Under the pieces are notes generated by a model. It saw only the letters and a list, made by a program, of their open reading frames with translations, had not been told where the DNA came from and searched no databases. DNA of 64,000 nucleotides from Patescibacteria group bacterium. GTDB lineage: Bacteria; Patescibacteriota; CPR2; UBA1875; CAIMLA01. Of this stretch, positions 1 through 64,000 are shown piece by piece. The DNA lies in assembly GCA_041738615.1 (NCBI GenBank), contig JBGSPL010000003.1, forward strand, positions 114,352-178,351, written 5' to 3'. Within the stretch, counting starts at the first letter, position 1; each line of letters opens with the position of its first letter. The position numbers were made by a program, and so were the translations under genes.

Positions 1-102
1 CAAAACAAACGAAAACACCCCGTCGAGTGCAATCTGGATGTTTTGCTCCCTTTTCTTTTCTGGCCAAAAATGAGGAATCTTATCTATCACCAAATGGGAC
101 AT
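1..102 (-). CDS. Hypothetical protein, N-terminal fragment (gene continues beyond window start)
   Basis: ATG at 102 on minus strand, open to window edge (MSHLVIDKIPHFWPEKKREQ...); not in ORF track because truncated. Confidence 0.3.
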   Translation of the reverse strand, partial: MSHLVIDKIPHFWPEKKREQNIQIALDGVFSFVL

Positions 103-185
103 GACGCCTACTATAAAAGCCAAAAATGGGTTTGGAATAAACCGTCCAATTGCGGCACCTACAGATGTGTGGGTTACGCCCGTCA

Positions 186-938
186 CTAGAGCTGCTCCAT
201 AATACTTTCGGGAATGTCGTAATTGGAGTAAACAGTAGTTACGTCCTCAATGTCCTCGATGGCATCGATAAGCCTCAGGATTTTCCTTGCCGTTTCAACA
301 TCGGTAACTTTTGCTTCATTTTTTGGCTTATAGACAATCTCATCGTCAGAAATAATGATTTTTGAGCTTGCGAGAGCCTCTTTCACTTTCTGAAAATTTA
401 CTACTTTTGTATAAATTATGTATTCATTATCTGTCTCTTCGAAGTCATCAGCGCCAGATTCCAGGATAGCCATCTCAATTTCATCGGCAGATAGTATCTG
501 TCCCTCCCGAGGAACGACTATCTCACCTTTCTTCTCAAATTGGAATGCAACAGAGCCCGTTTCGGCCATATTACCACCTAGCTTCGAGAATACCGCGCGA
601 ACCTCTGGACCTGTACGATTTCTGTTATCTGTAAGCGCCTCGATAAGAACCGCCACACCTGCTTGAGCATAACCCTCATATAGTAACTCCTCCGGTGCAG
701 CTCCCCCAAGCTCTCCTGTCCCCTTTTTGATCGCACGTTCGATGTTTACCGAAGGCATATTTACCATCTTCGCCTTATCTATGGCGAGTCTTAGAGAAAA
801 GTTTGTCTTCGGATCACCGCCACCCTGCTTCGCGGCGATGGTAATGTTTGCAGCCGCCTTGGTAAACTCTTTGCCTTTCTTGGCATCTGTAGCTGCTTTC
901 TTGTGTTTGATACTAGCCCACTTACTGTGTCCGCTCAT
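186..938 (-). CDS. yebC: YebC/PmpR family DNA-binding transcriptional regulator
   Basis: 250 aa; MSGHSKWASIKHKK... N-terminus and overall YebC family pattern. Confidence 0.9.
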   Translation of the reverse strand: MSGHSKWASIKHKKAATDAKKGKEFTKAAANITIAAKQGGGDPKTNFSLRLAIDKAKMVNMPSVNIERAIKKGTGELGGAAPEELLYEGYAQAGVAVLIEALTDNRNRTGPEVRAVFSKLGGNMAETGSVAFQFEKKGEIVVPREGQILSADEIEMAILESGADDFEETDNEYIIYTKVVNFQKVKEALASSKIIISDDEIVYKPKNEAKVTDVETARKILRLIDAIEDIEDVTTVYSNYDIPESIMEQL

Positions 939-1063
939 TTAGGCTCCTCTCTATCTCGTCAATGGTGTTCGTTACAACCAGATTATACTCTTTTTGTGCC
1001 TAGAATTGAAGGCGGCGCTTACCCCATGGGGTAAGCGCCGACCAGACAGAGAGAAATGAGTGA

Positions 1064-1348
1064 TTAGAGCCCGCGAGCTTGTTTGCGTCCCTCGCAGTGT
1101 TCATGCGGCGCCAGGTAGACGCCGTCGGCCTGTCTGCGAAAGTGAAGGAGAACCCCACAATCTGGGCACGGGGCCGTCTGTGGGACAGTATCCTGGCACT
1201 GGCACCCCATAATCATTCTTACGGTATTTTTGGCACGAGGATGAGCAAGCGCCCCGTTCCCCTTAAAACATGCTTCCAGTACGACCGGTGTCTGACACTT
1301 CGTGCATGCTATATCAATGGCATTACTCGGTGTGCTGACGTCACCCAT
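1064..1348 (-). CDS. Island A Cys-rich hypothetical protein (94 aa from MGDVST)
   Basis: GC-rich ORF; AAGGAG RBS 7 nt upstream of ATG at 1348; CxxC...CPDC...HEHC pattern suggests metal binding. Confidence 0.45.
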   Translation of the reverse strand: MGDVSTPSNAIDIACTKCQTPVVLEACFKGNGALAHPRAKNTVRMIMGCQCQDTVPQTAPCPDCGVLLHFRRQADGVYLAPHEHCEGRKQARGL

Positions 1349-1440
1349 CTCTAGCTCCTTCGGTTGTGGTACTCGACAATTCATCTGTCGCGAATGTTCT
1401 TGGTCGGGCTGGCAAGGGATCGACCTTACCAGCCCGGAAT

Positions 1441-1466
1441 AAAAAAACCTCGCCGGAAAGCGAGGT
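1441..1466 (-). terminator. Rho-independent terminator (CCTCGCTTTCCGGCGAGG + T7 on minus strand)
   Basis: Perfect 6-bp stem hairpin followed by TTTTTTT on minus strand, downstream of island A gene 1711..1929. Confidence 0.6.
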
Positions 1467-1710
1467 GATCTTCTACATTGTGCTAAAACAACTAAAACTC
1501 CGCTTTCCTGCTCGTGGTAGTAAAGAAAAAAGGGAACGGGCGAAATGTATTTGTTGTTTGCATGTGAAATATCTTAGCCAACTTGAGCTTAAATGTCAAT
1601 AAAGCGAACGGCGCACCGTCCAAGCCTGCCCTGTAGGGCACTTATCAACCTCAACGTATGTTCATACGTATCTCGATTGGCTTGGTCTGGTGCGCTCGTG
1701 TTCGCGAGAG

Positions 1711-1929
1711 CTACATAGCAGGTACGGGCTTCACTTCCACCCGGAGCCCTTCTTTCGTGGGACGGCCTTCCAGGATGTTGCGCCTGACGTACAAGGCGTT
1801 CAGGTTCTCCCTGATCCGAGCCGCTTTCCTTGAGCGCTCCGGAAGACCCTCGAGCTTACCTTCGAGGCACTTGATTTCCTCGCATACCTCAGCGAGTTCC
1901 GCCATATTGGCGTCCGTACCATTCGGCAT
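1711..1929 (-). CDS. Island A hypothetical protein (72 aa from MPNGTD)
   Basis: GC-rich ORF; RBS GAGGGGAGG 5 nt upstream of ATG at 1929; coiled-coil-like composition. Confidence 0.45.
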   Translation of the reverse strand: MPNGTDANMAELAEVCEEIKCLEGKLEGLPERSRKAARIRENLNALYVRRNILEGRPTKEGLRVEVKPVPAM

Positions 1930-1940
1930 GGTTCCTCCCC

Positions 1941-2141
1941 TCATGCTGGGACGTTTGGTCCCGAGCACCTCGTTGTGATCCAAACACCTGCCTGCTGATC
2001 CGCGACTACCTGAAGCTTGCCCCCTAACTCAGAAGTGTAAGCTGTATAGCCCATCTTACGACAGGCCGCTACGGCCTTCTCCAGATCTTCGCGGCTCACC
2101 CCTTCTGGCGCCGGCATTGTCGTCGGCTCACTACTCGCCAT
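1941..2141 (-). CDS. Island A hypothetical protein (66 aa)
   Basis: GC-rich ORF; RBS AGAGGGGGGG 3 nt before ATG; stop 12 nt before next gene start, operon-like. Confidence 0.45.
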   Translation of the reverse strand: MASSEPTTMPAPEGVSREDLEKAVAACRKMGYTAYTSELGGKLQVVADQQAGVWITTRCSGPNVPA

Positions 2142-2206
2142 ACCCCCCCTCTTTCTCTCGCGGTTTCTGTATGTACCCGGGCGAGGTCCACCCGCATTAA
2201 CCTCAG

Positions 2207-2277
2207 CGGGGACGGCAGGATTCGAACCTGCACTCTACGGATGTTATCCGCTTGCCTACCAATATGGCCGCATCCCC
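2207..2277 (-). tRNA. tRNA gene, 71 nt, best-fit anticodon AAC (Val) - atypical
   Basis: Minus-strand GGGGATG...GGTTCGAATCC...CGTCCCC: 7-bp acceptor, T-arm GCAGG/TTCGAAT/CCTGC, D-loop with GG, anticodon loop AUAACAU with U33 and A37. A34 is unusual for bacteria; isotype needs tRNAscan. Confidence 0.6.
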
Positions 2278-2285
2278 ATAGAATC

Positions 2286-2309
2286 AAAAAACCTCACCGC
2301 TTGGTGAGG
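2286..2309 (-). terminator. Rho-independent terminator (CCTCACCAAGCGGTGAGG + TTTTTT on minus)
   Basis: 7-bp perfect stem followed by T6 on minus strand, just upstream (5') of the tRNA. Confidence 0.55.
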
Positions 2310-2476
2310 CCTACACGTGATTAGATGCTCCTACTCTTCTACCCGGACCTCATCAACCACAACCTCACCATAGCTACGGAGAATAGCTAGGACCACTACG
2401 AGGACGAGAATAAATGTGGTTGTTACGATTAACATGGCTATATGGTAGTAAATTTCCGCTCAGCCGTCAATAGAAA

Positions 2477-3349
2477 TTATTTAACTTTCTTTACTTCGTT
2501 TTGCCCTATCTCGAAGCTAACCGTCCCTTCTTGATCGGTCCGAAAGACCTGTATACCAGAAAGCGCAGCTAGCGCCTTTGTAGTTGGATGGCCAAACTTG
2601 TTATCCTTCCCGACCTCTATCACCGCAAACTTTGAATTCACTGCCTTTAGAAAATCAACACTTACCGAATCCTTGCTCCCGTGATGTGGGACTTTATAGA
2701 GTGAGCTGCGTATCTCTTGTCCAGACGCTAACAGCTGGCCCTGAGCCTCAGCTTCGAGGTCTCCCATAAAGAGGGCCGACTCACCCCCATAGCTCAGCTT
2801 AGTCACGACCGAGCTGTTGTTGATGTTGTCCATACTCGTTCCGGAAACTTCACTCAAAGGGAAAAGGAAACTGATCCCAACACCCGCTCCCAGGTCTAGC
2901 TTATCCCCTGCCTTTACGGCCTTCGTGCTCACATTCTTTGATTTCAGCAAACTCAAAAACTCCAAATACTCATCCGTAGAATAAGTAACTCCGCTAATAT
3001 ACGCCGTCTTGACCTGGTATTTCTTCAGTACCGAGACGAGTCCTGCCACGTGGTCTGCATGAGGATGGGTAAGGACTATTGCGTCAATCCTGCGACTATA
3101 GAAAGGAATGAACTTATCAAGCTCAACAAGAACACTGTCATCGGGACCGCCATCTATAAGCACATTCTGATGGCTCGGAGTCTGGATAAGCTCGGCGTCA
3201 CCCTGTCCCACAGATAAGAAATGTACAAATAGCCCGTTTTCGGTAGGTTTTACATCCGCTGACCAAACCGCAAAGACTAGCAAGGTCAATATAGCCAAAG
3301 CAAGAGTGTTACCAAGTATCTTTCTGATGTATTGCCATATGGCTCTCAT
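2477..3349 (-). CDS. ComEC-related metallo-beta-lactamase fold protein with N-terminal TM anchor
   Basis: 290 aa; HPHADHVAG..., GDLEA..., PHHGS MBL motifs as in ComEC/Rec2 C-terminal domain. Confidence 0.75.
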   Translation of the reverse strand: MRAIWQYIRKILGNTLALAILTLLVFAVWSADVKPTENGLFVHFLSVGQGDAELIQTPSHQNVLIDGGPDDSVLVELDKFIPFYSRRIDAIVLTHPHADHVAGLVSVLKKYQVKTAYISGVTYSTDEYLEFLSLLKSKNVSTKAVKAGDKLDLGAGVGISFLFPLSEVSGTSMDNINNSSVVTKLSYGGESALFMGDLEAEAQGQLLASGQEIRSSLYKVPHHGSKDSVSVDFLKAVNSKFAVIEVGKDNKFGHPTTKALAALSGIQVFRTDQEGTVSFEIGQNEVKKVK

Positions 3350-3506
3350 AACACAATTATATTACTTATCTTAAACCTTTACAGGTATACACTTTTTTGT
3401 TAATATACTTCACATGCAAACCGCAACGAACAACATGAAGAAATGCTGGAAGAAGGCTCGCCTCACGGAGAGTGTGCTTTAGGTTTGTAGATTTACTTTA
3501 CCTATC

Positions 3507-3534
3507 AGCTCTCCGCTAAGGAGAGCTTTTTTTA
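3507..3534 (+). terminator. Orphan plus-oriented hairpin+T7 (AGCTCTCCgctaaGGAGAGCT TTTTTTT)
   Basis: Perfect 8-bp stem + T7; no plus-strand gene immediately upstream. Confidence 0.35.
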
Positions 3535-3619
3535 TGGAAATTTCGGGGGGAATCCTGAAGTATCCACCAATACAAGATGGGCTGAGAAGCTCGCGTACCA
3601 CGAAAACGAGGAGGCACTG

Positions 3620-3820
3620 ATGAGCGCGAATACTCCGGGCGACATGCCAAGGAAGAGCCAGATCCGTGTAGGTTTTGGGAACGTGGAAACGACAGGGGGA
3701 CACATCGGAAGCACCGTCGTCCATCACTCCACCCAGAACACCGACGCCGAACTCGAGCGAATCCCGTCTATCGAACCGAAGAGTCCAAGCCTCGGGGCCT
3801 TGTTCCCCGAAGTCGACTGA
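3620..3820 (+). CDS. Island B hypothetical protein (66 aa)
   Basis: GC-rich; RBS GAGGAGGCACTG-ATG. Confidence 0.4.
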   Translation: MSANTPGDMPRKSQIRVGFGNVETTGGHIGSTVVHHSTQNTDAELERIPSIEPKSPSLGALFPEVD

Positions 3821-3829
3821 GGAGGCACC

Positions 3830-4084
3830 ATGAGTACGGACGGAAGAGATTGGACCCTAGTGCCTGGGTTGCCACTTTGCGTAAATCCAGTAGGACTCCA
3901 GGTAGCTCGTATGTCTGCGGGCTTTACTCAGGAGTCGCTCGTTGGGCCGTGCCCGCTCAGGGGATCTATCCTGATCTACGGCCAGAGTTGCCGTTGTGGC
4001 GTCGCTGACGTCATTGGATGCGGCTACCTTGTTCACCAGGCAGAACCCGCCCTGGCCTCCATCCCGCTCGCCCCTAATCTCTAG
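3830..4084 (+). CDS. Island B hypothetical protein (84 aa)
   Basis: GC-rich; RBS GAGGAGGCACC-ATG nearly identical to the upstream gene's RBS; stop lies in terminator hairpin. Confidence 0.4.
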   Translation: MSTDGRDWTLVPGLPLCVNPVGLQVARMSAGFTQESLVGPCPLRGSILIYGQSCRCGVADVIGCGYLVHQAEPALASIPLAPNL

Positions 4085-4105
4085 GGGCGGGCGGGCGCCC
4101 TTTTT
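4070..4105 (+). terminator. Double-hairpin Rho-independent terminator of island B (GCCCCTAatctcTAGGGGC + GGGCGGGCGCCC TTTTT)
   Basis: Two GC-rich stems followed by T5; the palindromic CTAG supplies stop codons on both strands. Confidence 0.65.
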
Positions 4106-5523
4106 CCAAAAAACAACCAGATGTCCAATATGAAGATATACGCAAGGAGAATCCACCACGGGTTCTCTATTTTGTATGCCGCGCTCGCCCAGCCCACGCT
4201 TCCGGACCACGTGATAACAGCGTTTATAAAGTGCAATATATAAAAGGTGGGCACTGCCAGAAATGTCCCCAGCGGTTGCCAAAGTATCCCCACTATTCCC
4301 ATCGCAAATGTCATTGCCATAGCCAGCGGGACTAGCGCCAAGATTACAACATTTGTTAGTGGCGCTATCACCGATACAATACCAAAGTAGTAGGAAAGGA
4401 GCGGCAATGTAGCGATCTGAGCCCCGAGGGTCTCGGAAAAAAGTGCCACATAACCTCCGCCAGCTCTTTCGAATAGGTTTTCTATTGTCGGTCCTATGTA
4501 CACGATACCTGCGAATGCAACAAAAGAGAGTTGGAAACCGACATCAAAGAGCGGCAGAAATGGATTAAACACAGCCATCATTGTCGCTGAAAACAAAATC
4601 GAGATAAAATTATCACTTTCCCGCCCGAGGTATGATGCGAGTAATGGTAAAGAACCCATGAGCGCCGCGCGCACCAAACTTGGTGCGCCACCAGTCATTA
4701 AAACAAAAATTAGAATCAAGGAAACAGGGAGTATCAGCTTCATCCGACGTGACATTTTGTTTCTAATCAGCAAAAAAGCCCCCATCAGGATAGTGATGTT
4801 ATAACCCGAGAGCGCAATAATGTGCGTGGTTCCGCTCACTTGCAGTGCCCTGACCATCTCAGGGCTCACGAGCGCCTTTTCTCCCATGATTATTCCGCTC
4901 CCCAAGCCAGCCTCGGCTGAGGGCAAGAGTCGTGAGATTGATTCGTTTAGCGCCTGCCGAAATGAGAGAAGAATGCCCCTGGCACCAACAAACACGCCTT
5001 CGCTCTGACCCGAACTCTCATATTTGGAGACAGACACCTCTCCAAGGAGTCCGTTGCTAATCATTCGCCATCGTGTCTCTTCTTTGTAGCCGGTGATTTT
5101 GGTCTCCAGCTCCAGCAATTCGCCATACTTCGGGGCTGTTCCGCTGTTTATATAACCTGTAAGTTTCGAGCCCACAAGGTCAGATTCTCCTGACACGACG
5201 ACCAAACGTACCTTATCACCATGAAGTGCCTTCTGGGGCAAATCATCTACTCGCGCCGTGAAGTGAAGATTATTACCGGAATACATGGAGTTAAGTTCGA
5301 TCAACCTAGAAGCAACGGCCTGGAAATGCCAAAGGGAAAGTAAGAACAGCCCTAAGCCGAATATTGTTCCAAATAAATACGGTTTCTTCAAAAATAGAAA
5401 AGACAATGCGATTAAGGTTCCCGCCAACGCGAGGTAGCCAGCAAGATAAATAGGTAGCACGAAACCCGCGAAACATCCCGCCAGATAGCAAAATAGCCAA
5501 ATTAGCAGTACTTTTGCCTTCAT
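4081..5523 (-). CDS. comEC: ComEC/Rec2 family competence protein, N-terminal DUF4131 + competence (membrane channel) domains, no MBL domain
   Basis: 480 aa, many TM segments, ...HIIALSGYNITIL... competence-domain pattern; C-terminal codons (RAPARP*) run into the island B terminator hairpin. Confidence 0.8.
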   Translation of the reverse strand: MKAKVLLIWLFCYLAGCFAGFVLPIYLAGYLALAGTLIALSFLFLKKPYLFGTIFGLGLFLLSLWHFQAVASRLIELNSMYSGNNLHFTARVDDLPQKALHGDKVRLVVVSGESDLVGSKLTGYINSGTAPKYGELLELETKITGYKEETRWRMISNGLLGEVSVSKYESSGQSEGVFVGARGILLSFRQALNESISRLLPSAEAGLGSGIIMGEKALVSPEMVRALQVSGTTHIIALSGYNITILMGAFLLIRNKMSRRMKLILPVSLILIFVLMTGGAPSLVRAALMGSLPLLASYLGRESDNFISILFSATMMAVFNPFLPLFDVGFQLSFVAFAGIVYIGPTIENLFERAGGGYVALFSETLGAQIATLPLLSYYFGIVSVIAPLTNVVILALVPLAMAMTFAMGIVGILWQPLGTFLAVPTFYILHFINAVITWSGSVGWASAAYKIENPWWILLAYIFILDIWLFFGKRAPARP

Positions 5524-5536
5524 AAGGGTATTTTAC

Positions 5537-5565
5537 TTGAAAAATATTCATTCTCATAATATAAT
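5537..5565 (+). promoter_or_regulatory. sigma70-like promoter TTGAAA-N17-TATAAT driving island C
   Basis: -35 TTGAAA 5537-5542, 17-nt spacer, -10 TATAAT 5560-5565. Confidence 0.5.
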
Positions 5566-5629
5566 TCCCGAGACGGAGGGCACGAGTAATCGTGTCCTCA
5601 AATCGTAGTTCCCGACCAAGGGAGGTCGC

Positions 5630-6236
5630 TGTGAGCAAAACAACCGCAGCCCAAGAGGACACTCGCATTACCCCCGAAAAGCACGTCTACTTCGACGACT
5701 GGAACAAGACCAGCCTTCGCCTCGGCAAGCTCGCCCGAGTCCTTGGCTGGGGCAGCCCGACGAAGGGTGATGGTGCTTTCAGCTCCGGCCAGGCAATCCA
5801 ATTTCAGCGGGTCACGGTCATCCTGCCGAGCGACGGTTCCAAGCCGTTCTACCTCGGCAACATCGAGATGGATGGACCGGCCGTCAAGGTCAACACTCTC
5901 TTGGCAAAGGGGTTGATCGACCAGCAGACGGCAGACGCTATCAATGCCGAGGTCGAGCTCGCGAAGGCAGCACGCATCACACGTCGCAAGCAGACCGAGA
6001 AGGCAAGGGAGAACTTCTCCTCGGCAGAGGGCAGGCTCCGTCAAGCACTGGCAGAGGTCGATCAGGCGGATCGCTTGGTTCACAAGCTTTCACGTGACCG
6101 GAAGAAGCCCATCACTGAAGTCGACGTCGCGCGCAAGGCCTACTTCAAAGCACAGGACAAAGAGAAGCGTGCGCGGCGCCATCGCGACAGGCTCTCTGAG
6201 CTGCGCATGGTAGGTCGAATTTCTCTGCCCCTCTAG
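5630..6236 (+). CDS. Island C hypothetical protein (~202 aa from GTG)
   Basis: GC-rich; RBS AAGGGAGG 5618-5625 then GTG 5630; basic/coiled-coil C-terminus; leader contains 8-bp stem GNRA-tetraloop hairpin (5578-5597). Confidence 0.5.
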
Positions 6237-6257
6237 CCCATGCCCCGTTGGGGCAAC

Positions 6258-6316
6258 GTGAAACCCTTGGTGTAACGACCAAGATCTCCGTTGCACCAAC
6301 GGGGTTTCACTTTATT
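6258..6316 (+). terminator. Long hairpin terminator of island C (GTGAAACCC...GGGGTTTCAC + TTTATT)
   Basis: ~22-bp imperfect stem then T-rich tract. Confidence 0.6.
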
Positions 6317-6321
6317 AGCAA

Positions 6322-6345
6322 AATAACCCCACGAGTGGGGTTATT
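6322..6345. terminator. Bidirectional hairpin AATAACCCCACGAGTGGGGTTATT between convergent genes
   Basis: Perfect stem flanked by A/T runs on both sides. Confidence 0.5.
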
Positions 6346-6359
6346 TATAAGAGTCCAAA

Positions 6360-6818
6360 CTAAACTGTAAATATTTTGAATACTGAGAATAAAACAGAGA
6401 GTAAGGTTACCACAACTATGCCGACTAGAAACATAGCACCGATAGTCTTCCAACCTAGATTATTGTAACCCTTGGCTAAATCTGGTAGCGTTTTTCGAAG
6501 ACTGTAGTAATACACAGCCTGTCCGATCAACGGATTTAGGGTCATGATTGCGACTGCCTTTGCATTAGCTACTTCTGTTCTAGCTATCTCGGGGTTTTTC
6601 TTAATCTTGTCTACATCCATGAGTGCTAGTACAAAACCAATACCTACAAGTACCCAACTAGCTGCTGGTATAAAACTATTTACTAGGTTCGCAACGACTA
6701 CAATACCCGCGATTATAAATAAATACTTCCATTTAAAAACTTTGAGCGTAATTTTTTCAGTTGAAGCTACTGGTGCCACCGGTGCCACTTCTGGTTTACC
6801 CATTTCTACGTCTGTCAT
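6360..6818 (-). CDS. Hypothetical membrane protein
   Basis: 152 aa, 3-4 hydrophobic helices. Confidence 0.5.
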   Translation of the reverse strand: MTDVEMGKPEVAPVAPVASTEKITLKVFKWKYLFIIAGIVVVANLVNSFIPAASWVLVGIGFVLALMDVDKIKKNPEIARTEVANAKAVAIMTLNPLIGQAVYYYSLRKTLPDLAKGYNNLGWKTIGAMFLVGIVVVTLLSVLFSVFKIFTV

Positions 6819-6841
6819 CTTTCTCCTTTATTTATCCGTTA

Positions 6842-7480
6842 CTAATTATATCTAAACCCAAAGTTCCAAACAACTATTCCTATAAAGATTAAAATTATGA
6901 TAAACATGAACAAACCAACTTTCCATCTAATTGGTTTGTTTTCATTCTGATGACTTACCATTACTAGCTGATTACCATTTAAGAACTTCTGCAAAGTATC
7001 GCCGACGGATATTTGCTTATTGGCAGAAAGAACATTCAAAATTGTATTTCGTAGTGTTTTCTCCTTTAGAAAGATAAAGTCGGCTTGATCTACTAAATAT
7101 TTCATCCCATCATCCATGGTAATCTCTAGATAACGCAGCGGTATTAGCGTAAGCAAGAAAAGCAGATTATCAAATACAAAGACATCGTTGTTAAATACGC
7201 TCAGAAAGTTCATGGATTTAATCTCTGAAATATTTATAGTATTTGCTCCTATCGGACCACCAAGTTCTAGACTGTTACCCTTAAGCGCAAAGGTATACCT
7301 TCTCAAAGAATACGACACTACAAATATACCCATGATTCCCAAGAAAATCAGTCCAAAGTGAGGAATCAATTCGGTTAATTGTTGAGAGAATAATTGCTTA
7401 GCAGTCCAATTTAGTAGATAAAAGACAAATAATAGTCGAATAAATACTATTTCGAGACTTAAAACTTTTCTTTTTTGCAT
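6842..7480 (-). CDS. Hypothetical membrane protein
   Basis: 212 aa, hydrophobic N- and C-terminal segments, very AT-rich. Confidence 0.5.
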   Translation of the reverse strand: MQKRKVLSLEIVFIRLLFVFYLLNWTAKQLFSQQLTELIPHFGLIFLGIMGIFVVSYSLRRYTFALKGNSLELGGPIGANTINISEIKSMNFLSVFNNDVFVFDNLLFLLTLIPLRYLEITMDDGMKYLVDQADFIFLKEKTLRNTILNVLSANKQISVGDTLQKFLNGNQLVMVSHQNENKPIRWKVGLFMFIIILIFIGIVVWNFGFRYN

Positions 7481-7536
7481 AGGAATAATATATAATAATT
7501 ATGCAATTGAGTAAATACTAAGAACAAAGAAATAGG

Positions 7537-8343
7537 GTGCGACTTATGGATACTCCAGAAAATATAGAAAGCAAGATACCAACATCAGTAGAGAAAAAGA
7601 ATTTTCTTGATACCTTAAGGCAGCACAAATTGGCTACGGCATTGGTATCAATTTTTTCCTTGTTGCTTCTTATATTCTTATTGGCAATTAACACAAAAGA
7701 TCAGGCAAGCGCCAACGCCAAAGAGGAATTAGCAAAATACTTAAATGATAAATACAAAGAAAGTTTTGATACAATTGACTACATTACTTATAGCAACGAA
7801 GGTAGCGCAGACTCTTGGGAAAAGATACTTGTAGTAAACCCAGCTAACGACAAATCTGTAGTTTTTGATGCTACGAAAACTTCTGAAGGAATTACTGACA
7901 GCTATCGATTATCAAGATGGTCAAAAGAACTAACAGGTAGACTGCGGGCTCAGGTAGAAGGCCTATTTAATTCAGAGACAGTTGTAAAAATATACCCAAC
8001 GGCAGATCGCACCTCCAGCCTACCGAAGGATTTTTCGTTTTATGATAACAACGTTACCACCGTTTATTTAGTAGGTGTAAAAACTTTAGGCTCAATAAAT
8101 TTTAGCGACTATCGTGAGTCAGTGTTTAAGCTCTATCAGCTTGCACGAAGTAACGGTGGGCAATTCGATATCAGTGTCCAGTTTGTTAGCTCCCTAGACA
8201 ACTTGACAAATGATGTTGAATATCGTAACGTGAATAGCCGCTACAATCGGTCTACTAATGGCGTAAACGCTCGTATAAATGTTGGTTCGCTTGAGAATAT
8301 AACAACGGCTAAAGATCTAGACAAGTATTTCGTTTCAAACTAA
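7537..8343 (+). CDS. Hypothetical membrane-anchored/secreted protein
   Basis: 268 aa, single N-terminal TM then hydrophilic Ser/Asn-rich domain. Confidence 0.55.
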   Translation: MRLMDTPENIESKIPTSVEKKNFLDTLRQHKLATALVSIFSLLLLIFLLAINTKDQASANAKEELAKYLNDKYKESFDTIDYITYSNEGSADSWEKILVVNPANDKSVVFDATKTSEGITDSYRLSRWSKELTGRLRAQVEGLFNSETVVKIYPTADRTSSLPKDFSFYDNNVTTVYLVGVKTLGSINFSDYRESVFKLYQLARSNGGQFDISVQFVSSLDNLTNDVEYRNVNSRYNRSTNGVNARINVGSLENITTAKDLDKYFVSN

Positions 8344-8411
8344 AGAAATGATTTCTTACTGATATCAAAGAATCCCCCATTTCTGGGGGATTCTCTTAAA
8401 TAGATGTACTA

Positions 8412-8687
8412 TTAGTTTTCGCGATGTTTAGCGAAACAATCACGGCAATATACTGGACGATCTGACTTTGGCTCGAAAGGAACCGTAGTAGTCTGACCAC
8501 AGTCTGCGCAAACTACCTCGAAGCTCTTTCGGTCCATTTTGGCCTCTTTGAACTTGCGACGGCAATCAGCACAACGCTTAGGCTCGTTTTCGAAACCTTT
8601 CTCAGCATAGAACTCCTGTTCACGCGCTGTAAAAGCGAAATCTGAACCACAATCTACACATGAGAGTGTTTTGTCTTCATAACTCAT
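8412..8687 (-). CDS. Zinc-ribbon domain protein (two CxxC...CxxC pairs)
   Basis: 91 aa; CVDCG...CADCR and CADCG...CRDC. Confidence 0.6.
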   Translation of the reverse strand: MSYEDKTLSCVDCGSDFAFTAREQEFYAEKGFENEPKRCADCRRKFKEAKMDRKSFEVVCADCGQTTTVPFEPKSDRPVYCRDCFAKHREN

Positions 8688-8835
8688 TTAGTCGATATCT
8701 CCTTTCAAAAGATTCTCCATCCGGAGTGGGGCTCGACTTAGTGCAGATTGGGACTGGCCTTTTTCTGTTCCTAAATTTCGGACCATCCATACTATACCAT
8801 AAGATGGGGAAAAAAGATACAAGATTATTATTAAT

Positions 8836-9423
8836 CTACTTCTTGATCAGCTGTATCCCCTGCTTTCTAAAGATTAATAGAAAGAGCGTCCCGCAAATCA
8901 AGAATATATATATTGGAAAAGCCGCTACCGTAAATGACCATGTCTTTATGGTTAGTAAAGTGATGGCTGCGCTGACAGCCCCAAAAAAGAACACGTTATA
9001 GCTCTCCGTTTCAGGAAATTTATAGGCCTTGATGAGAATAGGTACACCAGCAAGTAAGTCGGCTAAGATACTCAAAATGATTGCAACATAACCAGTTTTT
9101 GTCAGGAACCAAAGCACTAAAGCAAGCAAGGAAAGGGCACCGCAGGCAATATCAAGCTTTGAGATTTTCCAATAAGCCTTCGGGTCATGGAAGGAAACCA
9201 GAAAAACTACAGCTGGCCCAAAACCAACCATGAAGGTCATGAGCGAACGAAGACCAACGCCGCCGCTAATCTGGGCTGAAAAGGCGATTAACGGAGCTAG
9301 AGCCCAAAGGAAGAAAGTGACCCGGTTCGGCTGGGTCTTACCTCGAAAAGTATCTATAGCATAGCTGCTGCTTCCAACGAGATTTAATAGTGCCCCAAGT
9401 AAAACAAAATTTTCATTTAACAT
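8836..9423 (-). CDS. Hypothetical polytopic membrane protein
   Basis: 195 aa, ~6 TM segments. Confidence 0.5.
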   Translation of the reverse strand: MLNENFVLLGALLNLVGSSSYAIDTFRGKTQPNRVTFFLWALAPLIAFSAQISGGVGLRSLMTFMVGFGPAVVFLVSFHDPKAYWKISKLDIACGALSLLALVLWFLTKTGYVAIILSILADLLAGVPILIKAYKFPETESYNVFFFGAVSAAITLLTIKTWSFTVAAFPIYIFLICGTLFLLIFRKQGIQLIKK

Positions 9424-9468
9424 ACGTTTCTCCTTCCTATAAAATATACGCTAAATCCTATACAAAAA

Positions 9469-9506
9469 CAAAAATGAGGCATCCAACAAGTTGGAAACCT
9501 CATTTT
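9469..9506 (-). terminator. Hairpin AAAAATGAGGcatccaacaagttggaaaCCTCATTTTT following tRNA-fMet
   Basis: 10-bp stem flanked by A5/T5; reverse complement copy at 10319-10358. Confidence 0.55.
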
Positions 9507-9581
9507 TGGTAGCGGGGGTAGGATTCGAACCCACGACCTTCGGGTTATGAGCCCGACGAGCTGCCACTGCTCCACCCCGCG
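9507..9581 (-). tRNA. Initiator tRNA-fMet (CAT)
   Basis: CGCGGGGTGGAGCAG...TCGGGCTCATAACCCGA (three G:C pairs in anticodon stem)...GGTTCGAATCC...ACCA; closely resembles canonical bacterial initiator tRNA. Confidence 0.85.
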
Positions 9582-9632
9582 TTATTAACAAACATAATTT
9601 TAGCAGTATTTGTGCTTAAAGTCAAGGCTGGA

Positions 9633-10028
9633 CTAGCCCTTAAAGAAGAACTTCAACCATTTCTCGGGACCAGAAAGCTTGTCATAAGGATCTTTTTCAG
9701 CCACTTTCTTGGTATCTTCTGGCAAGATAACTATCACCTTTTCACCTGGTTTCTGCAAACCCAGACGTTCTCTTGCTATCCGTTCCTGATAAGACGAGCT
9801 CTGGTAGTAGATGATCTTCTCAGAGAGGTCCTTATTTGCAAGCCTCATGGTCTCAATTTCGTTTTTGAGGCCATTGATCTCTTGTCTCACCTGATAGCTC
9901 TGGTAAAGGGTCTTCCCGACAACAAACAGTAAGTAAAGAATGGAGACGACTATAACGATGCGAATGAGGAAGTTATCTTTGTTCATATCTACATTATAGC
10001 AAGCAAGTATCTCGTTGACTATAAGCAC
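9633..10028 (-). CDS. FtsB/DivIC-like septum formation initiator (single TM + coiled coil); start uncertain (GTG 10028 or ATG 9986)
   Basis: TM helix then coiled coil QEINGLKNEIETMRLANKDLSEKIIYYQ... Confidence 0.5.
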   Translation of the reverse strand: MLIVNEILACYNVDMNKDNFLIRIVIVVSILYLLFVVGKTLYQSYQVRQEINGLKNEIETMRLANKDLSEKIIYYQSSSYQERIARERLGLQKPGEKVIVILPEDTKKVAEKDPYDKLSGPEKWLKFFFKG

Positions 10029-10139
10029 GATTTTCGGTATAATACCTATGTTTCAAAGTTTTCTCGACACGTTTAAGATTACCAGAAACGGCAACGGGCC
10101 GCTAAGTTTTAGCGGCTAAAAAAATCCCATATTTCATCG

Positions 10140-10215
10140 GGGCCTGTAGCTCAGTTGGTAGAGCAATTGCCTTTTAAGCAACTGGTCGCGCGTTCGAGTC
10201 GCGCCGGGCCCACCA
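10140..10215 (+). tRNA. tRNA-Lys (TTT)
   Basis: GGGCCTGTAGCTCAGTTGGTAGAGC...anticodon loop CTTTTAA...GTTCGAGTC...CCA. Confidence 0.85.
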
Positions 10216-10243
10216 GATATTTATTCCGATTCGTTCATGACGT

Positions 10244-10318
10244 GGCTGCGTAGCTCAGGGGTAGAGCAGCAGACTCATAAGCTGTTGGTCGGTGGTTCAA
10301 ATCCACCCGCAGCCACCA
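10244..10318 (+). tRNA. tRNA-Met (CAT), elongator-type
   Basis: GGCTGCGTAGCTCAGGGGTAGAGC...anticodon loop CTCATAA...GGTTCAAATCC...CCA. Confidence 0.85.
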
Positions 10319-10358
10319 AAAATGAGGTTTCCAACTTGTTGGATGCCTCATTTTTGTT
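10319..10358 (+). terminator. Hairpin terminator after tRNA-Met; inverted copy of the 9469-9506 element
   Basis: AAAAATGAGGtttccaacttgttggatgCCTCATTTTT. Confidence 0.55.
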
Positions 10359-10367
10359 TAGAAAATG

Positions 10368-10862
10368 TTATCTCCGAAACTTATTCCAAAGAGTGATTGT
10401 AGTCAGCATCACGATTGGCGCGAGAAGCCAGAGTAGCTGATAGTTTGAAACCTGTATCGCCAGCGAACTGTCGCTAAAAAGTAATGCCTTCTCTTCATCG
10501 CCCATCAGTGTAAACACACTCGATAAGAGCAAACCGGCAGCCAAAACACCGTAAATGGCTGTTTGTATCGATTTTGAACCGCCATCGTTGCCACCGCTCA
10601 GCTCTTTGTTCATCATTAGAACAAAAAGGACAGTGACAAAAACAAAAACCTTGGCGCCAAACATTGTGAGGTTGAATGAATGGGAAATATCGGTAATTTT
10701 AGTCAAATACTGATAAGCGTAGCTACCCACATGGCTAGATACAGTGAGGGCAACATAGGAGTTTATGATAATGCTGAGCACTCGACTCCGCCCTAGGAGG
10801 AAGCCATAAACGCCCATTATTACGAATGTGAGGACTATGAAAAGATCCCAAGATAGGGTCAT
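10368..10862 (-). CDS. CvpA-like small membrane protein
   Basis: 164 aa, 4 TM, Gly-rich loop. Confidence 0.4.
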   Translation of the reverse strand: MTLSWDLFIVLTFVIMGVYGFLLGRSRVLSIIINSYVALTVSSHVGSYAYQYLTKITDISHSFNLTMFGAKVFVFVTVLFVLMMNKELSGGNDGGSKSIQTAIYGVLAAGLLLSSVFTLMGDEEKALLFSDSSLAIQVSNYQLLWLLAPIVMLTTITLWNKFRR

Positions 10863-10963
10863 AGTGTTCCTTATGTTAGCACTTCACCTAGTATAGCGCC
10901 TGACTGTATCTGTGGTCAAATATGCAAAGGGACGAGCGCCCGATGCATTTACTTTGCATCGGA

Positions 10964-11683
10964 CTACTCGTCCATGTATCCCTTCTTGGGGATTGTCGCC
11001 TCGTCATAGGGCATCCACCGATTGCCACCATGTGACTTCGCGAAGTACATCGCTCCATCGGCTGCCATTATGAGGCCCTCGACAGTGCTTACGCCCGGCT
11101 GACCGAGGCAGGAAATTCCGATTGAGGCGGTAATCGGGATTTTATGGTCAGCAAACGCCATTTCCACGAGAATCCGATACCTCTCAGCAGCCTTCTTTGC
11201 CGTCTCCATATCCGTGCCCAGAAGTACGATTACAAACTCATCGCCTCCCAGACGCGTCACGGTTTCTTCTGTACGAGAAGACCCCCGCAGGAAACTGGCC
11301 ACTTCCTTGAGGTAAACGTCCCCGCCTTGATGTCCTAGGGTGTCATTGACCTCCTTGAAATGGTCTATATCGACGAACAAGACCGAGAGCCTCTCCTTGG
11401 ACCTGTTCGCTCGAGAGACTTCCTTTTCGAGAAGCGTTTCGAGCCCGACACGGTTCGTGAGTCTAGTCAACGGATCTAGATGGAGCTCCAGCTCTAGATA
11501 GGCAACTTGTCCCTCACTGCACTGCAGCTTCTGAGAAAGACGCACCAACGCCACTGCCAGGATAGCCACGAAGGCCGCCAAGACAGTGATACCCACAAGT
11601 AGCACTTGCTCCAACATTGTCTTCAGCCTCCCTCCGGCTGTACTTGTCCCGTTTTTCGGGAACACAGACATATTGCAACACAA
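10964..11683 (-). CDS. GGDEF-domain diguanylate cyclase with N-terminal TM/coiled coil
   Basis: RLGGDEFVIV (GGDEF motif), LFVDIDHFKEVND. Confidence 0.8.
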   Translation of the reverse strand: MCCNMSVFPKNGTSTAGGRLKTMLEQVLLVGITVLAAFVAILAVALVRLSQKLQCSEGQVAYLELELHLDPLTRLTNRVGLETLLEKEVSRANRSKERLSVLFVDIDHFKEVNDTLGHQGGDVYLKEVASFLRGSSRTEETVTRLGGDEFVIVLLGTDMETAKKAAERYRILVEMAFADHKIPITASIGISCLGQPGVSTVEGLIMAADGAMYFAKSHGGNRWMPYDEATIPKKGYMDE

Positions 11684-11726
11684 AGAGTCTCTATCCCTGA
11701 AAACATATTAATATACCACAATATGG

Positions 11727-12296
11727 CTAACTTGTCGAGATGAATACCTGCTCGGCTGCGGCCGAGAAGTCCATATCCGTTGTATCGATAATTACTTTAT
11801 TAAAAGAGGTTTTATGGAAAAAGTCTTGGAACCACTGCTGCTGGTCCACATAATATTTTATGATTTCGTCTCGGTTTGTGCCCTTTTTCCACACAAACTC
11901 TGCCCAGGAAGCGTCACGGTGTTTCAACGATTCAAAAATACGGGCTTCGATGCGCTCAGTTTGCACCTCGAGCATCACAAAGGTAGGATTCAGTGCGCTC
12001 AGAGCCTCCCGCACCATATCAAATTCCTTCTCTTCGCATTCGGTCCGAAATATGTGAGAAAAATATAATCTGTCAAAAAGCACGACGTCAGGATTCTCAG
12101 TGACCGCCCTATCCACAACATCCAGGCACCGCGACACATTCGCATCTACCGACCAATTCTCGATTATCGGCATCAGAGTTTGGTTTTCATCGATAACAAG
12201 TACGGACTTACCGAGAGCCCGATATTTTTCGGCCAATAACCTTGTGATTGTCGTCTTGCCACTTGTGGCTATGCCTTCAAAAATGATAACTTTCAT
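11727..12296 (-). CDS. P-loop NTPase/kinase family protein
   Basis: 189 aa; Walker A GIATSGKTT at N-terminus. Confidence 0.55.
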   Translation of the reverse strand: MKVIIFEGIATSGKTTITRLLAEKYRALGKSVLVIDENQTLMPIIENWSVDANVSRCLDVVDRAVTENPDVVLFDRLYFSHIFRTECEEKEFDMVREALSALNPTFVMLEVQTERIEARIFESLKHRDASWAEFVWKKGTNRDEIIKYYVDQQQWFQDFFHKTSFNKVIIDTTDMDFSAAAEQVFISTS

Positions 12297-12354
12297 AGTG
12301 ACTGATTATAGCACAAAAAAGGCCTTGCTTTCGCAAGGCCCACATAAATTATGT

Positions 12355-12627
12355 CTAATTAGATAATTTGAGATCTTCTGGTACTGCTCGCTGCGCAATC
12401 GAAATGGAAAGGAACTCGGAAAGAATTCCACGAAGTCTGTTGGTCTCTTCACTATTCCTCGCTATCTCATCGGTCGATATATTTGCGAATAGTTTATCTA
12501 GTTTCAACATGTCACCCTTAAGCTTTGCTTCTTTGGCCTCTAGGCTCACCTCTGATGATTCTTGTTGTATTGGCAAGGAGCCATCCCAAGATTCTGGGGC
12601 TCTCTCTGTTCTCATACCCTCTGTCAT
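12355..12627 (-). CDS. Hypothetical protein
   Basis: 90 aa acidic coiled-coil-like ORF. Confidence 0.4.
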   Translation of the reverse strand: MTEGMRTERAPESWDGSLPIQQESSEVSLEAKEAKLKGDMLKLDKLFANISTDEIARNSEETNRLRGILSEFLSISIAQRAVPEDLKLSN

Positions 12628-12887
12628 TTCACTTCTCCACTCAGTACGTCATTTACGCTATCTAGGGTCTTTTTATCTAAATACCTAGTAATCTCTACGT
12701 TGCATTCGCTCACTAGCTTCGCCAAGGCATCTATGTCATTACCAACTACCTGCGCAAGCTTCTTGGCATCATTAATGATCTCTTCTGCTACCTCTGGGTA
12801 CTCGTGCTCCAGGGTGCGAATGATTTTGTACAAATTATCGAATGGCATCACGTTCGTATCGGTCATATTTCCTCTTTCTGGGTACAT
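12624..12887 (-). CDS. Hypothetical protein
   Basis: 87 aa; 4-nt overlap with downstream ORF. Confidence 0.45.
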   Translation of the reverse strand: MYPERGNMTDTNVMPFDNLYKIIRTLEHEYPEVAEEIINDAKKLAQVVGNDIDALAKLVSECNVEITRYLDKKTLDSVNDVLSGEVK

Positions 12888-12913
12888 TATATACCAAGCT
12901 ATAAATATCGTAA

Positions 12914-12983
12914 AACGCGAAAGGACCGGAGTCCCAGCTCGCGTTGCACCGAAGTGCTAGCGAACCGGAACCCGGTCCTCGTT
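12914..12983 (-). repeat. 70-nt structured repeat element copy 1 (terminator-like, 3' of island D gene D1); identical to 13754-13823
   Basis: 100% identical 70 nt; on minus strand forms GGACCGG...CCGGTCC outer stem with inner GCAC-UUCG-GUGC hairpin, followed by TTTCGCGTTTTA. Confidence 0.8.
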
Positions 12984-13025
12984 GTGCTTTTACCCTTGCG
13001 GGTCAGGCTGCACGCCTGTGTGGAG

Positions 13026-13568
13026 CTAGAAGCTCTTGAGCTTCTTCTGGAGATCTTTGATTGCGTTGAGGGTCTCCGTGTCCTCGCCCTCGTTGTCGCC
13101 GATGTTCTCGGCGCTGACAACGTACTTGGCCAAACGGTTGATACGTGTCTCGATGGCTTTGCGGGGAAGGTCCCGCCCTTCGACCATGTCGTAGAGCATC
13201 GGGATGACGTTGTCACCGAGATTGCCGTACGCGTAGCCTTGGGCATCCTTGCCCGTGAGACGATCTTCGTAATCCTTCATGGCGTCGTCGAAGTTCACGA
13301 GCAATTGCTTCGGGTTGGCTACCAAGTTCAACTGGTAGAGCTGGTCGTCCTGCTTGACGATCTCCTCCTGGAGAGCGTCGGCGCGCTCGGACTGGGCGTC
13401 GAGTTGCTCCTGAACGGACTTGTACTCGGCCTGGAGCTTCGCGAGTTCCTTACCCTGCTGGATAGCGACCTGGGCCGTCGTCTCGCTCTTGGCCTGCATC
13501 TTGAAAGCAGTGCCGAAGGCGAGTACGAGCAATGCACAGACAACTATCAACGCAAAGATCTTCCTCAT
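13026..13568 (-). CDS. Island D gene D1: secreted coiled-coil hypothetical protein (180 aa from MRKIF)
   Basis: GC-rich; signal peptide MRKIFALIVVCALLVLAFG; RBS GAGAGGGGA 7 nt before ATG. Confidence 0.5.
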   Translation of the reverse strand: MRKIFALIVVCALLVLAFGTAFKMQAKSETTAQVAIQQGKELAKLQAEYKSVQEQLDAQSERADALQEEIVKQDDQLYQLNLVANPKQLLVNFDDAMKDYEDRLTGKDAQGYAYGNLGDNVIPMLYDMVEGRDLPRKAIETRINRLAKYVVSAENIGDNEGEDTETLNAIKDLQKKLKSF

Positions 13569-13709
13569 TTGAGATCCCCTCTCATCGAGCCCCATCGGGG
13601 CCTATTCCACTTGTTTTCGCCGGCGGCGACAGCTGATCACGATGTTCGTGAGCAATTGTCGCCGTGGCGATAGATTCAAGGTGCAATTCTTGATTTCTCA
13701 AGACAGACT

Positions 13710-13737
13710 ATATTAACATACTTGTTTGTTTTGTCAA
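13710..13737 (-). promoter_or_regulatory. sigma70-like promoter TTGACA-N16-TAATAT for D1
   Basis: Perfect -35 hexamer on minus strand in AT-rich linker. Confidence 0.5.
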
Positions 13738-13753
13738 GTGTTTTCTACGCTAT

Positions 13754-13823
13754 AACGCGAAAGGACCGGAGTCCCAGCTCGCGTTGCACCGAAGTGCTAG
13801 CGAACCGGAACCCGGTCCTCGTT
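13754..13823 (-). repeat. 70-nt structured repeat element copy 2 (3' of island D gene D2)
   Basis: Identical to 12914-12983; about 25 nt downstream of D2 stop. Confidence 0.8.
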
Positions 13824-13846
13824 TGTGGTCGCACTCTTGCGACCTG

Positions 13847-14155
13847 CTACCCCCGCTGGAAACCCTGGAAGACGTCCTGAAGCGGACCAGGCACGTTCTG
13901 CAACGAACCGCCTGCGCGGCAGAACTTGGCAGCGTAGTTCGTGACGGTCTCGACGTCGTTGACGTCGCAATCCAGAGGAACACTGCCGATGGTGTCAAGG
14001 TTGCGCTCGAGCTGCTCAAAGGCAACATTCACCGGAATTCCGCCGTGCGGGACGTACTGGAAGCCGTTCTCGGTCATGATCTTGAAGACCGCGCCCATAA
14101 GGGCAAGAACCTTCAACTCATGACGTTCCGTGCCAACCTGCTGATCGCGTGCCAT
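13847..14155 (-). CDS. Island D gene D2 hypothetical protein (102 aa from MARDQQ)
   Basis: GC-rich; AAGGAG RBS 7 nt before ATG 14155. Confidence 0.45.
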   Translation of the reverse strand: MARDQQVGTERHELKVLALMGAVFKIMTENGFQYVPHGGIPVNVAFEQLERNLDTIGSVPLDCDVNDVETVTNYAAKFCRAGGSLQNVPGPLQDVFQGFQRG

Positions 14156-14171
14156 TGTTCGCTCCTTCGTG

Positions 14172-14489
14172 TTAGAGTGTCGCCTCGAGGGCGGCGCGTA
14201 CCTGATAGAGCTTCTTCTGGTTGCGCTGGCCGATCGGGCTGTGCGGGTCGATAACGAAAACCGACTTGACCACCTTGACGATCGGGCTGTCCGCTGAACC
14301 GGCATGGACCTTGGCCGTGAACTTCACGACTTCGGACTTGGCCGGTGCGGCCACGACATCAGGCAACTTCGGGAGATGACCCCGGTTGCTGCCCTTGACG
14401 ATCGGCGCCTTGGTGGCACCTCTGCGAGGCGTGTTGCCACGACGTTCGCGAGCACGCTTGACCTTCTTGGACTCGGTAGGCTTTCCCAC
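14172..14489 (-). CDS. Island D gene D3: small basic hypothetical protein (105 aa, GTG start)
   Basis: Lys/Arg-rich N-terminus; RBS GAGGGGAG 6 nt before GTG. Confidence 0.45.
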   Translation of the reverse strand: MGKPTESKKVKRARERRGNTPRRGATKAPIVKGSNRGHLPKLPDVVAAPAKSEVVKFTAKVHAGSADSPIVKVVKSVFVIDPHSPIGQRNQKKLYQVRAALEATL

Positions 14490-14530
14490 GGTAGCTCCCC
14501 TCGTCTTGTCCCTCAGGGACAGCTGACGTA

Positions 14531-14908
14531 CTAGGACGTCTCGTCGATATAGCGAGCGAGCGTCCAGGTGATGGACAGCTCATCGTGCGCCCCATTGTTC
14601 GTGACCTGCTCAACCTTACCGATCTTCCAACCGGCGTTGAGTGAGAACAGGACCGCGAGCTCCTCGTCAGCACGAAGCAAACGACGAACCTCCTGGACGG
14701 TCTTTCCCGAGAGACCCTCACCGGTATTGATCGTAATCGACCGGTAGTAGGGATCTATAATGCTGGTTGCCTGATAGGGGCGCTGATAGCACTCCTTCAT
14801 CCCACAACCAACAGCGACCGCCAGCGCGACGGCTACCCGATCTTTAACGCCGATGTAAATTTCGTCGACGTCACTAACCACGCTTGCAAGCTCGTCCTTA
14901 TCCAACAT
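14531..14908 (-). CDS. Island D gene D4 hypothetical protein (125 aa from MLDKDEL)
   Basis: RBS GAAAGGAAAC; start placed downstream of leader palindrome; ORF track start (14971) lies inside the palindrome. Confidence 0.45.
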   Translation of the reverse strand: MLDKDELASVVSDVDEIYIGVKDRVAVALAVAVGCGMKECYQRPYQATSIIDPYYRSITINTGEGLSGKTVQEVRRLLRADEELAVLFSLNAGWKIGKVEQVTNNGAHDELSITWTLARYIDETS

Positions 14909-14937
14909 GTCTTGTTTCCTTTCGGAATAGTATGGGC

Positions 14938-14989
14938 ATTGTTTACTGCAAACTATAGACACTATGGTCAACAGTTTGCAGTAAACAAT
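14938..14989. promoter_or_regulatory. Perfect 17-bp inverted repeat ATTGTTTACTGCAAACT-N18-AGTTTGCAGTAAACAAT in D4 leader (operator or RNA hairpin)
   Basis: Each arm is itself a near-palindrome (GTTTAC-T-GCAAAC); lies between promoter at 15025-15053 and the RBS. Confidence 0.6.
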
Positions 14990-15024
14990 AAGTAAAGTTA
15001 CATTTCGCTCTCACGAAACGTTAT

Positions 15025-15053
15025 ATTCTAGCATTTATATCATGTTTTGTCAA
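15025..15053 (-). promoter_or_regulatory. sigma70-like promoter TTGACA-N17-TAGAAT for D4-D3-D2 operon
   Basis: Consensus -35, 17-nt spacer, 5/6 -10, AT-rich linker inside GC-rich island. Confidence 0.55.
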
Positions 15054-15132
15054 TACTACATATGCATAGCGGGCAAGCCCGAATGCATGTGGTATGCAAA
15101 CGGACTCGCCCGCGCGGCTAGTAGCTGGACTG

Positions 15133-15702
15133 CTAGTAGTATTCCTTGGCGGCGTCGTTGAAGCCATCCGCCTCGAGACTGTTGATCATCTGATCGTAGT
15201 CCTTGGTGGCGCTGGGCCAGATATCGGACTTCTTGTACCCCGCCTTCTTGAGGACCTTGAGGACCTTGACGAGCTTGTCGTACTTGCGCCACGCCGCTCG
15301 CCCCTCGATGTTTCCAGGGTACCAGTTCATGAAGCGCGCCACGACTGCCCTCCACCGCCACTCGGGGTGCTCCTTGCGTCCCTCGACGATTCGGATGGTC
15401 GCGTCGAGCGCCATCAGGTAGTGCTCGTCCTCGATGGTGACCTCCCCGCCGTTGGCTTCGCTCCACGCCATGTGGTCGAGAAACTGGCTGATCGGCTCCC
15501 CGGGATACCTGCCGTGAGGTTCAGGCATCGGAGGCGGTTCCTCGGAATCTGCTGCTGCCTGAGCGGCATCTACCGCACTCGTTGCTTCAGGCAAGAAACG
15601 TTGAGTGCGATCAATACTCTTGTTGCACGAACGGATGTAGATGGCGACACCCCCAAGCAAAACCAGTACCAAGATGACGACATGAACCGTACGCAACCGC
15701 AT
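15133..15702 (-). CDS. Island D gene D5: membrane-anchored hypothetical protein (189 aa)
   Basis: N-terminal TM; RBS CAGAGGGGTAGG 6 nt before ATG. Confidence 0.5.
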   Translation of the reverse strand: MRLRTVHVVILVLVLLGGVAIYIRSCNKSIDRTQRFLPEATSAVDAAQAAADSEEPPPMPEPHGRYPGEPISQFLDHMAWSEANGGEVTIEDEHYLMALDATIRIVEGRKEHPEWRWRAVVARFMNWYPGNIEGRAAWRKYDKLVKVLKVLKKAGYKKSDIWPSATKDYDQMINSLEADGFNDAAKEYY

Positions 15703-15742
15703 GAGTTACCTACCCCTCTGAGCCGCAGCTCGGTCAAAATTG

Positions 15743-15796
15743 ATTTTCCTCAACACCCAAGGGACGATGAGTCGCCCACTGCGTGCTGAGGAAAAT
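15743..15796 (-). promoter_or_regulatory. Imperfect inverted repeat (TTTTCCTCAAC...GCTGAGGAAAA) in D5 5' leader
   Basis: 11-bp arms with 1 mismatch, 33-nt spacer. Confidence 0.35.
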
Positions 15797-15823
15797 AGGT
15801 ACAAAACATACGTTTAACGTGTG

Positions 15824-15852
15824 ATTATAGGCCTATTTTAGACATTTTTCAA
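15824..15852 (-). promoter_or_regulatory. sigma70-like promoter TTGAAA-N17-TATAAT for D5
   Basis: On minus strand at the island D / dnaJ boundary. Confidence 0.5.
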
Positions 15853-16079
15853 GAGTATTCAATAGAAATACCCTCCCTCCGCGACCTGCAAAATACGACG
15901 CGTAAGGTTCCTCCTTGATTTAGTGATTTCTAGCATTTAACGTTAAGGACTTTAGTAAGCATGACTAGTCGTTGCGAAGGTCCTCAGACCGCCGCATTTA
16001 GAATGTCTTTTTGGATACTTTTGTGACAATGGACAAAAGTATCACGAGCGCCTTACTTTAGTAGGGGCGAAAAAGTATT

Positions 16080-17219
16080 TTAGAACCAGCCTTTTTCGGA
16101 GGCAAACTCCTCGAGAAGTTTCTTTTGCTTGCCCGAAAGCTTCGTCGGAGTTCTCACGATGATAGTAACCAAGTGGTCACCACGCTGCCTACCGTTTATA
16201 TGCGGAACGCCACGCTCTGTAAGCTTAAACACCTTACCGCTCTGCGTCCCTGAAGGAATCTTTAGGGTGACCTTTCCATCGATAGTTTCTACTTCGACAG
16301 TAGTCCCGAGTGCAGCCTCTGGAAATGAAATCTCGGATTCGCTCTCGATGTTATACCCATTACGTTCAAATCGCTTGTCTGCAGCGACCCTCACAATAAG
16401 GTACAGATCCCCTGCAGGAATCCCATACTCTCCCGCTTCTCCCTTGCCTGTGACTCTGATGGTCTGCCCGTTATCTACACCTGCAGGAATTTTCACCTTT
16501 ATCGTTACTTGTTCCTTTAGCCTGCCCTCGCCATGACACTTAGTACACTTTTTCTCTGGAACCTTCCCCTTACCATGGCACTCGGAACAAATAGCGGCCT
16601 GGGCAAAAGTGCCGAATATCGTATGCTGTTCGGTCTGGACCTGACCCTTGCCGTTGCAGGTGGGACAAGTCTTGGTTCCACTACCCGGTTCTGCTCCATC
16701 ACCATGACATCTATCACAACTGTTCATCTTCAGTAAGGTAAAATCCTTCTCGACTCCAAAGACTGCCTCTGTGAAAGAAATTCGCATTTCTGCCTGAATA
16801 TCAGCTCCTTTGCGCGTACGAGAGGAACGTCCACCGCCACCACCGCCAAAGAAGGTCTCGAAGATATCACCAAAACCACTCAGGTCATCCATATTGACGT
16901 TGAATCCGCCTCCGTTAAAACCGCCGCCATACTGCTGATAACCTGCACCAGCACCGGAAGGTCCGTTGCCTGCGCCAAAGGGACCAGAGTGGCCGAATTG
17001 ATCGTACTGCTTACGCTTTTGGGCATCAGAAAGAATCTGGTAGGCTTCGTTCGCCTCCTTGAACTTTTCTTCATCCTCTTTGCTGCCACCCTTGTCCGGA
17101 TGGTACTTCATCGCTGACTTGCGATAAGCCTTTTTGATTTCATCATCGGTCGCTGTTTTGCTGACGCCCAGGATTTCGTAGTAATCACTTTTTCCGGCCA
17201 ATTTATCCTCTTTCGTCAT
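16080..17219 (-). CDS. dnaJ: Molecular chaperone DnaJ
   Basis: J-domain with HPD, Gly/Phe-rich region, four CxxCxGxG zinc motifs. Confidence 0.95.
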
Positions 17220-17425
17220 TCCAGCCTAGGCTGAAATCTATTCCTAATGGTTTAATGCTCTGGTTCCCAGCCTTCGCTGGGATGACGCGGTGAAAGGGGC
17301 TTGCTTATCTAGTCGGCACGGGGGTAAAACCCCGTGCCTCAAGATGGACAAATAGTTTGTTCAATGGTGCCTGATTTACTCCAAAGTAGCAAGAATTTTC
17401 GGCAAATATTTTGTACAATATCCGC

Positions 17426-19321
17426 TTATTTTGTCTCTTCTTCGTCGACTACTTCGCCTTCTACTGGCTCATCAGATTTGGCGTCTTCTGCCTTTTCATC
17501 ACCCGCTGCGGCTTCTCCTTCTGGTTGGCTATACATCGCTGCGCCCACCTTTTGGATAGCTTCAGAGAGTTCATCGTAGGCTTTCTGCATGGCTTCTTTG
17601 TCCTCACCATCTTTCAGCTTCTTGAGCTCCTCGACCTTGTCTTCTACGGCTTTTTTATCATCGGTATTTGCCTTGTCCCCTGCATCCTTGAGGGTCTTCT
17701 CTGCAGTATAGACTAGGGCGTCAGACATGTTCTTTAGATCTACTAGCTCTTTGCGCTTCTTGTCTTCCTCGGCATGAGCCTCAGCATCTTTCTGCATCTT
17801 CTCGATCTCTTCATCAGTAAGACCAGATGAGGCTGTGATGGTAATCTTCTGCTCCTTGCCCGTAGCTTTGTCGGTAGCAGTAACGTGCACGATACCGTTG
17901 GCATCGATGTCGAACTTCACTTCTACCTGTGGGATGCCACGAGGTGCTGGTGGGATGCCATCTAGGATGAACCTGCCCAGAGACTTGTTGTCTGCAGCAA
18001 ACTCACGTTCACCCTGCAGGACACTAATCTCTACAGATGTTTGGTTGTCAGCGGCTGTTGAGAACACCTGTGACGCATTTGTCGGGATAGTTGTATTCTT
18101 CTCGATAAGCTTTGTGAACACGCCACCTAGAGTCTCGATACCGAGTGAAAGTGGGGTCACGTCGAGTAGTAGTACGTCTTTGACTTCGCCACCCAGCACT
18201 CCACCCTGGATAGCAGCACCGATAGCCACTACCTCGTCTGGATTTACGCCCTTTAGAGGCTCCTTGCCAAAGAATTCCTTTACGGCAGCCTGTACGGCTG
18301 GCATGCGCGTCATTCCACCGACGAGGATAACCTCGTTAATGTCTGTTTTCTTAACTCCTGCATCTTTCAGCGCAGCTTCACATGGTTTCAGAGTCTTTTT
18401 GATAAGCTCCCCTACAATGTCCTCTAGCTTGGCGCGGTTCATTTTGATATTCAGGTGTTTTGGGCCGCTTGCGTCGGCTGTAATGAAGGGGATATTAATT
18501 TCGCTCTCGCTTTTGCTAGAAAGCTCGATCTTTGCATTCTCTGCAGCTTCCTTTAGTCTCTGCAGTGCAGCTGTGTCGGCCTTCAGGTCGATGCCCTGCT
18601 CTTTTTTGAATTCATCTGCAAGATAGTCGATGATCTTCTGGTCGAAGTCGTCACCACCTAGGTGAGTATCACCGTTGGTAGACTTCACCTCGAAGACACC
18701 GTCACCAAGCTCCAGGATAGAAACGTCGAAAGTACCACCACCAAGATCGTAAACCACGACTTTCTCTTCCTTTTTCTTGTCGAGCCCATAGGCTAGTGCT
18801 GCTGCTGTAGGCTCATTGATAATACGTTTTACATCGAGCCCGGCGATCTTACCCGCATCTTTAGTAGCCTGGCGTTGAGCATCGTTAAAGTAAGCTGGGA
18901 CAGTAATAACTGCCTCGGTTACTGGCTCGCCCAGATACGCTTCGGCATCAGCTTTTAGTTTACCAAGAACCATAGCCGAGATCTCTGCTGGGCTGTACTC
19001 TTTCTCGCCCATTTTGATCTTCACTCCGGCGCCGCTCTTTACAATCTTGAAAGGCATTAGCTCGATGTCTTTCTTTACTTCTGCGTCGTCAAAAGCGCGT
19101 CCGATTAGACGCTTTGCCGAGAATATCGTATTCTCGTAGTTGATCACTGCCTGTCGCTTGGCTACTTGCCCAGCGAGACGCTCTCCGGCTTTACTTTCAG
19201 CAACGATCGATGGTGTAGTGCGATTACCTTCGGCATTCGCAATCACCTTCGGTTCGGCACCTTCCATCACGGCCATTGCCGAATTGGTGGTACCCAGGTC
19301 GATTCCGATAATCTTTCCCAT
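17426..19321 (-). CDS. dnaK: Molecular chaperone DnaK (Hsp70)
   Basis: 631 aa; [20 protein letters not shown]-like acidic tail. Confidence 0.97.
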
Positions 19322-19344
19322 TTTGTTCTCCTTTGGTTAACTAA

Positions 19345-19818
19345 TTACTTTAATTTATTTACTATTACCTTGGCTGGTCGAATGAGCTTGCCATTTAGCA
19401 AGTAGCCTGGGGCTTCCTCACTCGTTATTGTGCCATCACTCAGTGTCTTGTCAGCAGCTTCCCCTAGAGCTTCATGCTGATTCGGGTCAAACTGGGAACC
19501 TACAGTTTCTATACGGGACAGACCGTTTGCCAGCAGCACCTGTTCTAGCTGTTTTTCGATGGCTTTTACTCCGATTACCCACGAATTGCTCTCAATCTCT
19601 GCCGGTACATGCTTGGCGGCCAGCGCAAAGTTGTCCATCACTGGCAAGACCTGCTCTACGATGTCACTTGTTGCATATTTCACGAAGTTTGACCTATCTT
19701 CCTCGTTACGACGCCTATAATTCACGAAGTCAGCTTGGGTGCGCTGCAGTAAATCGCGAAGTTCGGCGTACTCTGTTTGCAACTTATCCCCCTGGGCGTT
19801 TTTATCTTTTTTTGGCAT
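19345..19818 (-). CDS. grpE: Nucleotide exchange factor GrpE
   Basis: 157 aa, coiled-coil N-terminus, position between hrcA and dnaK. Confidence 0.9.
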   Translation of the reverse strand: MPKKDKNAQGDKLQTEYAELRDLLQRTQADFVNYRRRNEEDRSNFVKYATSDIVEQVLPVMDNFALAAKHVPAEIESNSWVIGVKAIEKQLEQVLLANGLSRIETVGSQFDPNQHEALGEAADKTLSDGTITSEEAPGYLLNGKLIRPAKVIVNKLK

Positions 19819-20555
19819 TATTTTGCCTCCTCAAAATTACTGTTTTCATCTTGCTGCCAACTTTCCAGCATCTGCTTAATCTCTTCCACTACTGCAATCA
19901 CCTTCTCGTAGTCCATTCTTGTCGGCCCCAGAACCGCTAGTCTTCCTATGGTATTGTACGGAGTCTCAAACCCTGTAACTACGAGGGAGCAGCCGGCAGC
20001 TGCGCTGAATGGCGACTCACTACCGATAAATACGATTGGATTTACAACTTTCGGAATTTCCGATACCAGCTCATGCATCCTATCCAGTATCTCTGCCGCA
20101 CGAACTGCGTTTTCTGAATCCTGAAACTCGGGCTGTGAAAAGAGATTTGCAAGCCCGTGAGAGTAGATAAGCCCAGAAACACCGACAATTCCGACATTTC
20201 CCGTGCTGTCTGCCAGCGTTTTGGCCGCCAGATCTATCAGCTTTTCATAACGCATGTGCTGCTCGAGCATCTGGTGTTTGATTTCTCGTTCGTCTTGTTT
20301 GGTGAGAGCTCTAGTCTCCGCTACCATCAAGTTTACAAAGTACCGATACCCTTTATCTGTTGGCACCCTGCCAGCCGAGGTGTGAGGCTGTGATATATAA
20401 CCAAGTCTCTCGAGCTCAGCCATCTCGCCACGAATCGTGGCTGGAGAAAAGGGAAAATCAAACTTTTTACCAAGACTCAGCGAGCCAACAGGCTCAGCTG
20501 TTTCTACATAATCGCGAATTATAGCGTCTAGTATTGCCTCGGTTCTTGCGTTCAC
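19818..20555 (-). CDS. hrcA: Heat-inducible transcription repressor HrcA
   Basis: 245 aa; winged-helix N-terminus; CIRCE elements upstream; operon position. Confidence 0.9.
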   Translation of the reverse strand: MNARTEAILDAIIRDYVETAEPVGSLSLGKKFDFPFSPATIRGEMAELERLGYISQPHTSAGRVPTDKGYRYFVNLMVAETRALTKQDEREIKHQMLEQHMRYEKLIDLAAKTLADSTGNVGIVGVSGLIYSHGLANLFSQPEFQDSENAVRAAEILDRMHELVSEIPKVVNPIVFIGSESPFSAAAGCSLVVTGFETPYNTIGRLAVLGPTRMDYEKVIAVVEEIKQMLESWQQDENSNFEEAK

Positions 20556-20631
20556 TCATTCTCCCCTTGCAGGTAATCCAGCACGATTCCCCGAAGGGAA
20601 TCTGTGCTGGGCCCACAATACAGTGATTTGT

Positions 20632-20692
20632 CTGGCACTCTTTTATCTCGAGTGCTAAGTAGATATTAGCACTCCTCGTTGCCGAGTGTCAA
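20632..20692 (-). promoter_or_regulatory. Two tandem CIRCE operators (TGGCACTC-N9-GAGTGCTAA and TTAGCACTC-N9-GAGTGTCAA) upstream of hrcA operon
   Basis: Match to CIRCE consensus TTAGCACTC-N9-GAGTGCTAA. Confidence 0.85.
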
Positions 20693-20745
20693 GAGTTTTT
20701 TGAATAAAAAAGAGGCCCTACCAGACCCCTTTGCAAGTGCGTATT

Positions 20746-21369
20746 CTAGTCGCGCCAGCCCCTTCTCTGAAAGAAATTGGCAGCTCTGTTCATGGTCCTG
20801 CGTAGGAAATTACCCTGTACCTCATCAGCCTGGCTATGATACTTCTTTGTGGCTAGCTCTTCCCTGTCCATCCCAGATGCATATGTAGAAAGTGCCTCCG
20901 CCGCCGCTCTAGTAGCTCCTGCTGCACTTCCCTCAGCATTCACACTATCTATCCGATTATTTATAGTAGCCGTTTCGTTTGCTGATCTTGCGCCTGGAAG
21001 CAATGCTTCCTGACGAGCTATCTCCTCCTGACCCTCGCTGGTGTCGGAAAGTTTCGGAAATGCTTCAGACTTAATTGCACCTAGCTTGGCTCGAAGTGCC
21101 AGCTTAGCTTCTTCATCTTCTGCGCCATTTAGATCCAGTTCTAGCTTAGTAATATCGGCTTGATCCTTCTCAGCAACCAACGATGCCACACCACTGTCAT
21201 TAATCGCGGATTCGCCCTGTTCTGGGTCGCCAACAGCTTCCTCTGCCGCTTTTGCAATTTGTCTTGACTTTGCCTCGATAGAACGTACCTTGGTATTCTC
21301 GTCAAAAGTTAAAGATCCAGGCTCAACGCCAGCTATCTTTTCAGGTTTTGCTTCTAGGCTTTCTCCCAT
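20746..21369 (-). CDS. Hypothetical acidic Ala/Glu-rich protein
   Basis: 207 aa, low complexity. Confidence 0.5.
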   Translation of the reverse strand: MGESLEAKPEKIAGVEPGSLTFDENTKVRSIEAKSRQIAKAAEEAVGDPEQGESAINDSGVASLVAEKDQADITKLELDLNGAEDEEAKLALRAKLGAIKSEAFPKLSDTSEGQEEIARQEALLPGARSANETATINNRIDSVNAEGSAAGATRAAAEALSTYASGMDREELATKKYHSQADEVQGNFLRRTMNRAANFFQRRGWRD

Positions 21370-21472
21370 AACGAACCTTTCTTTTAGTATCTCTTCTGGG
21401 TCAATAGTATCACATTATTTATCAGGTAACCCCAATTTGTGCTAAAATGTTTAGGTAAGCGAAGGAGGGTGC

Positions 21473-21856
21473 ATGGAGGCCCAAAAACCAAAGGTTGTGG
21501 TCATCGAGAGTGATGAGAACCAGAGATACCTTTATGATATTGCTCTTGAATTTCAGAAGCTCAATGTACTCACAGCGGCTACTATTCAGGAGGGACTCGA
21601 GAAAGTACGAGAGATTCAACCTGATCTTATCCTCGTAGATGAAGTTGTTACTGATTTTCACAACTTCAATCTGATAGAAGAGCTCGAGAAGGTAGTACCA
21701 GATAAGCTGCCTGTAATCATTGTGACCAACTTGCGCGATGAAGATACCCGAGAGCTCGAGAAAAACAAAATTCACCAGGCATTTGACTACCTCGTTGATG
21801 GACAAAATACGGTCGGAAACGTAATTCGCAGCACCAGGAAAGCTATCAACCTATGA
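21473..21856 (+). CDS. Receiver-domain-like protein (single domain, divergent)
   Basis: RBS GAAGGAGGG; acidic pocket ESDE, LILVDE, conserved T and K positions. Confidence 0.6.
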   Translation: MEAQKPKVVVIESDENQRYLYDIALEFQKLNVLTAATIQEGLEKVREIQPDLILVDEVVTDFHNFNLIEELEKVVPDKLPVIIVTNLRDEDTRELEKNKIHQAFDYLVDGQNTVGNVIRSTRKAINL

Positions 21857-22227
21857 GTGAGCCAAAGATTGTCATTGTTGATAACAACAGGGATGTCTGC
21901 CGAATATACGAGGATACCCTAAATTCTGCTGGATACAGTGCAATCTCTGTTTGCGACGAAGAGAAGGCGCTTGCAGAAATTGCAAAGGAATTGCCAGAGC
22001 TTGTACTGCTAGACATACTGATGCCTAAGATTAGTGGTCTACACATCTTAGACATGATATGCAAAGATCGCAAAACCTGCAGCGTGAATGTAATCATTCT
22101 CACCGAAGTAGCTGATTCCAATATAAGACAGAAGGCCATGGACCACGGGGCAAAAGACTATATCATCAAGTCTGAAACAAACATGAAAGAGCTGCTAAAA
22201 CGAATCGACAAGGTTATTTCTAGATGA
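21853..22227 (+). CDS. CheY-like single-domain response regulator
   Basis: VDNN...LVLLDILMPKISGL...ILTEV...AKDYIIKS. Confidence 0.85.
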   Translation: MSEPKIVIVDNNRDVCRIYEDTLNSAGYSAISVCDEEKALAEIAKELPELVLLDILMPKISGLHILDMICKDRKTCSVNVIILTEVADSNIRQKAMDHGAKDYIIKSETNMKELLKRIDKVISR

Positions 22228-23207
22228 GTCTATCCATCAACAAAAAGGACTTTGGCCACTTTCTCCTTGGTATCATCGAGAGCTGGCCTACTTATGGTCC
22301 CATGGAGGACGAAGACGGTGCAAAGTCTAGATTTCGTTTTGCCAGACTCCGCACAGTCAAAGATTATGCTCTTCACTATGGTCCCACTATCATCCCACCC
22401 AAGAAATACCTCTTCCCGGCTAGGGAGGACGTCTTCCGATTCGAAAAAGGCGAGATACTCCCGCCCACAAACAAAGACTTCGTCGTCTTTGGGGTCAACA
22501 AACGAGATGGGGAGGGGCTTTTTTATTTGGACCAAATCTATCGCTATCCAGTAGAAGACACCTTCTATACCGACCGTCGCAAACACATGAAACTAGTAAT
22601 TGTTGATTCGTTACCGCCTTCTAACAACGTAGATTGCGACCTCTACCTACAGATTGTGGGCGACAAAAAGTTTGCCGCCTTCCCTTTCACCGACTTTGGA
22701 GAATCGCTAATAAGTGGCAATAAAGATTTTGGTCATGCAGGGGAAATTGGCGAGATATCAGTTCGACATATGCCCGATGAAGTCATACACCACCCTCGCC
22801 TCGCAGAGATTATAGAGGACTCTAGGGAGAGCAAGATTTGGGACAAGCTCAGTGAAATCTGTTTCAATTGCGGCATTTGCAGCTATACCTGCCCACTTTG
22901 CTACTGCTACAACGAAGGTGATCGCATCGACCTGCGCGGGAATGTGGAGAATGACGTAAAGGGCGGCCGGGAACGCACCTGGGACTCCTGCATGTTGCCC
23001 GACTTTGCGGCTATTTCCTTCAAGGATTTTCGTCCGAAACACAGGGATCGCATCTACAATTGGTATTATCACAAATTTGTACGCATGCCCAGGGAGCAAG
23101 GTTTTGTCGGCTGTGTGGATTGTGGTCGCTGCATCACCTACTGCCCAGCCAGAATAAACTACCGAAAAGTATTGGAAAGTCTGATAAAAAATGACAAACG
23201 AAAATAA
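22224..23207 (+). CDS. hydB: [NiFe]-hydrogenase group 3b Fe-S (beta) subunit, 4Fe-4S dicluster
   Basis: CGICSYTCPLC and CVDCGRCITYCP ferredoxin motifs; operon context. Confidence 0.7.
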   Translation: MSLSINKKDFGHFLLGIIESWPTYGPMEDEDGAKSRFRFARLRTVKDYALHYGPTIIPPKKYLFPAREDVFRFEKGEILPPTNKDFVVFGVNKRDGEGLFYLDQIYRYPVEDTFYTDRRKHMKLVIVDSLPPSNNVDCDLYLQIVGDKKFAAFPFTDFGESLISGNKDFGHAGEIGEISVRHMPDEVIHHPRLAEIIEDSRESKIWDKLSEICFNCGICSYTCPLCYCYNEGDRIDLRGNVENDVKGGRERTWDSCMLPDFAAISFKDFRPKHRDRIYNWYYHKFVRMPREQGFVGCVDCGRCITYCPARINYRKVLESLIKNDKRK

Positions 23208-24012
23208 TTACAAAAAGATCAAAGTCATCTCGGTTCGTGGGCTAAACCCCAGAGTTCGTGCCATTCGTTTTGGCTTCGTAGAAAAACAGGACGCCAAAGA
23301 TTTTACGTTTGCCCCGGGGAGCTTCATCATGGTCGCGGTACCTGGATTCGGTGAGTCGCCCCTGACGGTCACCACTTCTCCGAGCCAGCTGCCTGAGTTC
23401 GAGATAGCAGTGAGGACGAACGGTAACAATACTATGGCCCTAAACAGACTCGACGTTGGTGACACCGCCTACGTCCGGGGACCTCTGGGTAACGCCATCG
23501 ATTTACAAGCTGTTTACGGTCGTGAGCTCATCTTGATTGGTGGGGGCATCGGACTAGCGCCGCTTCGTTCCTTTATCCACTTCTTATCCGAGAACCCGCA
23601 AACTGTATCCAAACTGACTATCATACACGGTGCAAAGACACCGCAAGACCTGATCTTTAAGGACGAGCTTGCCAAGTGGAAAAAATTTGCCGATGTACAC
23701 GTCGTAGTCGATATTGGGGATGAAGATTGGGACGGAGAAACAGGCAATATAGTCAAATCCTTAGACAAAATCACTATTGGCAAAAAGGCTAGTGTCATCG
23801 TTTGCGGTCCCCCCGCCATGTACCTGCCCATAGTCAAATCAATTCAGAAAAAAGACGTCGCCAAGGAACAAATTTCTTTGATGTTTGAGCGAAAACTTCA
23901 CTGTGGTATTGGCAAATGCCAGCACTGTACCTGCGGCGGCAAGTACGTATGCCTGGACGGCCCGACCTTTAAATACAGCGAGATAGAAAATAACTGGGAA
24001 GCTTTTGTATAA
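23191..24012 (+). CDS. hydG: Hydrogenase gamma subunit, PyrK-like FAD/NAD-binding oxidoreductase with C-terminal 2Fe-2S
   Basis: Ferredoxin-NADP reductase-like fold, C-terminal CGIGKCQHCTCGGKYVCLDGP. Confidence 0.7.
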   Translation: MTNENNYKKIKVISVRGLNPRVRAIRFGFVEKQDAKDFTFAPGSFIMVAVPGFGESPLTVTTSPSQLPEFEIAVRTNGNNTMALNRLDVGDTAYVRGPLGNAIDLQAVYGRELILIGGGIGLAPLRSFIHFLSENPQTVSKLTIIHGAKTPQDLIFKDELAKWKKFADVHVVVDIGDEDWDGETGNIVKSLDKITIGKKASVIVCGPPAMYLPIVKSIQKKDVAKEQISLMFERKLHCGIGKCQHCTCGGKYVCLDGPTFKYSEIENNWEAFV

Positions 24013-24796
24013 AATGAAATCCTCAGAAACAAAAATTACAAAGAAAATGCAGATTGCCATTTTCGACATGACAGACTGCGAGGGCTGTGAGCTGGAGTTT
24101 ATCAACCTGCGAGAAAAGCTAGCTACACTTGCCGACCAAGCCGATTTTGCAAACTGGAGACTCGCGAGCGACAACAGTAATCCTGGTCCTTTTGACGTCA
24201 CCTTTGTCGAGGGTACACCCATCACAGAGGAAGATATCGCGATTCTGAAGCAGGCACGCTCAGTTTCTAGGTTTATCGTTTCTCTTGGAAGCTGTGCCGA
24301 TCTTGGAGGGGTCCAGAGTCTCGTGGGAAGCAAAGGCTGGAAAAAGGGTGTGCCGCTGGTTTACGGTGAGAAATACAAGACGACGAGCAAGGCACCGAAA
24401 CCACTCTCTTACTATATCAATGTCGACTACCGTTTGCCTGGTTGCCCCATAAACGGTAATGAACTCGAGGCTTTTTTGGGAGCTCTCCTAGTACGCAAAC
24501 ATCCCGCCGAGAAACGCTTCCCTGTGTGTCTAGAGTGTAAAGCACGAGAAAACGTCTGTTTACTGCTCGAGGGCCAGCCTTGTTTAGGTCCTGTGACCAA
24601 GGGTGGTTGCGAGGCTGCCTGCCCTAGTAGAGGCCTACGTTGCTGGGGTTGTTTCGGCGCCCTGCGAGGCGGGAACCAGAAAGCTCTCAAGAAGATGCTC
24701 GACATTAAGCACGGTAAGGATAGAACCGAACAGGTTTTTGGTGCTTTCATGACCCACCAAGATGAATTTAAAGAAATGTATCCAAAGGAAAAATAA
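24005..24796 (+). CDS. hydD: [NiFe]-hydrogenase small (delta) subunit
   Basis: MQIAIFDMTDCEGCE N-terminal Cys motif, CPINGNELE, additional Cys clusters. Confidence 0.8.
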   Translation: MYKMKSSETKITKKMQIAIFDMTDCEGCELEFINLREKLATLADQADFANWRLASDNSNPGPFDVTFVEGTPITEEDIAILKQARSVSRFIVSLGSCADLGGVQSLVGSKGWKKGVPLVYGEKYKTTSKAPKPLSYYINVDYRLPGCPINGNELEAFLGALLVRKHPAEKRFPVCLECKARENVCLLLEGQPCLGPVTKGGCEAACPSRGLRCWGCFGALRGGNQKALKKMLDIKHGKDRTEQVFGAFMTHQDEFKEMYPKEK

Positions 24797-26055
24797 TGCA
24801 AGAATCTGTACTAAACCACTACATCTGCAAAATCGAGGGCCACGGGGACTTGAAACTAAACTACAAGTCTGGCAAGGCAACTCTGAATATCGACGAAGGT
24901 GAACGCCTCTTCGAGCAGCTTGTTTTGGGCCGTCCCTACGACGATGCGCCATTTATCACCGCTCGTATCTGCGGGGTCTGCCCTACAGCGCACGTGCTCG
25001 TTGCCATCCAGGCGATCGAGGATGCCTTCGGTGTCACCGTGAATGAAAGAATTATGAGCCTACGCCGCGCGCTTCAAGCTGGGCAGATTATCCAATCCCA
25101 TGCTCTGCACCTCTTTTTCTTGGCTGCGCCCGACTACCTAGACGTAGTAAATGCCATCGAGCTACACCACACTAGACCAGAACTCTACAAAACAGCTGTA
25201 GCCATGAAGAAGCTCGGCGACAAATTAGTGGAAGTAATTGGCGGGAGGGCCATCCATCCGGTAGCGCCTGCTGTTGGCGGATTCTTGAGCGTACCTGGTA
25301 ACGACGTGCTAAAAGAAATGATCGGCGAACTGCGTGCTGCGATCCCTATGGCGCTCGCAACCGTGGAGCTTTTTGCGAGTTTCGAATATCCTAACCTCAA
25401 GAGAAAGACCGAATATCTGGCCACTCAGCAGGACGGGAAGCTCACATACCTAGACGGTAACAGCATAGTCTCGAACTCGAAGTTTAGGGGCACGATCGAA
25501 AACTATGGCTATGCCTTCACTGAAGAGGTGAGATCTGGTTCCAACTCTAAGTACGGCACGCGTGATGGTCACGGATTTATGGTTGGCGCGCTCGCTCGAC
25601 TTTCCCTAGACCAGGAAAGCCTCCATCCCAAGGCGCTATATGCACTTCGCAGCATATGGGGGCAGAAACTCCCCTCCTACAATAGTTTTCATAATAATGT
25701 GGCCCAGGCGATAGAGATCGTCCATCTCATCGAGGAGTCTATTGCACAGCTCGAATCCGCCATCGCAAACTCCAAGGAGCTTGCTAGAGTGCCTTTCACG
25801 GTTCGGGAAGGCTGTGGCGTTGGCGCTATAGAGGCTCCTCGCGGTACCCTCTATCACTCGGTAAAAACAGATAAAAATGGCATCATCACCGACTACGACA
25901 TCGTCACTCCTACAGTCCAGAGTCTTGTAAACCTAGAGGAAGATGCCGATGAGATGATGAAAAAGTACGGCAAACTACCAGAGAAAGAGCTGTATAGACA
26001 AATCGAAATGCTCATCCGAGCGTACGACCCCTGCATCACCTGTTCGGTACACTAA
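24796..26055 (+). CDS. hydA: [NiFe]-hydrogenase large (alpha) subunit
   Basis: N-terminal RICGVCPTAH and C-terminal DPCITCSVH Ni-binding motifs. Confidence 0.85.
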   Translation: MQESVLNHYICKIEGHGDLKLNYKSGKATLNIDEGERLFEQLVLGRPYDDAPFITARICGVCPTAHVLVAIQAIEDAFGVTVNERIMSLRRALQAGQIIQSHALHLFFLAAPDYLDVVNAIELHHTRPELYKTAVAMKKLGDKLVEVIGGRAIHPVAPAVGGFLSVPGNDVLKEMIGELRAAIPMALATVELFASFEYPNLKRKTEYLATQQDGKLTYLDGNSIVSNSKFRGTIENYGYAFTEEVRSGSNSKYGTRDGHGFMVGALARLSLDQESLHPKALYALRSIWGQKLPSYNSFHNNVAQAIEIVHLIEESIAQLESAIANSKELARVPFTVREGCGVGAIEAPRGTLYHSVKTDKNGIITDYDIVTPTVQSLVNLEEDADEMMKKYGKLPEKELYRQIEMLIRAYDPCITCSVH

Positions 26056-26063
26056 ACGGCCAA

Positions 26064-26091
26064 GGCCGGCGCTCCATGCGGAGCGCCGGCC
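26064..26091. terminator. GC-rich perfect hairpin GGCCGGCGCTCC-ATGC-GGAGCGCCGGCC between convergent hydA and island E gene
   Basis: 12-bp perfect stem; overlaps stop of 26091..26702. Confidence 0.55.
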
Positions 26092-26702
26092 TATAGTCCC
26101 AGTGCCTCTTTTGCCTTCTCGGTCCCGTGCCTCAGCCGTGGGGCCTGGAAGTAGTCGATAACGTCGATTCCCGCCATCTTGTTGGGCAACCCAGCAGAGA
26201 GCTGATTGCCGAGAATCTGAGCACTCATTCCGCCGTCTTCTACCCAAATCAGGGCTGCCAGGTGGGCGTACGGCGTCCCGACTTGCTTCCCGTAAGGAAC
26301 CAGTCCGCGAAGCTCCACGTTTGCGTCGCCGTTATCGTAGTAGTACTTACCGCCGACCATCGAGAGCGGTACCAGCGTGTGTGCGAACGCCTGCACCTGT
26401 CTTGGAAGCTCGGCACCAATCGTTGTTTCGATGGTGTCGAATTTGCCAGTATGCCCCGTCCCCGAGAAATGAAGCAGCAATGAACGCTGGTCTATCTTCC
26501 CCGAGGTTTGCCGTGCCGTCGCCGCGAGATCCATGAGACCATCGAGACTTGTAGCCAGCACACCGAAGGCTTCGAAGAAATCGTCCGACTTGTCACGGTC
26601 TAGCAGCTCTACGGCCTTCATCATGGGACCGTACGCGCCGCCGCAGCTAGCCAGAAGTTCTCTAGCGAGACCCTTGTCGTTAGGGTTCATTTCCAGGTTC
26701 AT
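26091..26702 (-). CDS. Island E GC-rich hypothetical protein (203 aa) appended to hypC operon
   Basis: High GC; RBS AGGAGG 7 nt before ATG, start 12 nt after hypC stop. Confidence 0.5.
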   Translation of the reverse strand: MNLEMNPNDKGLARELLASCGGAYGPMMKAVELLDRDKSDDFFEAFGVLATSLDGLMDLAATARQTSGKIDQRSLLLHFSGTGHTGKFDTIETTIGAELPRQVQAFAHTLVPLSMVGGKYYYDNGDANVELRGLVPYGKQVGTPYAHLAALIWVEDGGMSAQILGNQLSAGLPNKMAGIDVIDYFQAPRLRHGTEKAKEALGL

Positions 26703-26713
26703 GTGCTCACCTC

Positions 26714-26932
26714 CTAGTGACTACTGTGGGCCTGGGAAATCAATTGTAGTATTTCTTCTGCATCTTTACTAGGGATTCGGCTCACAGCAAGCTCGCCGTG
26801 GGCGAGAATCCAGTCCCCGACCTGAGGATCATCTATCAGAGAAAGCTCTACTTTATACTCTTTGCCGCCGTGTACGACGTATCCGTAATCCCCTTCGACC
26901 CGAGTCATTTTCATTGGTGTTGCGAGACACAT
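26714..26932 (-). CDS. hypC: Hydrogenase maturation factor HypC/HupF
   Basis: 72 aa; N-terminal MCLATP (MC(L/I)A(I/V)P) motif. Confidence 0.8.
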   Translation of the reverse strand: MCLATPMKMTRVEGDYGYVVHGGKEYKVELSLIDDPQVGDWILAHGELAVSRIPSKDAEEILQLISQAHSSH

Positions 26933-27279
26933 TACTTACCCACTTTCGTCAGCCACTCAAAGTGGACTTTATCATCATCAAAAACTTCTTTTACTTCATA
27001 CAAACCGCGTGTCCAGGTACTACCGTTTAGCTGAAAGTGGGTCGCCTCGAGAATCACTATGCTGGCGAGAGGACGCGAGAGCACCTCATTACCCTTCGTT
27101 TCCAAAAGAGCAATTTCACCTTGTAGCCAGTAGTTTCGCTGATCCTTCTTCAGGAAATCGTAGGTCTTCCCAGCCTCGAGTATCTCGGGCAGGCACTCCT
27201 CGAGTTTCCTATCTCCCTTCTCGTAATCGGAGTGGTTCCGAAGGGCTAGGTCTGGATTAAATTCTACCTTTATTCCCAT
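26932..27279 (-). CDS. Hypothetical protein
   Basis: 115 aa, stop/start abuts hypC. Confidence 0.45.
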   Translation of the reverse strand: MGIKVEFNPDLALRNHSDYEKGDRKLEECLPEILEAGKTYDFLKKDQRNYWLQGEIALLETKGNEVLSRPLASIVILEATHFQLNGSTWTRGLYEVKEVFDDDKVHFEWLTKVGK

Positions 27280-27293
27280 ATCAACTCCCTCCT

Positions 27294-27710
27294 TTAGGCA
27301 ACTGCCCTGTTTTGCTGCACGGCTATGTACTGTTTTGCCTTTTCCGCATCAATAGCGAAGCCCAGGGTTCTGCCGTCTTCGGATATTCTATAAACTGTAG
27401 TAGGACGAACTACGCGAAGACCAGGGTCCCCGCCATATACAGGCATCGCCACCTTTATTGCAGTTTGTTCAGTGGTTTCAATGGTGCCTCCGAAATATAA
27501 CAACTCATTTCCGGCGACAAGCAGCGTATTCTCCGGGTCCATCTCCATAAGATGTTGTACTTCCAGTGGATTAGGCATCTCGCCTACCCCGCTTACTACA
27601 TGATAATCCGTGGCACCCTGCTCTGGCGACGCTTGGTTTGCCTGGTACCCCGCCCATTCGTTTCGAGATTGTTCTGGCATTTCTGGTTGTGGGCTATATC
27701 CTTCTAACAT
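27294..27710 (-). CDS. Hypothetical protein
   Basis: 138 aa. Confidence 0.45.
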   Translation of the reverse strand: MLEGYSPQPEMPEQSRNEWAGYQANQASPEQGATDYHVVSGVGEMPNPLEVQHLMEMDPENTLLVAGNELLYFGGTIETTEQTAIKVAMPVYGGDPGLRVVRPTTVYRISEDGRTLGFAIDAEKAKQYIAVQQNRAVA

Positions 27711-27740
27711 ACTCTGATTTTACCATAAAACTGACAATTC

Positions 27741-28097
27741 TTAGTGAAACATCACATAGCCCACAAAGACTGCGCCGCTAGTGACTGCACTGATAGAGTT
27801 TACGATTGCCAGCGGCTTGTCCTTATAGAAGAAGCCATAAACGGCCCAACAGATGGAGACCATGGAGTACCCCGCCCAAGTAATCGGCGAAATCCCAGCT
27901 ACCGCCTTGGTCGTGAAGATATGAAATATTTGGACGCTCGTCATTACTGGACCAAAGGTGCCGATAGTAGCCATCGCCCTGTCTATTTTCTTTACCGAGT
28001 TCTTGTTTTGTCTATGCTTCTCAAAATATTTGTCGTGTACCGCAGTCATCATTTTTCTTAGCCTAGTCAAAACTTTTCTCCTCGTTGGCACACGCAA
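27741..28097 (-). CDS. Small membrane protein (3 TM)
   Basis: 118 aa, basic N-terminus then three hydrophobic helices. Confidence 0.45.
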   Translation of the reverse strand: MRVPTRRKVLTRLRKMMTAVHDKYFEKHRQNKNSVKKIDRAMATIGTFGPVMTSVQIFHIFTTKAVAGISPITWAGYSMVSICWAVYGFFYKDKPLAIVNSISAVTSGAVFVGYVMFH

Positions 28098-28212
28098 AAA
28101 TATGCGTCTGCCCTGTTATAAAATAAAGTAATTATTGCTCGACTAACCCAACACGACTCCTGCCGAACGCTTTTCGTAGACTATTTTAGCATTTCTACGT
28201 AGAGGTATCAAT

Positions 28213-28776
28213 CTAAAGTTTCTGCAGGGCTTCCTGAATCCCGATGTAACCGACTTCTGCGTCCCTGATGCACTCAGGAAAGGTCAATATAGCTTTTTTC
28301 TGATCAAATTTGTGGAGAACATATTTCTTAGCCTCCTCCTTGCTATAACCTCGCGAGAGCAAGTCGTCGTAATACACGCTTAATTTATCCCATGTGATAA
28401 ATTTGTAGCATTCGGCATTCTTCATAACTTCTGCTACCAAGCTATTTGGTTTCCCTGATTTGTGGTGGTCTCGAATCGCTTCCAAAATAGTCATTTGTTG
28501 CTCTTCTGGACAGCCCCAACTATCCAAATACTTTTCGGCCATGATGGCGCTGAGATCAGGGTGGTTCTTTTGGATTTCGCCTCCAACCTGCTTATCGAAA
28601 CAAATATGTGCTAAATAAAGTGCGGCCAGCACTGTTTCGGTATCCACCCCATATTTTTCCGACAGCTCCTCTCCTTTCGCGGTAGCCGTCTCTGTGAGCT
28701 CCCAAACAGGTGCCCCATTTTCTACTGTCATTTGACGCATGAGCTCTCGGGATTTCTTTACTAGGTTCGTCATACT
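28213..28776 (-). CDS. Hypothetical alpha-helical protein (start probably MTNLVKK)
   Basis: Longer ORF (to 28830) would overlap upstream gene by 55 nt. Confidence 0.45.
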   Translation of the reverse strand, partial: SMTNLVKKSRELMRQMTVENGAPVWELTETATAKGEELSEKYGVDTETVLAALYLAHICFDKQVGGEIQKNHPDLSAIMAEKYLDSWGCPEEQQMTILEAIRDHHKSGKPNSLVAEVMKNAECYKFITWDKLSVYYDDLLSRGYSKEEAKKYVLHKFDQKKAILTFPECIRDAEVGYIGIQEALQKL

Positions 28777-29242
28777 AGTAACCTTTCGGTGGTTTAGTTT
28801 TCTTGTCCGGTTTCTGTAGATCCAAGGCATCTAGCTGCCGCATTATTTCAGCGACCTCTAGCGCTACCGTTTGCGAGTGCAAACCACGAGCTTCAAGTAT
28901 ATTGTTTACTTCCTCTAGGGTTTTGTCGAAATTGTTCTTATTCTTCTGATTTATGTCTTTCCAAGCGATGTTTGCTAGCGCCTCGGCCGTCTCTTCGTGA
29001 TGCGGCACGATGCCCTTTGCAAAGAGAAATGATATTGCTGGGTAACCCAAGTACCCTGCAAAGAATGAGGCATTATCATTGGCATATATCTGCATAGTCT
29101 CTGGATTGTAACTAATGGTGTAGAATTTGCCGCGCGAAGAAGAATAGAGCTTCGCAGCGTCCCCTTCTATCTCTAGACGTCCATCGCCGATAGCACCAAG
29201 GGCTTCGTATATTTTTATTACTGGAGGCATTGGCCATTTCAT
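28775..29242 (-). CDS. Hypothetical protein
   Basis: 155 aa. Confidence 0.45.
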   Translation of the reverse strand: MKWPMPPVIKIYEALGAIGDGRLEIEGDAAKLYSSSRGKFYTISYNPETMQIYANDNASFFAGYLGYPAISFLFAKGIVPHHEETAEALANIAWKDINQKNKNNFDKTLEEVNNILEARGLHSQTVALEVAEIMRQLDALDLQKPDKKTKPPKGY

Positions 29243-29323
29243 AACCCTATTATACCGTATTATTTGCTTTGGGCGTCACTCAGCTTGCTTTACCCGCCTT
29301 CCTACTCATGGTATAAATAAGTT

Positions 29324-30370
29324 ATGAATGCAAAAAGCTTTATCAAATATCTGGGGATTATCACAATCTACGTACTGATTATGGCAGCCATCTTCAAGGC
29401 AGCCAACGTGCTCGGGATGATTGGCGCAGCAGTGCTCGTTACAATCGTGCTAGATCCCATCGTCGGCAGTATCCAAAAAGGTATGCCTAGAAAATCCCGA
29501 GGTCTTGCCATCCTTATTACATTACTCATGCTTGCTGCTGTTCTTGGGGTTTTTGGCTATATTCTCTTCATCCCTCTCGGTTCGGAGCTGTCAAAGCTAG
29601 TGACTGCCATTTCCAATCATCTAGCAAAGAATCAGGCGTCTGACATTGAGTTTCTAAAATCAAACCTAAACATTACCGATATTCAGAATATGCTGGTCGC
29701 AAATGCGCAAAAGATTCTAACTACTTCGATAGATATCACTGTAACCGTTGTGGGCAACATAGGTTCACTGATTCTGACCTTAATCACAATCATTACTATG
29801 TCTTTCTTTATGCTGATAGATACCCAGAAGATCCTCGGATACGGGAGCCATTTGCTACCGGGAAAATATCAAAAAGTTTACCGTCGATTGACTGGTGAGC
29901 TATACGGAATCACTACAAAGTACTTTGGCGGTGTATTGATAACCTCTATGATTGCGGGTCTATCTGCCTTTATCCCGCTCTTCTTTGTACACGCAGAGTA
30001 TCTCATCTCTCTAGCGTTTATCGTAGCCATCATGGACATGGTACCACTAATCGGCGCTACCATCGGGGCTGTAATTGTAATATTGGTGCTGGTGCTTACG
30101 GGGAATCCTATCGGTGCCCTCATCATGGGCGCGTACTTTCTCGCCTACCAACAGGTCGAGAATAACATCGTGATCCCTTTTGTTCAGAAGAATAACGTCA
30201 AACTATCACCTCTGGCAATATTGATTGCTCTGCTACTCGGGATATCACTTGGTGGCTTAGTGGGTGCGCTACTTGCTATCCCTGGCGCTGCGTTCATCAA
30301 GGTTGTCTTTATCGCACTACAAGAAGAGGGCCTGATCTACAAGGCGCCCGAGGACTCAGAAACTTCCTAG
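29324..30370 (+). CDS. AI-2E family transporter (PerM/YhhT-like)
   Basis: 348 aa, 8 TM, characteristic loop YQQVENNIVIPFVQ. Confidence 0.8.
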   Translation: MNAKSFIKYLGIITIYVLIMAAIFKAANVLGMIGAAVLVTIVLDPIVGSIQKGMPRKSRGLAILITLLMLAAVLGVFGYILFIPLGSELSKLVTAISNHLAKNQASDIEFLKSNLNITDIQNMLVANAQKILTTSIDITVTVVGNIGSLILTLITIITMSFFMLIDTQKILGYGSHLLPGKYQKVYRRLTGELYGITTKYFGGVLITSMIAGLSAFIPLFFVHAEYLISLAFIVAIMDMVPLIGATIGAVIVILVLVLTGNPIGALIMGAYFLAYQQVENNIVIPFVQKNNVKLSPLAILIALLLGISLGGLVGALLAIPGAAFIKVVFIALQEEGLIYKAPEDSETS

Positions 30371-30406
30371 CTACTATAGGGGTTCGGTGTATTCTAGAAC
30401 TAAATT

Positions 30407-30787
30407 CTAACGATATAAACACTCATACGGTGCTTCCCAGCTGGGAGGCGCACCGACTGGAGGCGTACAAACGTCCGTATTTATGTCATTCTTCACTGGT
30501 ACTTCATCGGCATCTACGGAGCAAACCCAACCGTTTCCAGACCCTGGCATAGAGGCCTGCCCATTATCTTGCTTTCGGGTTGGGACCAATCCTTCGCAGC
30601 ACTTTTTCTTGTCACAATCAACACAAGAGCCCCCTAGCTCCTCACCCTCCAATAGGCACTTAGTGCTTACCTTATTGTTACGCCAAGTTGTAGTTCCAAC
30701 ATAAACTAGTACCCCGGCTAGGACAACGACGACGAGTATAGATAAATATATTATGTCTTTTTTGTTCATACAGATACTATAGCACAA
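30407..30787 (-). CDS. Small secreted Cys-rich protein
   Basis: 126 aa, signal anchor, 12 Cys. Confidence 0.5.
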   Translation of the reverse strand: MCYSICMNKKDIIYLSILVVVVLAGVLVYVGTTTWRNNKVSTKCLLEGEELGGSCVDCDKKKCCEGLVPTRKQDNGQASMPGSGNGWVCSVDADEVPVKNDINTDVCTPPVGAPPSWEAPYECLYR

Positions 30788-31005
30788 ACAAAAATAATGC
30801 CTACAAAAAGCATTATCTTATATTTTGGTGGGCCTGGTATCAAATAATTTACACCTTATCTTAGAAGAGACTAGCCGCTGGCGAACCATTCTTAGTATTG
30901 AGTATGAGAGATATAAGCTTGAAAGGAGTTACGCTCCCTTGTGTTAGTTGCACTAGTGATTACTAGTAATTCTCCACGTAGGGTCGGCGTAGAAAAAGTA
31001 AAACT

Positions 31006-31428
31006 ATGTCATTAGCAGATAGGTTCCACCCAACAAAATATGATGAGAGGTACATACACTTTGCTTTATGCGTGAGTAGTATGGACACTGTCGCTGCTGC
31101 CCTTGATGAACTATACAACAAAGGCTATTCGCCTGGTAACAAGATTGGGAGAGTTAAAAATGAAACCGAGGCTGAACATCTACTTGAGATACTCAATACC
31201 CCCGGAGCGCTTACCTGTGTCCTAAACGTAAAGGGACTAGAAGCACAGTGGCCAAGATTTGAGTACATTAAGTCCAACCTAACAGGCTATATTTACTACT
31301 TTTTATGTAGTGACTGTGGCAAGAGAGTAAAGTTTCTCTACCACACTAACTCGAGTTATGGGTATAAGTGCAGAGACTGTCAGAGGCTTCGATATCCTCC
31401 AAACAAGAAGTACCTATATAACCTATAG
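31006..31428 (+). CDS. Hypothetical protein with C-terminal zinc ribbon
   Basis: CSDCGKRV...CRDCQRL. Confidence 0.45.
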   Translation: MSLADRFHPTKYDERYIHFALCVSSMDTVAAALDELYNKGYSPGNKIGRVKNETEAEHLLEILNTPGALTCVLNVKGLEAQWPRFEYIKSNLTGYIYYFLCSDCGKRVKFLYHTNSSYGYKCRDCQRLRYPPNKKYLYNL

Positions 31429-31677
31429 GTCCTCGAGCATCACTGACAGATCAACCTTCATCGCTTTTGACATTCTCCACACAGTATAAACACTCGGCGA
31501 GTACCTTCCCGTTTCTATGTGTCCAATGTAGGCGCTGTCATACCCAGCAGCTTCTGCTAACTTTTCCTGAGTAAAGCCATTCGCCTTTCGAACTTCCTTA
31601 ATTCTTAAGCCTATCTTCTTAGCGAAGTCTTTCTTCTGCTTGGCCTTTTCTAAAATATCTAAATCTCTAAACTCCAT
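31423..31677 (-). CDS. XRE-family helix-turn-helix transcriptional regulator
   Basis: 84 aa; FTQEKLAEAAGYDSAYIGHIETGRYSPSVYTVWRMSKAMKV. Confidence 0.8.
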   Translation of the reverse strand: MEFRDLDILEKAKQKKDFAKKIGLRIKEVRKANGFTQEKLAEAAGYDSAYIGHIETGRYSPSVYTVWRMSKAMKVDLSVMLEDL

Positions 31678-31743
31678 AACAAGATTATCGGTGTATTCGT
31701 AGATAATTCTTATGGCGTAGACATAGACTTTTCACATAATAAG

Positions 31744-32124
31744 TTGTATATTTTGCCTATGAGTAAAACAAAGTACTACAGTTACGTTTTTGTGGGGATA
31801 CTGTTAGGCGCTATGGCGGGACTACTCTTCACGTTCGTTAAGGTGAACTACTTTGAGAAAACAAAAAGCGGAATGTTTGCTGTACACAAAGAGTGTGTCC
31901 AGTGGAATGAAGCCTGTATCGACGCGTGCGAAGACTCTCGCGACGACGTTCGGGGCGGTAGCTGTAGTAGTTGCTGCATATTAGAAGATGACGTTGTAGA
32001 AACCCTTGGAGACCGACTTTCTTCAGAAGCAAAACTATACGGCCTTGTCTTTGCTTTTGGCCCTGGCTTACTTGTGGGGCTTGGACTAGCAGAAGATAAG
32101 AGAAAAAGGATAGAAAATGTTTAA
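31744..32124 (+). CDS. Hypothetical small membrane protein
   Basis: 126 aa. Confidence 0.4.
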   Translation: MYILPMSKTKYYSYVFVGILLGAMAGLLFTFVKVNYFEKTKSGMFAVHKECVQWNEACIDACEDSRDDVRGGSCSSCCILEDDVVETLGDRLSSEAKLYGLVFAFGPGLLVGLGLAEDKRKRIENV

Positions 32125-32302
32125 ACAAATGGATCGCTCAAGAAAGTTTGAGTTGTTTATAGGTATTCCTATAGGAGTTACCCTTATCAACATACTTAAA
32201 CCTGGTGCCCTAATAGCAATGGGGATATTTCTATTGTTCTTCTTTGGTGCCGGCCTTATTGGAGCCATAACAGACAAGGACCAGGATGAAAAAGCCAAAT
32301 AA
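32117..32302 (+). CDS. Hypothetical small membrane protein
   Basis: 61 aa, overlapping start/stop with neighbours. Confidence 0.35.
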   Translation: MFKQMDRSRKFELFIGIPIGVTLINILKPGALIAMGIFLLFFFGAGLIGAITDKDQDEKAK

Positions 32303-32525
32303 ACAAGCGCTAGATGATCTCTACGAGTTTGGGCTTGATTTGTTCAGTAACGAACCAACAACTAAACCGTACAATATTGACTACAAGCCAGGTTACGGAC
32401 CAAATGGGAGCGCTCTTCAAAGACTCTTGCATCGCTGCTTAATGGGTCTTATAGTTATCGCTTTTCTGGCGGTTCCTGTTATTACCTTGCTGGGTATTTG
32501 GGCGCTACTGACGAGGTTACTTTAA
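32286..32525 (+). CDS. Hypothetical small membrane protein
   Basis: 79 aa. Confidence 0.35.
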   Translation: MKKPNKQALDDLYEFGLDLFSNEPTTKPYNIDYKPGYGPNGSALQRLLHRCLMGLIVIAFLAVPVITLLGIWALLTRLL

Positions 32526-32562
32526 TTTGCTTATGGCTTGTCAAAGGGATTAAAATATAGCT

Positions 32563-32889
32563 ATGACAAAAATGTTAGAAGAACTATCTAAAGACTTCGT
32601 GCCGAAAACGCCCCTAGGGCATATTTGGAATATAATTCTTAGTTTTTTTGCCCTAAGTATTCACCTTTCGATAGCTGTATTCGTTATGAAAGCCTTCGCA
32701 CAGAGAGTTTATATGACCGACCTGGATAGTCTTTACCTCGTCTGGTTTTGGCTGCCCTGGGTGGCCTTTGCTGTGTGGGTACCGATTGGGATAAAATTGA
32801 AGAAAATCAAACACCCAGTTTTAACCTCATTCGCAGTAGTTATTTGGTTAATTGCATGGTTCGGTGGACTAGTTTCGGCGGTACAGTAG
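32563..32889 (+). CDS. Hypothetical small membrane protein
   Basis: 108 aa, 3 TM. Confidence 0.4.
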   Translation: MTKMLEELSKDFVPKTPLGHIWNIILSFFALSIHLSIAVFVMKAFAQRVYMTDLDSLYLVWFWLPWVAFAVWVPIGIKLKKIKHPVLTSFAVVIWLIAWFGGLVSAVQ

Positions 32890-32939
32890 AGGTGAATGAC
32901 CACTAGTCATAGTGGAAAGAAATTGTTTTCTCTGTTATA

Positions 32940-33959
32940 ATGACGAATATGAAGGAAGTTAATGTGGCCAAAGAAAAAATAACTGACCTAATAAAAGAAC
33001 TCGAAGTTGAAAGAAAATCAAAAGTTATCGTCTTTATTACGGGCGATAAACAGCCAAACGAACAGTTTGGAACTCAGGTCCACCCTGAGCAGTTGGTTTT
33101 CTTCCGCAAAACTCTTGAAGATATGGGTTCGACTGATAAGATATCACTTGTTTTAGACACTAGGGGTGGAGCTCTTGAAATGCCTTGGCCACTAGTAAAC
33201 CTAATAAGAGAATACTGTAAACGATATGAAGTTATCATTCTAGAAAAGGCACTAAGTGCCGGAACGCTAATCGCTTTAGGCGCCGATAAGATCGTTATGC
33301 AGCCATTCTCACACTTAAGCCCAGTTGACCCTGCTACTTTTATTCCCAATGGCAACCCTAATGTTCTAGAAAAGCTTGAGATAGAAGACATTATAGGTTT
33401 CATCGACTTCGCAAAAGAAAAGGTTGGCATAGCCGAACAGGCAGCTCTTTCAGACGTTATGAAGGAACTAACTAAGCAGATTAAACCGACACTCTTAGGC
33501 TCGGTTAACAGAACATACGCCCTCATAAGAAAGCTTGCTAGACAGCTACTGTCCCTGCACGGAAGCAAACTCACCGAGAAACAAGTCAATGAGATTACAG
33601 AGCACCTGACCCAGAAGCTTTACTCCCACAGTTACCTGATTAACAGGAAAGAGGCAAAAGAGATTATAGGCTTCGGTAATATTATTGAGAAATCTACTGG
33701 AAAGACACGTGAAATATCAACAAAGATAATGGACTACTACAGAGACCTGATGGATGTTGATAAAGAGTTTAACCCACCGGCTTTACTTGCAGACAAAGAG
33801 ACTGTTGACTACTCGGTCGTAGCAGCTGTGGTCCAAAGTTCAGCAAAGAAGTTCTCGTTTACAAACAAACTTAGACTTACCAAAATATCCGACCCTTCAG
33901 GAAGACTAAATATTAACTTAGAAGTCATCGAGAGAAAATGGTTAGAGGAAAAAGAATAG
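32940..33959 (+). CDS. SDH-family (ClpP/crotonase-fold, S49-like) serine protease
   Basis: 339 aa; VFITGDKQ...LVLDTRGGALEM...SAGTLIALGADKIVMQPFSHLSPVDP. Confidence 0.6.
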   Translation: MTNMKEVNVAKEKITDLIKELEVERKSKVIVFITGDKQPNEQFGTQVHPEQLVFFRKTLEDMGSTDKISLVLDTRGGALEMPWPLVNLIREYCKRYEVIILEKALSAGTLIALGADKIVMQPFSHLSPVDPATFIPNGNPNVLEKLEIEDIIGFIDFAKEKVGIAEQAALSDVMKELTKQIKPTLLGSVNRTYALIRKLARQLLSLHGSKLTEKQVNEITEHLTQKLYSHSYLINRKEAKEIIGFGNIIEKSTGKTREISTKIMDYYRDLMDVDKEFNPPALLADKETVDYSVVAAVVQSSAKKFSFTNKLRLTKISDPSGRLNINLEVIERKWLEEKE

Positions 33960-34186
33960 GAGTAACTATGTTTAGTACTTGTAACACTGTGTGCGCGTCT
34001 AATAATAAAGTCCTTACTTTCAGAAGTTCGACTGCAAATGGTAAAGTCGAAACACATTATAATGTTATTGAGCCTTATATTATAAGCAAAACTAATATCG
34101 TCAATAATCAATCGGCCACCGAAGAGATGGACAATGATTTTGATGTGAAGATTAACAAACAATTTTTTCAAACAAAGAATATTTAG
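33938..34186 (+). CDS. Hypothetical protein
   Basis: 82 aa, overlaps protease stop. Confidence 0.3.
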   Translation: MVRGKRIGVTMFSTCNTVCASNNKVLTFRSSTANGKVETHYNVIEPYIISKTNIVNNQSATEEMDNDFDVKINKQFFQTKNI

Positions 34187-34189
34187 TAA

Positions 34190-34693
34190 ATGTACATTCC
34201 TAGCAGAGAAATTGATAAAACCATATTTTATCAAGGGGATGTTATAAAGAACTTCCCCTTTTTTGTTTTGTCTGAGCTTGAAGAAAAAGTAGCTGCCATA
34301 AAAGAAGCTGGCGAGGGTACAATTGAAATTAAATCGAAGCTAGTTGACGTTATGATACTTTCTCAAACCTGCGATATCCAACGCCGAGACCAAGTCATCG
34401 TAGCTCCAATAGCTTCAATGGCATCTGGGGTAGAGAGCGGTGAATTGAAAGCAAACATACTGGATAATATCCGTGGGCGAAAAATCAACTTCCTATTTTA
34501 CCTCCCTGAAAGCCCTGATCTTATCCCAGAGTCTTACTGTAATCTTCAGCTCATCTACTATGTTTCTCCTGCGTTACTAAATAGTTTTGCAGACAATAAA
34601 GCAGTTACGCTAAGCGATTGGGGAAGACACCACCTTAGCTGGGCCCTCAGTAATTACTTTGGACGCCCAATAATTAGCAAGGTAAGGGACTAG
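34190..34693 (+). CDS. Hypothetical protein
   Basis: 167 aa. Confidence 0.45.
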   Translation: MYIPSREIDKTIFYQGDVIKNFPFFVLSELEEKVAAIKEAGEGTIEIKSKLVDVMILSQTCDIQRRDQVIVAPIASMASGVESGELKANILDNIRGRKINFLFYLPESPDLIPESYCNLQLIYYVSPALLNSFADNKAVTLSDWGRHHLSWALSNYFGRPIISKVRD

Positions 34694-35049
34694 TCTTTTG
34701 ACTTTAGTGGGGATGGTTTGATATAATATAGCTACAATTTGATTTTCGAAATGAGGTGTCCTGCGTGATCGCGTGGGCATTTTTTAATTTCGAGAGGCGT
34801 TGTGTGGGTCAAGGGCTAAACAAAACTGATTATGAGACACTTGAGAATGAGCAGGCGGAGGCCTGGGCCAGTCTGCTCTATTCTATGTTCCGCAAGAAGA
34901 AACAACGTGAAGCTTTGCAAAGCCCTGGAGGTAATAATATAATGGTATTGGACACAAATAACGACGAAGCAAGAAGGCAGTGATGGCAGTCTCTTATTCC
35001 TTGTCGTTAAGGAGTGTCCAGAGGCTGCCATCTTTGTTAGGAGTATTCT

Positions 35050-36635
<1,586 letters not shown>

Positions 36636-36678
36636 TAGACCGGTAGATTGTAGCAAATACAGGCTCAGATTTCAAGGT

Positions 36679-38451
36679 ATGTGCTATAATATAGTTATGA
36701 ATACTGTATCTAACTGTATTGTGTGCCACAAGGTACTCTCGGGTAAACAACGGTCATTCTGTTCGGTTGAGTGCAAAAATAACCATCATCTTAGCTACCC
36801 GGCACTAAAAAAACGCGCCACCGAGAGAAAGGTAATCCTACTCAATCAATTTGGCAACAGTTGTAAGCACTGCGGTTACTCTAAAAGCATCGACTGTCTC
36901 TCCTTTTACGATACCCGGGGGCAGAGTCTGCATATGGACACAACTATCCTCGCAAACTCTAGCCTGATAAAGCTGCAAAAAAAGGCCAAAAACGCGCAAG
37001 TCCTCTGCCGCAACTGTGCCGAGGAAACGCATAATGCCAGTGCAGACCCCCGGTTTGTGCAGCTGCGTGAGCTTACGCCAAAGGGCAGCAATATTGACCT
37101 TGCCAAAGTCTTGGGGTCCAAGCTGGGCAACCTAGGCATCCGCAGAGATGCAAAGATTGTCCTAGGTGTCTCTGGAGGAGTAGACTCCATAGTGCTGCTT
37201 TACCTCTTAACAAAGCTTGCACCCAAGAACAAGATAATTGTAGCTCACGTAAACCACAGTTTTCGTGAAGACTCAGATAATGATGAGCAGTTTGTCCGTT
37301 CCCTGGCCAAACAGTATGGTCTTACTTACGCATCTACGAAGCTAGAACCGCTCGACAACCATTCTAATATTCCTAAGAATATATCTGAGAGCAAATCAAA
37401 GAATCTCGAAGAGTATTTTCGAGATGAGAGGCGGAAATTTCTGCTAGATACCGTCAAGAAATACCGTGCAGACTACCTGGCCCTTGCCCACAACGCAGAT
37501 GATCAAGTAGAAACGGTACTTATGAATCTGGTGCGTGGGAGCGGTCCCTCTGGGCTTTCAGGAATGAAAGAGAAGGACGCCAAGTTGATTCGACCGCTTT
37601 TATCAATTTCTAAATCTGACATTACAAGTTTTGCGAAAACAAACCGGCTCGAATGGCACGAAGACGTCACCAATACAGACACAAACTATAGTCGAAATTA
37701 CATCCGCCATCAGCTACTCCCGCTTCTAGAGCGACTAAACACAGAATATCTCGCCAACATCGTTCGCTCTGCTAAGATTCAAGAAGAAACTTTCGCATAC
37801 CTAAAAGAGCGAGCCAGCTGGCTAGTGGAGCAGCTACAAAACAATGCAGCCGTTTCTAGGCAAGTCCCGCAGCCAATCCTCTACGAAGCGCTCGCCCAGA
37901 TGTACGAGAACGTCAAAGGTGACCGAAAGGAGCTCTCGCTTGCCCACCTGGAAGCAATTCGCGAGCTCGCACAAAATATAGAGGGTACCAAAACGATAGA
38001 TTTACCAGGAGACATTACGGCTCGGCGACGCTACAATCACCTTGATTTTGTGCTCAAAATGAGAGATAATAAAGCACAGATTCAGGCCCCTCTGGAGCTT
38101 CGTGAAGGGCACTTCAAATTCGGAAATTACCACGTGGTAGTTAGACGAGCGACACCGAAAGATACCGAGAATACAGAAACCGTGCTTCTTCCCGACCTCT
38201 CTGGGTATCTGATCCGCACGGTTCTGCCTGGAGACAGAATCGCAAAAAGGGGTCTCACTGGTCACAAAAAGCTGCAAGACCTGTTCGTAGATGCTAAAAT
38301 AGATAGGCAAATACGCTCACGGATACCATTACTGACCGGGCCCGAAAACGAGGTCCTGTGGGTTCCCGGGCTCGCAGCCTCTAGGAACCTAGACACGAAA
38401 CAAGCAAAATATAGCATAACCATAAGCGAGGCAAGTCATGAAAACCGTTAA
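36679..38451 (+). CDS. tilS: tRNA(Ile)-lysidine synthetase TilS with ~150-aa N-terminal zinc-ribbon extension
   Basis: PP-loop VLGVSGGVDS; substrate-binding C-terminal domain; four N-terminal CxxC pairs. Confidence 0.85.
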   Translation: MCYNIVMNTVSNCIVCHKVLSGKQRSFCSVECKNNHHLSYPALKKRATERKVILLNQFGNSCKHCGYSKSIDCLSFYDTRGQSLHMDTTILANSSLIKLQKKAKNAQVLCRNCAEETHNASADPRFVQLRELTPKGSNIDLAKVLGSKLGNLGIRRDAKIVLGVSGGVDSIVLLYLLTKLAPKNKIIVAHVNHSFREDSDNDEQFVRSLAKQYGLTYASTKLEPLDNHSNIPKNISESKSKNLEEYFRDERRKFLLDTVKKYRADYLALAHNADDQVETVLMNLVRGSGPSGLSGMKEKDAKLIRPLLSISKSDITSFAKTNRLEWHEDVTNTDTNYSRNYIRHQLLPLLERLNTEYLANIVRSAKIQEETFAYLKERASWLVEQLQNNAAVSRQVPQPILYEALAQMYENVKGDRKELSLAHLEAIRELAQNIEGTKTIDLPGDITARRRYNHLDFVLKMRDNKAQIQAPLELREGHFKFGNYHVVVRRATPKDTENTETVLLPDLSGYLIRTVLPGDRIAKRGLTGHKKLQDLFVDAKIDRQIRSRIPLLTGPENEVLWVPGLAASRNLDTKQAKYSITISEASHENR

Positions 38452-40258
38452 GAAGAATAAATACACAACCGTTATCGCCGTTGTGGTTGCATTACTCGTC
38501 CTCGCCGGTGTCTACACCTATCTTGGGCAAGGCACCACGCCAAAAGCAGTGAGTATTAGTGACCTAGCGGGCGAAGTCAAAGATGGTAAGGTTAGCAGCA
38601 TCGCTGTAGAGGGTACAAATGTTTTTATTACCCTCAAAGATCAAACGAAGCAGTCGTCGCAGATAGGTACTAACGAGCAAATTACCACAACCCTTAAAGA
38701 TCTAGGGGCTGACCCAAGCAAAGTAAACCTAGATATCAAGGCAAGTAGCGACAACTCTATTTGGATTACCCTACTTACTAGCGTCGTGCCGTTTATCCTG
38801 ATTATTGGATTCTTCTATTTTATGTTGAAGCAGGCCCAGGGAGGCAACAATCAGGCGATGTCCTTCGGTAAATCTGGAGCTAGACTCGCAGACAACAAGA
38901 AGGACAAGATAACCTTTGCAGACGTGGCCGGTGCCGCAGAAGCCAAACAAGAACTGCTAGAAATTGTTGATTTCCTGAAGCATCCAAAGAAATTTCTCGC
39001 TCTTGGTGCGAAGATACCAAAGGGAGTACTGCTCTTCGGTCAGCCTGGTACCGGTAAAACCCTGATGGCACGCGCCGTTGCGGGTGAGGCAGGAGTACCG
39101 TTCTTCTCTATCTCTGGTTCTGAGTTCGTAGAAATGTTTGTCGGTGTTGGTGCTTCTCGTGTCCGCGATCTTTTCGCAAAGGCCAAAAAGAACGCGCCAT
39201 GTATCATCTTCATTGACGAGATAGACGCCGTCGGTCGCCAACGTGGTACTGGTATGGGAGGCTCACACGACGAGCGTGAACAAACCCTAAACCAGATCCT
39301 TACCGAAATGGACGGCTTCGAACAAGATACCAACGTAATCGTTATGGCCGCTACCAACCGTCCCGATGTTCTAGACCCTGCCCTGCAGCGCCCGGGTCGT
39401 TTTGACCGTAAAGTAATCCTGGACATGCCTGATATCCAAGACCGCGAAGCTATTCTACTCGTGCATGCCAAGAATAAGCCTCTCGCAAAGAACGTGGACC
39501 TGAAGGTTATTGCGCGCCAAACTCCTGGTTTCTCTGGTGCCGACCTGCAAAACATTCTAAACGAAGCTGCTATCCTTGCGGCTCGCGAAAACAAAAAAGA
39601 GATCTTTGCTATCGATGTAGAGCACGCCGTGGAGAAGGTCTACCTGGGGCCAGAACGCAAGGGTGCTGGGATGAACGAGAAGGAAAAGAAGATCACCGCT
39701 TACCATGAGGCTGGACACGCTGTCGTGGGACACCTACTTGCTGGCACTGACCCAATCCACAAAATCTCCATAGTTTCCCGAGGTATGGCTCTGGGAGTTA
39801 CTTGGTCACTACCCGAGGAAGACAAGAAACTATCTAGCAAGTCCGAGCTAGAGGACGATATTGCTATGATGCTCGGCGGTCGCGCTGCAGAGAAAATCTT
39901 TTTCTCCGACGTAACGACTGGCGCTAGTAACGACATGGAACGCGCAACCAAACTGGCTCGTGAGATGGTGACTCGTTACGGCATGAGCGACATCCTGGGA
40001 AATCGTGTTTATGGACGCAAGAATGAAATGGTCTTTTTGGGACGCGAACTTGGCGAACACGACAAAGACTACTCGGAGAAAGTGGCCGCTCTTATCGACA
40101 GCGAGGTAGACAAGTTTGTCGAGGATGGCTACAAGAAGGCTACCGAGACCATAACGAAGAACAAGAAGAAACTAGAAACCGTCGCTGCCGAGCTGATCGA
40201 GAAAGAAACATTGGATGCAGACGACTTCAAAAAAATCATGGATAAGACCAAAGCCTAA
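38438..40258 (+). CDS. ftsH: ATP-dependent zinc metalloprotease FtsH
   Basis: Walker [18 protein letters not shown] zinc site. Confidence 0.95.
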
Positions 40259-41874
40259 TGAATCGAGTCAAGAAATTTTGGTATGACATCAGCAACAAGA
40301 AGCTGACTATCGGAAACGCAGCCCTTATTCTTGGTGGCACTGGTCTTCTCTCCAACATCCTCGGCCTCTGGCGCGAGCGCGTAATTGCGGGAACTTTCGG
40401 CGCCTCACATATGACTGACGCTTTCTATGCTTCCTTCCGCTTACCCGACATGATCTTCAACCTTCTGATACTCGGGGCGCTATCTAGCGCTTTTATCCCT
40501 GTATTTGTAGAGAAGATCACTGAGAAGAAGAAGGCAGAGGCCAACGAGCTGGCGAGCTCCTTCATAAACTTCATCACCCTTTCGGCTGGTATCTTTGCGG
40601 TAATTATATTTATCTTAGCTCCAAAGCTAGTACCTTTCCTTTTACCTGGATTCTTTAACCGTCCAGAAGCCAATATCGACATCTACAACGTAACAGTGAA
40701 CCTTACCCGTATGATGATGATCTCACCAATTCTATTTTCGATTTCTGGAGTTTTCGGCGGGATTTTAAATTCCTACAAGCGCTTTGTTGCCTACTCTATG
40801 GCACCGCTAATCTACAATCTATCAATTATCTTGGCTGCGATGTTTCTGGCCCCTCGATTCCAGACTCCAGTATATGCTCTCGCCATCGGCGTAATTATCG
40901 GCGCCCTGCTCCACGCTCTTATCCAGCTACCGTCTGTGTTATCTACTGGTTTTCGCTGGAAGCCAACCCTAAACTTCAAGGAAGGGCAGATCGGTCGCAT
41001 CATCAAGCTGATGCTCCCCCGTACTATCACTATCGGCGTAGGGCAAATCAATCTCTTTGTTGATACTATCGTGGCTTCGTTCTTTGTTGGGGGTATCACG
41101 GTACTGAACTTTGCGAACGACATTCAGACTGCGCCAACGGTTATCTTCGGCATCGCAATAGCAACTGCGATCTTCCCGGTGCTTTCTGAGGCAAAGACCA
41201 AGAACAACATGAAAGAATTCATGAAAAATTTCTCTTGGAGCGCGCGCCGCATCCTCTACTTTACAATCCCAGCGACTGTCGGCCTGATTGTGCTTCGTGC
41301 TCAGGTAGTCCGTCTGGTCTTTGGTGTCGGTAACTTTAGTTGGGACAACACCTACTGGACCACCAAGGCGCTTCTTTTCTTTGCTATTGGCCTGGTAGCT
41401 CAGGGCCTTATACCACTACTACTAAAGGCCTTCTATGCCATGCAGGATACTAAGACTCCGCTCTATATCAGTCTCTCGGTAATGGCAATAAATGCGATTC
41501 TTTCGGTTGCCTTGCCTTTTGTATCTCCACTCGGCCTAGGGGTTGCCGGTATCGCCCTAGCCTTTTCTATCGCCGGAATCGTGAATGTTATCGCCCTCTT
41601 TATCGCACTACACAACAAGGTCGGTGCACTTGACCCTGATCACAAAATATTTGAATCAACCGCCCGACTGATAGTAGCCTCCCTACTAATGGGTATTGTC
41701 GTCCACTACTCGCTTTACCTCTTTGATCCGCTCGTAAACACTCTTAGTGTAGTCGGCCTATTTGTCCAGACTATGGGCGCTATCAGTTTTGGAGTTGCTA
41801 CTTACTTCTTTTTCAGTTGGGTGTTTAAGTGCGAAGAAACAAAATTTGTTCTCGATAAACTACGTAGGCACTAA
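40258..41874 (+). CDS. murJ: Lipid II flippase MurJ
   Basis: 538 aa, 14 TM MviN/MurJ pattern. Confidence 0.9.
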   Translation: MNRVKKFWYDISNKKLTIGNAALILGGTGLLSNILGLWRERVIAGTFGASHMTDAFYASFRLPDMIFNLLILGALSSAFIPVFVEKITEKKKAEANELASSFINFITLSAGIFAVIIFILAPKLVPFLLPGFFNRPEANIDIYNVTVNLTRMMMISPILFSISGVFGGILNSYKRFVAYSMAPLIYNLSIILAAMFLAPRFQTPVYALAIGVIIGALLHALIQLPSVLSTGFRWKPTLNFKEGQIGRIIKLMLPRTITIGVGQINLFVDTIVASFFVGGITVLNFANDIQTAPTVIFGIAIATAIFPVLSEAKTKNNMKEFMKNFSWSARRILYFTIPATVGLIVLRAQVVRLVFGVGNFSWDNTYWTTKALLFFAIGLVAQGLIPLLLKAFYAMQDTKTPLYISLSVMAINAILSVALPFVSPLGLGVAGIALAFSIAGIVNVIALFIALHNKVGALDPDHKIFESTARLIVASLLMGIVVHYSLYLFDPLVNTLSVVGLFVQTMGAISFGVATYFFFSWVFKCEETKFVLDKLRRH

Positions 41875-43655
41875 TGGATCAGAGTAAAATACGTAATTTC
41901 TGCATTATTGCCCATATTGATCATGGTAAATCGACCCTCTCGGATCGCTTTCTTGAAGTCACAGGCACTATTGATAAGCGCGATATGCATGCCCAGCTTC
42001 TCGATACCATGGAACTCGAGCAGGAACGCGGTATCACCATCAAGCTGCAACCGGCAAGAATGGAATACCAGGGGCACATTCTGAACCTTATCGATACTCC
42101 CGGGCACGTGGATTTTACCTATGAAGTTTCCCGTTCACTCGCAGCCGTAGAGGGTGCCATCCTTGTTGTCGATGCCTCACAGGGAATCGAAGCGCAAACA
42201 CTCTCCAATATTTATCTAGCCCTCGAGCACAACCTCGAGATTATACCTGTACTGAATAAAATTGACCTACCCCATGCCGAACCTGAAAAGGTAGCGCAGG
42301 AGATTATCGACCTCCTCGGTGTGAAACGCGAGGAGATCATCCTGGCTTCCGGTAAAACTGGCGAGGGTGTGGCTGCCATTCTAGAACGCGTCATAGAGAA
42401 AGTTCCAGCACCCAAGGGAGACACGAAGAAACCTTTTCGCGCCCTAATCTTTGACTCGTTCTACGATACCTACAAAGGCGTCGTTGCCTACGTTCGCGTC
42501 ATTGACGGCGCCCTACCAAAGGGCCAAAAGCTCCATATGCTCGGCAGCAAATCTGGTGCCGAAAGCATCGAGATTGGCTACATTACGCCCAAATTTGTCC
42601 CAGAGAATCAGGTTAAGACTGGTGAGATCGGCTACATCGTCACTGGTCTACGCGACGTTTCGGGAGCACCTGTCGGTGATACCGTCACGCTTGCGAGCGA
42701 CAAGGAAGTCGAAATGTTACCAGGATACAAGAAGGTAAAGCCCTTCGTTTTTGCAGGTATCTACACCACCGAGGGAGATGATTATCCCCTACTTCGTGAG
42801 GCACTCGGCAAGCTGAGTCTCTCCGACTCCTCTCTGGCTTATGAACCAGAGGTTTCCAGCGCTCTCGGTTTCGGTTTCCGCTGCGGATTTCTCGGCCTGT
42901 TACATATGGACATCGTGAAGGAAAGGCTCGAACGCGAATTCAACCTGGACCTGCTGGTCACCATACCCTCTGTCGCCTACGAGATTGTCAAAACCAACAA
43001 GGAAGTTACCATTATAAACAGCCCGGCCGAGCTGCCCAACATCATGCACATTCAAGAAATACGTGAGCCATGGGTAAGGGTAGATATCGTAACGCCGAGT
43101 GATTACATCGGCGTCGTCATGGAGCTCATTACCAATAGACGCGGCATCTTCAAGACCATCGATTACCTCGAGGAGACTAGAGTGATCGTAAAATGCGAGA
43201 TGCCCCTCTCCCAGATAGTTACCGACTTCTTCGACGTACTGAAGAGCATCTCCTCTGGGTATGCCAGTATGAGCTATGAATTTATCGAATACCGCGCCGG
43301 GGATCTGGTGAAGGTAGACATCTACATTGCCGAGATAGTCGTCGATACACTTTCACTACTCGTTCACCGTAGTGAAGCTCAGACGGTAGGCAAACAAGTC
43401 GTCGAAAAGCTAAAGTCGCTAATTCCAAAACAACTCTTCAAGGTAGCCTTGCAGGCTGCGATTGGCGGTAAGATAATTGCTCGGGAGGACATCTCCGCGA
43501 TGCGCAAGGACGTCACAGCCAAACTTTATGGTGGCGATGTAACTCGTAAGAATAAGCTGCTGAACAAACAAAAAGAAGGCAAAAAAAGGATGAAAAAATT
43601 CGGGAAGGTCGAAATTCCCTCTGGTGTCTTCATGGAACTACTAAAAAAGGACTGA
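41874..43655 (+). CDS. lepA: Elongation factor 4 (LepA)
   Basis: IRNFCIIAHIDHGKSTL, LIDTPGHVDF, LepA C-terminal domain. Confidence 0.95.
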   Translation: MDQSKIRNFCIIAHIDHGKSTLSDRFLEVTGTIDKRDMHAQLLDTMELEQERGITIKLQPARMEYQGHILNLIDTPGHVDFTYEVSRSLAAVEGAILVVDASQGIEAQTLSNIYLALEHNLEIIPVLNKIDLPHAEPEKVAQEIIDLLGVKREEIILASGKTGEGVAAILERVIEKVPAPKGDTKKPFRALIFDSFYDTYKGVVAYVRVIDGALPKGQKLHMLGSKSGAESIEIGYITPKFVPENQVKTGEIGYIVTGLRDVSGAPVGDTVTLASDKEVEMLPGYKKVKPFVFAGIYTTEGDDYPLLREALGKLSLSDSSLAYEPEVSSALGFGFRCGFLGLLHMDIVKERLEREFNLDLLVTIPSVAYEIVKTNKEVTIINSPAELPNIMHIQEIREPWVRVDIVTPSDYIGVVMELITNRRGIFKTIDYLEETRVIVKCEMPLSQIVTDFFDVLKSISSGYASMSYEFIEYRAGDLVKVDIYIAEIVVDTLSLLVHRSEAQTVGKQVVEKLKSLIPKQLFKVALQAAIGGKIIAREDISAMRKDVTAKLYGGDVTRKNKLLNKQKEGKKRMKKFGKVEIPSGVFMELLKKD

Positions 43656-43684
43656 TTTCTCATGTCCTTTGTGCCGAGTACTAT

Positions 43685-44089
43685 TTAGTTTAGCCCGTGA
43701 TCGTGGAAGCAGTCGGCATAGGCCTTGTCTACTGTGATTATATGGTTGGTGAGCCAGCTCTTCATGAAGTCCATGACCTTCATCGCATATTCGTCTTCTT
43801 GCCCAACATAATTCTGCTGAAAATCTGCCACTGTGTCACGGAACTTTTGGTGAACTCCCTTGTGTGAAGCCGAGTCGGGATAGTCAAACTTGTCAAAGTA
43901 TTTCTCTTCGGTTGCAAAGTGGTAGTTCGCATAGGCCGCAAGCTGGTCTAAAATATCGCCAAGGATAATTTCTTCGCTCCCTACCTCTACCGTGTCGTAT
44001 AAATCGTTGATAAGTAAGACGAACTTTTTATGTTGCTCGTCTATCTCGGCGACTTCTACTTCATAATCTGGTAACCAATTGATGTACAT
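43685..44089 (-). CDS. Hemerythrin-like metal-binding protein
   Basis: 134 aa; H/E/D ligand spacing (IDEQHK..., HF..E, H..F, H.D). Confidence 0.7.
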   Translation of the reverse strand: MYINWLPDYEVEVAEIDEQHKKFVLLINDLYDTVEVGSEEIILGDILDQLAAYANYHFATEEKYFDKFDYPDSASHKGVHQKFRDTVADFQQNYVGQEDEYAMKVMDFMKSWLTNHIITVDKAYADCFHDHGLN

Positions 44090-44276
44090 AAATACATTTT
44101 ACAATATTTTCTACCACTAGCGCTAGTTAATATGAATAATATTGTTGAACAAATGCCGACCTCAAGCTATAATTACTGCGAAGCTATGTGCTTGGTCCCT
44201 TTACAGATCATTCGCACGGAGGGGCTGAGTACGAAAACCTATACGAATTTTCGAATCCAACTTGTTGGGAATTTTT

Positions 44277-44331
44277 TATATACCCTACCCTGCTTTTTCT
44301 GATATTCATAAAGGGAAGGGTAGGGTATATA
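44277..44331. promoter_or_regulatory. Perfect 15-bp inverted repeat TATATACCCTACCCT-N25-AGGGTAGGGTATATA upstream of island F gene F1
   Basis: Exact reverse complements; AT-rich junction at left edge of GC-rich island. Confidence 0.55.
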
Positions 44332-44437
44332 AGCGACAAGCCGAGGAGGCGAGACGGAGTTGAGAGGTGTACCGTTCTTTTATCAAGACTTGGTTTCGCC
44401 AGCCGGCGAACAGGGTCCCGGAAAGGGGGCGAAAGGT

Positions 44438-46615
44438 ATGTTCTGCGAATCCGCTGACAGTATCACGGTCGGGAAGCGTTCCTTCAGCTTGAGCTACAAG
44501 ACGAACCAAGGGATCATTGCTCTTCTGGAAGGCGCCGAAGGTCCGATGTCTCCGGGAGACAAGAAGAAAGCATACGACTTCATGGATCAGCGGCGCCAGG
44601 AACTCCTTACGCGCCTCGATGACCTCTTCTCAGAAGAGGCTTTCATGAAACTCCAAACGGAGGCTATGAGGCTTCTGCTCACCAATCCCAGCTACAAGGA
44701 GGAAAAGGCAGTAATCTGCCAGATTCTCGGCAACGAGCTCTGGACGATCTACGGCTCATTCGTCAACGGCCGCTACCCAACCCAGATACTCCAAGGACAC
44801 GACGACTCCATCGGCAAACTGGCCAAGGAAACGGAGCATCACAAGCTCGAGATGGTCTACAACCTTCTGGAGCTATGCTACGTGGTGGTCCTGCACATTG
44901 CCGGTATGCACCTGAAGACCGAAGGTGTCATGAGTGAGTGCCACTGTTGGCCTACGCTTCCTCTGAACACCTGGGTTGCAGGGGAGGTCAAAAGCCGTTG
45001 CAATGGTGTGAAGTCACTCCTGGCAAAACGTCGCTATGACCCCAAGGGTTTCCAGTCGGAGCACATTCCTAAGAGCAGCTCCAATGGAACTCGTGGACAC
45101 AAGCGCGCTGCACTTCCGCCTGCAGAGCTCCCCTACGAAGATGGGGATGACGACAGCGATGTTGTCGGCTCGCAAGAAGAAACACTCGACGGCCTCGAAC
45201 TTGAAACCGACTTTGAAGGTCATGACGACGCCGACGATGTATCACCAGCAGAACCCGAGACCGTACACGAACCTGCTGTGGTAGCGAATGTCGAGAAACC
45301 ATATCAGCTAGGTTTCGAGACGGTTCCGCAGGAGTTTCGTGACCACTTTCTGGAAGTACTGAAGTGCACCGATGGTGTCGATGGAGAGCATCCGCTCTCT
45401 ATACACCGCAAGCAGCTGAGCGAGGCGGCGCGGTCTCACCTCCCCGAAATGGGAGTAGCAGGGCTCGTGGTGCCAAACCGCACTGCTGCGCCTGAACCGT
45501 TCCGCCTGTGGTTCACTCTTGCTCCGGAGTACGAAGATCTCATTACAGAGGCTCAATCTGGATCTCTAGACCCATCCATCGAAGCCAAGGAGGCACCGAC
45601 CATGGGTAAGCGGCAACGTCCAGTGCTAGAAGTACTGGCACTGATTCCCGACGACCTGAAGACGTCCGTCGAGGACTGCCTTCGTTGCATCAAGCGACAC
45701 GAGGCTCCCTACAACATCGTGAAGGGGGACCTTGCGGAGAAGACGTTCGGAGACATTCCCAAGCTCCTTGAGCTGGGAATTCTCCGCGGGGCGGGGCAGC
45801 ACAGCCTCTCTTCCCCCTTCACCGCGCTCGTGAAGCCGTACCAAGGAGGACACCTCAAGGGCATGGTCTATACCGGGCCTGCGCAGGAGTCGTCCCCGGC
45901 ACCTGAACCGCCCAGTGTTCCCTCTGCAACGAGCGGCCCCGACGCGAAGTTCCGTCCCGGTGGCAGACGGCCACCGCAGCTGGGCATCGATTCCGTTCCC
46001 GAAACAGCTCGCGAGCTGTTTGTACGGATCATAAAGGTCGCAGAATCTCCGGACGCTATCGTCACCGGACAGCGGCGAACAGGCCTCTTCCACAAGACCG
46101 ATCTTCGGAACGCCGACGCAGCAAGGCTTGTCGAGCTTCTCGACCTAGGACTGCTGCGCTACACCCAGTCCAGCTACCAGTGGCACGTCAAGTCCGAGTA
46201 CTTCGACTTGATCCGCGAAGCCCAGCAGGGCAAGCTGGACTACATCCTCGAGGGCTCTCCGGCAGAACCGACTGGCGCACCCTCGCCCCCGAATCAGGGG
46301 TCCGAGCCCACACCGCCGGTCCCGACACCACCGGCAGGAGCGGGGATCGGGGGCAACCTGGTTCCCTGCACATCTCTTCCTGAATTCGGAGGACTCCAGT
46401 TCGGACTCACACCTGAACTGGTGCTGGTTCTCATAGGACTCAGTGACGTCCAGTTCAATGAGGAGGGCCAGCTCGTGGTCATCTCCAACAACGTCACGGA
46501 CGAGGTTGGCTGGAACGACGAGCTCGTGAGTGAGCTTCTCGCCACCGGTGCGCTACGCTGCACTGATGCGGCTCTTTGCTTCGGGCTCGTCATCGACGCC
46601 AAACTCACCCTCTAG
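44438..46615 (+). CDS. Island F gene F1: large acidic hypothetical protein with three ~85-aa internal repeats (start uncertain: TTG 44360 or ATG 44438)
   Basis: GC-rich; RBS AAAGGGGGCGAAAGGT-ATG; repeats (T/S)VP(Q/E)xxR(D/E)xF...EY(E/F)DLI(T/R)EAQ(S/Q)G(S/K)LD. Confidence 0.5.
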   Translation: MFCESADSITVGKRSFSLSYKTNQGIIALLEGAEGPMSPGDKKKAYDFMDQRRQELLTRLDDLFSEEAFMKLQTEAMRLLLTNPSYKEEKAVICQILGNELWTIYGSFVNGRYPTQILQGHDDSIGKLAKETEHHKLEMVYNLLELCYVVVLHIAGMHLKTEGVMSECHCWPTLPLNTWVAGEVKSRCNGVKSLLAKRRYDPKGFQSEHIPKSSSNGTRGHKRAALPPAELPYEDGDDDSDVVGSQEETLDGLELETDFEGHDDADDVSPAEPETVHEPAVVANVEKPYQLGFETVPQEFRDHFLEVLKCTDGVDGEHPLSIHRKQLSEAARSHLPEMGVAGLVVPNRTAAPEPFRLWFTLAPEYEDLITEAQSGSLDPSIEAKEAPTMGKRQRPVLEVLALIPDDLKTSVEDCLRCIKRHEAPYNIVKGDLAEKTFGDIPKLLELGILRGAGQHSLSSPFTALVKPYQGGHLKGMVYTGPAQESSPAPEPPSVPSATSGPDAKFRPGGRRPPQLGIDSVPETARELFVRIIKVAESPDAIVTGQRRTGLFHKTDLRNADAARLVELLDLGLLRYTQSSYQWHVKSEYFDLIREAQQGKLDYILEGSPAEPTGAPSPPNQGSEPTPPVPTPPAGAGIGGNLVPCTSLPEFGGLQFGLTPELVLVLIGLSDVQFNEEGQLVVISNNVTDEVGWNDELVSELLATGALRCTDAALCFGLVIDAKLTL

Positions 46616-46633
46616 CGCCACAGGCGCTAGAAC

Positions 46634-46690
46634 CAAGGGGCTACCTGCACAGCACTCGAGAGAGTGGCTGCCTGCTGGTAGCCCTCTTTC
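46634..46690 (+). terminator. Long-hairpin terminator copy 1 (GGGGCTACC...GGTAGCCC CTCTTTC) after F1
   Basis: ~85% identical to 47312-47367. Confidence 0.6.
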
Positions 46691-46700
46691 TTTACCTATA

Positions 46701-46736
46701 TATAGCCTTTACACGAAGGCTATATTGTGGTACAAT
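46701..46736 (+). promoter_or_regulatory. Promoter TTTACA-N17-TACAAT for F2 with overlapping 9-bp inverted repeat TATAGCCTT-N6-AAGGCTATA
   Basis: IR 46701-46724 overlaps -35 (46708-46713); -10 at 46731-46736. Confidence 0.5.
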
Positions 46737-46782
46737 ACTGCACGAAACTATGTACCTGTCAGCAACCGACCAAGGGGGATCC

Positions 46783-47304
46783 GTGAATTGCACGTTGCAA
46801 GTCGCCACCATCGTACTTCTTGCGATGCTCGAGGCAGACAAGCTGCCTATCGAGATGATTCCTGACGAGTTTGAGTACGAGATTTACCTGATTGCGCGTG
46901 AGCACGCTCTTACAACCCAGAACTACGAGTTCGCTCTCCATCTCTCCGAGAGTAGAGAGCGTTCACGCTGGATCAAGGAAACCAACGGAGACCGACTGAT
47001 AGTGATATGGGAAGCTCTCGGTTGGGTCGAGGTCGGATTCCATAGTCCGTTCTGGTCCGGCAAGAAGCGCTATGTCCTCCCGCGCCAATACCGCTCCTAC
47101 CCACCATGCGAAAAGCGTGAAATGGACGAAGCGGAGTTGGATCAAGCGCTAGAACAGGCCCGTGAGAGCCTGTCCAAGGGCTATCGCATCACGTTCTCGA
47201 GAGGCTGCTCGCGCGAAACAGCCTGGCGTTTGTTCGAAGCCGGGTTGGTATCCTGCAACCCGCCGAGACAGCCCAACATGGTTCTCGCACCTGAATGCCG
47301 CTAG
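46783..47304 (+). CDS. Island F gene F2 hypothetical protein (~173 aa from GTG 46783; alternative ATG 46753)
   Basis: RBS CAAGGGGGATCC-GTG; upstream promoter; ORF open from 46576 but that region holds F1's terminator. Confidence 0.4.
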   Translation: MNCTLQVATIVLLAMLEADKLPIEMIPDEFEYEIYLIAREHALTTQNYEFALHLSESRERSRWIKETNGDRLIVIWEALGWVEVGFHSPFWSGKKRYVLPRQYRSYPPCEKREMDEAELDQALEQARESLSKGYRITFSRGCSRETAWRLFEAGLVSCNPPRQPNMVLAPECR

Positions 47305-47311
47305 GCGGCAA

Positions 47312-47367
47312 CAAGGGGCTACCCGCACAGACTCGAAGAGAGGCTGCCTGCTGGTAGCCCCTCTTTC
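47312..47367. terminator. Long-hairpin terminator copy 2 after F2 (shared with convergent VanW gene)
   Basis: Divergent copy of 46634-46690. Confidence 0.6.
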
Positions 47368-47379
47368 GTATCTACTTAA

Positions 47380-49098
47380 TTAGTGCGGATATTTATCGGG
47401 ACTGTCATACTTGCTTGTAAACTTATCGTTGTCCGTGAGTTTACCTGCTGCATCTAAGATATGTCGGTAAAAGGTGGCTGTGAATGATTTCGGTCCGCGC
47501 GCCTCCTGCTCCGTAATGCTCGAGGTAACCTGTTCGACCGTATCAACCTGACCAGTCGCATCGGCATTACCCGAGAAAGAAACCTTACCTGGCTTCTTGG
47601 TGCCATAAAAGTCAAAGTAAACCATATTCCCCACTACGCTAGTCTGTATCAGAATATAATGGCCAGTATCGTTTTTGAACCGGAGGTCTGGAGTCGGTAG
47701 ATAAATCGTGGCATCCACGCCGTACGGTTTGTAATACACAATCGGATAGGCATGATTGTGCCTCTCTAGTATCGGCAGTCCTGCATTTAGCGCCGCACGA
47801 AAGGCAGTTGATGATACCTGGCAAAGTCCGCCTCCGTACTCTGGCACTGTTTTATCGGCAAGGATTACGAGCTCTGGCAAGTACCCAGTACTTGCCTCTA
47901 CTGGCCCTAGGATACTATTGAAGGAAACATCTTCGTCCGGCTTTATGAGGACGCCGTTGAACTTACTAGCCCCCGTCTTGTAATTGTGCTGCCGATTTAC
48001 AGGCGAGCCACTGGCATCAGTCCAACCACGAGAAATTTGCTCGGTAAGACCCAGTTCAGCCATATTTGCCTCACTTACGCTCGGGTTCTTCGCAGAGAGA
48101 GCAAGCTTTACGGCGTGAGTATCCTTTACTGCAGACTGAATGTCATTGATTAGCCTCGTAGTATCGAGCTCTTGCCCCACCACAGAGGGACTCTTTACCA
48201 CCATCTTGCCGTCTACATTGTCTAGAACCACGTTCGCTGCTGCCCTGTTTACCTTCGCAGCGACATCCTTCGCATAAGTGTAGACCATATTCTGATCTAG
48301 ATAGTAGTAGCCATCATCCTCGCGGGGCAATAATGTCGGTAGTTCTACCATTGTAGTTGCGGCTACAGGAGTGATTTTGAGCCATTTACGAAGGTTTTCG
48401 GTGCCAATCTGCTCCTCTTTACCCCCAGACACACTCACTGGGCGCTGCAATGCCTGCTGTACGCTCACTACGAGTGCTGAGGCATCGTTTGCGGTCAACA
48501 TCGGTGAGATAGGGGCAATACGAAGGTTGATAGTGCTAGCGAGCCTAGATAGGCCCTCACGGAGGGCTACACGACTCTCGGGAAGTAACAACCGCTGCCC
48601 GCTCTTCTCTGGAGCGATAATCCCATTTTCCAAGTTTGTAATCTTAGCATCTTCGGGGGCAATAGCTAGCGCATCATATCTCTCGAGAAGCGTATTGCTC
48701 ATGCCTTCGTCATTGTACGTAAGGTCCGCATTGTGACTCATACCGAGGTACTTGGAAAGCCCAAAGTACCCTCTTTCTTCGCGTGCAAGCGCCTCAACTA
48801 GGGTTTCTTCTACCTTCAGCTCCTTCACAAAGCTAGAAACAGATTTATCCTGGCCAGAAACACTAACCTCGACTGCCGAATACTGCTTCCAGCGCTGCTC
48901 GAGCAGTGTCTTCGCGTCTGCCTCGGTCTTGCCCGATACAACGACCCCTGAAATCTCGCTACCTAGTGCAAAACGGTGCTCAAAAACGATTGGTTGTAGT
49001 ATCACGAGCACCAGGTAAGCCCCAAAGGTAATACCAAAAGCGGCCACGACCCTAGGAAGTAGCCGAGATTTATCCACTTTACTAGTACCCCCTACCAT
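47380..49098 (-). CDS. VanW/YoaR family protein with N-terminal TM
   Basis: 572 aa; VanW motif PEYGGGLCQVSSTAFRAALNAG. Confidence 0.8.
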   Translation of the reverse strand: MVGGTSKVDKSRLLPRVVAAFGITFGAYLVLVILQPIVFEHRFALGSEISGVVVSGKTEADAKTLLEQRWKQYSAVEVSVSGQDKSVSSFVKELKVEETLVEALAREERGYFGLSKYLGMSHNADLTYNDEGMSNTLLERYDALAIAPEDAKITNLENGIIAPEKSGQRLLLPESRVALREGLSRLASTINLRIAPISPMLTANDASALVVSVQQALQRPVSVSGGKEEQIGTENLRKWLKITPVAATTMVELPTLLPREDDGYYYLDQNMVYTYAKDVAAKVNRAAANVVLDNVDGKMVVKSPSVVGQELDTTRLINDIQSAVKDTHAVKLALSAKNPSVSEANMAELGLTEQISRGWTDASGSPVNRQHNYKTGASKFNGVLIKPDEDVSFNSILGPVEASTGYLPELVILADKTVPEYGGGLCQVSSTAFRAALNAGLPILERHNHAYPIVYYKPYGVDATIYLPTPDLRFKNDTGHYILIQTSVVGNMVYFDFYGTKKPGKVSFSGNADATGQVDTVEQVTSSITEQEARGPKSFTATFYRHILDAAGKLTDNDKFTSKYDSPDKYPH

Positions 49099-49319
49099 TA
49101 GTCCCTCGCTAGTAACTCGTTGATTACCGTCTTTGCTAGCGCTTCTCTATCCTTGCGAGCATCCTCGTCTCTTTTGGCTACCAGCACTAAAACATCGCCC
49201 TCTTTACTGTGCTCAGGAAGCTTCTCCTTGGGCCAGAGTATTTGCTCTCCATGATGGGTAAGTACGGCGTAATCCCCCTCGAAGCGGTCTATAGTAGTTT
49301 TAAGTTCGTTAATAGTCAT
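49098..49319 (-). CDS. Small hypothetical protein (DUF3006-like), co-transcribed with VanW gene
   Basis: 73 aa, stop/start overlap. Confidence 0.45.
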   Translation of the reverse strand: MTINELKTTIDRFEGDYAVLTHHGEQILWPKEKLPEHSKEGDVLVLVAKRDEDARKDREALAKTVINELLARD

Positions 49320-49382
49320 GATTACATTCTATATCAACTAGTACTTAATTCCAAACGAAGCAATTAATTACAAAATGCAACG

Positions 49383-49411
49383 CGCCCCGGGTCCTGAAAC
49401 GGAACCGGGGC
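49383..49411 (-). terminator. Island G terminator CGCCCCGG...CCGGGGCG followed by T-rich on minus strand
   Basis: 8-bp GC stem, 14-nt loop. Confidence 0.55.
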
Positions 49412-49439
49412 GGTTGTGTTGCTTGTTGTGCGCGACCTA

Positions 49440-49562
49440 GATGTCGACGAGGGTGGCCCAATCGGTGGGCACCGCATCTACATCTGAGGGAGTAATGTCG
49501 ACCGACTCACTGTCGACAGTGACACTATCCTGTGGGCTCTTGTCATCGGCGGCCATGTGGTT
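49440..49562 (-). CDS. Island G micro-ORF (40 aa, acidic)
   Basis: Perfect AAGGAGG RBS 11 nt before ATG; downstream of G1 in same orientation; short, so tentative. Confidence 0.3.
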
Positions 49563-49586
49563 ACCTGCCTCCTTGGTGGAAAGTGG

Positions 49587-50045
49587 CTAAACCGTGACCA
49601 TCGCCGAGTCGGCCACAAGGACGTTCTGCCAGTGCGTAGCCGCGTACGGATCCGGGATGTTCTTCCGCTGCCAGAAGATGACGAAACGGATCTTGTCCAC
49701 GTCGATGCCGTTGGCGAGGAGATGCTTCTTGATCTCCTCAACCGCCTCGGGAAGCTTGGCCCAAGCTTCGGGCTCATCCATGGGACGAGCCCGGCACTCC
49801 TCGTGCGCGGCCAGCGAGATGACGCTGACGCCGAGGTGATTGACCGCAAAGGCAAGCCGCTCATGCAGAGCGAGACGCCTGTGCTCTGTGGCTCCGCCGA
49901 GGATAACCCCGATGGGACCAAACTCGTCACACGGGATGACCTGATCGGCGCCGAACCTGGTGACGAGTGCCATTCTCATTGCACCCAACGTGTCGCGCGG
50001 ATCGCTGCAAGCGATATTCGCGACAACCAACTTCTCTCCGGCCAT
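49587..50045 (-). CDS. Island G gene G1: GC-rich xenolog of neighbouring beta-carbonic-anhydrase-like (CxDxR...HxxC) protein, ~152 aa
   Basis: RBS GAGAGGGGAACGC-ATG; IACSDPRD...AAHEECRARP aligns with native CMDGR...AHQGCAKN in 50194..50619. Confidence 0.5.
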   Translation of the reverse strand: MAGEKLVVANIACSDPRDTLGAMRMALVTRFGADQVIPCDEFGPIGVILGGATEHRRLALHERLAFAVNHLGVSVISLAAHEECRARPMDEPEAWAKLPEAVEEIKKHLLANGIDVDKIRFVIFWQRKNIPDPYAATHWQNVLVADSAMVTV

Positions 50046-50109
50046 GCGTTCCCCTCTCGTCGAACTGACAATGTGCAACACAATTCCAGATTATACACTA
50101 TTTTTGCAA

Positions 50110-50134
50110 AAAGTCCAGCTTTTGGCTGGACTTT
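50110..50134 (-). terminator. Terminator AAAGTCCAGC-caaaa-GCTGGACTTTTT for native 50194..50619 gene; TATAAT follows on minus strand
   Basis: Perfect 10-bp stem + T5 on minus strand; putative G1 promoter TGGACT-N16-TATAAT overlaps. Confidence 0.55.
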
Positions 50135-50193
50135 AAGGCGTAAATTTGTAATGCAATGGATTCTGAAATTAGTTCAGAATGACGCTGAATATA

Positions 50194-50619
50194 TTAGGCT
50201 TCGATAAGCTTGTCGGCTATGTGGTGAATCTCCCAATCAAGATCTGTGTTCTTGGTAACCCAAAGACCGGTGATGCGGACACCCACTGGTAATCCCCATT
50301 TGGTAGCAAGAATCTCTACTGACTCTTTGAGCTCTGCAAGCTGCTCCTCGTCCGAGATTGGATTCTTGGCGCAACCCTGATGAGCGACGATGGCAACATT
50401 GCGAGAGTTGTGTCCATTGATGGAGATAAGAGTCTCTGCCTTGTAGTGCTCTACGATAGCGGCATCGCCTTTTACTATCATATTTGTAGGACCGGCTGGG
50501 TTTGGTGCATCCACAACGTCAAGCGCAAACTGTTCCTTCATCCACTTTGCCACTGGTTCCTGGGTACGGCCATCCATGCAGTTGAGCATGGTTCCGAATT
50601 TGGTATTTGTATCAGACAT
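50194..50619 (-). CDS. Native small Cys-Asp-Arg / His-x-x-Cys protein (beta-carbonic-anhydrase-like zinc ligand pattern)
   Basis: 141 aa; LNCMDGR and VAHQGCAKN motifs; homologous to island G gene. Confidence 0.45.
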   Translation of the reverse strand: MSDTNTKFGTMLNCMDGRTQEPVAKWMKEQFALDVVDAPNPAGPTNMIVKGDAAIVEHYKAETLISINGHNSRNVAIVAHQGCAKNPISDEEQLAELKESVEILATKWGLPVGVRITGLWVTKNTDLDWEIHHIADKLIEA

Positions 50620-50653
50620 AAAAATATCCTCCTAGATTACTTTAGTAGATTGT

Positions 50654-51108
50654 TTACTGCTTAAGATCGCTGATGTCTGCACCGCGGCGGCGCTTGATAC
50701 CAGAGTGCTTGGTGATAGAACGAAGCTGGGTAGTGATGCGTGCAAGCTCGGCTTCGGATGTTGCGATTAGAGCGTGATCGGTACCAGCGCTGGCTTTTGC
50801 CTCCTCGACACGTTTCTTGGCGGCCATAATCTCGACTTCATTGAGCTCGTGTAGATGCTCTGCGGCATCAGCGAGAATGAGAACCTCGATTCCATCCTTC
50901 ACATAGACAAAGCCACCATAGACCACTGCAACCTGCTCCTTACTCCCCTGCTTTACCAAAATGTCGCCGTTCACTACCTGGGAAATAAGCGGCTGATGGT
51001 GAGGCAGGATAGCAATCTGCCCAGTGTCTGTAGGCAAAACAACCTCATCGACCATATCGTCGAGGAGAGTTCGCTCTGGAGAGATAATTGTCAGATGGAT
51101 CTGTGCCA

Positions 51109-51109
<1 letters not shown>
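50654..51109 (-). CDS. atpC: F1 ATP synthase epsilon subunit
   Basis: Operon position; beta-sandwich + helical hairpin pattern. Confidence 0.85.
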
Positions 51110-53353
<2,244 letters not shown>

Positions 53354-53354
53354 C

Positions 53355-54863
53355 TTACGCTTCCTCTCTCTCCTGGCTTAGCTTCTCGAGATGCTTCTTG
53401 AGGCCCTTCTCTACAGCGTCTGTAAGGTCTAAATCTTTAGCGAAGGTCTTCTGAAAATCCTTATCCTTTGCAATTGCTGCCGAAAGTTCTGTCTCAAAGC
53501 TTTGGATTTCGCGGATAGCGACACCATCTAGGAAGCCATTGGTTGCTGCATATAGAATAGCAACCTGGTCGACTACTGGCCTTGGGAGGTACTGGTCCTG
53601 CTTTAAAACCTCTACTATACGCTTGCCACGCTCGATCTGCTTCTTGGTGTCCTCGTCGAGGTCAGATGCGAACTGTGAGAATGACTGAAGTTCACGATAC
53701 TGGGCCAGCTCCAGACGAAGTTTGCCGGCGACTTTCTTGATTGCCTTTACCTGGGCTGCTGATCCTACGCGAGAAACAGAGAGACCTACATTTAGCGCAG
53801 GACGGATGCCCTGATAGAACAGGTCCGACTCGAGGTAAATCTGTCCATCCGTAATGGAAATCACATTCGTTGGAATATAGGCAGATACGTCTCCAGCCTG
53901 AGTCTCGATGATAGGAAGTGCAGTAATAGAACCTCCACCGAACTTTTCGTCGCGTCTACAAGCACGCTCTAGTAGGCGTGAATGCAAATAGAAAACGTCC
54001 CCGGGGTAAGCTTCGCGTCCCGGTGGACGTCTCAGAAGCAGAGATATCTCGCGGTAAGCCCAAGCGTGCTTAGAAAGATCATCATAAACGATGAGGACAT
54101 CTTTGCCTTGATCCATAAAGTATTCTGCAATCGCAACACCTGAGTATGGAGAAATAAAGAGTGATGGTGCTGGATCAGAGGCCGAAGCGTTTACAATCAC
54201 AGTATTGGCCATGGCACCGTGTTCCTCGAGCTGAGAAACGATACGGGCTACCTTGGAATTCTTCTGACCAATCGCAACGTATACGCAGATTACACCTGTG
54301 TCCTTTTGATTGATAATCGCATCAAGAGCAATAGCTGTCTTACCAGTTTGGCGGTCACCGATGATAAGTTCGCGCTGTCCGCGTCCGACTGGAATAACGG
54401 CGTCGATAGCCTTGATTCCGGTCTGAAGTGGAACATTTACCGACTTACGTTCGATAACACCTGGGGCAATCTTTTCTACTGGGTAGCTCTTGGTAGTGCT
54501 CAGCTTGCCCTTGCCATCAATTGGGTTGCCCAGTGAGTCTACTACACGTCCAATGATGTCGTCTGAAACAGGAATTTCGAGTACTTTGCCAGTACAGCGA
54601 ACTTCATCGCCTTCCTTGATCGCAGTAGGATCACCCATGATAACGATACCTACGCTATCTTCCTCTAGGTTGAGGGCGATACCATAAATGCCGCCGGCAA
54701 ATTCGACCATCTCAAAAGACATTACTGCCTGAAGACCAGCTGCCTTGGCAACACCGTCTCCGACCGAAATGACCTTACCAATCTTGTACGAGCTAACCGA
54801 TGGCTTGTAATCCTTGAGTTGCTCTTCAATTTTTTGTATCAGGATTTCTCTATTACCGTCCAT
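53355..54863 (-). CDS. atpA: F1 ATP synthase alpha subunit
   Basis: GDRQTGKTA Walker A; 502 aa. Confidence 0.95.
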
Positions 54864-55261
54864 TATTTAGCTCCTGGCGTCAATTTAGTTTGTTTGATGT
54901 GCTCGGCAAGCTGCCCTACGCGACTGCGAAGTGTATTATCAATTACGGTCTCGCCGCGACGGATGATAACGCCTCCAAGCAAATCCTCGTTTATGAGGTA
55001 AGTAACCTGAATCTTGCTCTCAAATTTCTTTTCAAAAATAGTCTCAATAAGCGTTTTCTGAACCTTTGACAGCTCATTCGCGCTTGTCACCGTGACAAAA
55101 CTGTCACGAAACTCCCGTTCCAGCGACATCTTGCGAAGCAACATGTCGGCCTTCTGTGGAAATCTCTCGACAATCTTCTTTGCCAATCGTTCCACGGCAG
55201 CTGGATCTTCGTCCTCTGTCATAAGCTGCAGTATTTGAATGGCATCAAGAGTGACTGACAT
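54863..55261 (-). CDS. atpH: F1 ATP synthase delta subunit (short form)
   Basis: 132 aa, operon position. Confidence 0.75.
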
Positions 55262-55262
55262 A

Positions 55263-55766
55263 CTACTTCTTCTCTACAAAGCCCGCTAGAGCCTCGTTTA
55301 TCAGTGCGTCGTCGTATTTTTTGGTGTCATTCTTTAGAAGTGAAGTAAGCGAAGATTCGACAAGCTTGGCTACGTCGTCTTTGGCGCTCTCGATAATCTG
55401 CTCTCTCTCCTTTTGTCCAGTGATCTGGGCATCGGCAATGATTGTCTTTGCCTTGGTCTCTGCCTCGAAGGTAGCGTTCTTATCGATTTCTTTTGCCTCT
55501 ACTTTTGCAGCGTCAACAATCTTGTCAGCCTCTACTGTCGCTTTGGCGATAAGCTTCTCTTTGTGCTTTTCAATCTCTTCATACTCTTTCTCGATTGCGG
55601 CAGCCTTTTTTAGTGACTCATCGATCTTCTCAGTACGTGTGTCTAGCATTTTTACAATTGGTTTGTAAAGAAACTTCCAAAGGATCAAAAAAAGCAAAGC
55701 AAAATTCACGCCCTGGGCTATGAGCGCCTGTACGTCAATTCCTAGTTTTGTAAATGCTTCTCCCAT
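55263..55766 (-). CDS. atpF: Fo ATP synthase subunit b
   Basis: N-terminal TM then long charged helix. Confidence 0.85.
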   Translation of the reverse strand: MGEAFTKLGIDVQALIAQGVNFALLFLILWKFLYKPIVKMLDTRTEKIDESLKKAAAIEKEYEEIEKHKEKLIAKATVEADKIVDAAKVEAKEIDKNATFEAETKAKTIIADAQITGQKEREQIIESAKDDVAKLVESSLTSLLKNDTKKYDDALINEALAGFVEKK

Positions 55767-55789
55767 TGTGGTTTCCGCCTTTCAGAAGG

Positions 55790-56017
55790 TTAAACGAATT
55801 TGATGATAAGAGCGATAACAAGAGAATACACGGCGATAGCCTCTACGAAAGCACAAGTAAGAATCAGGCTTGGCTGAATCTTGTCAGCAGCTTCTGGGTT
55901 ACGACCCATTGCTTCTAGACCTTTACTTGCGATCATAGCGATACCCATAGCTGGTGCGATTGCTCCAAGGGCGATTGTTAGGGCTGGTGCGAGTGATTTT
56001 ACTACTTCTGGTTCCAT
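55790..56017 (-). CDS. atpE: Fo ATP synthase subunit c
   Basis: 75 aa two-helix hairpin with conserved carboxylate. Confidence 0.9.
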   Translation of the reverse strand: MEPEVVKSLAPALTIALGAIAPAMGIAMIASKGLEAMGRNPEAADKIQPSLILTCAFVEAIAVYSLVIALIIKFV

Positions 56018-56066
56018 TTTTTGGGACTCCTTTTATTAATTAATTTAACGTTACTAAATATAGGCT

Positions 56067-56810
56067 CTAATGAGCGTCATGTGATGTAGCCGCCATCGAA
56101 AAGAAAACGAGGGCAAGCATAGTGAACACGAGAGCTTGGATAAAACCGACAAAAAGCTCCAGAAAATAAAACGGTAATGGAATAATGTAAGGCGCTATAG
56201 CACCCAGCACAATCAGCAGAACTTCCCCTGCAAACACATTACCGAACAAGCGGAAAGCAAATGAGATAATACGAACCAGCTCGGAGGCGAGCTCAATAAG
56301 GCCAACGAAGAAATTGATTGGATTGCTGAAATTGAAGAATTTCTTACCGTATTTGAAAACGCCGATAGCACCAATCCCGAAAACCTGAGTCATAAACACC
56401 ACCACTATACCGAGCATAATTGTAGTATTTAGGTCCGCTGTACCGGCTCTTAGTAGTGGAACAAGAACAGTCTCGTGCTCTACTACCTCATGAAAACCGA
56501 CAGTCCCCACCCCTGGGAAAAGGCCAAACCAGTTGTTAAACATAATAAATATGAAGAATGTCGCAATTAGCGGGAAAACCTTGCGTGAGTACGCCTTGTC
56601 ATGAATAACACTATCAGTAAGGGCTACGAGTTTTTCGATGCCCATCTCTGCAATATTCTGTAAGCCCTTTGGGATCAAGTCCATCTTGCGGGTGGCAAAG
56701 AGAGAAACAATCCAGAGGATGATCAGGACGCATAGGGTTGCCAACATACTGTTAGTCAAATGAATCGGTCCGAGCTCAAGAACTGGATTTGCCGCAATAG
56801 AGATGTGCAT
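56067..56810 (-). CDS. atpB: Fo ATP synthase subunit a
   Basis: 247 aa, conserved Arg in penultimate helix region. Confidence 0.9.
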   Translation of the reverse strand: MHISIAANPVLELGPIHLTNSMLATLCVLIILWIVSLFATRKMDLIPKGLQNIAEMGIEKLVALTDSVIHDKAYSRKVFPLIATFFIFIMFNNWFGLFPGVGTVGFHEVVEHETVLVPLLRAGTADLNTTIMLGIVVVFMTQVFGIGAIGVFKYGKKFFNFSNPINFFVGLIELASELVRIISFAFRLFGNVFAGEVLLIVLGAIAPYIIPLPFYFLELFVGFIQALVFTMLALVFFSMAATSHDAH

Positions 56811-57047
56811 TTATTTGTCATCCTTTAGATTATCAATAGTCTGTTTGATACCGAGAACGGAAGTCACGAGAGAAAGAGCAATCCCTGAAAAAAGAAATAT
56901 GTGTCCGGTGTCAAACTGCTTGTCTAGCCAGATGCCACCGATAGTAAATGCTACCAGGGGGATGCTAATACGAAACCCTATTTCTAGTGAATATGCATAC
57001 AAATTGAAATTATTTTTTTCTTTGTCTGCCATACTTTCCTCATACAA
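56811..57047 (-). CDS. AtpZ/AtpI-like small membrane protein
   Basis: 78 aa two-TM protein immediately upstream of atpB. Confidence 0.6.
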   Translation of the reverse strand: MYEESMADKEKNNFNLYAYSLEIGFRISIPLVAFTIGGIWLDKQFDTGHIFLFSGIALSLVTSVLGIKQTIDNLKDDK

Positions 57048-57112
57048 AAATGCGTCATCGTTAGCACTGGTGGCGCACTTTGCGTGTATATTCTACAGTA
57101 GTTTACGCTTAT

Positions 57113-57343
57113 TTACAAGCTTTTGCGCTCGTTTTCGATCATTGCTTCTCGCGCAGTGACTAGTAGCCCCCAAACAGTGAGCGTTATAGCGAAAATAGCG
57201 AAGCTAATTTTGAAAAATCTGTTTAGGTGGAGGGTCCTGTCCAGGCTGTACCCGATCAGCTCTAACACCATCAGGGGCACAAAGATCCTCCAGGCCAGAT
57301 TCCTGTATGTTATAGGTAAATCGGTTTTTAGTACTTCTTTCAT
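57113..57343 (-). CDS. Small membrane protein (76 aa from MKEVLK)
   Basis: Listed 185-aa ORF continues antisense through tRNA-Asn and a GC-rich leader, so only the AT-rich 3' part is credible. Confidence 0.3.
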   Translation of the reverse strand: MKEVLKTDLPITYRNLAWRIFVPLMVLELIGYSLDRTLHLNRFFKISFAIFAITLTVWGLLVTAREAMIENERKSL

Positions 57344-57440
57344 TGCGCTAAATATTGTACCGCGTTTCTGGGTCTCACCGCAACATTTTTGTCTCACCCC
57401 TCCCCTGTCATCCCCGCGAATGCGGGGGCCCAATCTCACG

Positions 57441-57469
57441 TTGACCAATAACACATTTTTTGCTATAAT
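57441..57469 (+). promoter_or_regulatory. Consensus sigma70 promoter TTGACC-N17-TATAAT upstream of tRNA-Asn
   Basis: Exact 17-nt spacing; preceded by CCCCGC-GAAT-GCGGGG hairpin; ~125-nt structured leader. Confidence 0.6.
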
Positions 57470-57594
57470 TTCCGAGTTCCCCGCGGTATGGGGACCCCAA
57501 AATCCGCAGGATTTTAGGGGAAAAGGAACAAGCGCGAAAAGTTGTAGTCGAATAGCGATAGCTGTTCTCGGAAACTGCCAGCAGCTTGTGACGT

Positions 57595-57669
57595 TCCCGG
57601 GTAGCTCAGTGGTAGAGCAGTTGGCTGTTAACCAATTGGTCGTCGGTTCGAATCCGACCCCGGGAGCCA
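57595..57669 (+). tRNA. tRNA-Asn (GTT)
   Basis: TCCCGGGTAGCTCAGTGGTAGAGC...anticodon loop CTGTTAA...GGTTCGAATCC...GCCA. Confidence 0.85.
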
Positions 57670-57724
57670 AAATGAATTCAAAAAGAAGCCTCGCAAGAGA
57701 CTTCTTTTTTATTAGAGAATCGAA

Positions 57725-58849
57725 TTACACTTGTTGTGCCTTTAGATACCCGAATCCCATCTGTACGAGGGTTCCGAATACTGTCCAGCCAACAATGAGT
57801 CCAAAGATACCGCCGACGAAAGGAACCACTGAAACTAGAACATAAAGCACAACACCGAGAGCTGCGGTTTTCCAGTTCACTACAAGTCCTTCTTCCTTAC
57901 GGAGATACTTCCAGGCGTACGAGCCGACGAGCAATGCGGAGAGTGTGCCCGCTAGAGCAAACGCCACAAGGTAAGCTAGGAATACATACCAGAGCACTCC
58001 CCAACCAACAAAGGAGATCAACAGTAGCAGGAGGGCAAACGGTGTCACCACAATCGCTACAAACCCCATCCAGAAATTGCGGAGAGGCTTGACTGTTGCT
58101 GCCGCCAATACTTGGGCAGAAAACTTTGGTAAAAGCTTGATAAAGACAAGTAGAGCTATGAGGCCAGTGATAATACTGATGACTATACCGCCAGCCCTTT
58201 CACCTACGGTCTGTCCCGTAGAGTTCATGGTTGAAACCTTGGTGAACTCTGTTTTGCCAACCTTGGCTCCCGAGGCTACAACGGCCTCTTTGTCCGCGCT
58301 GTATTTGAGTTTGCCCCCTATTACTGCTGCAGTATCAACCTTGATGTCACCTGCATTGTACAGCTCGACGTCATTTGCAACTTTTCCAGATATCGTTACG
58401 GTGCCGCCACTACTGCTTTTGACTGAACCAGAGATGTTACCACGTAGATTCACGGTGCCGCCAAAAACAATTACATCACCTGCGATAACTGACTTGGTTC
58501 CCAGAGTGACATCACCACCAAAAACGACCAAGTCACCGCCCACGGTGCCATCGATTGTCACTGTTCCACCGGCAACGCGTACATTCTTACCAGTGCCCCC
58601 GAACAGGTTTAGGGTGCCACCAGCTGCCAAGATGCTGTCCTCAACATCTCCGTTTACGGTTACGGTTCCACCGGCAACGACCAGGTCCCCTAAGACATTG
58701 GCATCAACTGTTGGATTCTCTCCTGCTAGGTAGAGATTCTTTGTTTTTGTCTCCTTGGCTACCAACTCTGCAGACTGAAGGTCCGCGGCTAGCGAGAAAA
58801 CTGGGAAAACGACAACCAATGCCGCAAGCATCCATAAGAACTTTTTCAT
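57725..58849 (-). CDS. Secreted beta-helical repeat protein with C-terminal polytopic membrane domain
   Basis: Signal peptide; ~10 repeats of GGTVT..GDV..; 5-6 C-terminal TM helices. Confidence 0.5.
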   Translation of the reverse strand: MKKFLWMLAALVVVFPVFSLAADLQSAELVAKETKTKNLYLAGENPTVDANVLGDLVVAGGTVTVNGDVEDSILAAGGTLNLFGGTGKNVRVAGGTVTIDGTVGGDLVVFGGDVTLGTKSVIAGDVIVFGGTVNLRGNISGSVKSSSGGTVTISGKVANDVELYNAGDIKVDTAAVIGGKLKYSADKEAVVASGAKVGKTEFTKVSTMNSTGQTVGERAGGIVISIITGLIALLVFIKLLPKFSAQVLAAATVKPLRNFWMGFVAIVVTPFALLLLLISFVGWGVLWYVFLAYLVAFALAGTLSALLVGSYAWKYLRKEEGLVVNWKTAALGVVLYVLVSVVPFVGGIFGLIVGWTVFGTLVQMGFGYLKAQQV

Positions 58850-58938
58850 AATTCCCCTTACTTTAATCTAAGTACATTATAATACATTCGCATAGAGAAA
58901 ATAATATGTTTTATTCTCAGAATGGGATTATACGCTAT

Positions 58939-58964
58939 TGACCCCTTGTCCTCTTTGGTATAAT
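58939..58964 (+). promoter_or_regulatory. Promoter TTGACC-N14-TATAAT with extended -10 (TGG TATAAT) for island H
   Basis: -35 58939-58944, -10 58959-58964; spacer short (14) but TG at -15/-14. Confidence 0.45.
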
Positions 58965-59025
58965 ATATCCTGTTCGTTCTATCCAAGGAATCCTGCAAGG
59001 AATCCGAGAGGGGAAGGAAGGCACG

Positions 59026-59216
59026 TGAAGAACAGTCGAAGCCTGAGCCCAGAAGCTCGTGGTCGACAAGCGATACTGGGGCTTGTCGTCCTCACTATCG
59101 TTGTATCGCTACTGTTCGGCTACCTTGGTGCTACCGGCAAGATCAAGGCCAACTCGAACGGGAATAGCGTCAAGGCACGGCCTGGCGTGTCCGCCATCAC
59201 GACCGACACAAAGTAG
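59026..59216 (+). CDS. Island H gene H1: small membrane protein (63 aa, GTG start)
   Basis: RBS CGAGAGGGGAAGGAAGGCAC-GTG; single TM. Confidence 0.4.
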
Positions 59217-59226
59217 GGTGGTTCAA

Positions 59227-59661
59227 ATGGTAGAACAGCAGAACAATGGTGGCCGCTTCCGCTTCGTCCTGGGCACTCTAAGCTCAGGTGATAAGAGGGA
59301 GCCAGAAGCAGCGCTTCTGCAGCTACACTGGAAAAGGGTATCTTTCGAACCCTCGCCCGAGAAGAACGGTGTCGCAATCACCGAGAGCTGCTCCGCAGCA
59401 CTCCGGGCGATAAAGGTCTTCGCCGGCGAACAGCGGATGTGCACGTGCACTCCTGACGGTTACGAGTACCTCTTCTCCACCACTCTCTCCATCGAGACGG
59501 GTGGCGACGTGCCCGAAGGCCAGTTGGCAATCTTCTGGCCGAAACCTGGTGGCCACTGCGGACTCGTACGCGACGTCACCTTCTACACAATCGGTGACGT
59601 TCCGGACGAAAAGCTCGCGAGCATCATCGACATCATCGAGGCGCAGCTGCCTCACGACTAG
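59227..59661 (+). CDS. Island H gene H2: hypothetical protein (144 aa from MVEQQNN)
   Basis: GC-rich; listed ORF begins at 59059 but overlaps H1; ATG 59227 follows H1 stop by 10 nt. Confidence 0.45.
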   Translation: MVEQQNNGGRFRFVLGTLSSGDKREPEAALLQLHWKRVSFEPSPEKNGVAITESCSAALRAIKVFAGEQRMCTCTPDGYEYLFSTTLSIETGGDVPEGQLAIFWPKPGGHCGLVRDVTFYTIGDVPDEKLASIIDIIEAQLPHD

Positions 59662-59679
59662 CACACCTCGTGTGCACCT

Positions 59680-59751
59680 GCCCCGCCTGCATGACAACAA
59701 ACCGTTTGTTGCTCTTGCGAGCGGGGCGTTGTCATTTAAATATTATTTTTT
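59680..59751 (+). terminator. Compound hairpin terminator of island H followed by TTAAATATTATTTTTT
   Basis: CCCCGC...GCGGGG and ATGACAAC...GTTGTCAT stems then T6. Confidence 0.55.
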
Positions 59752-60036
59752 AGTTCTAAAAGCTTCTATAAACCCATCCGGTACCGGATCATCACCACCG
59801 TGATTCCATGGATTGCAGCGAATTATACGCCAACTACCCATAATGGTGCCGAGAATGACACCATGTTCCTCTATCGATCGCTTTGTATATTCTGAACATG
59901 TTGGCTTAAATCTACAGTATCCATGAGGAAAAAAACCTCGGAAAATACCATGATCAGGCGAGATTGTCTTCTGATACAGCGTTATCAGGCTTACAAACGG
60001 CCAACGAATAATCTTATTTAGAGTTTTCATCAGCAA
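59743..60036 (-). CDS. yidD: Membrane protein insertion efficiency factor YidD
   Basis: YCRFKPTCSEY motif; downstream of rnpA. Confidence 0.9.
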   Translation of the reverse strand: MLMKTLNKIIRWPFVSLITLYQKTISPDHGIFRGFFPHGYCRFKPTCSEYTKRSIEEHGVILGTIMGSWRIIRCNPWNHGGDDPVPDGFIEAFRTKK

Positions 60037-60370
60037 AAAGTCCCAATCGTTTAAACGAGCCTAGCAGGTCTTTCTCCAATGCCTTGTAATCAGCGCTCAT
60101 AGCTGGAGACTTGATAGAAATAATGATGCTCTGCCCACTCTTTAGCCGTGGATATGCCAGCCGAGCCGCCTCTCGCACCTTACGCTTCATAGCATTTCGA
60201 TCATGTGCCTTTTTCGCCGCCTTTTTGCTAGCAACGACACCAATCTTCGTAATCCCATATCTATTCGGTAAAACGTTTACACTAAGAAGCGCGGTCGCAT
60301 TATAACGACCGCGCCTGTATATAGTTTGAAAATCCTTGTTATCAGTAAGCCTGTGGGCTTTACTTAGCAT
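60014..60370 (-). CDS. rnpA: RNase P protein component
   Basis: 118 aa basic protein; rpmH-rnpA-yidD context. Confidence 0.9.
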
Positions 60371-60512
60371 ATGCTGTAGGAGTCAGCTTCTTGCGACCCT
60401 TGAGACGTCGTGCCTTTAGCACTTTACGACCAGCAGCTGTAGCCATACGCACGAGAAATCCGTGAGTCTTGCCGACATGTGCTTTCTTTGGTTGGAATGT
60501 TCTTTTACTCAT
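60360..60512 (-). CDS. rpmH: 50S ribosomal protein L34
   Basis: 50 aa [50 protein letters not shown]; absent from ORF track because <60 aa. Confidence 0.85.
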
Positions 60513-60582
60513 TTGAAACCTTGTAATATGTTATTTGGCGCTTTAACCTAGATATTCTAGCACAAATAGCCGACTTGGTCAA

Positions 60583-61509
60583 TTATTTAGAACTGCTTAG
60601 ATACTGCTCTATAGCGGGGACAATCTGTTTCTTTCGCGACAACACTCCTGGGCAGTCCAGAATAGAATCAGCGGTACTGCCACCAAATGCAGCCTCCACT
60701 AGGGCTTCCTCTTCCTCGCCAACTACCACGAAGTCACCTTTTTGCTCAAGGATGTCGATGACGGCAAAGAGGATGTAATCGAGTCCTTCGGCGTTCTTTT
60801 TAGCTTCAAGCGCTTCGAGGATCTCCTCCTTTCGCTCAAGCACTACGACCGGCAACACGGTTTCCCACACCCCAATACCGACTTTTTTATCCGCAATACT
60901 AAAGACTTTATAGTCTTTGCCGATAAGCTCCTCTGTCGACATCTCCGAAATGTCCGACTTTGCCGCAAACAGCTTGGTTGCCAGCTCGTCTACATCGACT
61001 GCTGCAATTTTCTCAAGAGTTGCTACTACTTCTCGGTCTCTATCGGTCGTTGTAGGCGAAGTAAGGTTGAGGGTGTCTGAGACTACCCCGGCAAGAAGCA
61101 ATCCGGCAATTTCTGCGCTCATTTCTACCTTATTTTTCTCATAACTACCGTAAACGATAGTAGAGGTTGACCCCACTGGACGCATAGTCACCGAGATTGG
61201 CCCCGAGGTGGATAGCCCTCCTAGCTTATGATGGTCAAAGATCCCAACAATTTCCTCTGTTTTCACATTTTCATGAATCTGGTCTCGTTCATTGTGGTCT
61301 ACGAGTACCACTTTCTTCTCGTCTGGTGAAATGAGTGCGGGTGACGTAAAGCCAAATTTACTCAAAGCGAGCAATGTCTCTTTGTTCAGGTCTCCAGCTA
61401 CAGCTGCTTCAAAGTCCTTACCCATGGTCTTCTTTAGCTCTGCCAGTGCAATAGCCGAAACTACCGAGTCGGTATCCGGGTTTTTGTGTCCTACAATATA
61501 GGTTTTCAT
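60583..61509 (-). CDS. ppaC: Manganese-dependent inorganic pyrophosphatase (family II, DHH-DHHA2)
   Basis: HKNPDTDS, DHN, DHH motifs; DHHA2 C-terminal domain. Confidence 0.85.
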   Translation of the reverse strand: MKTYIVGHKNPDTDSVVSAIALAELKKTMGKDFEAAVAGDLNKETLLALSKFGFTSPALISPDEKKVVLVDHNERDQIHENVKTEEIVGIFDHHKLGGLSTSGPISVTMRPVGSTSTIVYGSYEKNKVEMSAEIAGLLLAGVVSDTLNLTSPTTTDRDREVVATLEKIAAVDVDELATKLFAAKSDISEMSTEELIGKDYKVFSIADKKVGIGVWETVLPVVVLERKEEILEALEAKKNAEGLDYILFAVIDILEQKGDFVVVGEEEEALVEAAFGGSTADSILDCPGVLSRKKQIVPAIEQYLSSSK

Positions 61510-62264
61510 AGTTGTTCTCCGTTTCTTGCCTGATATATCTTCTCTACTTCGGCGAGCTGCTCAGGTGTATTTACTCCGAGAGTTTCTTTCGCATTACAGG
61601 CAGTAAGTACCCGAATCTTCCCGCCTTCTTTCTTTATTATACCAAGAACGTCGGTAAGATAGTATTCGCCTTGTGCATTTGCCGTCCCTACTTGGTGAAG
61701 TGCCTCAAATAGTTTCCCTGAATTGAAGGCATAGACACCCGTATTTACTTCATTAACACCCTTCTCCTCTGTAGTAGCATCTTTTTCTTCAACGATGCGG
61801 TTTAGGTTCCCATAGTCGTCGCGAATAATTCGCCCATAGGCGTATGGGTTCTCCAATACAGCAGTAAGGACAGTGACATCAGCACCTGTCTCCTGATGAT
61901 AGCTAATCAGTTTAGAAATAGTCCCCGGAGAAATCAGGGGTGCGTCTCCAGCAAGAACCACTACAGTGGCGTCTGGTTCCGAAATTAGACCTTCTGCCAT
62001 AAGCACAGCGTGGCCTGTGCCTTTCTGCTCTTTTTGCAGCGCATAGATGACATTGTGGTCTAGACTACTTTTGACGTGGTCAGCCTTGTGACCCACAACC
62101 AGTATATTGTTCTCGATTCCAGCCCGCTCAGCCGCCAAAATAACATGGCTCGCCATGGTCATGCCACCCACAGCATGAAGGACCTTCGGTAGGTCTGAAC
62201 CCATCCGAGTTCCCTTACCAGCTGCTAAGATGATTGAATATATTTTTTTCATGTTGTTCTCCAA
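61506..62264 (-). CDS. Sugar-1-phosphate nucleotidyltransferase (GlmU N-terminal domain-like)
   Basis: LAAGKGTRM glycosyltransferase-A-like pyrophosphorylase motif; lacks C-terminal acetyltransferase hexapeptide domain. Confidence 0.75.
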   Translation of the reverse strand: MENNMKKIYSIILAAGKGTRMGSDLPKVLHAVGGMTMASHVILAAERAGIENNILVVGHKADHVKSSLDHNVIYALQKEQKGTGHAVLMAEGLISEPDATVVVLAGDAPLISPGTISKLISYHQETGADVTVLTAVLENPYAYGRIIRDDYGNLNRIVEEKDATTEEKGVNEVNTGVYAFNSGKLFEALHQVGTANAQGEYYLTDVLGIIKKEGGKIRVLTACNAKETLGVNTPEQLAEVEKIYQARNGEQL

Positions 62265-62315
62265 ATAAAAATGGCCTTCCGGCCGCCTTATTCTAGCAAA
62301 GTGTGATAACCTTTT

Positions 62316-63359
62316 CTAGGATTTGGCCTTCTTTTTGATGTCAATCAGTCCGAGTCTCCATGCTATGGCAAAAAGAATCCCAGCAGTGATGGCAAAGGTA
62401 GTGACTGCCTGCGGATTCGTCATGTGCGTAGAGAGGATTGCGATAACACCAAGGATAATATTTACCCCGTAGATAATGAAAGCCGTCTGTTTGTGACTAA
62501 AGCCCTTGTGCATGATGCGGTGGTGGAGGTGGGCACTATCTGGCTCGAATGGACTCTTACCAGAAAGTAATCTGCGGACTATGGCAAATCCTGTATCAAA
62601 GATTGGAATCGCGAGGACTAGCATCGGTAGCAGCATCGAGAATGCAGCCGCAACCTTTACCATACCCATGATTGAGACCACCGCCAGTGAGTAACCCAAG
62701 AAATTCGAGCCAGCATCGCCCATGAACATTTTGCGGTTACAATTTTGGGAGAAATTGGTAGGCAAAAAGGCAAACGCAGCAGCTCCAATCGTGAATGCGA
62801 GTACCGCAGCGTCGTATCGTCCAGAGAGCAATGCTACCATGCCCAGTGTCCATGCCGAGATTCCAGAGACGCCGGCCGCTAGGCCGTCTAGTCCGTCCAG
62901 AAAGTTGATAGCATTGGCGACTCCTACGATCCAGATAAATGTAAACGGCAATGAGAGAAAGCCGAGATTGATCAGTCCTCCATCCGCAGGGTTACCAACA
63001 AACTCAATCCGTACTCCCGAGTAGATAACAATAAGGGCAGCTAGAATCTGGCCAAAAAACTTCGTGATGGGTGGCAAATCGAAGATATCATCGAGTAGGC
63101 CAATACCAGTAATAACTGTGCCCCCTAGCAAGAACCCAAGAACCTCTGGACTGGTGCGGTTAAAGAAGAGTATTGCAATCAGAAAACCAAAGAATATGGC
63201 AACGCCACCACTCTGAGGTACGGCAAAGCCATGCTGTTTACGTTCATTGGGGAGAGCCATCGCCCCAACCTTTTGGGAGAGACGACGGACAATCGGTAGT
63301 AGTATCATTGTTACTACCGCTGCAAATAAGGGTAATATAAATAGTTTTGGAGTAATCAT
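62316..63359 (-). CDS. Glycosyltransferase family 4 polyprenyl-phosphate sugar-1-phosphate transferase (MraY/WecA-like)
   Basis: 10-11 TM; DDxxD-like GLLDDIFDL and NAINFLDGLDGL motifs. Confidence 0.8.
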   Translation of the reverse strand: MITPKLFILPLFAAVVTMILLPIVRRLSQKVGAMALPNERKQHGFAVPQSGGVAIFFGFLIAILFFNRTSPEVLGFLLGGTVITGIGLLDDIFDLPPITKFFGQILAALIVIYSGVRIEFVGNPADGGLINLGFLSLPFTFIWIVGVANAINFLDGLDGLAAGVSGISAWTLGMVALLSGRYDAAVLAFTIGAAAFAFLPTNFSQNCNRKMFMGDAGSNFLGYSLAVVSIMGMVKVAAAFSMLLPMLVLAIPIFDTGFAIVRRLLSGKSPFEPDSAHLHHRIMHKGFSHKQTAFIIYGVNIILGVIAILSTHMTNPQAVTTFAITAGILFAIAWRLGLIDIKKKAKS

Positions 63360-63368
63360 CTTCGAGAG

Positions 63369-64000
63369 CTATCTTACCACATTATGGCCGAATTGGGCAT
63401 ATTTTTCGTATATATTCTCGATGGCTTCCCACATTTTTGCTGCAGTCAGGTGAAGCAGGGCGTATTGTTTTGCTTCTTTTGACTTCTTTTGCAAGACGCT
63501 CTTGTCGCCTATAGCTTCGTTCAGAGCCTTCGATAACGAAATCACAGAACCATTCTCAAAAAGAGTTCCTAGTTCACCGTTCTTCAAAAGAAGTTTATGG
63601 GCATCGCAATCGGATGCAACTACTGGCACCCCAAGGAGCATTGCCTCTTCTACGGCCATCGGCATGTTTTCTATTAGGGATGGCTGAATATATATGTCGG
63701 CAGCAGCAGTAATCCGGTATCCATCTTCAACATTTCCCAGGAATAGCAACCGTTCAAAAATCTTGAGCTTCTTAGCCAACGCCTTCATCTCTTCCAGGAG
63801 CGCGCCGTCTCCTGCTAGCAGCAGGACCGCTTCCTGGTCTTCTAGCTTAGCAAAAGCCCTCAGAAGCAATGCATGCCCCTTTTCCTCTGTGAATCTGCCC
63901 ACATAGCAGAGCGCTTTGGTCCCACCATCGACACTATACTGCTTACGGATACCTGTCTTGTCTACTTTTCCCAATTCCACACCATTCAGGATGGTAACAA
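63369..64000 (-). CDS. Glycosyltransferase family 1, C-terminal part (gene continues past window end)
   Basis: GT1 C-terminal Rossmann pattern EEKGHALLL..., E...PSLIENMPMAVEEAM. Confidence 0.7.
   Translation of the reverse strand, partial: VTILNGVELGKVDKTGIRKQYSVDGGTKALCYVGRFTEEKGHALLLRAFAKLEDQEAVLLLAGDGALLEEMKALAKKLKIFERLLFLGNVEDGYRITAAADIYIQPSLIENMPMAVEEAMLLGVPVVASDCDAHKLLLKNGELGTLFENGSVISLSKALNEAIGDKSVLQKKSKEAKQYALLHLTAAKMWEAIENIYEKYAQFGHNVVR

Follow-up and report, generated by a model that had tools for sequence, protein, structure and literature searches.

Island F of a Candidatus Saccharibacteria genome is probably a variable accessory region with two separate single-gene units

Island F is a GC-rich insert of 3.3 kb that holds two separately transcribed genes, F1 and F2, in the 64-kb window (the whole stretch of DNA that was analysed). 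It is flanked by two core genes, those of hemerythrin and VanW. We consider it probable, at roughly 60%, that the island is an atypical accessory region of one small lineage, in which the two genes are separate single-gene transcription units and are not coupled. The hemerythrin/VanW site of this Candidatus Saccharibacteria genome is part of a junction with gene content that varies among relatives. Overall, island F looks like an ordinary variable accessory region and not like a new kind of system.

Location and composition of island F

The GC content of island F was 0.58, compared with 0.485 in core genes, and its dinucleotide distance was 87, compared with 45 ± 12 for 3-kb chunks of core genes. 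The assembly of the window was backed by an independent Logan contig with 100% identity across 11,017 nt. About 8 kb on either side of the island contain TilS, FtsH, MurJ, LepA, hemerythrin, VanW, DUF3006, Pro_CA_2 and ATP synthase. An ORF scan gave 725 aa for F1 (from ATG 44438) and 173 aa for F2, in agreement with the sizes estimated in an earlier note on this DNA, and all sequence features listed there were present on recomputation. An Rfam search within and around the island returned no family match, and we found no literature on the samples or the locus.

The modular design had been likened to that of another island in the window, island D, and this comparison holds. Island D has two 73-nt hairpins with 99% identity, each immediately 3' of an unrelated gene, and a leader palindrome at 14938-14989 that is positioned like the hairpin before F1. 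A common donor of islands D and F was considered and rejected, as the dinucleotide distance between them equals the distance of each to the core genes.

F2 stands alone in a related genome

The following features describe the F2 unit and the segment that distinguishes the two genomes compared here.

46783..47304, + strand: F2 coding sequence, 173 aa, GTG start (ORF scan; ortholog start)
46773-46778, + strand: F2 Shine-Dalgarno sequence GGGGGA, 5 nt before the GTG
46708..46736, + strand: F2 promoter TTTACA-N17-TACAAT, preceded by TG (extended -10; consensus scan; hexamers identical in L001)
46693..46732, + strand: inverted repeat spanning the F2 -35 (inverted-repeat scan and fold; only partly kept in L001)
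44107..46701, + strand: segment absent from L001, with 32 nt there instead; comprises F1 leader, F1 and terminator T1 (blastn and alignments)

An uncultured Candidatus Saccharibacteria genome (L001/L004) has the gene order TilS-FtsH-MurJ-LepA ... hemerythrin-F2-VanW-DUF3006. In this relative, F2 is found alone at the same hemerythrin/VanW site, with the same extended -10 promoter, Shine-Dalgarno sequence and terminator, an arrangement backed by L002. By blastn, positions 9461-9888 of L001 correspond to 43679-44106 of the window and positions 9921-12540 to 46702-49324. Because the related genome has F2 alone, F2 is autonomous and the two genes do not form an obligate pair; the check on co-occurrence of F1 and F2 homologs suggested in the earlier note thus turned up F2 without F1. 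Its view of F2 as an independently promoted unit was strengthened, since promoter, Shine-Dalgarno sequence, start and terminator are all conserved where F2 stands alone.

The F2 promoter and the GGGGGA ribosome-binding site were found as previously described, and the promoter hexamers are identical in L001 (positions 9927-9955). The region upstream of F2 is 88% identical between the window and L001 despite a pS of 0.78 in F2 itself, and the F2 proteins share 73-76% amino-acid identity. The L001 ortholog begins with ATG at the codon aligned to GTG 46783, and an upstream ATG of the window (46750) is ACG in L001. If our main reading holds, the F2 start codon is thus corrected by comparison with the ortholog. 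The F2 unit would consist of its own sigma-70 promoter of the extended -10 type, a Shine-Dalgarno sequence of the GGGG type, the gene and a compound hairpin terminator (T2, below).

The inverted repeat reported to overlap the F2 -35 is present, with arms TATATAGCCTT and AAGGCTATATT matching in 10 of 11 bases. In L001 the arms are complementary at 9 of 11 positions, with one compensatory and two disruptive changes.

Only this single F2 ortholog was found, with no further locus in GTDB genomes and none in IMG/VR, JGI metagenomes, plasmids or phages. An AF2 model of F2 from a two-sequence alignment was unusable (pLDDT 47).

The duplicated terminator

Two hairpin terminators follow the two genes.

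46634..46690, + strand: T1, hairpin terminator after F1, starting 19 nt past the F1 stop (alignment, fold and terminator scan)
47312..47367, + strand: T2, hairpin terminator after F2, starting 8 nt past the F2 stop (alignment, fold and terminator scan)

T1 and T2 are identical in 53 of 58 alignment columns (91%), which confirms the duplication with a higher identity than the approximately 85% estimated before. Their local alignment score was 85, compared with 12.1 ± 2.2 for shuffled sequences, and no other site in the 64 kb scored above 34. A search for an 18-mer of the hairpin with up to three mismatches returned both copies and one unrelated three-mismatch site (0.16 expected by chance), and the predicted folding energy is -32.9 kcal/mol for both copies (z -3.7 for T1 and -3.1 for T2). 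The likeness is therefore not a low-complexity GC effect, which the earlier note had named as a possible explanation; both the shuffle and the mismatch tests argue against it. Judged from their sequences, T1 and T2 are true paralogous copies, T1 being the probable copy of the F2 terminator.

Both copies are putative intrinsic terminators by their hairpin and U-tract. Like known intrinsic terminators, they have a GC-rich hairpin that begins 8-19 nt past the stop codon and leads into a T-rich run; the T-tracts CTCTTTCTTT (T1) and CCTCTTTCGT (T2) satisfy the scan rule of five T in eight bases, in a tract that is interrupted by C. They depart from typical intrinsic terminators in their length and compound form (a hairpin of about 50 nt that contains an inner stem), in the interruption of the U-tract (CUCUUUC; CTCTTTC directly follows both copies in the DNA), and in the presence of duplicate copies behind two neighbouring genes that are unrelated. 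T2 sits between the convergent genes F2 and VanW, as bidirectional terminators do, and may also separate F2 from VanW. Transcription of F1 would stop at T1, some 20 nt short of the F2 -35, and we therefore propose that T1 shields the F2 promoter from read-through.

T1 and T2 share 91% identity, T2 and its counterpart in L001 93%, and T1 and the L001 copy 87%. T1 is thus more diverged than the orthologous pair, which makes the T1/T2 duplication old and presumably older than the split from the related genome. The 93% identity could be taken for a special sequence constraint on the hairpin, but this was weakened by another terminator (49385-49422) that is conserved as strongly across three genomes.

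Paired hairpins might also mark a mobile gene cassette. T1, T2 and the 44276-44332 hairpin upstream of F1 would then be remnants of recombination or transposition ends, modelled on integron attC sites, IS200/IS605 ends or REP/MITE elements, and F1 would have been inserted beside F2. The 2.6-kb indel relative to L001 has a hairpin at its right bound and a large hairpin near its left end, paired identical hairpins flank unrelated genes in island D too, and the composition of island F is atypical. However, no integrase or transposase was found, only core genes lie within about 8 kb on each side, where no integron integrase was detected, and F1 and F2 match no phage, plasmid or mobile-element family. 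The attC motifs R'' (RYYYAAC) and R' (GTTRRRY) are absent from T1 and T2 (46616-46706 and 47296-47385 searched). No TnpA or TnpB lies between the hairpins; F1 is the only ORF of such size and matches no family. Dispersed copies are likewise lacking, with two in the 64 kb, one in the 20-kb locus of the relative and none in JGI metagenome contigs, and the six 18-mer matches in IMG/VR all fall in unrelated coding sequence. Together with the age of the duplication and the T1 relic described next, which favours deletion in the relative over insertion in the window, these results make a cassette origin very unlikely.

History of the variable site

The 32 nt that replace the F1 segment in L001 retain a similarity to T1 (score 24, compared with 12.9 ± 2.2 for shuffled sequences and reached by none of 1000). 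This relic suggests that F1 and T1 were ancestral and were later deleted in L001. The scenario draws on a 32-nt relic and only two genomes; according to it, the related genome would have deleted F1 after the split and kept only the T1 relic. Between the window and the related genome, the large core genes that flank the island have a pS of 0.72-0.84, and F2 falls in the same range at 0.78. With synonymous sites saturated in this way, F2 and its signals are old residents, and this is therefore no case of recent horizontal transfer.

Saccharibacteria and other CPR genomes that are otherwise syntenic are known for strain-variable regions of orphan genes, in which single genes are gained and lost while the surrounding gene order is conserved (McLean et al. 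2020, PMC7427843). The present site resembles such regions in that TilS-FtsH-MurJ-LepA ... VanW-DUF3006-ATP synthase is kept and the genes at the LepA-VanW junction, next to VanW, differ in each relative examined, as well as in the atypical composition of the island. It is unlike them in that no mobility genes and no tRNA were found at its borders, and the GC-rich composition persists with no drift toward that of the host.

The F1 leader and the possibility of a common regulator

Three features were found upstream of F1.

44145..44173, + strand: best candidate sigma-70 promoter for F1, TTGAAC-N17-TATAAT (consensus scan, 10/12)
44188..44232, + strand: stem-loop that opens the putative F1 leader, close to the predicted mRNA 5' end (fold)
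44276..44332, + strand: near-perfect 57-nt hairpin, the palindrome of the earlier note (inverted-repeat scan and fold)

The earlier note had described a perfect 15-bp inverted repeat before F1. Its perfect outer stem in fact extends to 16 bp (44276-44291 paired with 44317-44332) within arms of 27 nt that are 85% complementary and separated by a 3-nt gap, which makes this hairpin the longest close-spaced inverted repeat of the window. It folds at -34.5 kcal/mol (z -6.0). Because a T-run is absent after the hairpin on both strands, it is not a canonical intrinsic terminator. The description of this palindrome as operator-like did not stand up as well, for the consensus scan gave no promoter match overlapping 44276-44332; the only good one ends at 44173, about 100 nt upstream. 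Together with two other strong hairpins it belongs to a structured leader of about 260 nt, and the fold of 44180-44445 reaches -103 kcal/mol (z -5.2), a value matched by none of 200 shuffled sequences.

An RNA hairpin thus fits better than an operator. The F1 promoter most likely lies about 260 nt upstream of the gene, and the transcript would begin with a highly structured leader. As the largest hairpin of this leader, the 57-nt hairpin would act in the RNA, by influencing its stability or controlling its translation, and would not be a DNA operator. Stem-loops in the 5'-UTR stabilise mRNA or gate translation in the leaders of E. coli ompA and B. subtilis aprE. The F1 leader resembles these in having strong hairpins between the candidate promoter and the ribosome-binding site but, unlike known leaders, it matches no Rfam family.

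In a reading that goes further than the earlier note, the island is a two-gene module whose palindromes are both operators of a single DNA-binding regulator, perhaps F1 itself through its helix-turn-helix-like repeats, or F2. The two proteins would then act jointly, one regulating and the other serving as effector, or as a pair of the defence or toxin-antitoxin type. Both inverted repeats are indeed real and strong, that of F2 is centred on the -35, and F1 may carry winged-helix-like repeats. The outer arms of both repeats share TATATA(C/G)CC(C/T)T, in four half-sites confined to the island, and this motif leaves room for one common DNA-binding regulator. It is, however, not enriched across the window (6 matches compared with 2.9 expected), and the F2 repeat has poorly kept outer arms in L001, where F2 has the same promoter but no F1. 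The geometries of the repeats differ greatly, with 27-nt arms and a 3-nt gap for F1 but 11-nt arms and a 6-nt gap for F2, and the F1 repeat lies downstream of the best promoter with no promoter match of its own. Neither protein matched PADLOC, Pfam, NCBIfam or PHROGs in a search for defence, toxin-antitoxin and phage components. We therefore regard such a module with one shared regulator as rather unlikely.

Joint action of F1 and F2 is unsupported, and the two proteins appear to be unrelated. Their similarity as distant paralogs was not significant, nor was that of the F2 C-terminus as a further copy of the F1 repeat. The F1 upstream region was also rejected as a copy of the F2 promoter and 5'-UTR, with a local score of 20 compared with 15.8 ± 2.2 for shuffled sequences, 29 of 500 of which scored as well; other parts of the window gave higher scores.

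F1 is an orphan protein with three internal repeats

The F1 gene and its internal repeats are as follows.

44438..46615, + strand: F1 coding sequence, 725 aa (ORF scan; NCBI protein of 725 aa)
44345..44362, + strand: GGAGG and TTG (44360), alternative F1 start giving 751 aa (sequence reading; used by the Logan gene call)
45293..45577, + strand: repeat R1, aa 286-380 (Smith-Waterman; profile domain matches)
45608..45877, + strand: repeat R2, aa 391-480 (Smith-Waterman; profile domain matches)
45962..46252, + strand: repeat R3, aa 509-605 (Smith-Waterman; profile domain matches)

F1 is an acidic, cytoplasmic orphan protein with a pI of 4.9, a net charge of -37 and no stretch with the hydrophobicity of a transmembrane segment. 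A phmmer search of 1.84 billion representative proteins and a word-based search of 5.8 billion proteins each returned F1 itself alone. No homologs were found in IMG/VR, phages or plasmids, and there was no match in Pfam, PHROGs, PADLOC, NCBIfam or the PDB. The database searches thus showed neither F1 nor F2 to be a widespread core gene, the outcome that would have spoken against the proposed island.

The protein is predicted to have a helical domain at the N-terminus, followed by an acidic linker, three repeats of about 90 aa and a C-terminal region; nothing known resembles its first 215 or its last 120 aa. The repeats have the consensus ...VPE..RELF..IK...G...DL....L.ELL.LGLLR...W... R1 and R3 gave a Smith-Waterman score of 101 (z 16.5), and R2 and R3 a score of 58 (z 7.0). 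Between R1 and R3, amino-acid identity is 35%, pS 0.81, pN 0.48 and pN/pS 0.59. A candidate fourth copy (R4) was not significant.

It might be argued that F1 is not a functional gene but an open frame that arose by chance in GC-rich DNA, or else a pseudogene in decay, with F2 alone being real. F1 has no homolog anywhere searched, the confidence of its AF2 model is very low, it contains long low-complexity acidic and proline-rich stretches, and it has been lost in the relative. By our own estimate, however, about 26 chance stop codons would be expected in 751 codons at the base composition of F1. GC content by codon position (0.66/0.42/0.66) has a coding-type periodicity, and F1 has its own Shine-Dalgarno sequence and its own terminator. 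The three repeats are similar at the protein level although the synonymous sites between them are saturated. A non-functional F1 is hardly credible on this evidence; by its sequence, F1 is an old, translated and genuine gene.

The repeats of F1 are possibly winged-helix-like binding modules. The single-sequence AF2 model of F1 was unusable (pLDDT 37), and its low-confidence R3 segment has the order helix-helix-helix-strand-strand. Winged-helix domains dominate the Foldseek list for this model, all non-significant (best E 0.8), and Foldseek searches of the PDB with the F1 and F2 models gave nothing with E < 0.3. The best non-self profile match of the repeats among local ORFs was a weak MarR/ArsR-type protein, aligned in register (hhalign probability 12%). 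No entry of Pfam, NCBIfam or the PDB matched even at E up to 10. Because both AF2 models are unusable, the winged-helix assignment is based on these non-significant matches. F1 resembles tandem winged-helix proteins (MarR/ArsR-type; ScpB/MukE/JetB-type) in its three repeats of about 90 aa and in the low-confidence model segments, but differs from them in its strong acidity and in having no significant sequence or fold match. Such acidity is unusual for a DNA-binding protein.

Implications

If our main reading of island F as a variable accessory region holds, F1 is an old and genuine protein that carries a domain in triplicate and lacks relatives in current databases, and the LepA-VanW junction is a variable site of this Saccharibacteria clade. 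A recurring layout of accessory genes in these reduced genomes would also emerge, in which a strong promoter and a structured leader are combined with two copies of one long hairpin terminator; it could guide the choice of promoters and terminators for genetic tools in Saccharibacteria. The fast-evolving orphan proteins are flagged as candidates for interaction with hosts or phages. The practical value is modest, and there is no pointer to a new mechanism.

A broader reading, which we regard as unlikely, is that F1 founds an unrecognised family of acidic, tandem winged-helix-like proteins and that F1, F2 and a family of 199-aa orphans are lineage-specific, self-contained modules that are shuffled, or lost in some genomes and not in others, at a small number of chromosomal junctions. 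Each would be fast-evolving and GC-rich, would combine a strong promoter with a leader hairpin and a duplicated terminator of the long-hairpin type, and might serve interaction with the host bacterium or with phages. The 199-aa orphan of L001 has a leader palindrome in a position like that of F1. Its family is present in both L001 and L011.

Island F and its genomic setting

Our preferred reading of island F, the GC-rich insert between the hemerythrin and VanW genes, is that it holds two units of one gene each, independent of one another, within an accessory region that varies between relatives (probability about 0.6). All the elements that the earlier note had listed here (F1, F2, their terminators, the inverted repeats, a promoter and a ribosome-binding site) are present in the sequence, and the insert is flanked by core genes.

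Features of island F and its flanks
Left flank: core genes TilS, FtsH, MurJ, LepA and hemerythrin
44276-44332: inverted repeat before F1, a perfect 16-bp stem inside 27-nt arms
44360-46615: F1 open frame, 751 codons; the in-frame ATG at 44438 gives 725 aa
F1 protein: helical N-terminal domain (aa 1-215); acidic linker (216-290); three repeats, diverged copies of a ~90-aa unit, with proline-rich linkers (R1, aa 286-380; R2, aa 391-480; R3, aa 509-605); C-terminal 120 aa
46634-46690: T1, hairpin terminator after F1
F2 inverted repeat: across the -35, 10/11 match
F2 promoter: TTTACA-N17-TACAAT, with TG before the -10
F2 Shine-Dalgarno: GGGGGA, 5 nt upstream of the GTG
46783 (GTG) to 47304: F2, 173 aa
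47312-47367: T2, hairpin terminator after F2
Right flank: core genes VanW, DUF3006, two Pro_CA_2 and the ATP synthase operon

An F2 homolog was found in one genome only, the uncultured Candidatus Saccharibacteria MAG GCA_964501135.1, in which F2 is the sole gene between hemerythrin and VanW (locus L001). An independent Logan assembly matches the window arrangement without a mismatch over 11,017 nt, and another Logan contig reproduces that of L001; therefore, the layout is not an assembly artefact. The proportion of synonymous differences between the window and L001 was 0.71-0.84 in seven of the 11 shared genes compared, among them F2 and every large core gene of the flanks; it was 0.38-0.60 in DUF3006, AtpC and AtpD. 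By these proportions the DNA of the two genomes is widely diverged. LepA, FtsH and AtpD share 97-98% protein identity. Both genomes also keep TGTAAAAT (44087-44104, minus strand), which ends 7 nt upstream of the hemerythrin ATG. No Shine-Dalgarno was evident in the hemerythrin upstream region, and the arrangement suggests that hemerythrin is transcribed as a leaderless mRNA, with an extended -10 promoter at 44087-44104.

F2 as a transcription unit

The F2 proteins of the two genomes are 73-76% identical. Their promoter hexamers are the same. Despite saturated synonymous sites, identity is 88% between the -35 and the start codon and 93% over the terminator. F2 shows a higher rate of change than nearby genes (dN 0.215 vs 0.10 for VanW and 0.013 for LepA); it matched no family or solved structure. 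On this sequence evidence F2 is an autonomous, conserved unit. The deposited F2 protein has 184 aa and starts at ATG 46750, which is ACG in L001, while the L001 ATG aligns with GTG 46783. The 173-aa model is therefore right, and the annotation probably places the start 11 codons upstream of the true one.

F1 is an orphan gene with internal repeats

No relative of F1 was found among 5.8 billion clustered proteins or by a phmmer scan of 1.84 billion representatives, and there was no match in IMG/VR, phage or plasmid records, nor in Pfam, PHROGs, PADLOC, NCBIfam or PDB. With F1 lacking relatives and F2 having a homolog in one genome, neither is a widespread core gene. GC content by codon position (0.66/0.42/0.66) shows coding-type periodicity across the 751-codon frame. 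With a pI of 4.9 and a net charge of -37, the protein is acidic, and it has no segment hydrophobic enough for a membrane span.

Comparison of the F1 repeats gave z 16.5 for R1 vs R3 and z 7.0 for R2 vs R3; a fourth repeat was not detectable in the C-terminal 120 aa. R1 and R3 still share 35% of their residues (pN 0.48) at saturated synonymous sites (pS 0.81), so the F1 protein has long been under selection. A non-functional F1 is very improbable given these selected repeats. By these measures F1 is an orphan, yet a real and old gene.

The structure prediction that the earlier note had proposed gave a poor AF2 model for F1 and an unusable one for F2. The F1 repeat has a helix-helix-helix-strand-strand pattern in its model and the consensus …VPE..RELF..IK…DL….L.ELL.LGLLR…W…. 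Foldseek matches of F1 were mostly winged-helix domains, none significant (best E 0.8), and the best non-self profile match of the repeats among local ORFs was, in register, to a protein of weak MarR/ArsR type (E 0.17; hhalign probability 12%). From the consensus, the modelled pattern and these weak hints, we put the odds that the repeats are winged helices at roughly even.

The predicted F1 leader and the question of a shared operator

Upstream of F1 there is a single good match to a promoter, TTGAAC-N17-TATAAT (44145-44173). From promoter to start codon, the predicted leader RNA would be ~260 nt long and unusually structured, with three hairpins (-103 kcal/mol, z -5.2). The largest is the repeat 44276-44332 (-34.5 kcal/mol, z -6.0), which is longer than any other close-spaced inverted repeat in the window; its stem, perfect as the earlier note had it, is 16 bp rather than 15 bp. 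It is not a terminator, because neither strand has a T-run. The proposal that it is operator-like is not supported, since its size and position do not fit. Comparable palindromes lie between promoter and ribosome-binding site in island D, another islet in the window, and before a 199-aa orphan gene in L001. We therefore read 44276-44332 as a putative RNA-level leader element, which would act in stability or translational control. The analogous island D palindrome (14938-14989) has 23-nt arms, 91% complementary, between a TTGACA...TAGAAT promoter and ATG 14910 on the minus strand.

The repeat on the F2 -35 may be an operator; in L001 only 9/11 positions of the outer arms pair, one change there being compensatory and two disruptive. 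Arms of the form TATATA(C/G)CC(C/T)T are common to the F1 and F2 repeats, so that one regulator acting on both is conceivable, though improbable. A module of two coupled genes under operator control is unlikely, since F2 occurs without F1 in L001. The earlier interpretation is supported for F2 as an independent unit and not supported for the F1 palindrome as operator.

Duplicated terminators and probable loss of an upstream gene

T1 and T2 have the same folding energy, -32.9 kcal/mol, and CTCTTTC comes after each. As had been proposed, they are divergent duplicates: 53 of 58 alignment columns match, and the local score of 85 (12.1 +/- 2.2 for shuffles) is approached by no other site in the 64 kb. 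An 18-mer search with up to three mismatches found T1, T2 and one unrelated 3-mismatch site.

A segment of 2,595 bp in the window (44107-46701), comprising the F1 leader, F1 and T1, is missing from L001. In its place L001 holds 32 nt that match the left part of T1 (CTA-AACCAAGGGG…CACAG…TCG; score 24 vs 12.9 +/- 2.2, reached by 0/1000 dinucleotide shuffles). T1 is 91% and 87% identical to the two orthologous F2 terminators, which are 93% identical to each other. This relic and the lower similarity of T1 indicate that the T1/T2 duplication is older than the split and that a gene upstream has been lost from L001, F1 being the simplest candidate. The F1 stop is TAG 46613, with a second in-frame TAG five codons on, at 46628. 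In the T2 and L001 copies (CGC TAG) the F2 stop lines up with this second TAG, so the stop codon may have been the original left end of the duplicated 3' module.

The hairpin occurs twice in the 64 kb and once in the relative's 20 kb, is absent from JGI metagenome contigs, and has IMG/VR 18-mer matches only in unrelated coding sequence, which rules out a dispersed or mobile repeat. An origin of island F as a cassette or mobile-element remnant is likewise improbable, given the T1 relic in L001 and the lack of recombinases among the genes within ~8 kb, of other copies and of attC cores. Under the preferred reading of two single-gene units, F1 would be expressed through its structured leader and end at T1, which would shield the F2 promoter ~20 nt downstream; F2 would use its conserved promoter and terminator, T2 separating the convergent F2 and VanW.

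Conservation of the T1/T2 hairpin is not special, because another terminator, at 49385-49422, is as conserved across three genomes. This hairpin (within 49372-49467; CGCCCCG...CGGGGCGGTTGTGTTGC) is kept near base for base despite saturated synonymous sites. It adjoins a 39-aa acidic ORF (49437-49556, minus strand). This ORF is among the genes called on the Logan contig L003, and a diverged counterpart can be aligned in L001.

A variable LepA-VanW junction

The gene after the VanW 3' end differs among the relatives examined.

Genes after VanW in further relatives' loci
L011: a different GC-rich orphan; VanW 67% identical
L012 and L014: Pro_CA_2 and ATP synthase; rearrangement
L013: another gene
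L015: a TPR protein and an 1821-aa protein

Between LepA and hemerythrin, L001 has an extra GC-rich orphan of 199 aa (8739-9338, minus strand), which the window lacks. It shows weak but collinear similarity (23% identity, shuffle z 5.5, pairwise E 0.003) to the L011 orphan (7419-7871, at least 151 aa), also at the LepA-VanW junction and absent from the window. Both are as GC-rich as island F (GC3 0.66-0.72 vs 0.41-0.57 in core genes). Upstream of the 199-aa orphan lie a promoter matching at 11/12 positions, a leader palindrome and a ribosome-binding site of GGGG type.

The dinucleotide signature of island F lies outside the core range (87 vs 45 +/- 12). Recent transfer was rejected as its source, because F2 and its signals are old; the composition is that of persistent, fast-evolving accessory genes, differentially lost. 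High synteny with single-gene gain and loss has already been described in Saccharibacteria (PMC7427843). The regulatory layout of island F is an ordinary bacterial design, and F1 and F2 represent new protein families from a clade that has been poorly sampled; nothing indicates a new mechanism.

Another variable region is the ~7.3 kb of lower-GC sequence (0.40-0.45) at 29254-36546, which has no counterpart in L001, where the flanks matching 27877-29254 and 36546-36608 are only ~30 nt apart.

Other hairpins in the window

The likeness to island D drawn in the earlier note holds for the duplicated-terminator layout, with a different sequence. Two 73-nt compound hairpins there (12911-12983 and 13751-13823) are 99% identical, each just 3' of an unrelated minus-strand gene (13026-13595; 13847-14305), and the second is followed by a TTGACAAAAC-type promoter. 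None of the relatives' loci examined carries a copy. Elsewhere, a 115-nt inverted duplication (9466-9580 / 10245-10359, 78% complementary) flanks a small gene and a tRNA-Lys, each arm carrying a tRNA-Met gene and a 19-bp hairpin.

Follow-up and report, generated by a model that had tools for sequence, protein, structure and literature searches.

An orphan gene of an uncultured Saccharibacterium with old, divergent internal repeats that may be winged-helix-like modules

Analysis of a 64,000-nucleotide stretch of DNA (the window) reveals an ORF, F1, that carries old internal repeats and is a true orphan in every sequence search carried out. We read F1 as a genuine accessory gene, probably translated, that is restricted to the lineage of an uncultured Candidatus Saccharibacteria, with a modular product in which an N-terminal helical region is followed by a basic patch, an acidic patch and three ≈90-residue α/β modules strung on flexible, largely Pro/Ser-rich linkers. 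The units arose from an old internal duplication and have been retained through protein-level selection, and the protein may act as a beads-on-a-string multivalent binder, each module of which would grip a protein partner or nucleic acid. For the reading as a whole, a lineage-restricted accessory gene encoding a beads-on-a-string binder of winged-helix-like modules, we estimate a probability of roughly 0.45.

The F1 ORF occupies positions 44360..46615 of the forward strand, with 751 codons counted from a TTG at 44360 that lies downstream of a Shine–Dalgarno-like site, GAGGAGG, at 44344-44350. The public annotation (P0001) starts at the ATG at 44438 on the same strand and gives 725 aa; all residue numbers used here take the TTG at 44360 as residue 1. 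The GC content of F1 is 58%, with values of 0.66, 0.42 and 0.66 at the three codon positions, a pattern that is normal for coding DNA, versus 47 to 50% (about 48%) in the neighboring housekeeping genes, and the GC maximum of the window coincides with F1 (GC3 of 0.66). The whole protein has a pI of 4.95, and neither a signal peptide nor a convincing membrane helix is found in its sequence and hydropathy. Hydropathy maxima of ≈1.6 at residues 165 to 183 and 676 to 694 were considered as membrane segments and rejected; both include charged residues and are read as buried helices. F1 is best read from these features as an acidic, cytoplasmic protein.

The preliminary description of this DNA had proposed that F1 contains three divergent tandem repeats, and Smith–Waterman comparisons with shuffled sequences, profile tests and a self-comparison all find these to be statistically real. 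The six peptides quoted there all lie at the positions given: LGFETVPQEFRDHFLEVLK (residues 317-335; nt 45308-45364), LALIPDDLKTSVEDCLRCIK (residues 426-445), LGIDSVPETARELFVRIIK (residues 541-559), EYEDLITEAQSGSLD (residues 390-404), EYFDLIREAQQGKLD (residues 613-627) and an acidic stretch (residues 261-293). HMM envelopes, with the Smith–Waterman and profile tests, place the units R1, R2 and R3 at residues 313-410 (45296..45589), 420-505 (45617..45874) and 537-632 (45968..46255), respectively, all on the forward strand; the proposed unit length of ≈85 aa holds as an approximate size, with the units nearer 86 to 98 residues by their envelopes.

Comparison of R1 with R3 (tested as residues 310-410 and 535-635) gives a Smith–Waterman score of 99 (z = 16.6), which is reached by none of 500 shuffles, and R2 versus R3 scores 56 (z = 6.4; reached by 1 of 500). 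The pairing of R1 with R2 is weak alone (score of 36, z = 2.6, reached by 8 of 500 shuffles), and the profile tests close this gap: R2 outscores all 1000 of 1000 shuffles against an HMM built from R1 and R3, while R1 against an HMM of R2 and R3 (16.8 bits) and R3 against an HMM of R1 and R2 (30.5 bits) are each matched by none of 1000. When F1 is masked and compared with itself as a whole, the top off-diagonal alignment pairs residues 296-421 with 518-644 (score of 112) and the second-best is shifted by one unit (304-527 with 411-653, score of 100), which together form the signature of a tandem array. An origin of this similarity in chance or low-complexity bias could appeal to the weak R1–R2 pair, but has a negligible probability given the z score of 16.6 for R1 and R3, the profile tests that beat all 1000 shuffles and the placement of the matches in nonrepetitive, structured segments outside the Pro-rich linkers; we reject it on the shuffles, the profile tests and the self-comparison.

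A MAFFT alignment of the three units contains 12 invariant columns, chiefly Pro, Gly and hydrophobic residues, with R2 the most divergent unit and carrying a 10-residue deletion in the loop that follows helix 1. The internal copies are ≈32% identical, and their synonymous sites are saturated. Nucleotide identity between R1 and R3 is 0.47, 0.57 and 0.28 at the first, second and third codon positions, respectively, 20 of the 32 residues identical between them are encoded by differing codons, and the R1–R3 similarity is confined to the F1 frame (score of 102 versus 26 to 30 in the five other frames). Third codon positions at the random level, together with this frame-specific similarity, point to an old duplication maintained by selection at the level of the protein, and as judged from these sequence features, F1 is a real protein-coding gene.

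Traces of further units may be present on both sides of the array. Residues 1 to 62 include a 20-residue segment, ESADSITVGKRSFSLSYKTN (residues 30-49; 44447..44506, forward strand), which in the self-comparison aligns to ESPDAIVTGQRRTGLFHKTD in R3 (residues 562-581; z = 5.6, reached by 0 of 5000 shuffles) and looks like the relic of a further N-terminal unit. At the C terminus, residues 679-751 (46394..46612, forward strand) form a possible degenerate fourth unit with a marginal profile score that is reached by 16 to 29 of 1000 shuffles (p of about 0.02-0.03). This candidate carries LQFGLTPE and ELLATGALR, which follow each other as the two main motifs of the unit do, is without the terminal helix motif, and contains a 32-nt DNA motif that is 72% identical to its counterpart in R3.

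The remainder of F1 is compositionally segmented. Residues 63-215 (44546..45004, forward strand) are predicted by a low-confidence model to be all-helical, and they show no similarity to the repeats in Smith–Waterman and profile tests. Charge analysis then identifies a basic segment at residues 216-252 (pI of 11.1; 45005..45115, forward strand) and an acidic segment at residues 253-312 (45116..45295, forward strand), the latter with 22 D/E and no K/R, in agreement with the acidic stretch originally noticed ahead of the repeats. The Pro/Ser-rich linkers described at the same time are found between R2 and R3 (up to residue 536; 45875..45967, forward strand) and between R3 and the C-terminal region (residues 633-678; 46256..46393, forward strand; Pro-rich, with 13 P in 48 residues), but not between R1 and R2, where the 19-residue linker is of ordinary composition.

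No family was recognizable in F1 at the outset, and every sequence method that we tried upholds this. The sole match in a word-indexed search of 5.8 billion proteins is F1 itself, as it is when 1.84 billion cluster representatives, which stand for about 15 billion proteins, are scanned in full with HMMER. Pfam gives zero matches for the whole protein at E ≤ 1 and for single units at E ≤ 10; NCBIfam, PHROGs and PADLOC give no match. PDB sequences, searched by phmmer with F1 and with a profile of the repeats, yield no relative, the profile returning one unrelated match with E = 1.1. Among phages (50,697 records) and plasmids (72,556 records), a tblastn search with F1 is empty, so that, with the PHROGs and PADLOC results, F1 falls into no phage, plasmid or defense-system family covered by these collections, and scans for F1 peptide patterns in GTDB genomes, IMG/VR and JGI metagenome contigs find nothing. 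A profile of the repeat alignment run against the 5.8-billion-protein index missed even F1, which reflects a limit of the word index and is not evidence, and the repeat HMM detects no copies outside F1 in a six-frame translation of the window. Only one further copy of F1 was found, on a Logan contig; over 11 kb this contig matches the window with 100% identity and thus comes from the same strain, so that F1 is known from one strain only. Classical short solenoid repeats (TPR, ankyrin, HEAT and LRR) have units of 20 to 50 residues; we rejected such an assignment for F1, with its linker-separated, mixed α/β units of 86 to 98 residues and no Pfam repeat family.

Structure prediction provides a tentative view of the unit. 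A full-length AlphaFold2 model of F1 built with no alignment is unusable (pLDDT of 37). A model of R3 that uses the three units as a three-row alignment reaches a pLDDT of 65.4 and a pTM of 0.57, with helices at 12-24, 28-32, 43-45, 48-59 and 76-86 and strands at 41-42, 63-66 and 71-74 of the modeled unit. At this pLDDT (65) and with this three-row alignment, the elements follow an α1-β1-α2-α3-β2-β3 order with two extra helices. Modeling a single repeat and searching with Foldseek had been recommended in the preliminary description; with R3 as query, the weak matches are mostly winged-helix proteins, and none is significant. The best match has an E of 0.087 in the PDB (TM of 0.3-0.45) and 0.044 in BFVD. 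Winged-helix proteins make up the majority of the top 50 PDB matches, again none of them significant, and include MarR, GntR, ArsR/SmtB/CadC, the Cdc6 winged helix (WH), MukE and JetABC chains, the cullin WHB, RTP, Sso10a and CapW. No curated winged-helix family is matched in Pfam by any unit at E ≤ 10, nor does Foldseek superpose the model significantly on solved WH domains. From the model, we give a winged-helix-like fold of the unit about even odds, and the unit probably represents a new sequence family of winged-helix-like modules.

The closest resemblance in predicted topology is to the winged helices of the MarR/ArsR/GntR type, families that dominate the weak Foldseek matches of the R3 model. 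The unit shares their α1-β1-α2-α3-β2-β3 order as predicted, and its hydrophobic helix ending in LxxxGLL is followed by a β-hairpin (RLVELLDLGLLRYTQSSYQWHV). DNA-binding winged-helix members have a basic or polar recognition helix and wing, whereas the putative recognition helix of F1 is without conserved basic residues, and there is no profile match or significant structural match to these families. The F1 unit is also longer than the usual winged helix (86 to 98 versus about 60 to 70 residues) and has an extra conserved C-terminal helix.

Among proteins with several winged helices in one chain, F1 may work like the few that are known, such as the SelB C terminus and STK19/TWH19, as judged by analogy, while differing from them in unit length, the extra helix, long linkers and charge. 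The acidic ScpB, MukE and JetB are tandem-WH subunits of SMC complexes that bind a protein, the kleisin, and not DNA. F1 resembles these in its acidic character and its predicted winged-helix-like units, and MukE–MukF and JetABC chains stand at ranks 8, 9 and 38 of the insignificant PDB Foldseek matches; unlike their genes, F1 has no SMC or kleisin genes nearby, and it has no match to such subunits in Pfam, NCBIfam or PADLOC. The C-terminal half of SelB binds SECIS RNA through four tandem winged-helix domains, each of 45 to 60 residues, abutting one another and lying C-terminal to an EF-Tu-like GTPase (PMC4605307). Like SelB, in which these domains serve as the binding arm, F1 has three to four modules of a predicted WH type in one polypeptide; unlike SelB, it has longer units, long flexible linkers and no sequence similarity, and Pfam finds neither an EF-Tu-like GTPase nor a SelB-wing domain in it. 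STK19/TWH19 is a eukaryotic DNA- and RNA-binding protein of three divergent winged-helix domains, the nature of which was hidden from sequence methods until the structure was solved (PMC10806857). F1 is likewise built on three divergent units that are predicted to be winged-helix-like, but the STK19/TWH19 domains pack closely against one another, lack long linkers, have basic DNA-binding patches and are unrelated to F1 in sequence.

The genes around F1 are TilS, FtsH, MurJ, LepA, a hemerythrin-domain gene (43685-44089, reverse strand), F1, ORF2 (184 aa; 46750-47304), VanW (47380-49098, reverse strand), with which ORF2 converges, and the F-type ATP synthase. The neighbors (hemerythrin, the orphan ORF2 and VanW) hint at no function for F1. 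ORF2 is restricted to the source genome and its closest relative found (L003; 82% nucleotide identity in LepA); the "IPDEFE" and "EAGLV" motifs seen in ORF2 by eye had made it a candidate relative of the repeats, which we rejected (Smith–Waterman z ≤ 1.5 versus shuffles). In L003, an ORF2 homologue (a 173-aa ORF) and VanW come immediately after the hemerythrin gene, without F1. Homology between the two loci stops at position 44106 of the window and restarts at 46702 by blastn or 46631 by eye, so that a segment of ≈2.5 kb (44107..46630), comprising the F1 promoter, leader and ORF, is missing from L003; tblastn finds no remnants of F1 in the loci of the relatives. As judged from this comparison, the site is variable, and F1 is an accessory gene specific to the strain or species.

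A terminator-like hairpin with a T-rich tail follows F1 (46634..46694, forward strand; hairpin at 46634-46684) and is ≈95% identical to a second copy between the converging ORF2 and VanW (47312..47370, forward strand; hairpin at 47312-47360). A dispersed REP- or MITE-like element was considered and rejected, the window holding these two local copies only. The short spacer in L003 opens with AACCAAGGGG...CACAG, the same as the start of the hairpin after F1. What seems to be a degraded F1 terminator in L003 tips the balance slightly toward loss of the gene from the relative, as opposed to a recent gain in the source genome. A further view, in which F1 is no working gene of this organism but a piece of transferred DNA left intact without function, or a misassembled foreign fragment, could appeal to its occurrence in one strain only, its foreign composition and the absence of relatives. 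We consider it highly improbable: the frame is open over all 751 codons at 58% GC, the conservation of the repeats is frame-specific, the promoter region is AT-rich and native-looking, and the terminator is copied from a neighboring host locus. The independent Logan assembly has the same context, although probably from the same or related reads.

Upstream of F1 lie a promoter-like site, TTGAAC-17-TATAAT (44145..44173, forward strand), identified by consensus match only, and in the leader a near-perfect palindrome or hairpin (44275..44333, forward strand) with 27-nt arms and a 3-nt loop. The palindrome has a ΔG of -31.4 kcal/mol (z = -7.8) and occurs once in the window; it has no T-run and is thus not a terminator. 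Rfam returns noise only, so that a known RNA element was rejected, and viral contigs contain no copies. It is a possible regulatory site, and it enters into a rival view of F1 as a DNA-binding protein derived from a mobile element, i.e., a regulator or a nucleoid-associated, replication or partition factor, with its tandem winged helices on repeated DNA sites, possibly the leader palindrome itself (autoregulation). The winged-helix-like model, the strong palindrome upstream, the foreign composition and the absence of the gene from the relative are all in line with this view, as is the binding of nucleic acids by known tandem-WH proteins (SelB, PMC4605307; STK19/TWH19, PMC10806857). We nonetheless consider it unlikely, given that no integrase, transposase or other mobile-element gene is present in the 2.5-kb segment, that F1 has no PHROGs, phage or plasmid match, that the helix preceding the hairpin has zero conserved basic residues in the MAFFT alignment and that the units have pI values of 4.9, 8.0 and 6.1 in a protein of pI 4.95.

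The lack of a conserved basic residue before the hairpin and the neutral-to-acidic units argue against classical sequence-specific DNA binding, and we lean slightly toward binding of protein, or of structured RNA, instead. By analogy, the charge pattern fits winged helices that bind protein, as those of MukE and ScpB do, or RNA, as those of SelB do. With a repeated folded module, flexible linkers and charged low-complexity segments in front, F1 is built as a multivalent binder or scaffold would be. The early suggestion that the repeats are binding modules is compatible with the winged-helix-like model, and we infer both the fold and the binding role of F1.

A different view takes the unit as a new, non-winged-helix fold and F1 as an epibiont interaction factor delivered to, or acting on, an actinobacterial host. 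Saccharibacteria are known to live on bacterial hosts (PMC8386444), and the source organism of F1 is read as a member of this group. A role in host interaction would account for fast evolution, orphan status and a host-like, higher GC, and the GC of 58%, the Pro-rich linkers and the lack of a significant structural or sequence match to anything are in keeping with it; however, F1 has no signal peptide or recognizable secretion signal, the 15 billion proteins include no relative, actinobacterial or otherwise, and the predicted topology with its weak matches favors a winged helix over a new fold. We regard this view as doubtful. It is similarly improbable that F1 is the sole sampled member of an old family from a scarcely sequenced pool, e.g., the phages or mobile elements of Saccharibacteria, with a unit that would be a new domain for host contact or for a Saccharibacteria-specific process.

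Should the modules prove to be winged helices, F1 would extend the small set of known tandem-WH proteins by one with its domains arranged as beads on a string; should they not, the unit would count as a new domain. In both cases, the practical gain stays modest as long as no ligand or phenotype has been assigned. Genes without a known function are numerous in Saccharibacteria and other ultra-small episymbionts, and orphans are nothing rare in Saccharibacteria; the obvious candidates for host interaction are the strain-specific genes at variable loci. What is unusual in F1 is the combination of absence from about 15 billion proteins with clear age and protein-level selection. In F1, both age and selection on the protein can be demonstrated for an orphan gene, with internal paralogues serving as the comparison set where external homologues are absent.

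Downstream of F1, the orphan ORF that comprises three tandem repeat units, and ahead of the VanW gene lies ORF2 (window positions 46750–47304, plus strand), which encodes a 184-residue protein that is unrelated to F1 and has no match in Pfam, NCBIfam, PHROGs, or PADLOC. Carriers of ORF2 were found in two genomes only, the window strain and its closest relative, L003, a MAG of an uncultured Candidatus Saccharibacteria bacterium that lacks F1; the two copies are 73 to 75% identical, and each has a GC content of 55%. In the window, ORF2 is flanked by two ≈95% identical copies of a terminator-like hairpin (46634–46684 and 47312–47360). L003 harbors one complete copy of this hairpin, and the sequence AACCAAGGGG..CACAG, found where F1 would be expected to end, looks like a decayed second copy. 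The leader of F1 contains another, strong hairpin or palindrome (44275–44333; 27-nt arms, ΔG of −31 kcal/mol, z = −7.8), which occurs once in the window, lacks a T-run, and has no match in Rfam. A profile derived from the alignment of F1 units R1, R2, and R3 missed F1 itself when searched against an index of 5.8 billion proteins, and negatives obtained by this route thus weigh little.

Gene content also varies at other sites. Only 29 bases separate lepA from the hemerythrin gene in the window (43655–43685), whereas L003 (11831–12430) and the more distant relative L001 (11841–12446) both encode a protein of 199 to 201 residues with no Pfam match in this interval. Adjoining the hemerythrin–DUF1653 genes of L001 is a 1.2-kb gene-free gap that contains an uncalled 101-residue ORF with an HNH-like Cys/His pattern (13516–13821, minus strand). 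The interval from the DUF3006 gene to the ATP synthase operon is another variable spot, since it holds two Pro_CA_2 genes in the window strain (49100–50650; gene calls on L004) versus a 152-residue gene and a 1029-residue lipase-like gene in L003 (15624–19153).

Base composition distinguishes two further regions of the window. A second GC-rich patch (12900–15800; 53–56% GC) harbors several minus-strand ORFs of 146 to 189 residues with no Pfam matches, two of which (13026–13595 and 15133–15702) encode hydrophobic N-terminal anchors. A low-GC stretch (28000–36650; 40–45% GC) encodes a ClpP-like SDH protease (32940–33959) and an AI-2E transporter and ends at the gene for a 517-residue serine recombinase with a Resolvase N-terminal domain (35050–36603). 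At its 3′ end, the recombinase gene overlaps with an oppositely oriented tRNA gene (36563–36635), just before tilS, and the low-GC stretch is possibly an element integrated at this tRNA.

Follow-up and report, generated by a model that had tools for sequence, protein, structure and literature searches.

A GC-rich and hypervariable Pro_CA_2 paralog in a conserved slot behind the ATP synthase operon of Saccharibacteria

A Pro_CA_2-like open reading frame (ORF) fills the same slot behind the ATP synthase (atp) operon in all 12 Saccharibacteria loci compared, namely the 64-kb stretch of DNA analysed here (the window) and 11 relatives. The transcription unit, with its regulatory DNA, is homologous in these genomes, the ORFs form deeply diverged allele classes distributed independently of the relatedness of the flanking genes, and the ORF is enriched in GC in every genome, tracking the GC of the host. 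Since the slot is occupied in this genome and in its 11 relatives, this is a variable slot of long standing rather than the site of a single foreign insertion. We give somewhat better than an even chance to the reading that the slot gene of the window, gene A, is an old, clade-wide and separately transcribed paralog, with alleles that are occasionally swapped and with a locus-specific GC pressure. The features of the locus, from the upstream to the downstream flank, are as follows.

50654..51109, minus strand: atpC (F1 epsilon subunit; the identical L001 gene matches PF02823), last canonical gene of the atp operon and conserved upstream flank
50194..50619, minus strand: gene B, 141-aa Pro_CA_2 (beta-carbonic-anhydrase-like) protein (PF20393, 124.1 bits, E=5.1e-36)
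50110..50134, minus strand: terminator-like hairpin, AAAGUCCAGC-CAAAA-GCUGGACUUU and then UU, which closes the atp-B unit
50090..50117, minus strand: promoter-like site of gene A, TGGACT-16-TATAAT (-10 hexamer: 50090-50095), matching the consensus at 10/12 positions
50074..50083, minus strand: 5' UTR motif TTGTGTTGCA, resembling the 3' arm of the downstream hairpin
50051..50058, minus strand: G-rich Shine-Dalgarno-like GAGAGGGG, 5 nt ahead of the gene A ATG
49587..50045, minus strand: gene A, 152-aa Pro_CA_2 paralog, GC-rich and hypervariable (PF20393, 33.1 bits, E=7.4e-8)
49437..49556, minus strand: putative acidic micro-ORF of 39 aa, with AAGGAGG at 49568-49574
49378..49416, minus strand: GC-rich terminator-like hairpin, outer arms CAAC(C)/(C)GTTG around the CGCCCCGG/CCGGGGCG inner stem, then CATTTTGT
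49098..49319, minus strand: DUF3006 gene (PF11213, E=4.9e-14), conserved downstream flank together with VanW
47380-49098: VanW, conserved downstream flank together with DUF3006

Gene B starts 34 nt past atpC with an AGGAGG site in front, and its orthologs (57-86% identity) always have atpC (43-65% identity across loci) directly before them; the atp operon probably ends with gene B. The hairpin at 50110-50134 is stable (dG -16.6 kcal/mol, z=-5.3), as none of 200 shuffles folds as well, and a hairpin with a T-run follows gene B in every locus, the GCTGGACTTTTT arm itself being kept in most of them. The 3' arm of this hairpin is also the -35-like TGGACT of gene A. Regarding the signals ahead of the slot ORF, the TATAAT box is invariant in the 10 aligned loci, the GGG core of the GAGAGGGG ribosome site is at least 90% conserved across loci, and the motif TTGTGTTGCA is recognisable in about 8 of the 12, with no dispersed copies in the 64-kb window. 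Behind the ORF, the hairpin at 49378-49416 (dG -28.9 kcal/mol, z=-5.2) has a counterpart in all 10 loci that reach past the slot gene, with recognisable conserved outer arms in 9 of them and the inner-stem base CGCCCCG/CGGGGCG, or a one-base variant, in 6. The original prediction had given gene A its own promoter-like sequence, the GAGAGGGG site, a trailing micro-ORF with AAGGAGG and a GC hairpin, and all of these are found. Gene A is most likely regulated separately from gene B. The micro-ORF lies in frame with gene A, 30 nt past its TAG; it has no Pfam or NCBIfam match, forms a singleton cluster and is unique to this genome, without a corresponding sequence in the closest relative, L097.

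Genes A and B are real minus-strand ORFs and homologs of a beta-carbonic-anhydrase-like family, as had been proposed from the DNA: they share 25% identity over 141 columns (BLASTP, E=1e-5), and both exceed the curated gathering threshold of 30 bits that defines membership in PF20393 (Pro_CA_2). The motif pairs quoted for them (NCMDGR/IACSDPR, IVAHQGCAKNP/SLAAHEECRARP and WVTKNTD/FWQRKNIP) are present and mutually aligned, as is the Cys-x-Asp-x-Arg ... His-x-x-Cys pattern, with Cys13, Asp15, Arg17, His81 and Cys84 kept in gene A. This pattern is intact in 12/12 slot proteins and, in an alignment of 19 sequences, four of its residues (Asp, Arg, His and the second Cys) do not vary, the first Cys being conserved to 90% or more. 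The AlphaFold2 model of the gene A protein (pLDDT 90) has the alpha/beta fold of beta-carbonic anhydrases. In the classical family PF00484, gene A reaches 16.3 bits (E=0.012, residues 57-88 only), below the threshold of 25.7 bits, and gene B has no match. Compared to the small 'Cab'-type carbonic anhydrases of the beta class (PDB 1g5c), gene A is below the PF00484 cut-off and is also shorter (about 140-150 aa). Carbonic anhydrases of the beta class are obligate dimers. Most likely, the gene A protein binds zinc, and its putative reaction is either a hydration of the CO2/bicarbonate type or a related one of the COS/CS2 type; COS and CS2 hydrolases have the same fold, which is compatible with more than one substrate. 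A sequence search returned no solved structure for any PF20393 member, and the literature search found no paper naming the PF20393/Pro_CA_2 family and nothing relevant on Saccharibacteria carbonic anhydrases or on GC-rich hypervariable islands in Saccharibacteria.

Among 155 Pro_CA_2 loci from other phyla, not one carries a further copy within 4-5 kb. The slot ORF comes after gene B in every locus except L094, where gene B is lost and the A-type gene stands alone, directly after atpC; for the functional backup or replacement suggested originally, this locus gives one hint. Between genomes, slot genes are mostly 20-38% identical or unalignable, and the flanking proteins are 57-91% identical. 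A metagenome scan added only one further close locus, L097, and the comparison with it delimits the variable part: the DNA of the window and of L097 stays aligned over the B terminator, -10 box and ribosome site, loses the alignment across the ORF, and picks up again at GTGTTGCATTT and at DUF3006, the latter 90% identical. As a metagenome contig, L097 could in principle be chimeric. Regarding gene A, it was also independently assembled in the Logan assembly of SRR28170474, so that it is not a one-assembly chimera; with two assemblies of the genome and equivalents on 11 other independent contigs, an assembly artefact is ruled out.

Gene A has 61.2% GC and a GC3 of 0.77, compared to window means of 0.48 and 0.51, and ranks first in both (z=2.5 and z=3.4) among the 62 window ORFs of at least 120 aa. 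Its aberrant composition, put originally at about 63%, therefore stands, while gene B has 49.1% GC (GC3 0.53) and not about 45%. The same excess is seen across the clade: slot-gene GC is above flank GC in 12/12 loci (mean +13.9 points, sign test p=0.0005), exceeding the flanking genes by 4 to 22 points in GC and by 5 to 55 points in GC3, and the slot gene is the sole sustained GC spike within 5-12 kb of each relative, L094 being without a spike. In addition, slot-gene GC correlates with the flank GC of the host (r=0.73, p=0.008), even inside allele classes, as the window, L093 and L094 have slot genes of 61%, 61% and 41% GC in flanks of 51%, 46% and 38%, and the pairs L007/L090 and L092/L180 likewise follow their hosts. 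The rise lies mainly at third codon positions and is even over codon types (NNY 0.68 vs 0.44, NNR 0.72 vs 0.38, four-fold C+G 0.63 vs 0.35), with A and T equally depleted on the coding strand of gene A. This evenness, together with the ordinary GC3 of the atp flanks and of dnaK, rules out translational selection. To our knowledge, there is no mechanism that would restrict GC3 gains of as much as 55 points to one bacterial ORF. The window has other GC-rich, Pfam-less islands as well, several with the GAGAGGGG ribosome site.

In neighbor-joining trees (200 bootstraps), A and B are monophyletic in 2.5% of the replicates and the B clade has 87% support; gene A is thus not a recent duplicate of gene B, in agreement with the original reading, while the saturated A branches keep the tree compatible with an ancient duplication. 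Two allele classes are well recovered, {window, L093, L094} with 97% and {L007, L090} with 91% bootstrap support. The slot genes together cluster at 35% on saturated long branches, so that they may have more than one origin. Similarity of the slot genes is unrelated to the identity of gene B over 55 pairs (Spearman rho 0.08, p=0.56), as seen when B is 86% identical and the slot gene unalignable (window and L097), B 65% and the slot gene 54% (L092 and L180), or B 81% and the slot gene 84% (L004 and L177). Moreover, L097 is mosaic beside the slot, with an atpC closer to the L004 type (78% identity) than to that of the window (46%), and with a gene B and a DUF3006 gene that are 86% and 90% identical to those of the window. 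Formal incongruence of the two trees is weak, because several nodes of the B tree have 49-55% support. Between L004 and L177, the slot gene has a dN/dS of 0.27, in line with purifying selection, a dN of 0.11 compared to 0.13 in gene B, and a pS of 0.32 compared to 0.74-0.80 in the flanks; this low pS could reflect constraint at extreme GC3 rather than recent transfer.

Relatives of gene A outside the slot were sought with the window allele as query. When 1.84 billion representative proteins, which stand for clusters of about 15 billion, were scanned in full, only two specific relatives emerged, P0020 and P0021. A word-indexed search of 5.8 billion proteins gave again only these two, and both occupy this same slot in other Saccharibacteria. 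Viral and phage collections contained no relatives, and plasmid collections only a marginal tblastn match to a Halorussus plasmid (E=7e-3) with a cupin annotation; a phage or plasmid origin was rejected on these results. At the locus itself, no integrase, transposase, tRNA target or flanking repeats were found.

In the favored reading of an old paralog with exchanged alleles, gene B would end the atp operon and gene A would have its own small transcription unit right after the B terminator, made of the -10 box, a short 5' UTR, the G-rich ribosome site, the ORF and the long hairpin terminator. The paralog would date to the ancestor of the clade, either by ancient duplication or by ancient acquisition, and purifying selection on fold and ligands would keep the slot gene functional. 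Alleles may then move occasionally from one lineage to another, with the conserved flanks and UTRs as the substrate of homologous recombination, and a locus-specific force would raise GC, which could be GC-biased repair accompanying recurrent recombination or selection for GC at synonymous sites. In most bacterial species, genic GC is reported to increase with the rate of recombination, for a reason that is debated (PMC11879095). A counterpoint to biased gene conversion is that recombining flanks should shift too, yet the GC3 of gene B is ordinary.

A broader and more tentative idea, which we regard as possible, is that in this clade a locus-specific process diversifies particular genes and pushes them to GC. 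Candidates for such a process would be GC-biased repair with frequent transformation-mediated allele exchange, or GC selection in an expression class marked by GAGAGGGG; the slot gene would be the member that can be traced across genomes, and the other islands of the window may be further members.

It is rather unlikely that divergence in situ suffices, meaning that an old tandem duplicate evolved very fast under relaxed or diversifying selection, was never exchanged, and acquired its GC as a by-product of a local mutational bias. Conserved regulatory DNA around a diverged ORF, the retained ligands and fold, and the tracking of host GC all agree with it, as does a slot-gene rate within classes of 0.8 to about 3.6 times that of gene B, estimated from identities. 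However, rate differences of more than 10-fold between pairs would be needed (window and L097 compared to L004 and L177), the absent correlation with gene B speaks against clock-like vertical divergence, and neither a template repeat or diversity-generating retroelement signature nor an A/T strand asymmetry is seen.

We find it improbable that the slot is an integration hotspot where each lineage separately captured a foreign GC-rich Pro_CA_2 gene by serial xenologous displacement. Such captures would explain that slot genes differ among themselves as much as Pro_CA_2 proteins do between phyla, that their monophyly has only 35% support, that every one is GC-rich, and that the slot lies at a synteny breakpoint, the DUF3006-VanW block being inverted (L002 and L090) or replaced in some loci. 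Nevertheless, 12 exact ORF replacements sparing the homologous UTRs and terminator arms are implausible, GC follows the host within allele classes, and the window allele has no donor among the proteins scanned.

The original prediction took gene A for a xenolog recently acquired from a GC-rich donor and placed beside its native homolog, perhaps guided by homology, which is now very improbable: the top rank in GC and GC3, the even pressure over codon classes expected from evolution in a GC-rich genome, the gene's own promoter and terminator and its non-sister position to gene B would all fit, but synteny contradicts it, and foreign insertion is not supported given the lack of a donor lineage (the specific relatives being syntenic Saccharibacteria genes, with no viral or phage relatives, one marginal plasmid match and no mobility genes or repeats at the locus), the filled slots, the promoter, ribosome site, terminator arms and other UTR sequence homologous across loci, and the host-tracking GC; for guidance by homology, no evidence was found.

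Compared to known systems, the locus is similar to horizontally acquired islets in its sharp compositional break confined to one transcription unit, but it has no donor or mobility genes, occupies the same site in all relatives and shifts its composition with the host. Pherotype, specificity and surface-antigen loci of naturally competent bacteria are hypervariable between conserved flanks and are replaced by homologous recombination. The slot shares with them the conserved position, flanks and regulatory DNA, as well as deeply diverged allele classes uncoupled from flank relatedness; however, its product is a cytoplasmic, enzyme-like putative zinc protein with no recognised recognition or surface role. 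Flexible genes are usually AT-rich, whereas the slot gene is GC-richer than its genome, and allele replacement is here inferred.

Compositional outliers are routinely read as horizontal transfer, and gene A is a clade-wide resident of its locus whose composition moves with the host, which calls for caution when islands are called in CPR genomes (candidate phyla radiation, Saccharibacteria included). If the GC-driving process is true, it would associate flexible genes with high GC, contrary to the AT-richness that is the rule for them. With one small gene, conserved flanks and naturally competent organisms, the locus is well suited to studying how recombination and selection relate to bacterial GC content, a link that is under debate. 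Moreover, it ties PF20393, an uncharacterised beta-carbonic-anhydrase-like family, to the ATP synthase operon in Saccharibacteria, where two copies are kept under very different evolutionary regimes.

Other explanations for the island were also considered. The hairpin arms and the copy of the 3'-arm motif upstream of the slot ORF raised an integron-like cassette, as cassettes with attC likewise have a single promoter-proximal ORF and, behind it, an imperfect palindrome whose outer arms are conserved and whose centre varies. It was ruled out, because the arms are GCAACAC/GTGTTGC and not the RYYYAAC/GTTRRRY of attC, there is no cassette array or integrase, and the 64 kb contain the arm motif nowhere else; furthermore, homology continues beyond the upstream motif as far as the start codon, and the hairpin is trailed by a T-run, as is usual for terminators. 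A structured RNA gene was discarded by the lack of Rfam matches at E up to 1 and by the confident protein model, and dual coding, or a conserved antisense ORF, by an antisense frame that is open in some loci only, as expected from GC3 alone. Lastly, a diversity-generating retroelement, whose target would have a template repeat of about 90% identity and differences specific to adenines, was rejected, as divergence extends over the whole ORF, with no repeat in the body of the gene A ORF and no A-specific bias; the only repeat pair touching gene A is 28 nt long and 71% complementary, located in the ribosome-site/start region (I17).

The GC-rich gene A and its conserved neighbour, gene B, follow the ATP synthase genes of the window, in the following order:

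52508-53353 (-), atpG
51109-52467 (-), atpD
50654-51109 (-), atpC
50194-50619 (-), gene B, 141 aa, PF20393 with E=5e-36
49587-50045 (-), gene A, 152 aa, PF20393 with 33.1 bits
49437-49556 (-), putative 39-aa ORF
49098-49319 (-), DUF3006
47380-49098 (-), VanW

The homology of A and B, stated in the original prediction, was confirmed by their pairwise comparison (25% identity, E=1e-5) and by their common family, as both reach the gathering score of PF20393 (Pro_CA_2, "putative carbonic anhydrase"; cut-off of 30 bits). Aligning A-type with B-type sequences shows no variation at Asp15, Arg17, His81 or Cys84, and a conservation of at least 90% at Cys13. Together with these ligand residues and the family score, the AlphaFold2 model of A, obtained with a 19-sequence alignment (pLDDT 90, pTM 0.86), indicates that A is a bona fide member of PF20393 with a predicted beta-carbonic anhydrase-like fold, its carbonic anhydrase activity being putative. 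The score of A is under the cut-off of the classical PF00484, and small beta-carbonic anhydrases (3las, 1g5c) are reached only marginally when sequences are searched with a B-ortholog profile.

Regarding transcription, the atp-B unit is closed by a hairpin at 50110-50134 (dG -16.6, z=-5.3), after which a promoter-like TGGACT-16-TATAAT is found (50117-50090), and the ribosome site GAGAGGGG is located 5 nt upstream of the ATG of A. The unit of A ends in a GC-rich hairpin (49378-49416; dG -28.9, z=-5.2) followed by CATTTTGT. The putative 39-aa micro-ORF, preceded by AAGGAGG, is in frame with A, 30 nt past its TAG, having no family match and no counterpart in L097, the closest relative of the window. 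All the signals earlier proposed for the expression of A (promoter-like site, ribosome site, AAGGAGG with micro-ORF and GC hairpin) are thus present.

A Pro_CA_2 gene closes the F1Fo ATP synthase operon in the window (50194-56810) and in the related loci L002, L004 and L090, an arrangement specific to this Saccharibacteria clade, as atpD or atpC is within 4-5 kb in 0 of ~157 Pro_CA_2 loci of other phyla, suggesting a functional link between the beta-carbonic anhydrase-like protein and ATP synthase. A second Pro_CA_2 copy within 4-5 kb is likewise found in none of 155 such loci. Meanwhile, in 12/12 loci from independent assemblies (the window, L097, L007, L002, L090/L010, L093, L094, L004, L177, L092, L180 and L178), the position after B, the slot, carries a gene of 142-200 aa with C-x-D-x-R and H-x-x-C, two of these ORFs being cut off by contig ends. 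In L004, L005 and L006, B is separated from the slot gene by a small GIY-YIG gene (6517-6762 in L004; 81 aa, 31% GC, opposite strand). In L094 (1753-3180), B is absent and the A-type gene comes directly after atpC, with the smallest GC offset of all loci (+4 points); the loss of B with retention of the slot gene alone is the one hint in favour of the suggestion that A acts as backup or replacement.

The DNA around the slot ORF is conserved on both sides. The window and L097 can be aligned from the 3' end of B, over the terminator hairpin and the -10 box, as far as the ribosome site; the alignment is lost at the start codon and returns with the 3' arm of the hairpin downstream (GTGTTGCATTT), continuing into DUF3006. 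All 10 aligned loci have an identical TATAAT box, and conservation of the GGG core within the ribosome site is 90% or more. Every locus has a terminator hairpin behind B, or behind atpC in the case of L094, most of them having the GCTGGACTTTTT arm. Downstream, a long hairpin and a T-rich tract are found in all 10 loci reaching past the slot gene, with outer arms GCAAC.. / ..GTTGC recognisable in 9/10 and an inner-stem base CGCCCCG/CGGGGCG, or a one-base variant, in 6/10. With homologous regulatory DNA on both sides, the hyperdivergence is confined to the slot ORF, a pattern not easily explained if foreign genes had been captured repeatedly.

As for the proteins, identity across loci is 80-91% for atpD, 57-86% for B and 60-90% for DUF3006; for slot proteins it falls to 20-38%, or they cannot be aligned, save for pairs inside one allele class:

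L004-L177, slot-gene identity 84%
L092-L180, slot-gene identity 54%
L007-L090, slot-gene identity 39%
window-L093 and window-L094, slot-gene identity 35-38%

Slot-gene similarity is not predicted by B identity (Spearman rho 0.08, p=0.56, 55 pairs), and the window and L097, with B 86% and DUF3006 90% identical, have unalignable slot genes. Inside classes, the slot gene evolves at only 0.8 to ~3.6 times the rate of B, as estimated from identities, and between L004 and L177 its dN is 0.11 against 0.13 for B (dN/dS 0.27). With such within-class rates, steady fast evolution, as extrapolated from the sequences, could not yield the distances between classes. The neighbor-joining tree supports a B clade (87%), {window, L093, L094} (97%) and {L007, L090} (91%), the support being 35% for all slot genes together and 2.5% for A with B; because the branches are saturated, the slot lineage may derive from either an ancient duplication or an ancient acquisition.

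Regarding base composition, A has 61.2% GC (GC3 0.77) and B has 49.1% GC (GC3 0.53), so that A is the compositional outlier that had been described, B being richer than the ~45% attributed to it. Of the window's 62 ORFs with 120 aa or more, A ranks first in GC (z=2.5) and GC3 (z=3.4). The slot gene exceeds its flanks (B and/or atpC) in GC in 12/12 loci, by 13.9 points on average (range +3.5 to +22), and in GC3 by 5 to 55 points, with values up to 0.94 (L004) versus 0.43 in the flanks. No other sustained GC spike occurs in the 5-12 kb loci of the relatives, and in L094 there is no spike at all. The GC of the slot gene is correlated with that of the flanks (r=0.73, p=0.008, 12 loci) and follows the host within a class: the slot genes of the window, L093 and L094 have 61%, 61% and 41% GC and their flanks 51%, 46% and 38%, the L007/L090 and L092/L180 pairs behaving likewise. 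The rise is even over NNY, NNR and four-fold codons, with no A/T strand asymmetry. The offset, its tracking of the host and its uniformity point to a local force in each host rather than the fossil signature of a donor genome.

The best-supported account of the slot gene is that of a resident, separately transcribed paralog. The slot alleles would be ancient and swapped now and then between lineages via the conserved flanks, purifying selection would maintain the function of the gene, and a locus-specific pressure would push it towards GC. The slot is at a synteny breakpoint, as the DUF3006-VanW block has the opposite orientation in L002 and L090, and L004, L007 and L178 have different genes in its place. 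L097 is a mosaic (1897-5123): its atpC shares 78% identity with that of the L004 type and 46% with that of the window, whereas its B and DUF3006 share 86% and 90% with their counterparts in the window. Either lineages recombined here, with a breakpoint between atpC and B, or the assembly is chimeric. Between L004 and L177, synonymous divergence is low in the slot gene (pS 0.32; saturated flanks 0.74-0.80), which fits a recent exchange, or may result from constraint at a GC3 of ~0.94. Recombination rate and genic GC are reported to be positively related in most bacteria, biased conversion versus selection being debated as the cause (PMC11879095); neither, as it stands, explains why the shift is so large here or why it affects a single ORF and leaves B ordinary.

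The rival reading of A as a recent foreign insertion, central to the original prediction, was not sustained, although its paralogy, composition and autonomy were. A word-indexed search of 5.8 billion proteins recovered only A itself, and scanning all 1.84 billion cluster representatives with HMMER gave four further matches, namely P0020 (34% identical) and P0021 (38% identical), together with a generic family member of 129 aa and a repeat protein that matched spuriously. No further matches emerged when a profile of A, P0020 and P0021 was used. P0020 is directly after the B ortholog in GCA_020026565.1 (L093), and P0021 lies in L094 between atpC, directly upstream, and DUF3006-VanW. As far as these protein, viral, phage and plasmid searches reach, A has no apparent donor, its only kin filling the same slot in other Saccharibacteria. 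A simple xenolog would be less unusual than this locus, where a conserved slot has a hypervariable, GC-shifted ORF in at least 12 genomes of 36-50% GC.

Translational selection was rejected given the even rise over codon types, and dual coding because the rise has no tie to a conserved antisense ORF. Phage or plasmid origin fared no better, with no relatives of A in viral contigs or phage records and one marginal tblastn match among plasmid records (E=7e-3, Halorussus plasmid). An assembly chimera, an RNA gene, a diversity-generating retroelement and an integron cassette did not hold when tested.

Further GC-rich islands of 56-57% GC are located in the window at 12889-15794, 5536-6346, 44332-47425 and 58974-59757. 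Their proteins have no significant Pfam family, one showing three sub-threshold matches, and those checked cluster, at 90% identity, alone or with one other protein. Transmembrane or signal-like segments are seen at several N-termini, those of 13026-13595 (-), 15133-15702 (-) and ~59026-59216 (+). The G-rich ribosome site of A recurs in the islands at 13576-13583 (-) and 59006-59013 (+), and similarly G-rich sites precede 15702 (CAGAGGGG) and 14489 (ACGAGGGG); the islands and gene A may form one class. A 73-nt direct repeat (12911-12983 and 13751-13823, 99% identical), just 3' of two consecutive (-) GC-rich ORFs, resembles a 3' UTR or terminator common to tandem cassettes. The 3.1-kb block at 44332-47425 (751-aa and 184-aa ORFans) lies between hemerythrin (43685-44089) and VanW, which adjoin each other in L094 (4901-4939), the block thus being an insertion or deletion difference. 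A low-GC block (31000-36635), probably an integrated element, ends in a 517-aa ORF (35050-36603) with a large serine recombinase-like N-terminus, abutting tRNA-Met (36560-36635). Finally, a 115-nt inverted repeat, 78% complementary (9466-9580 / 10245-10359), comprises two tRNA-Met genes and flanking hairpins.
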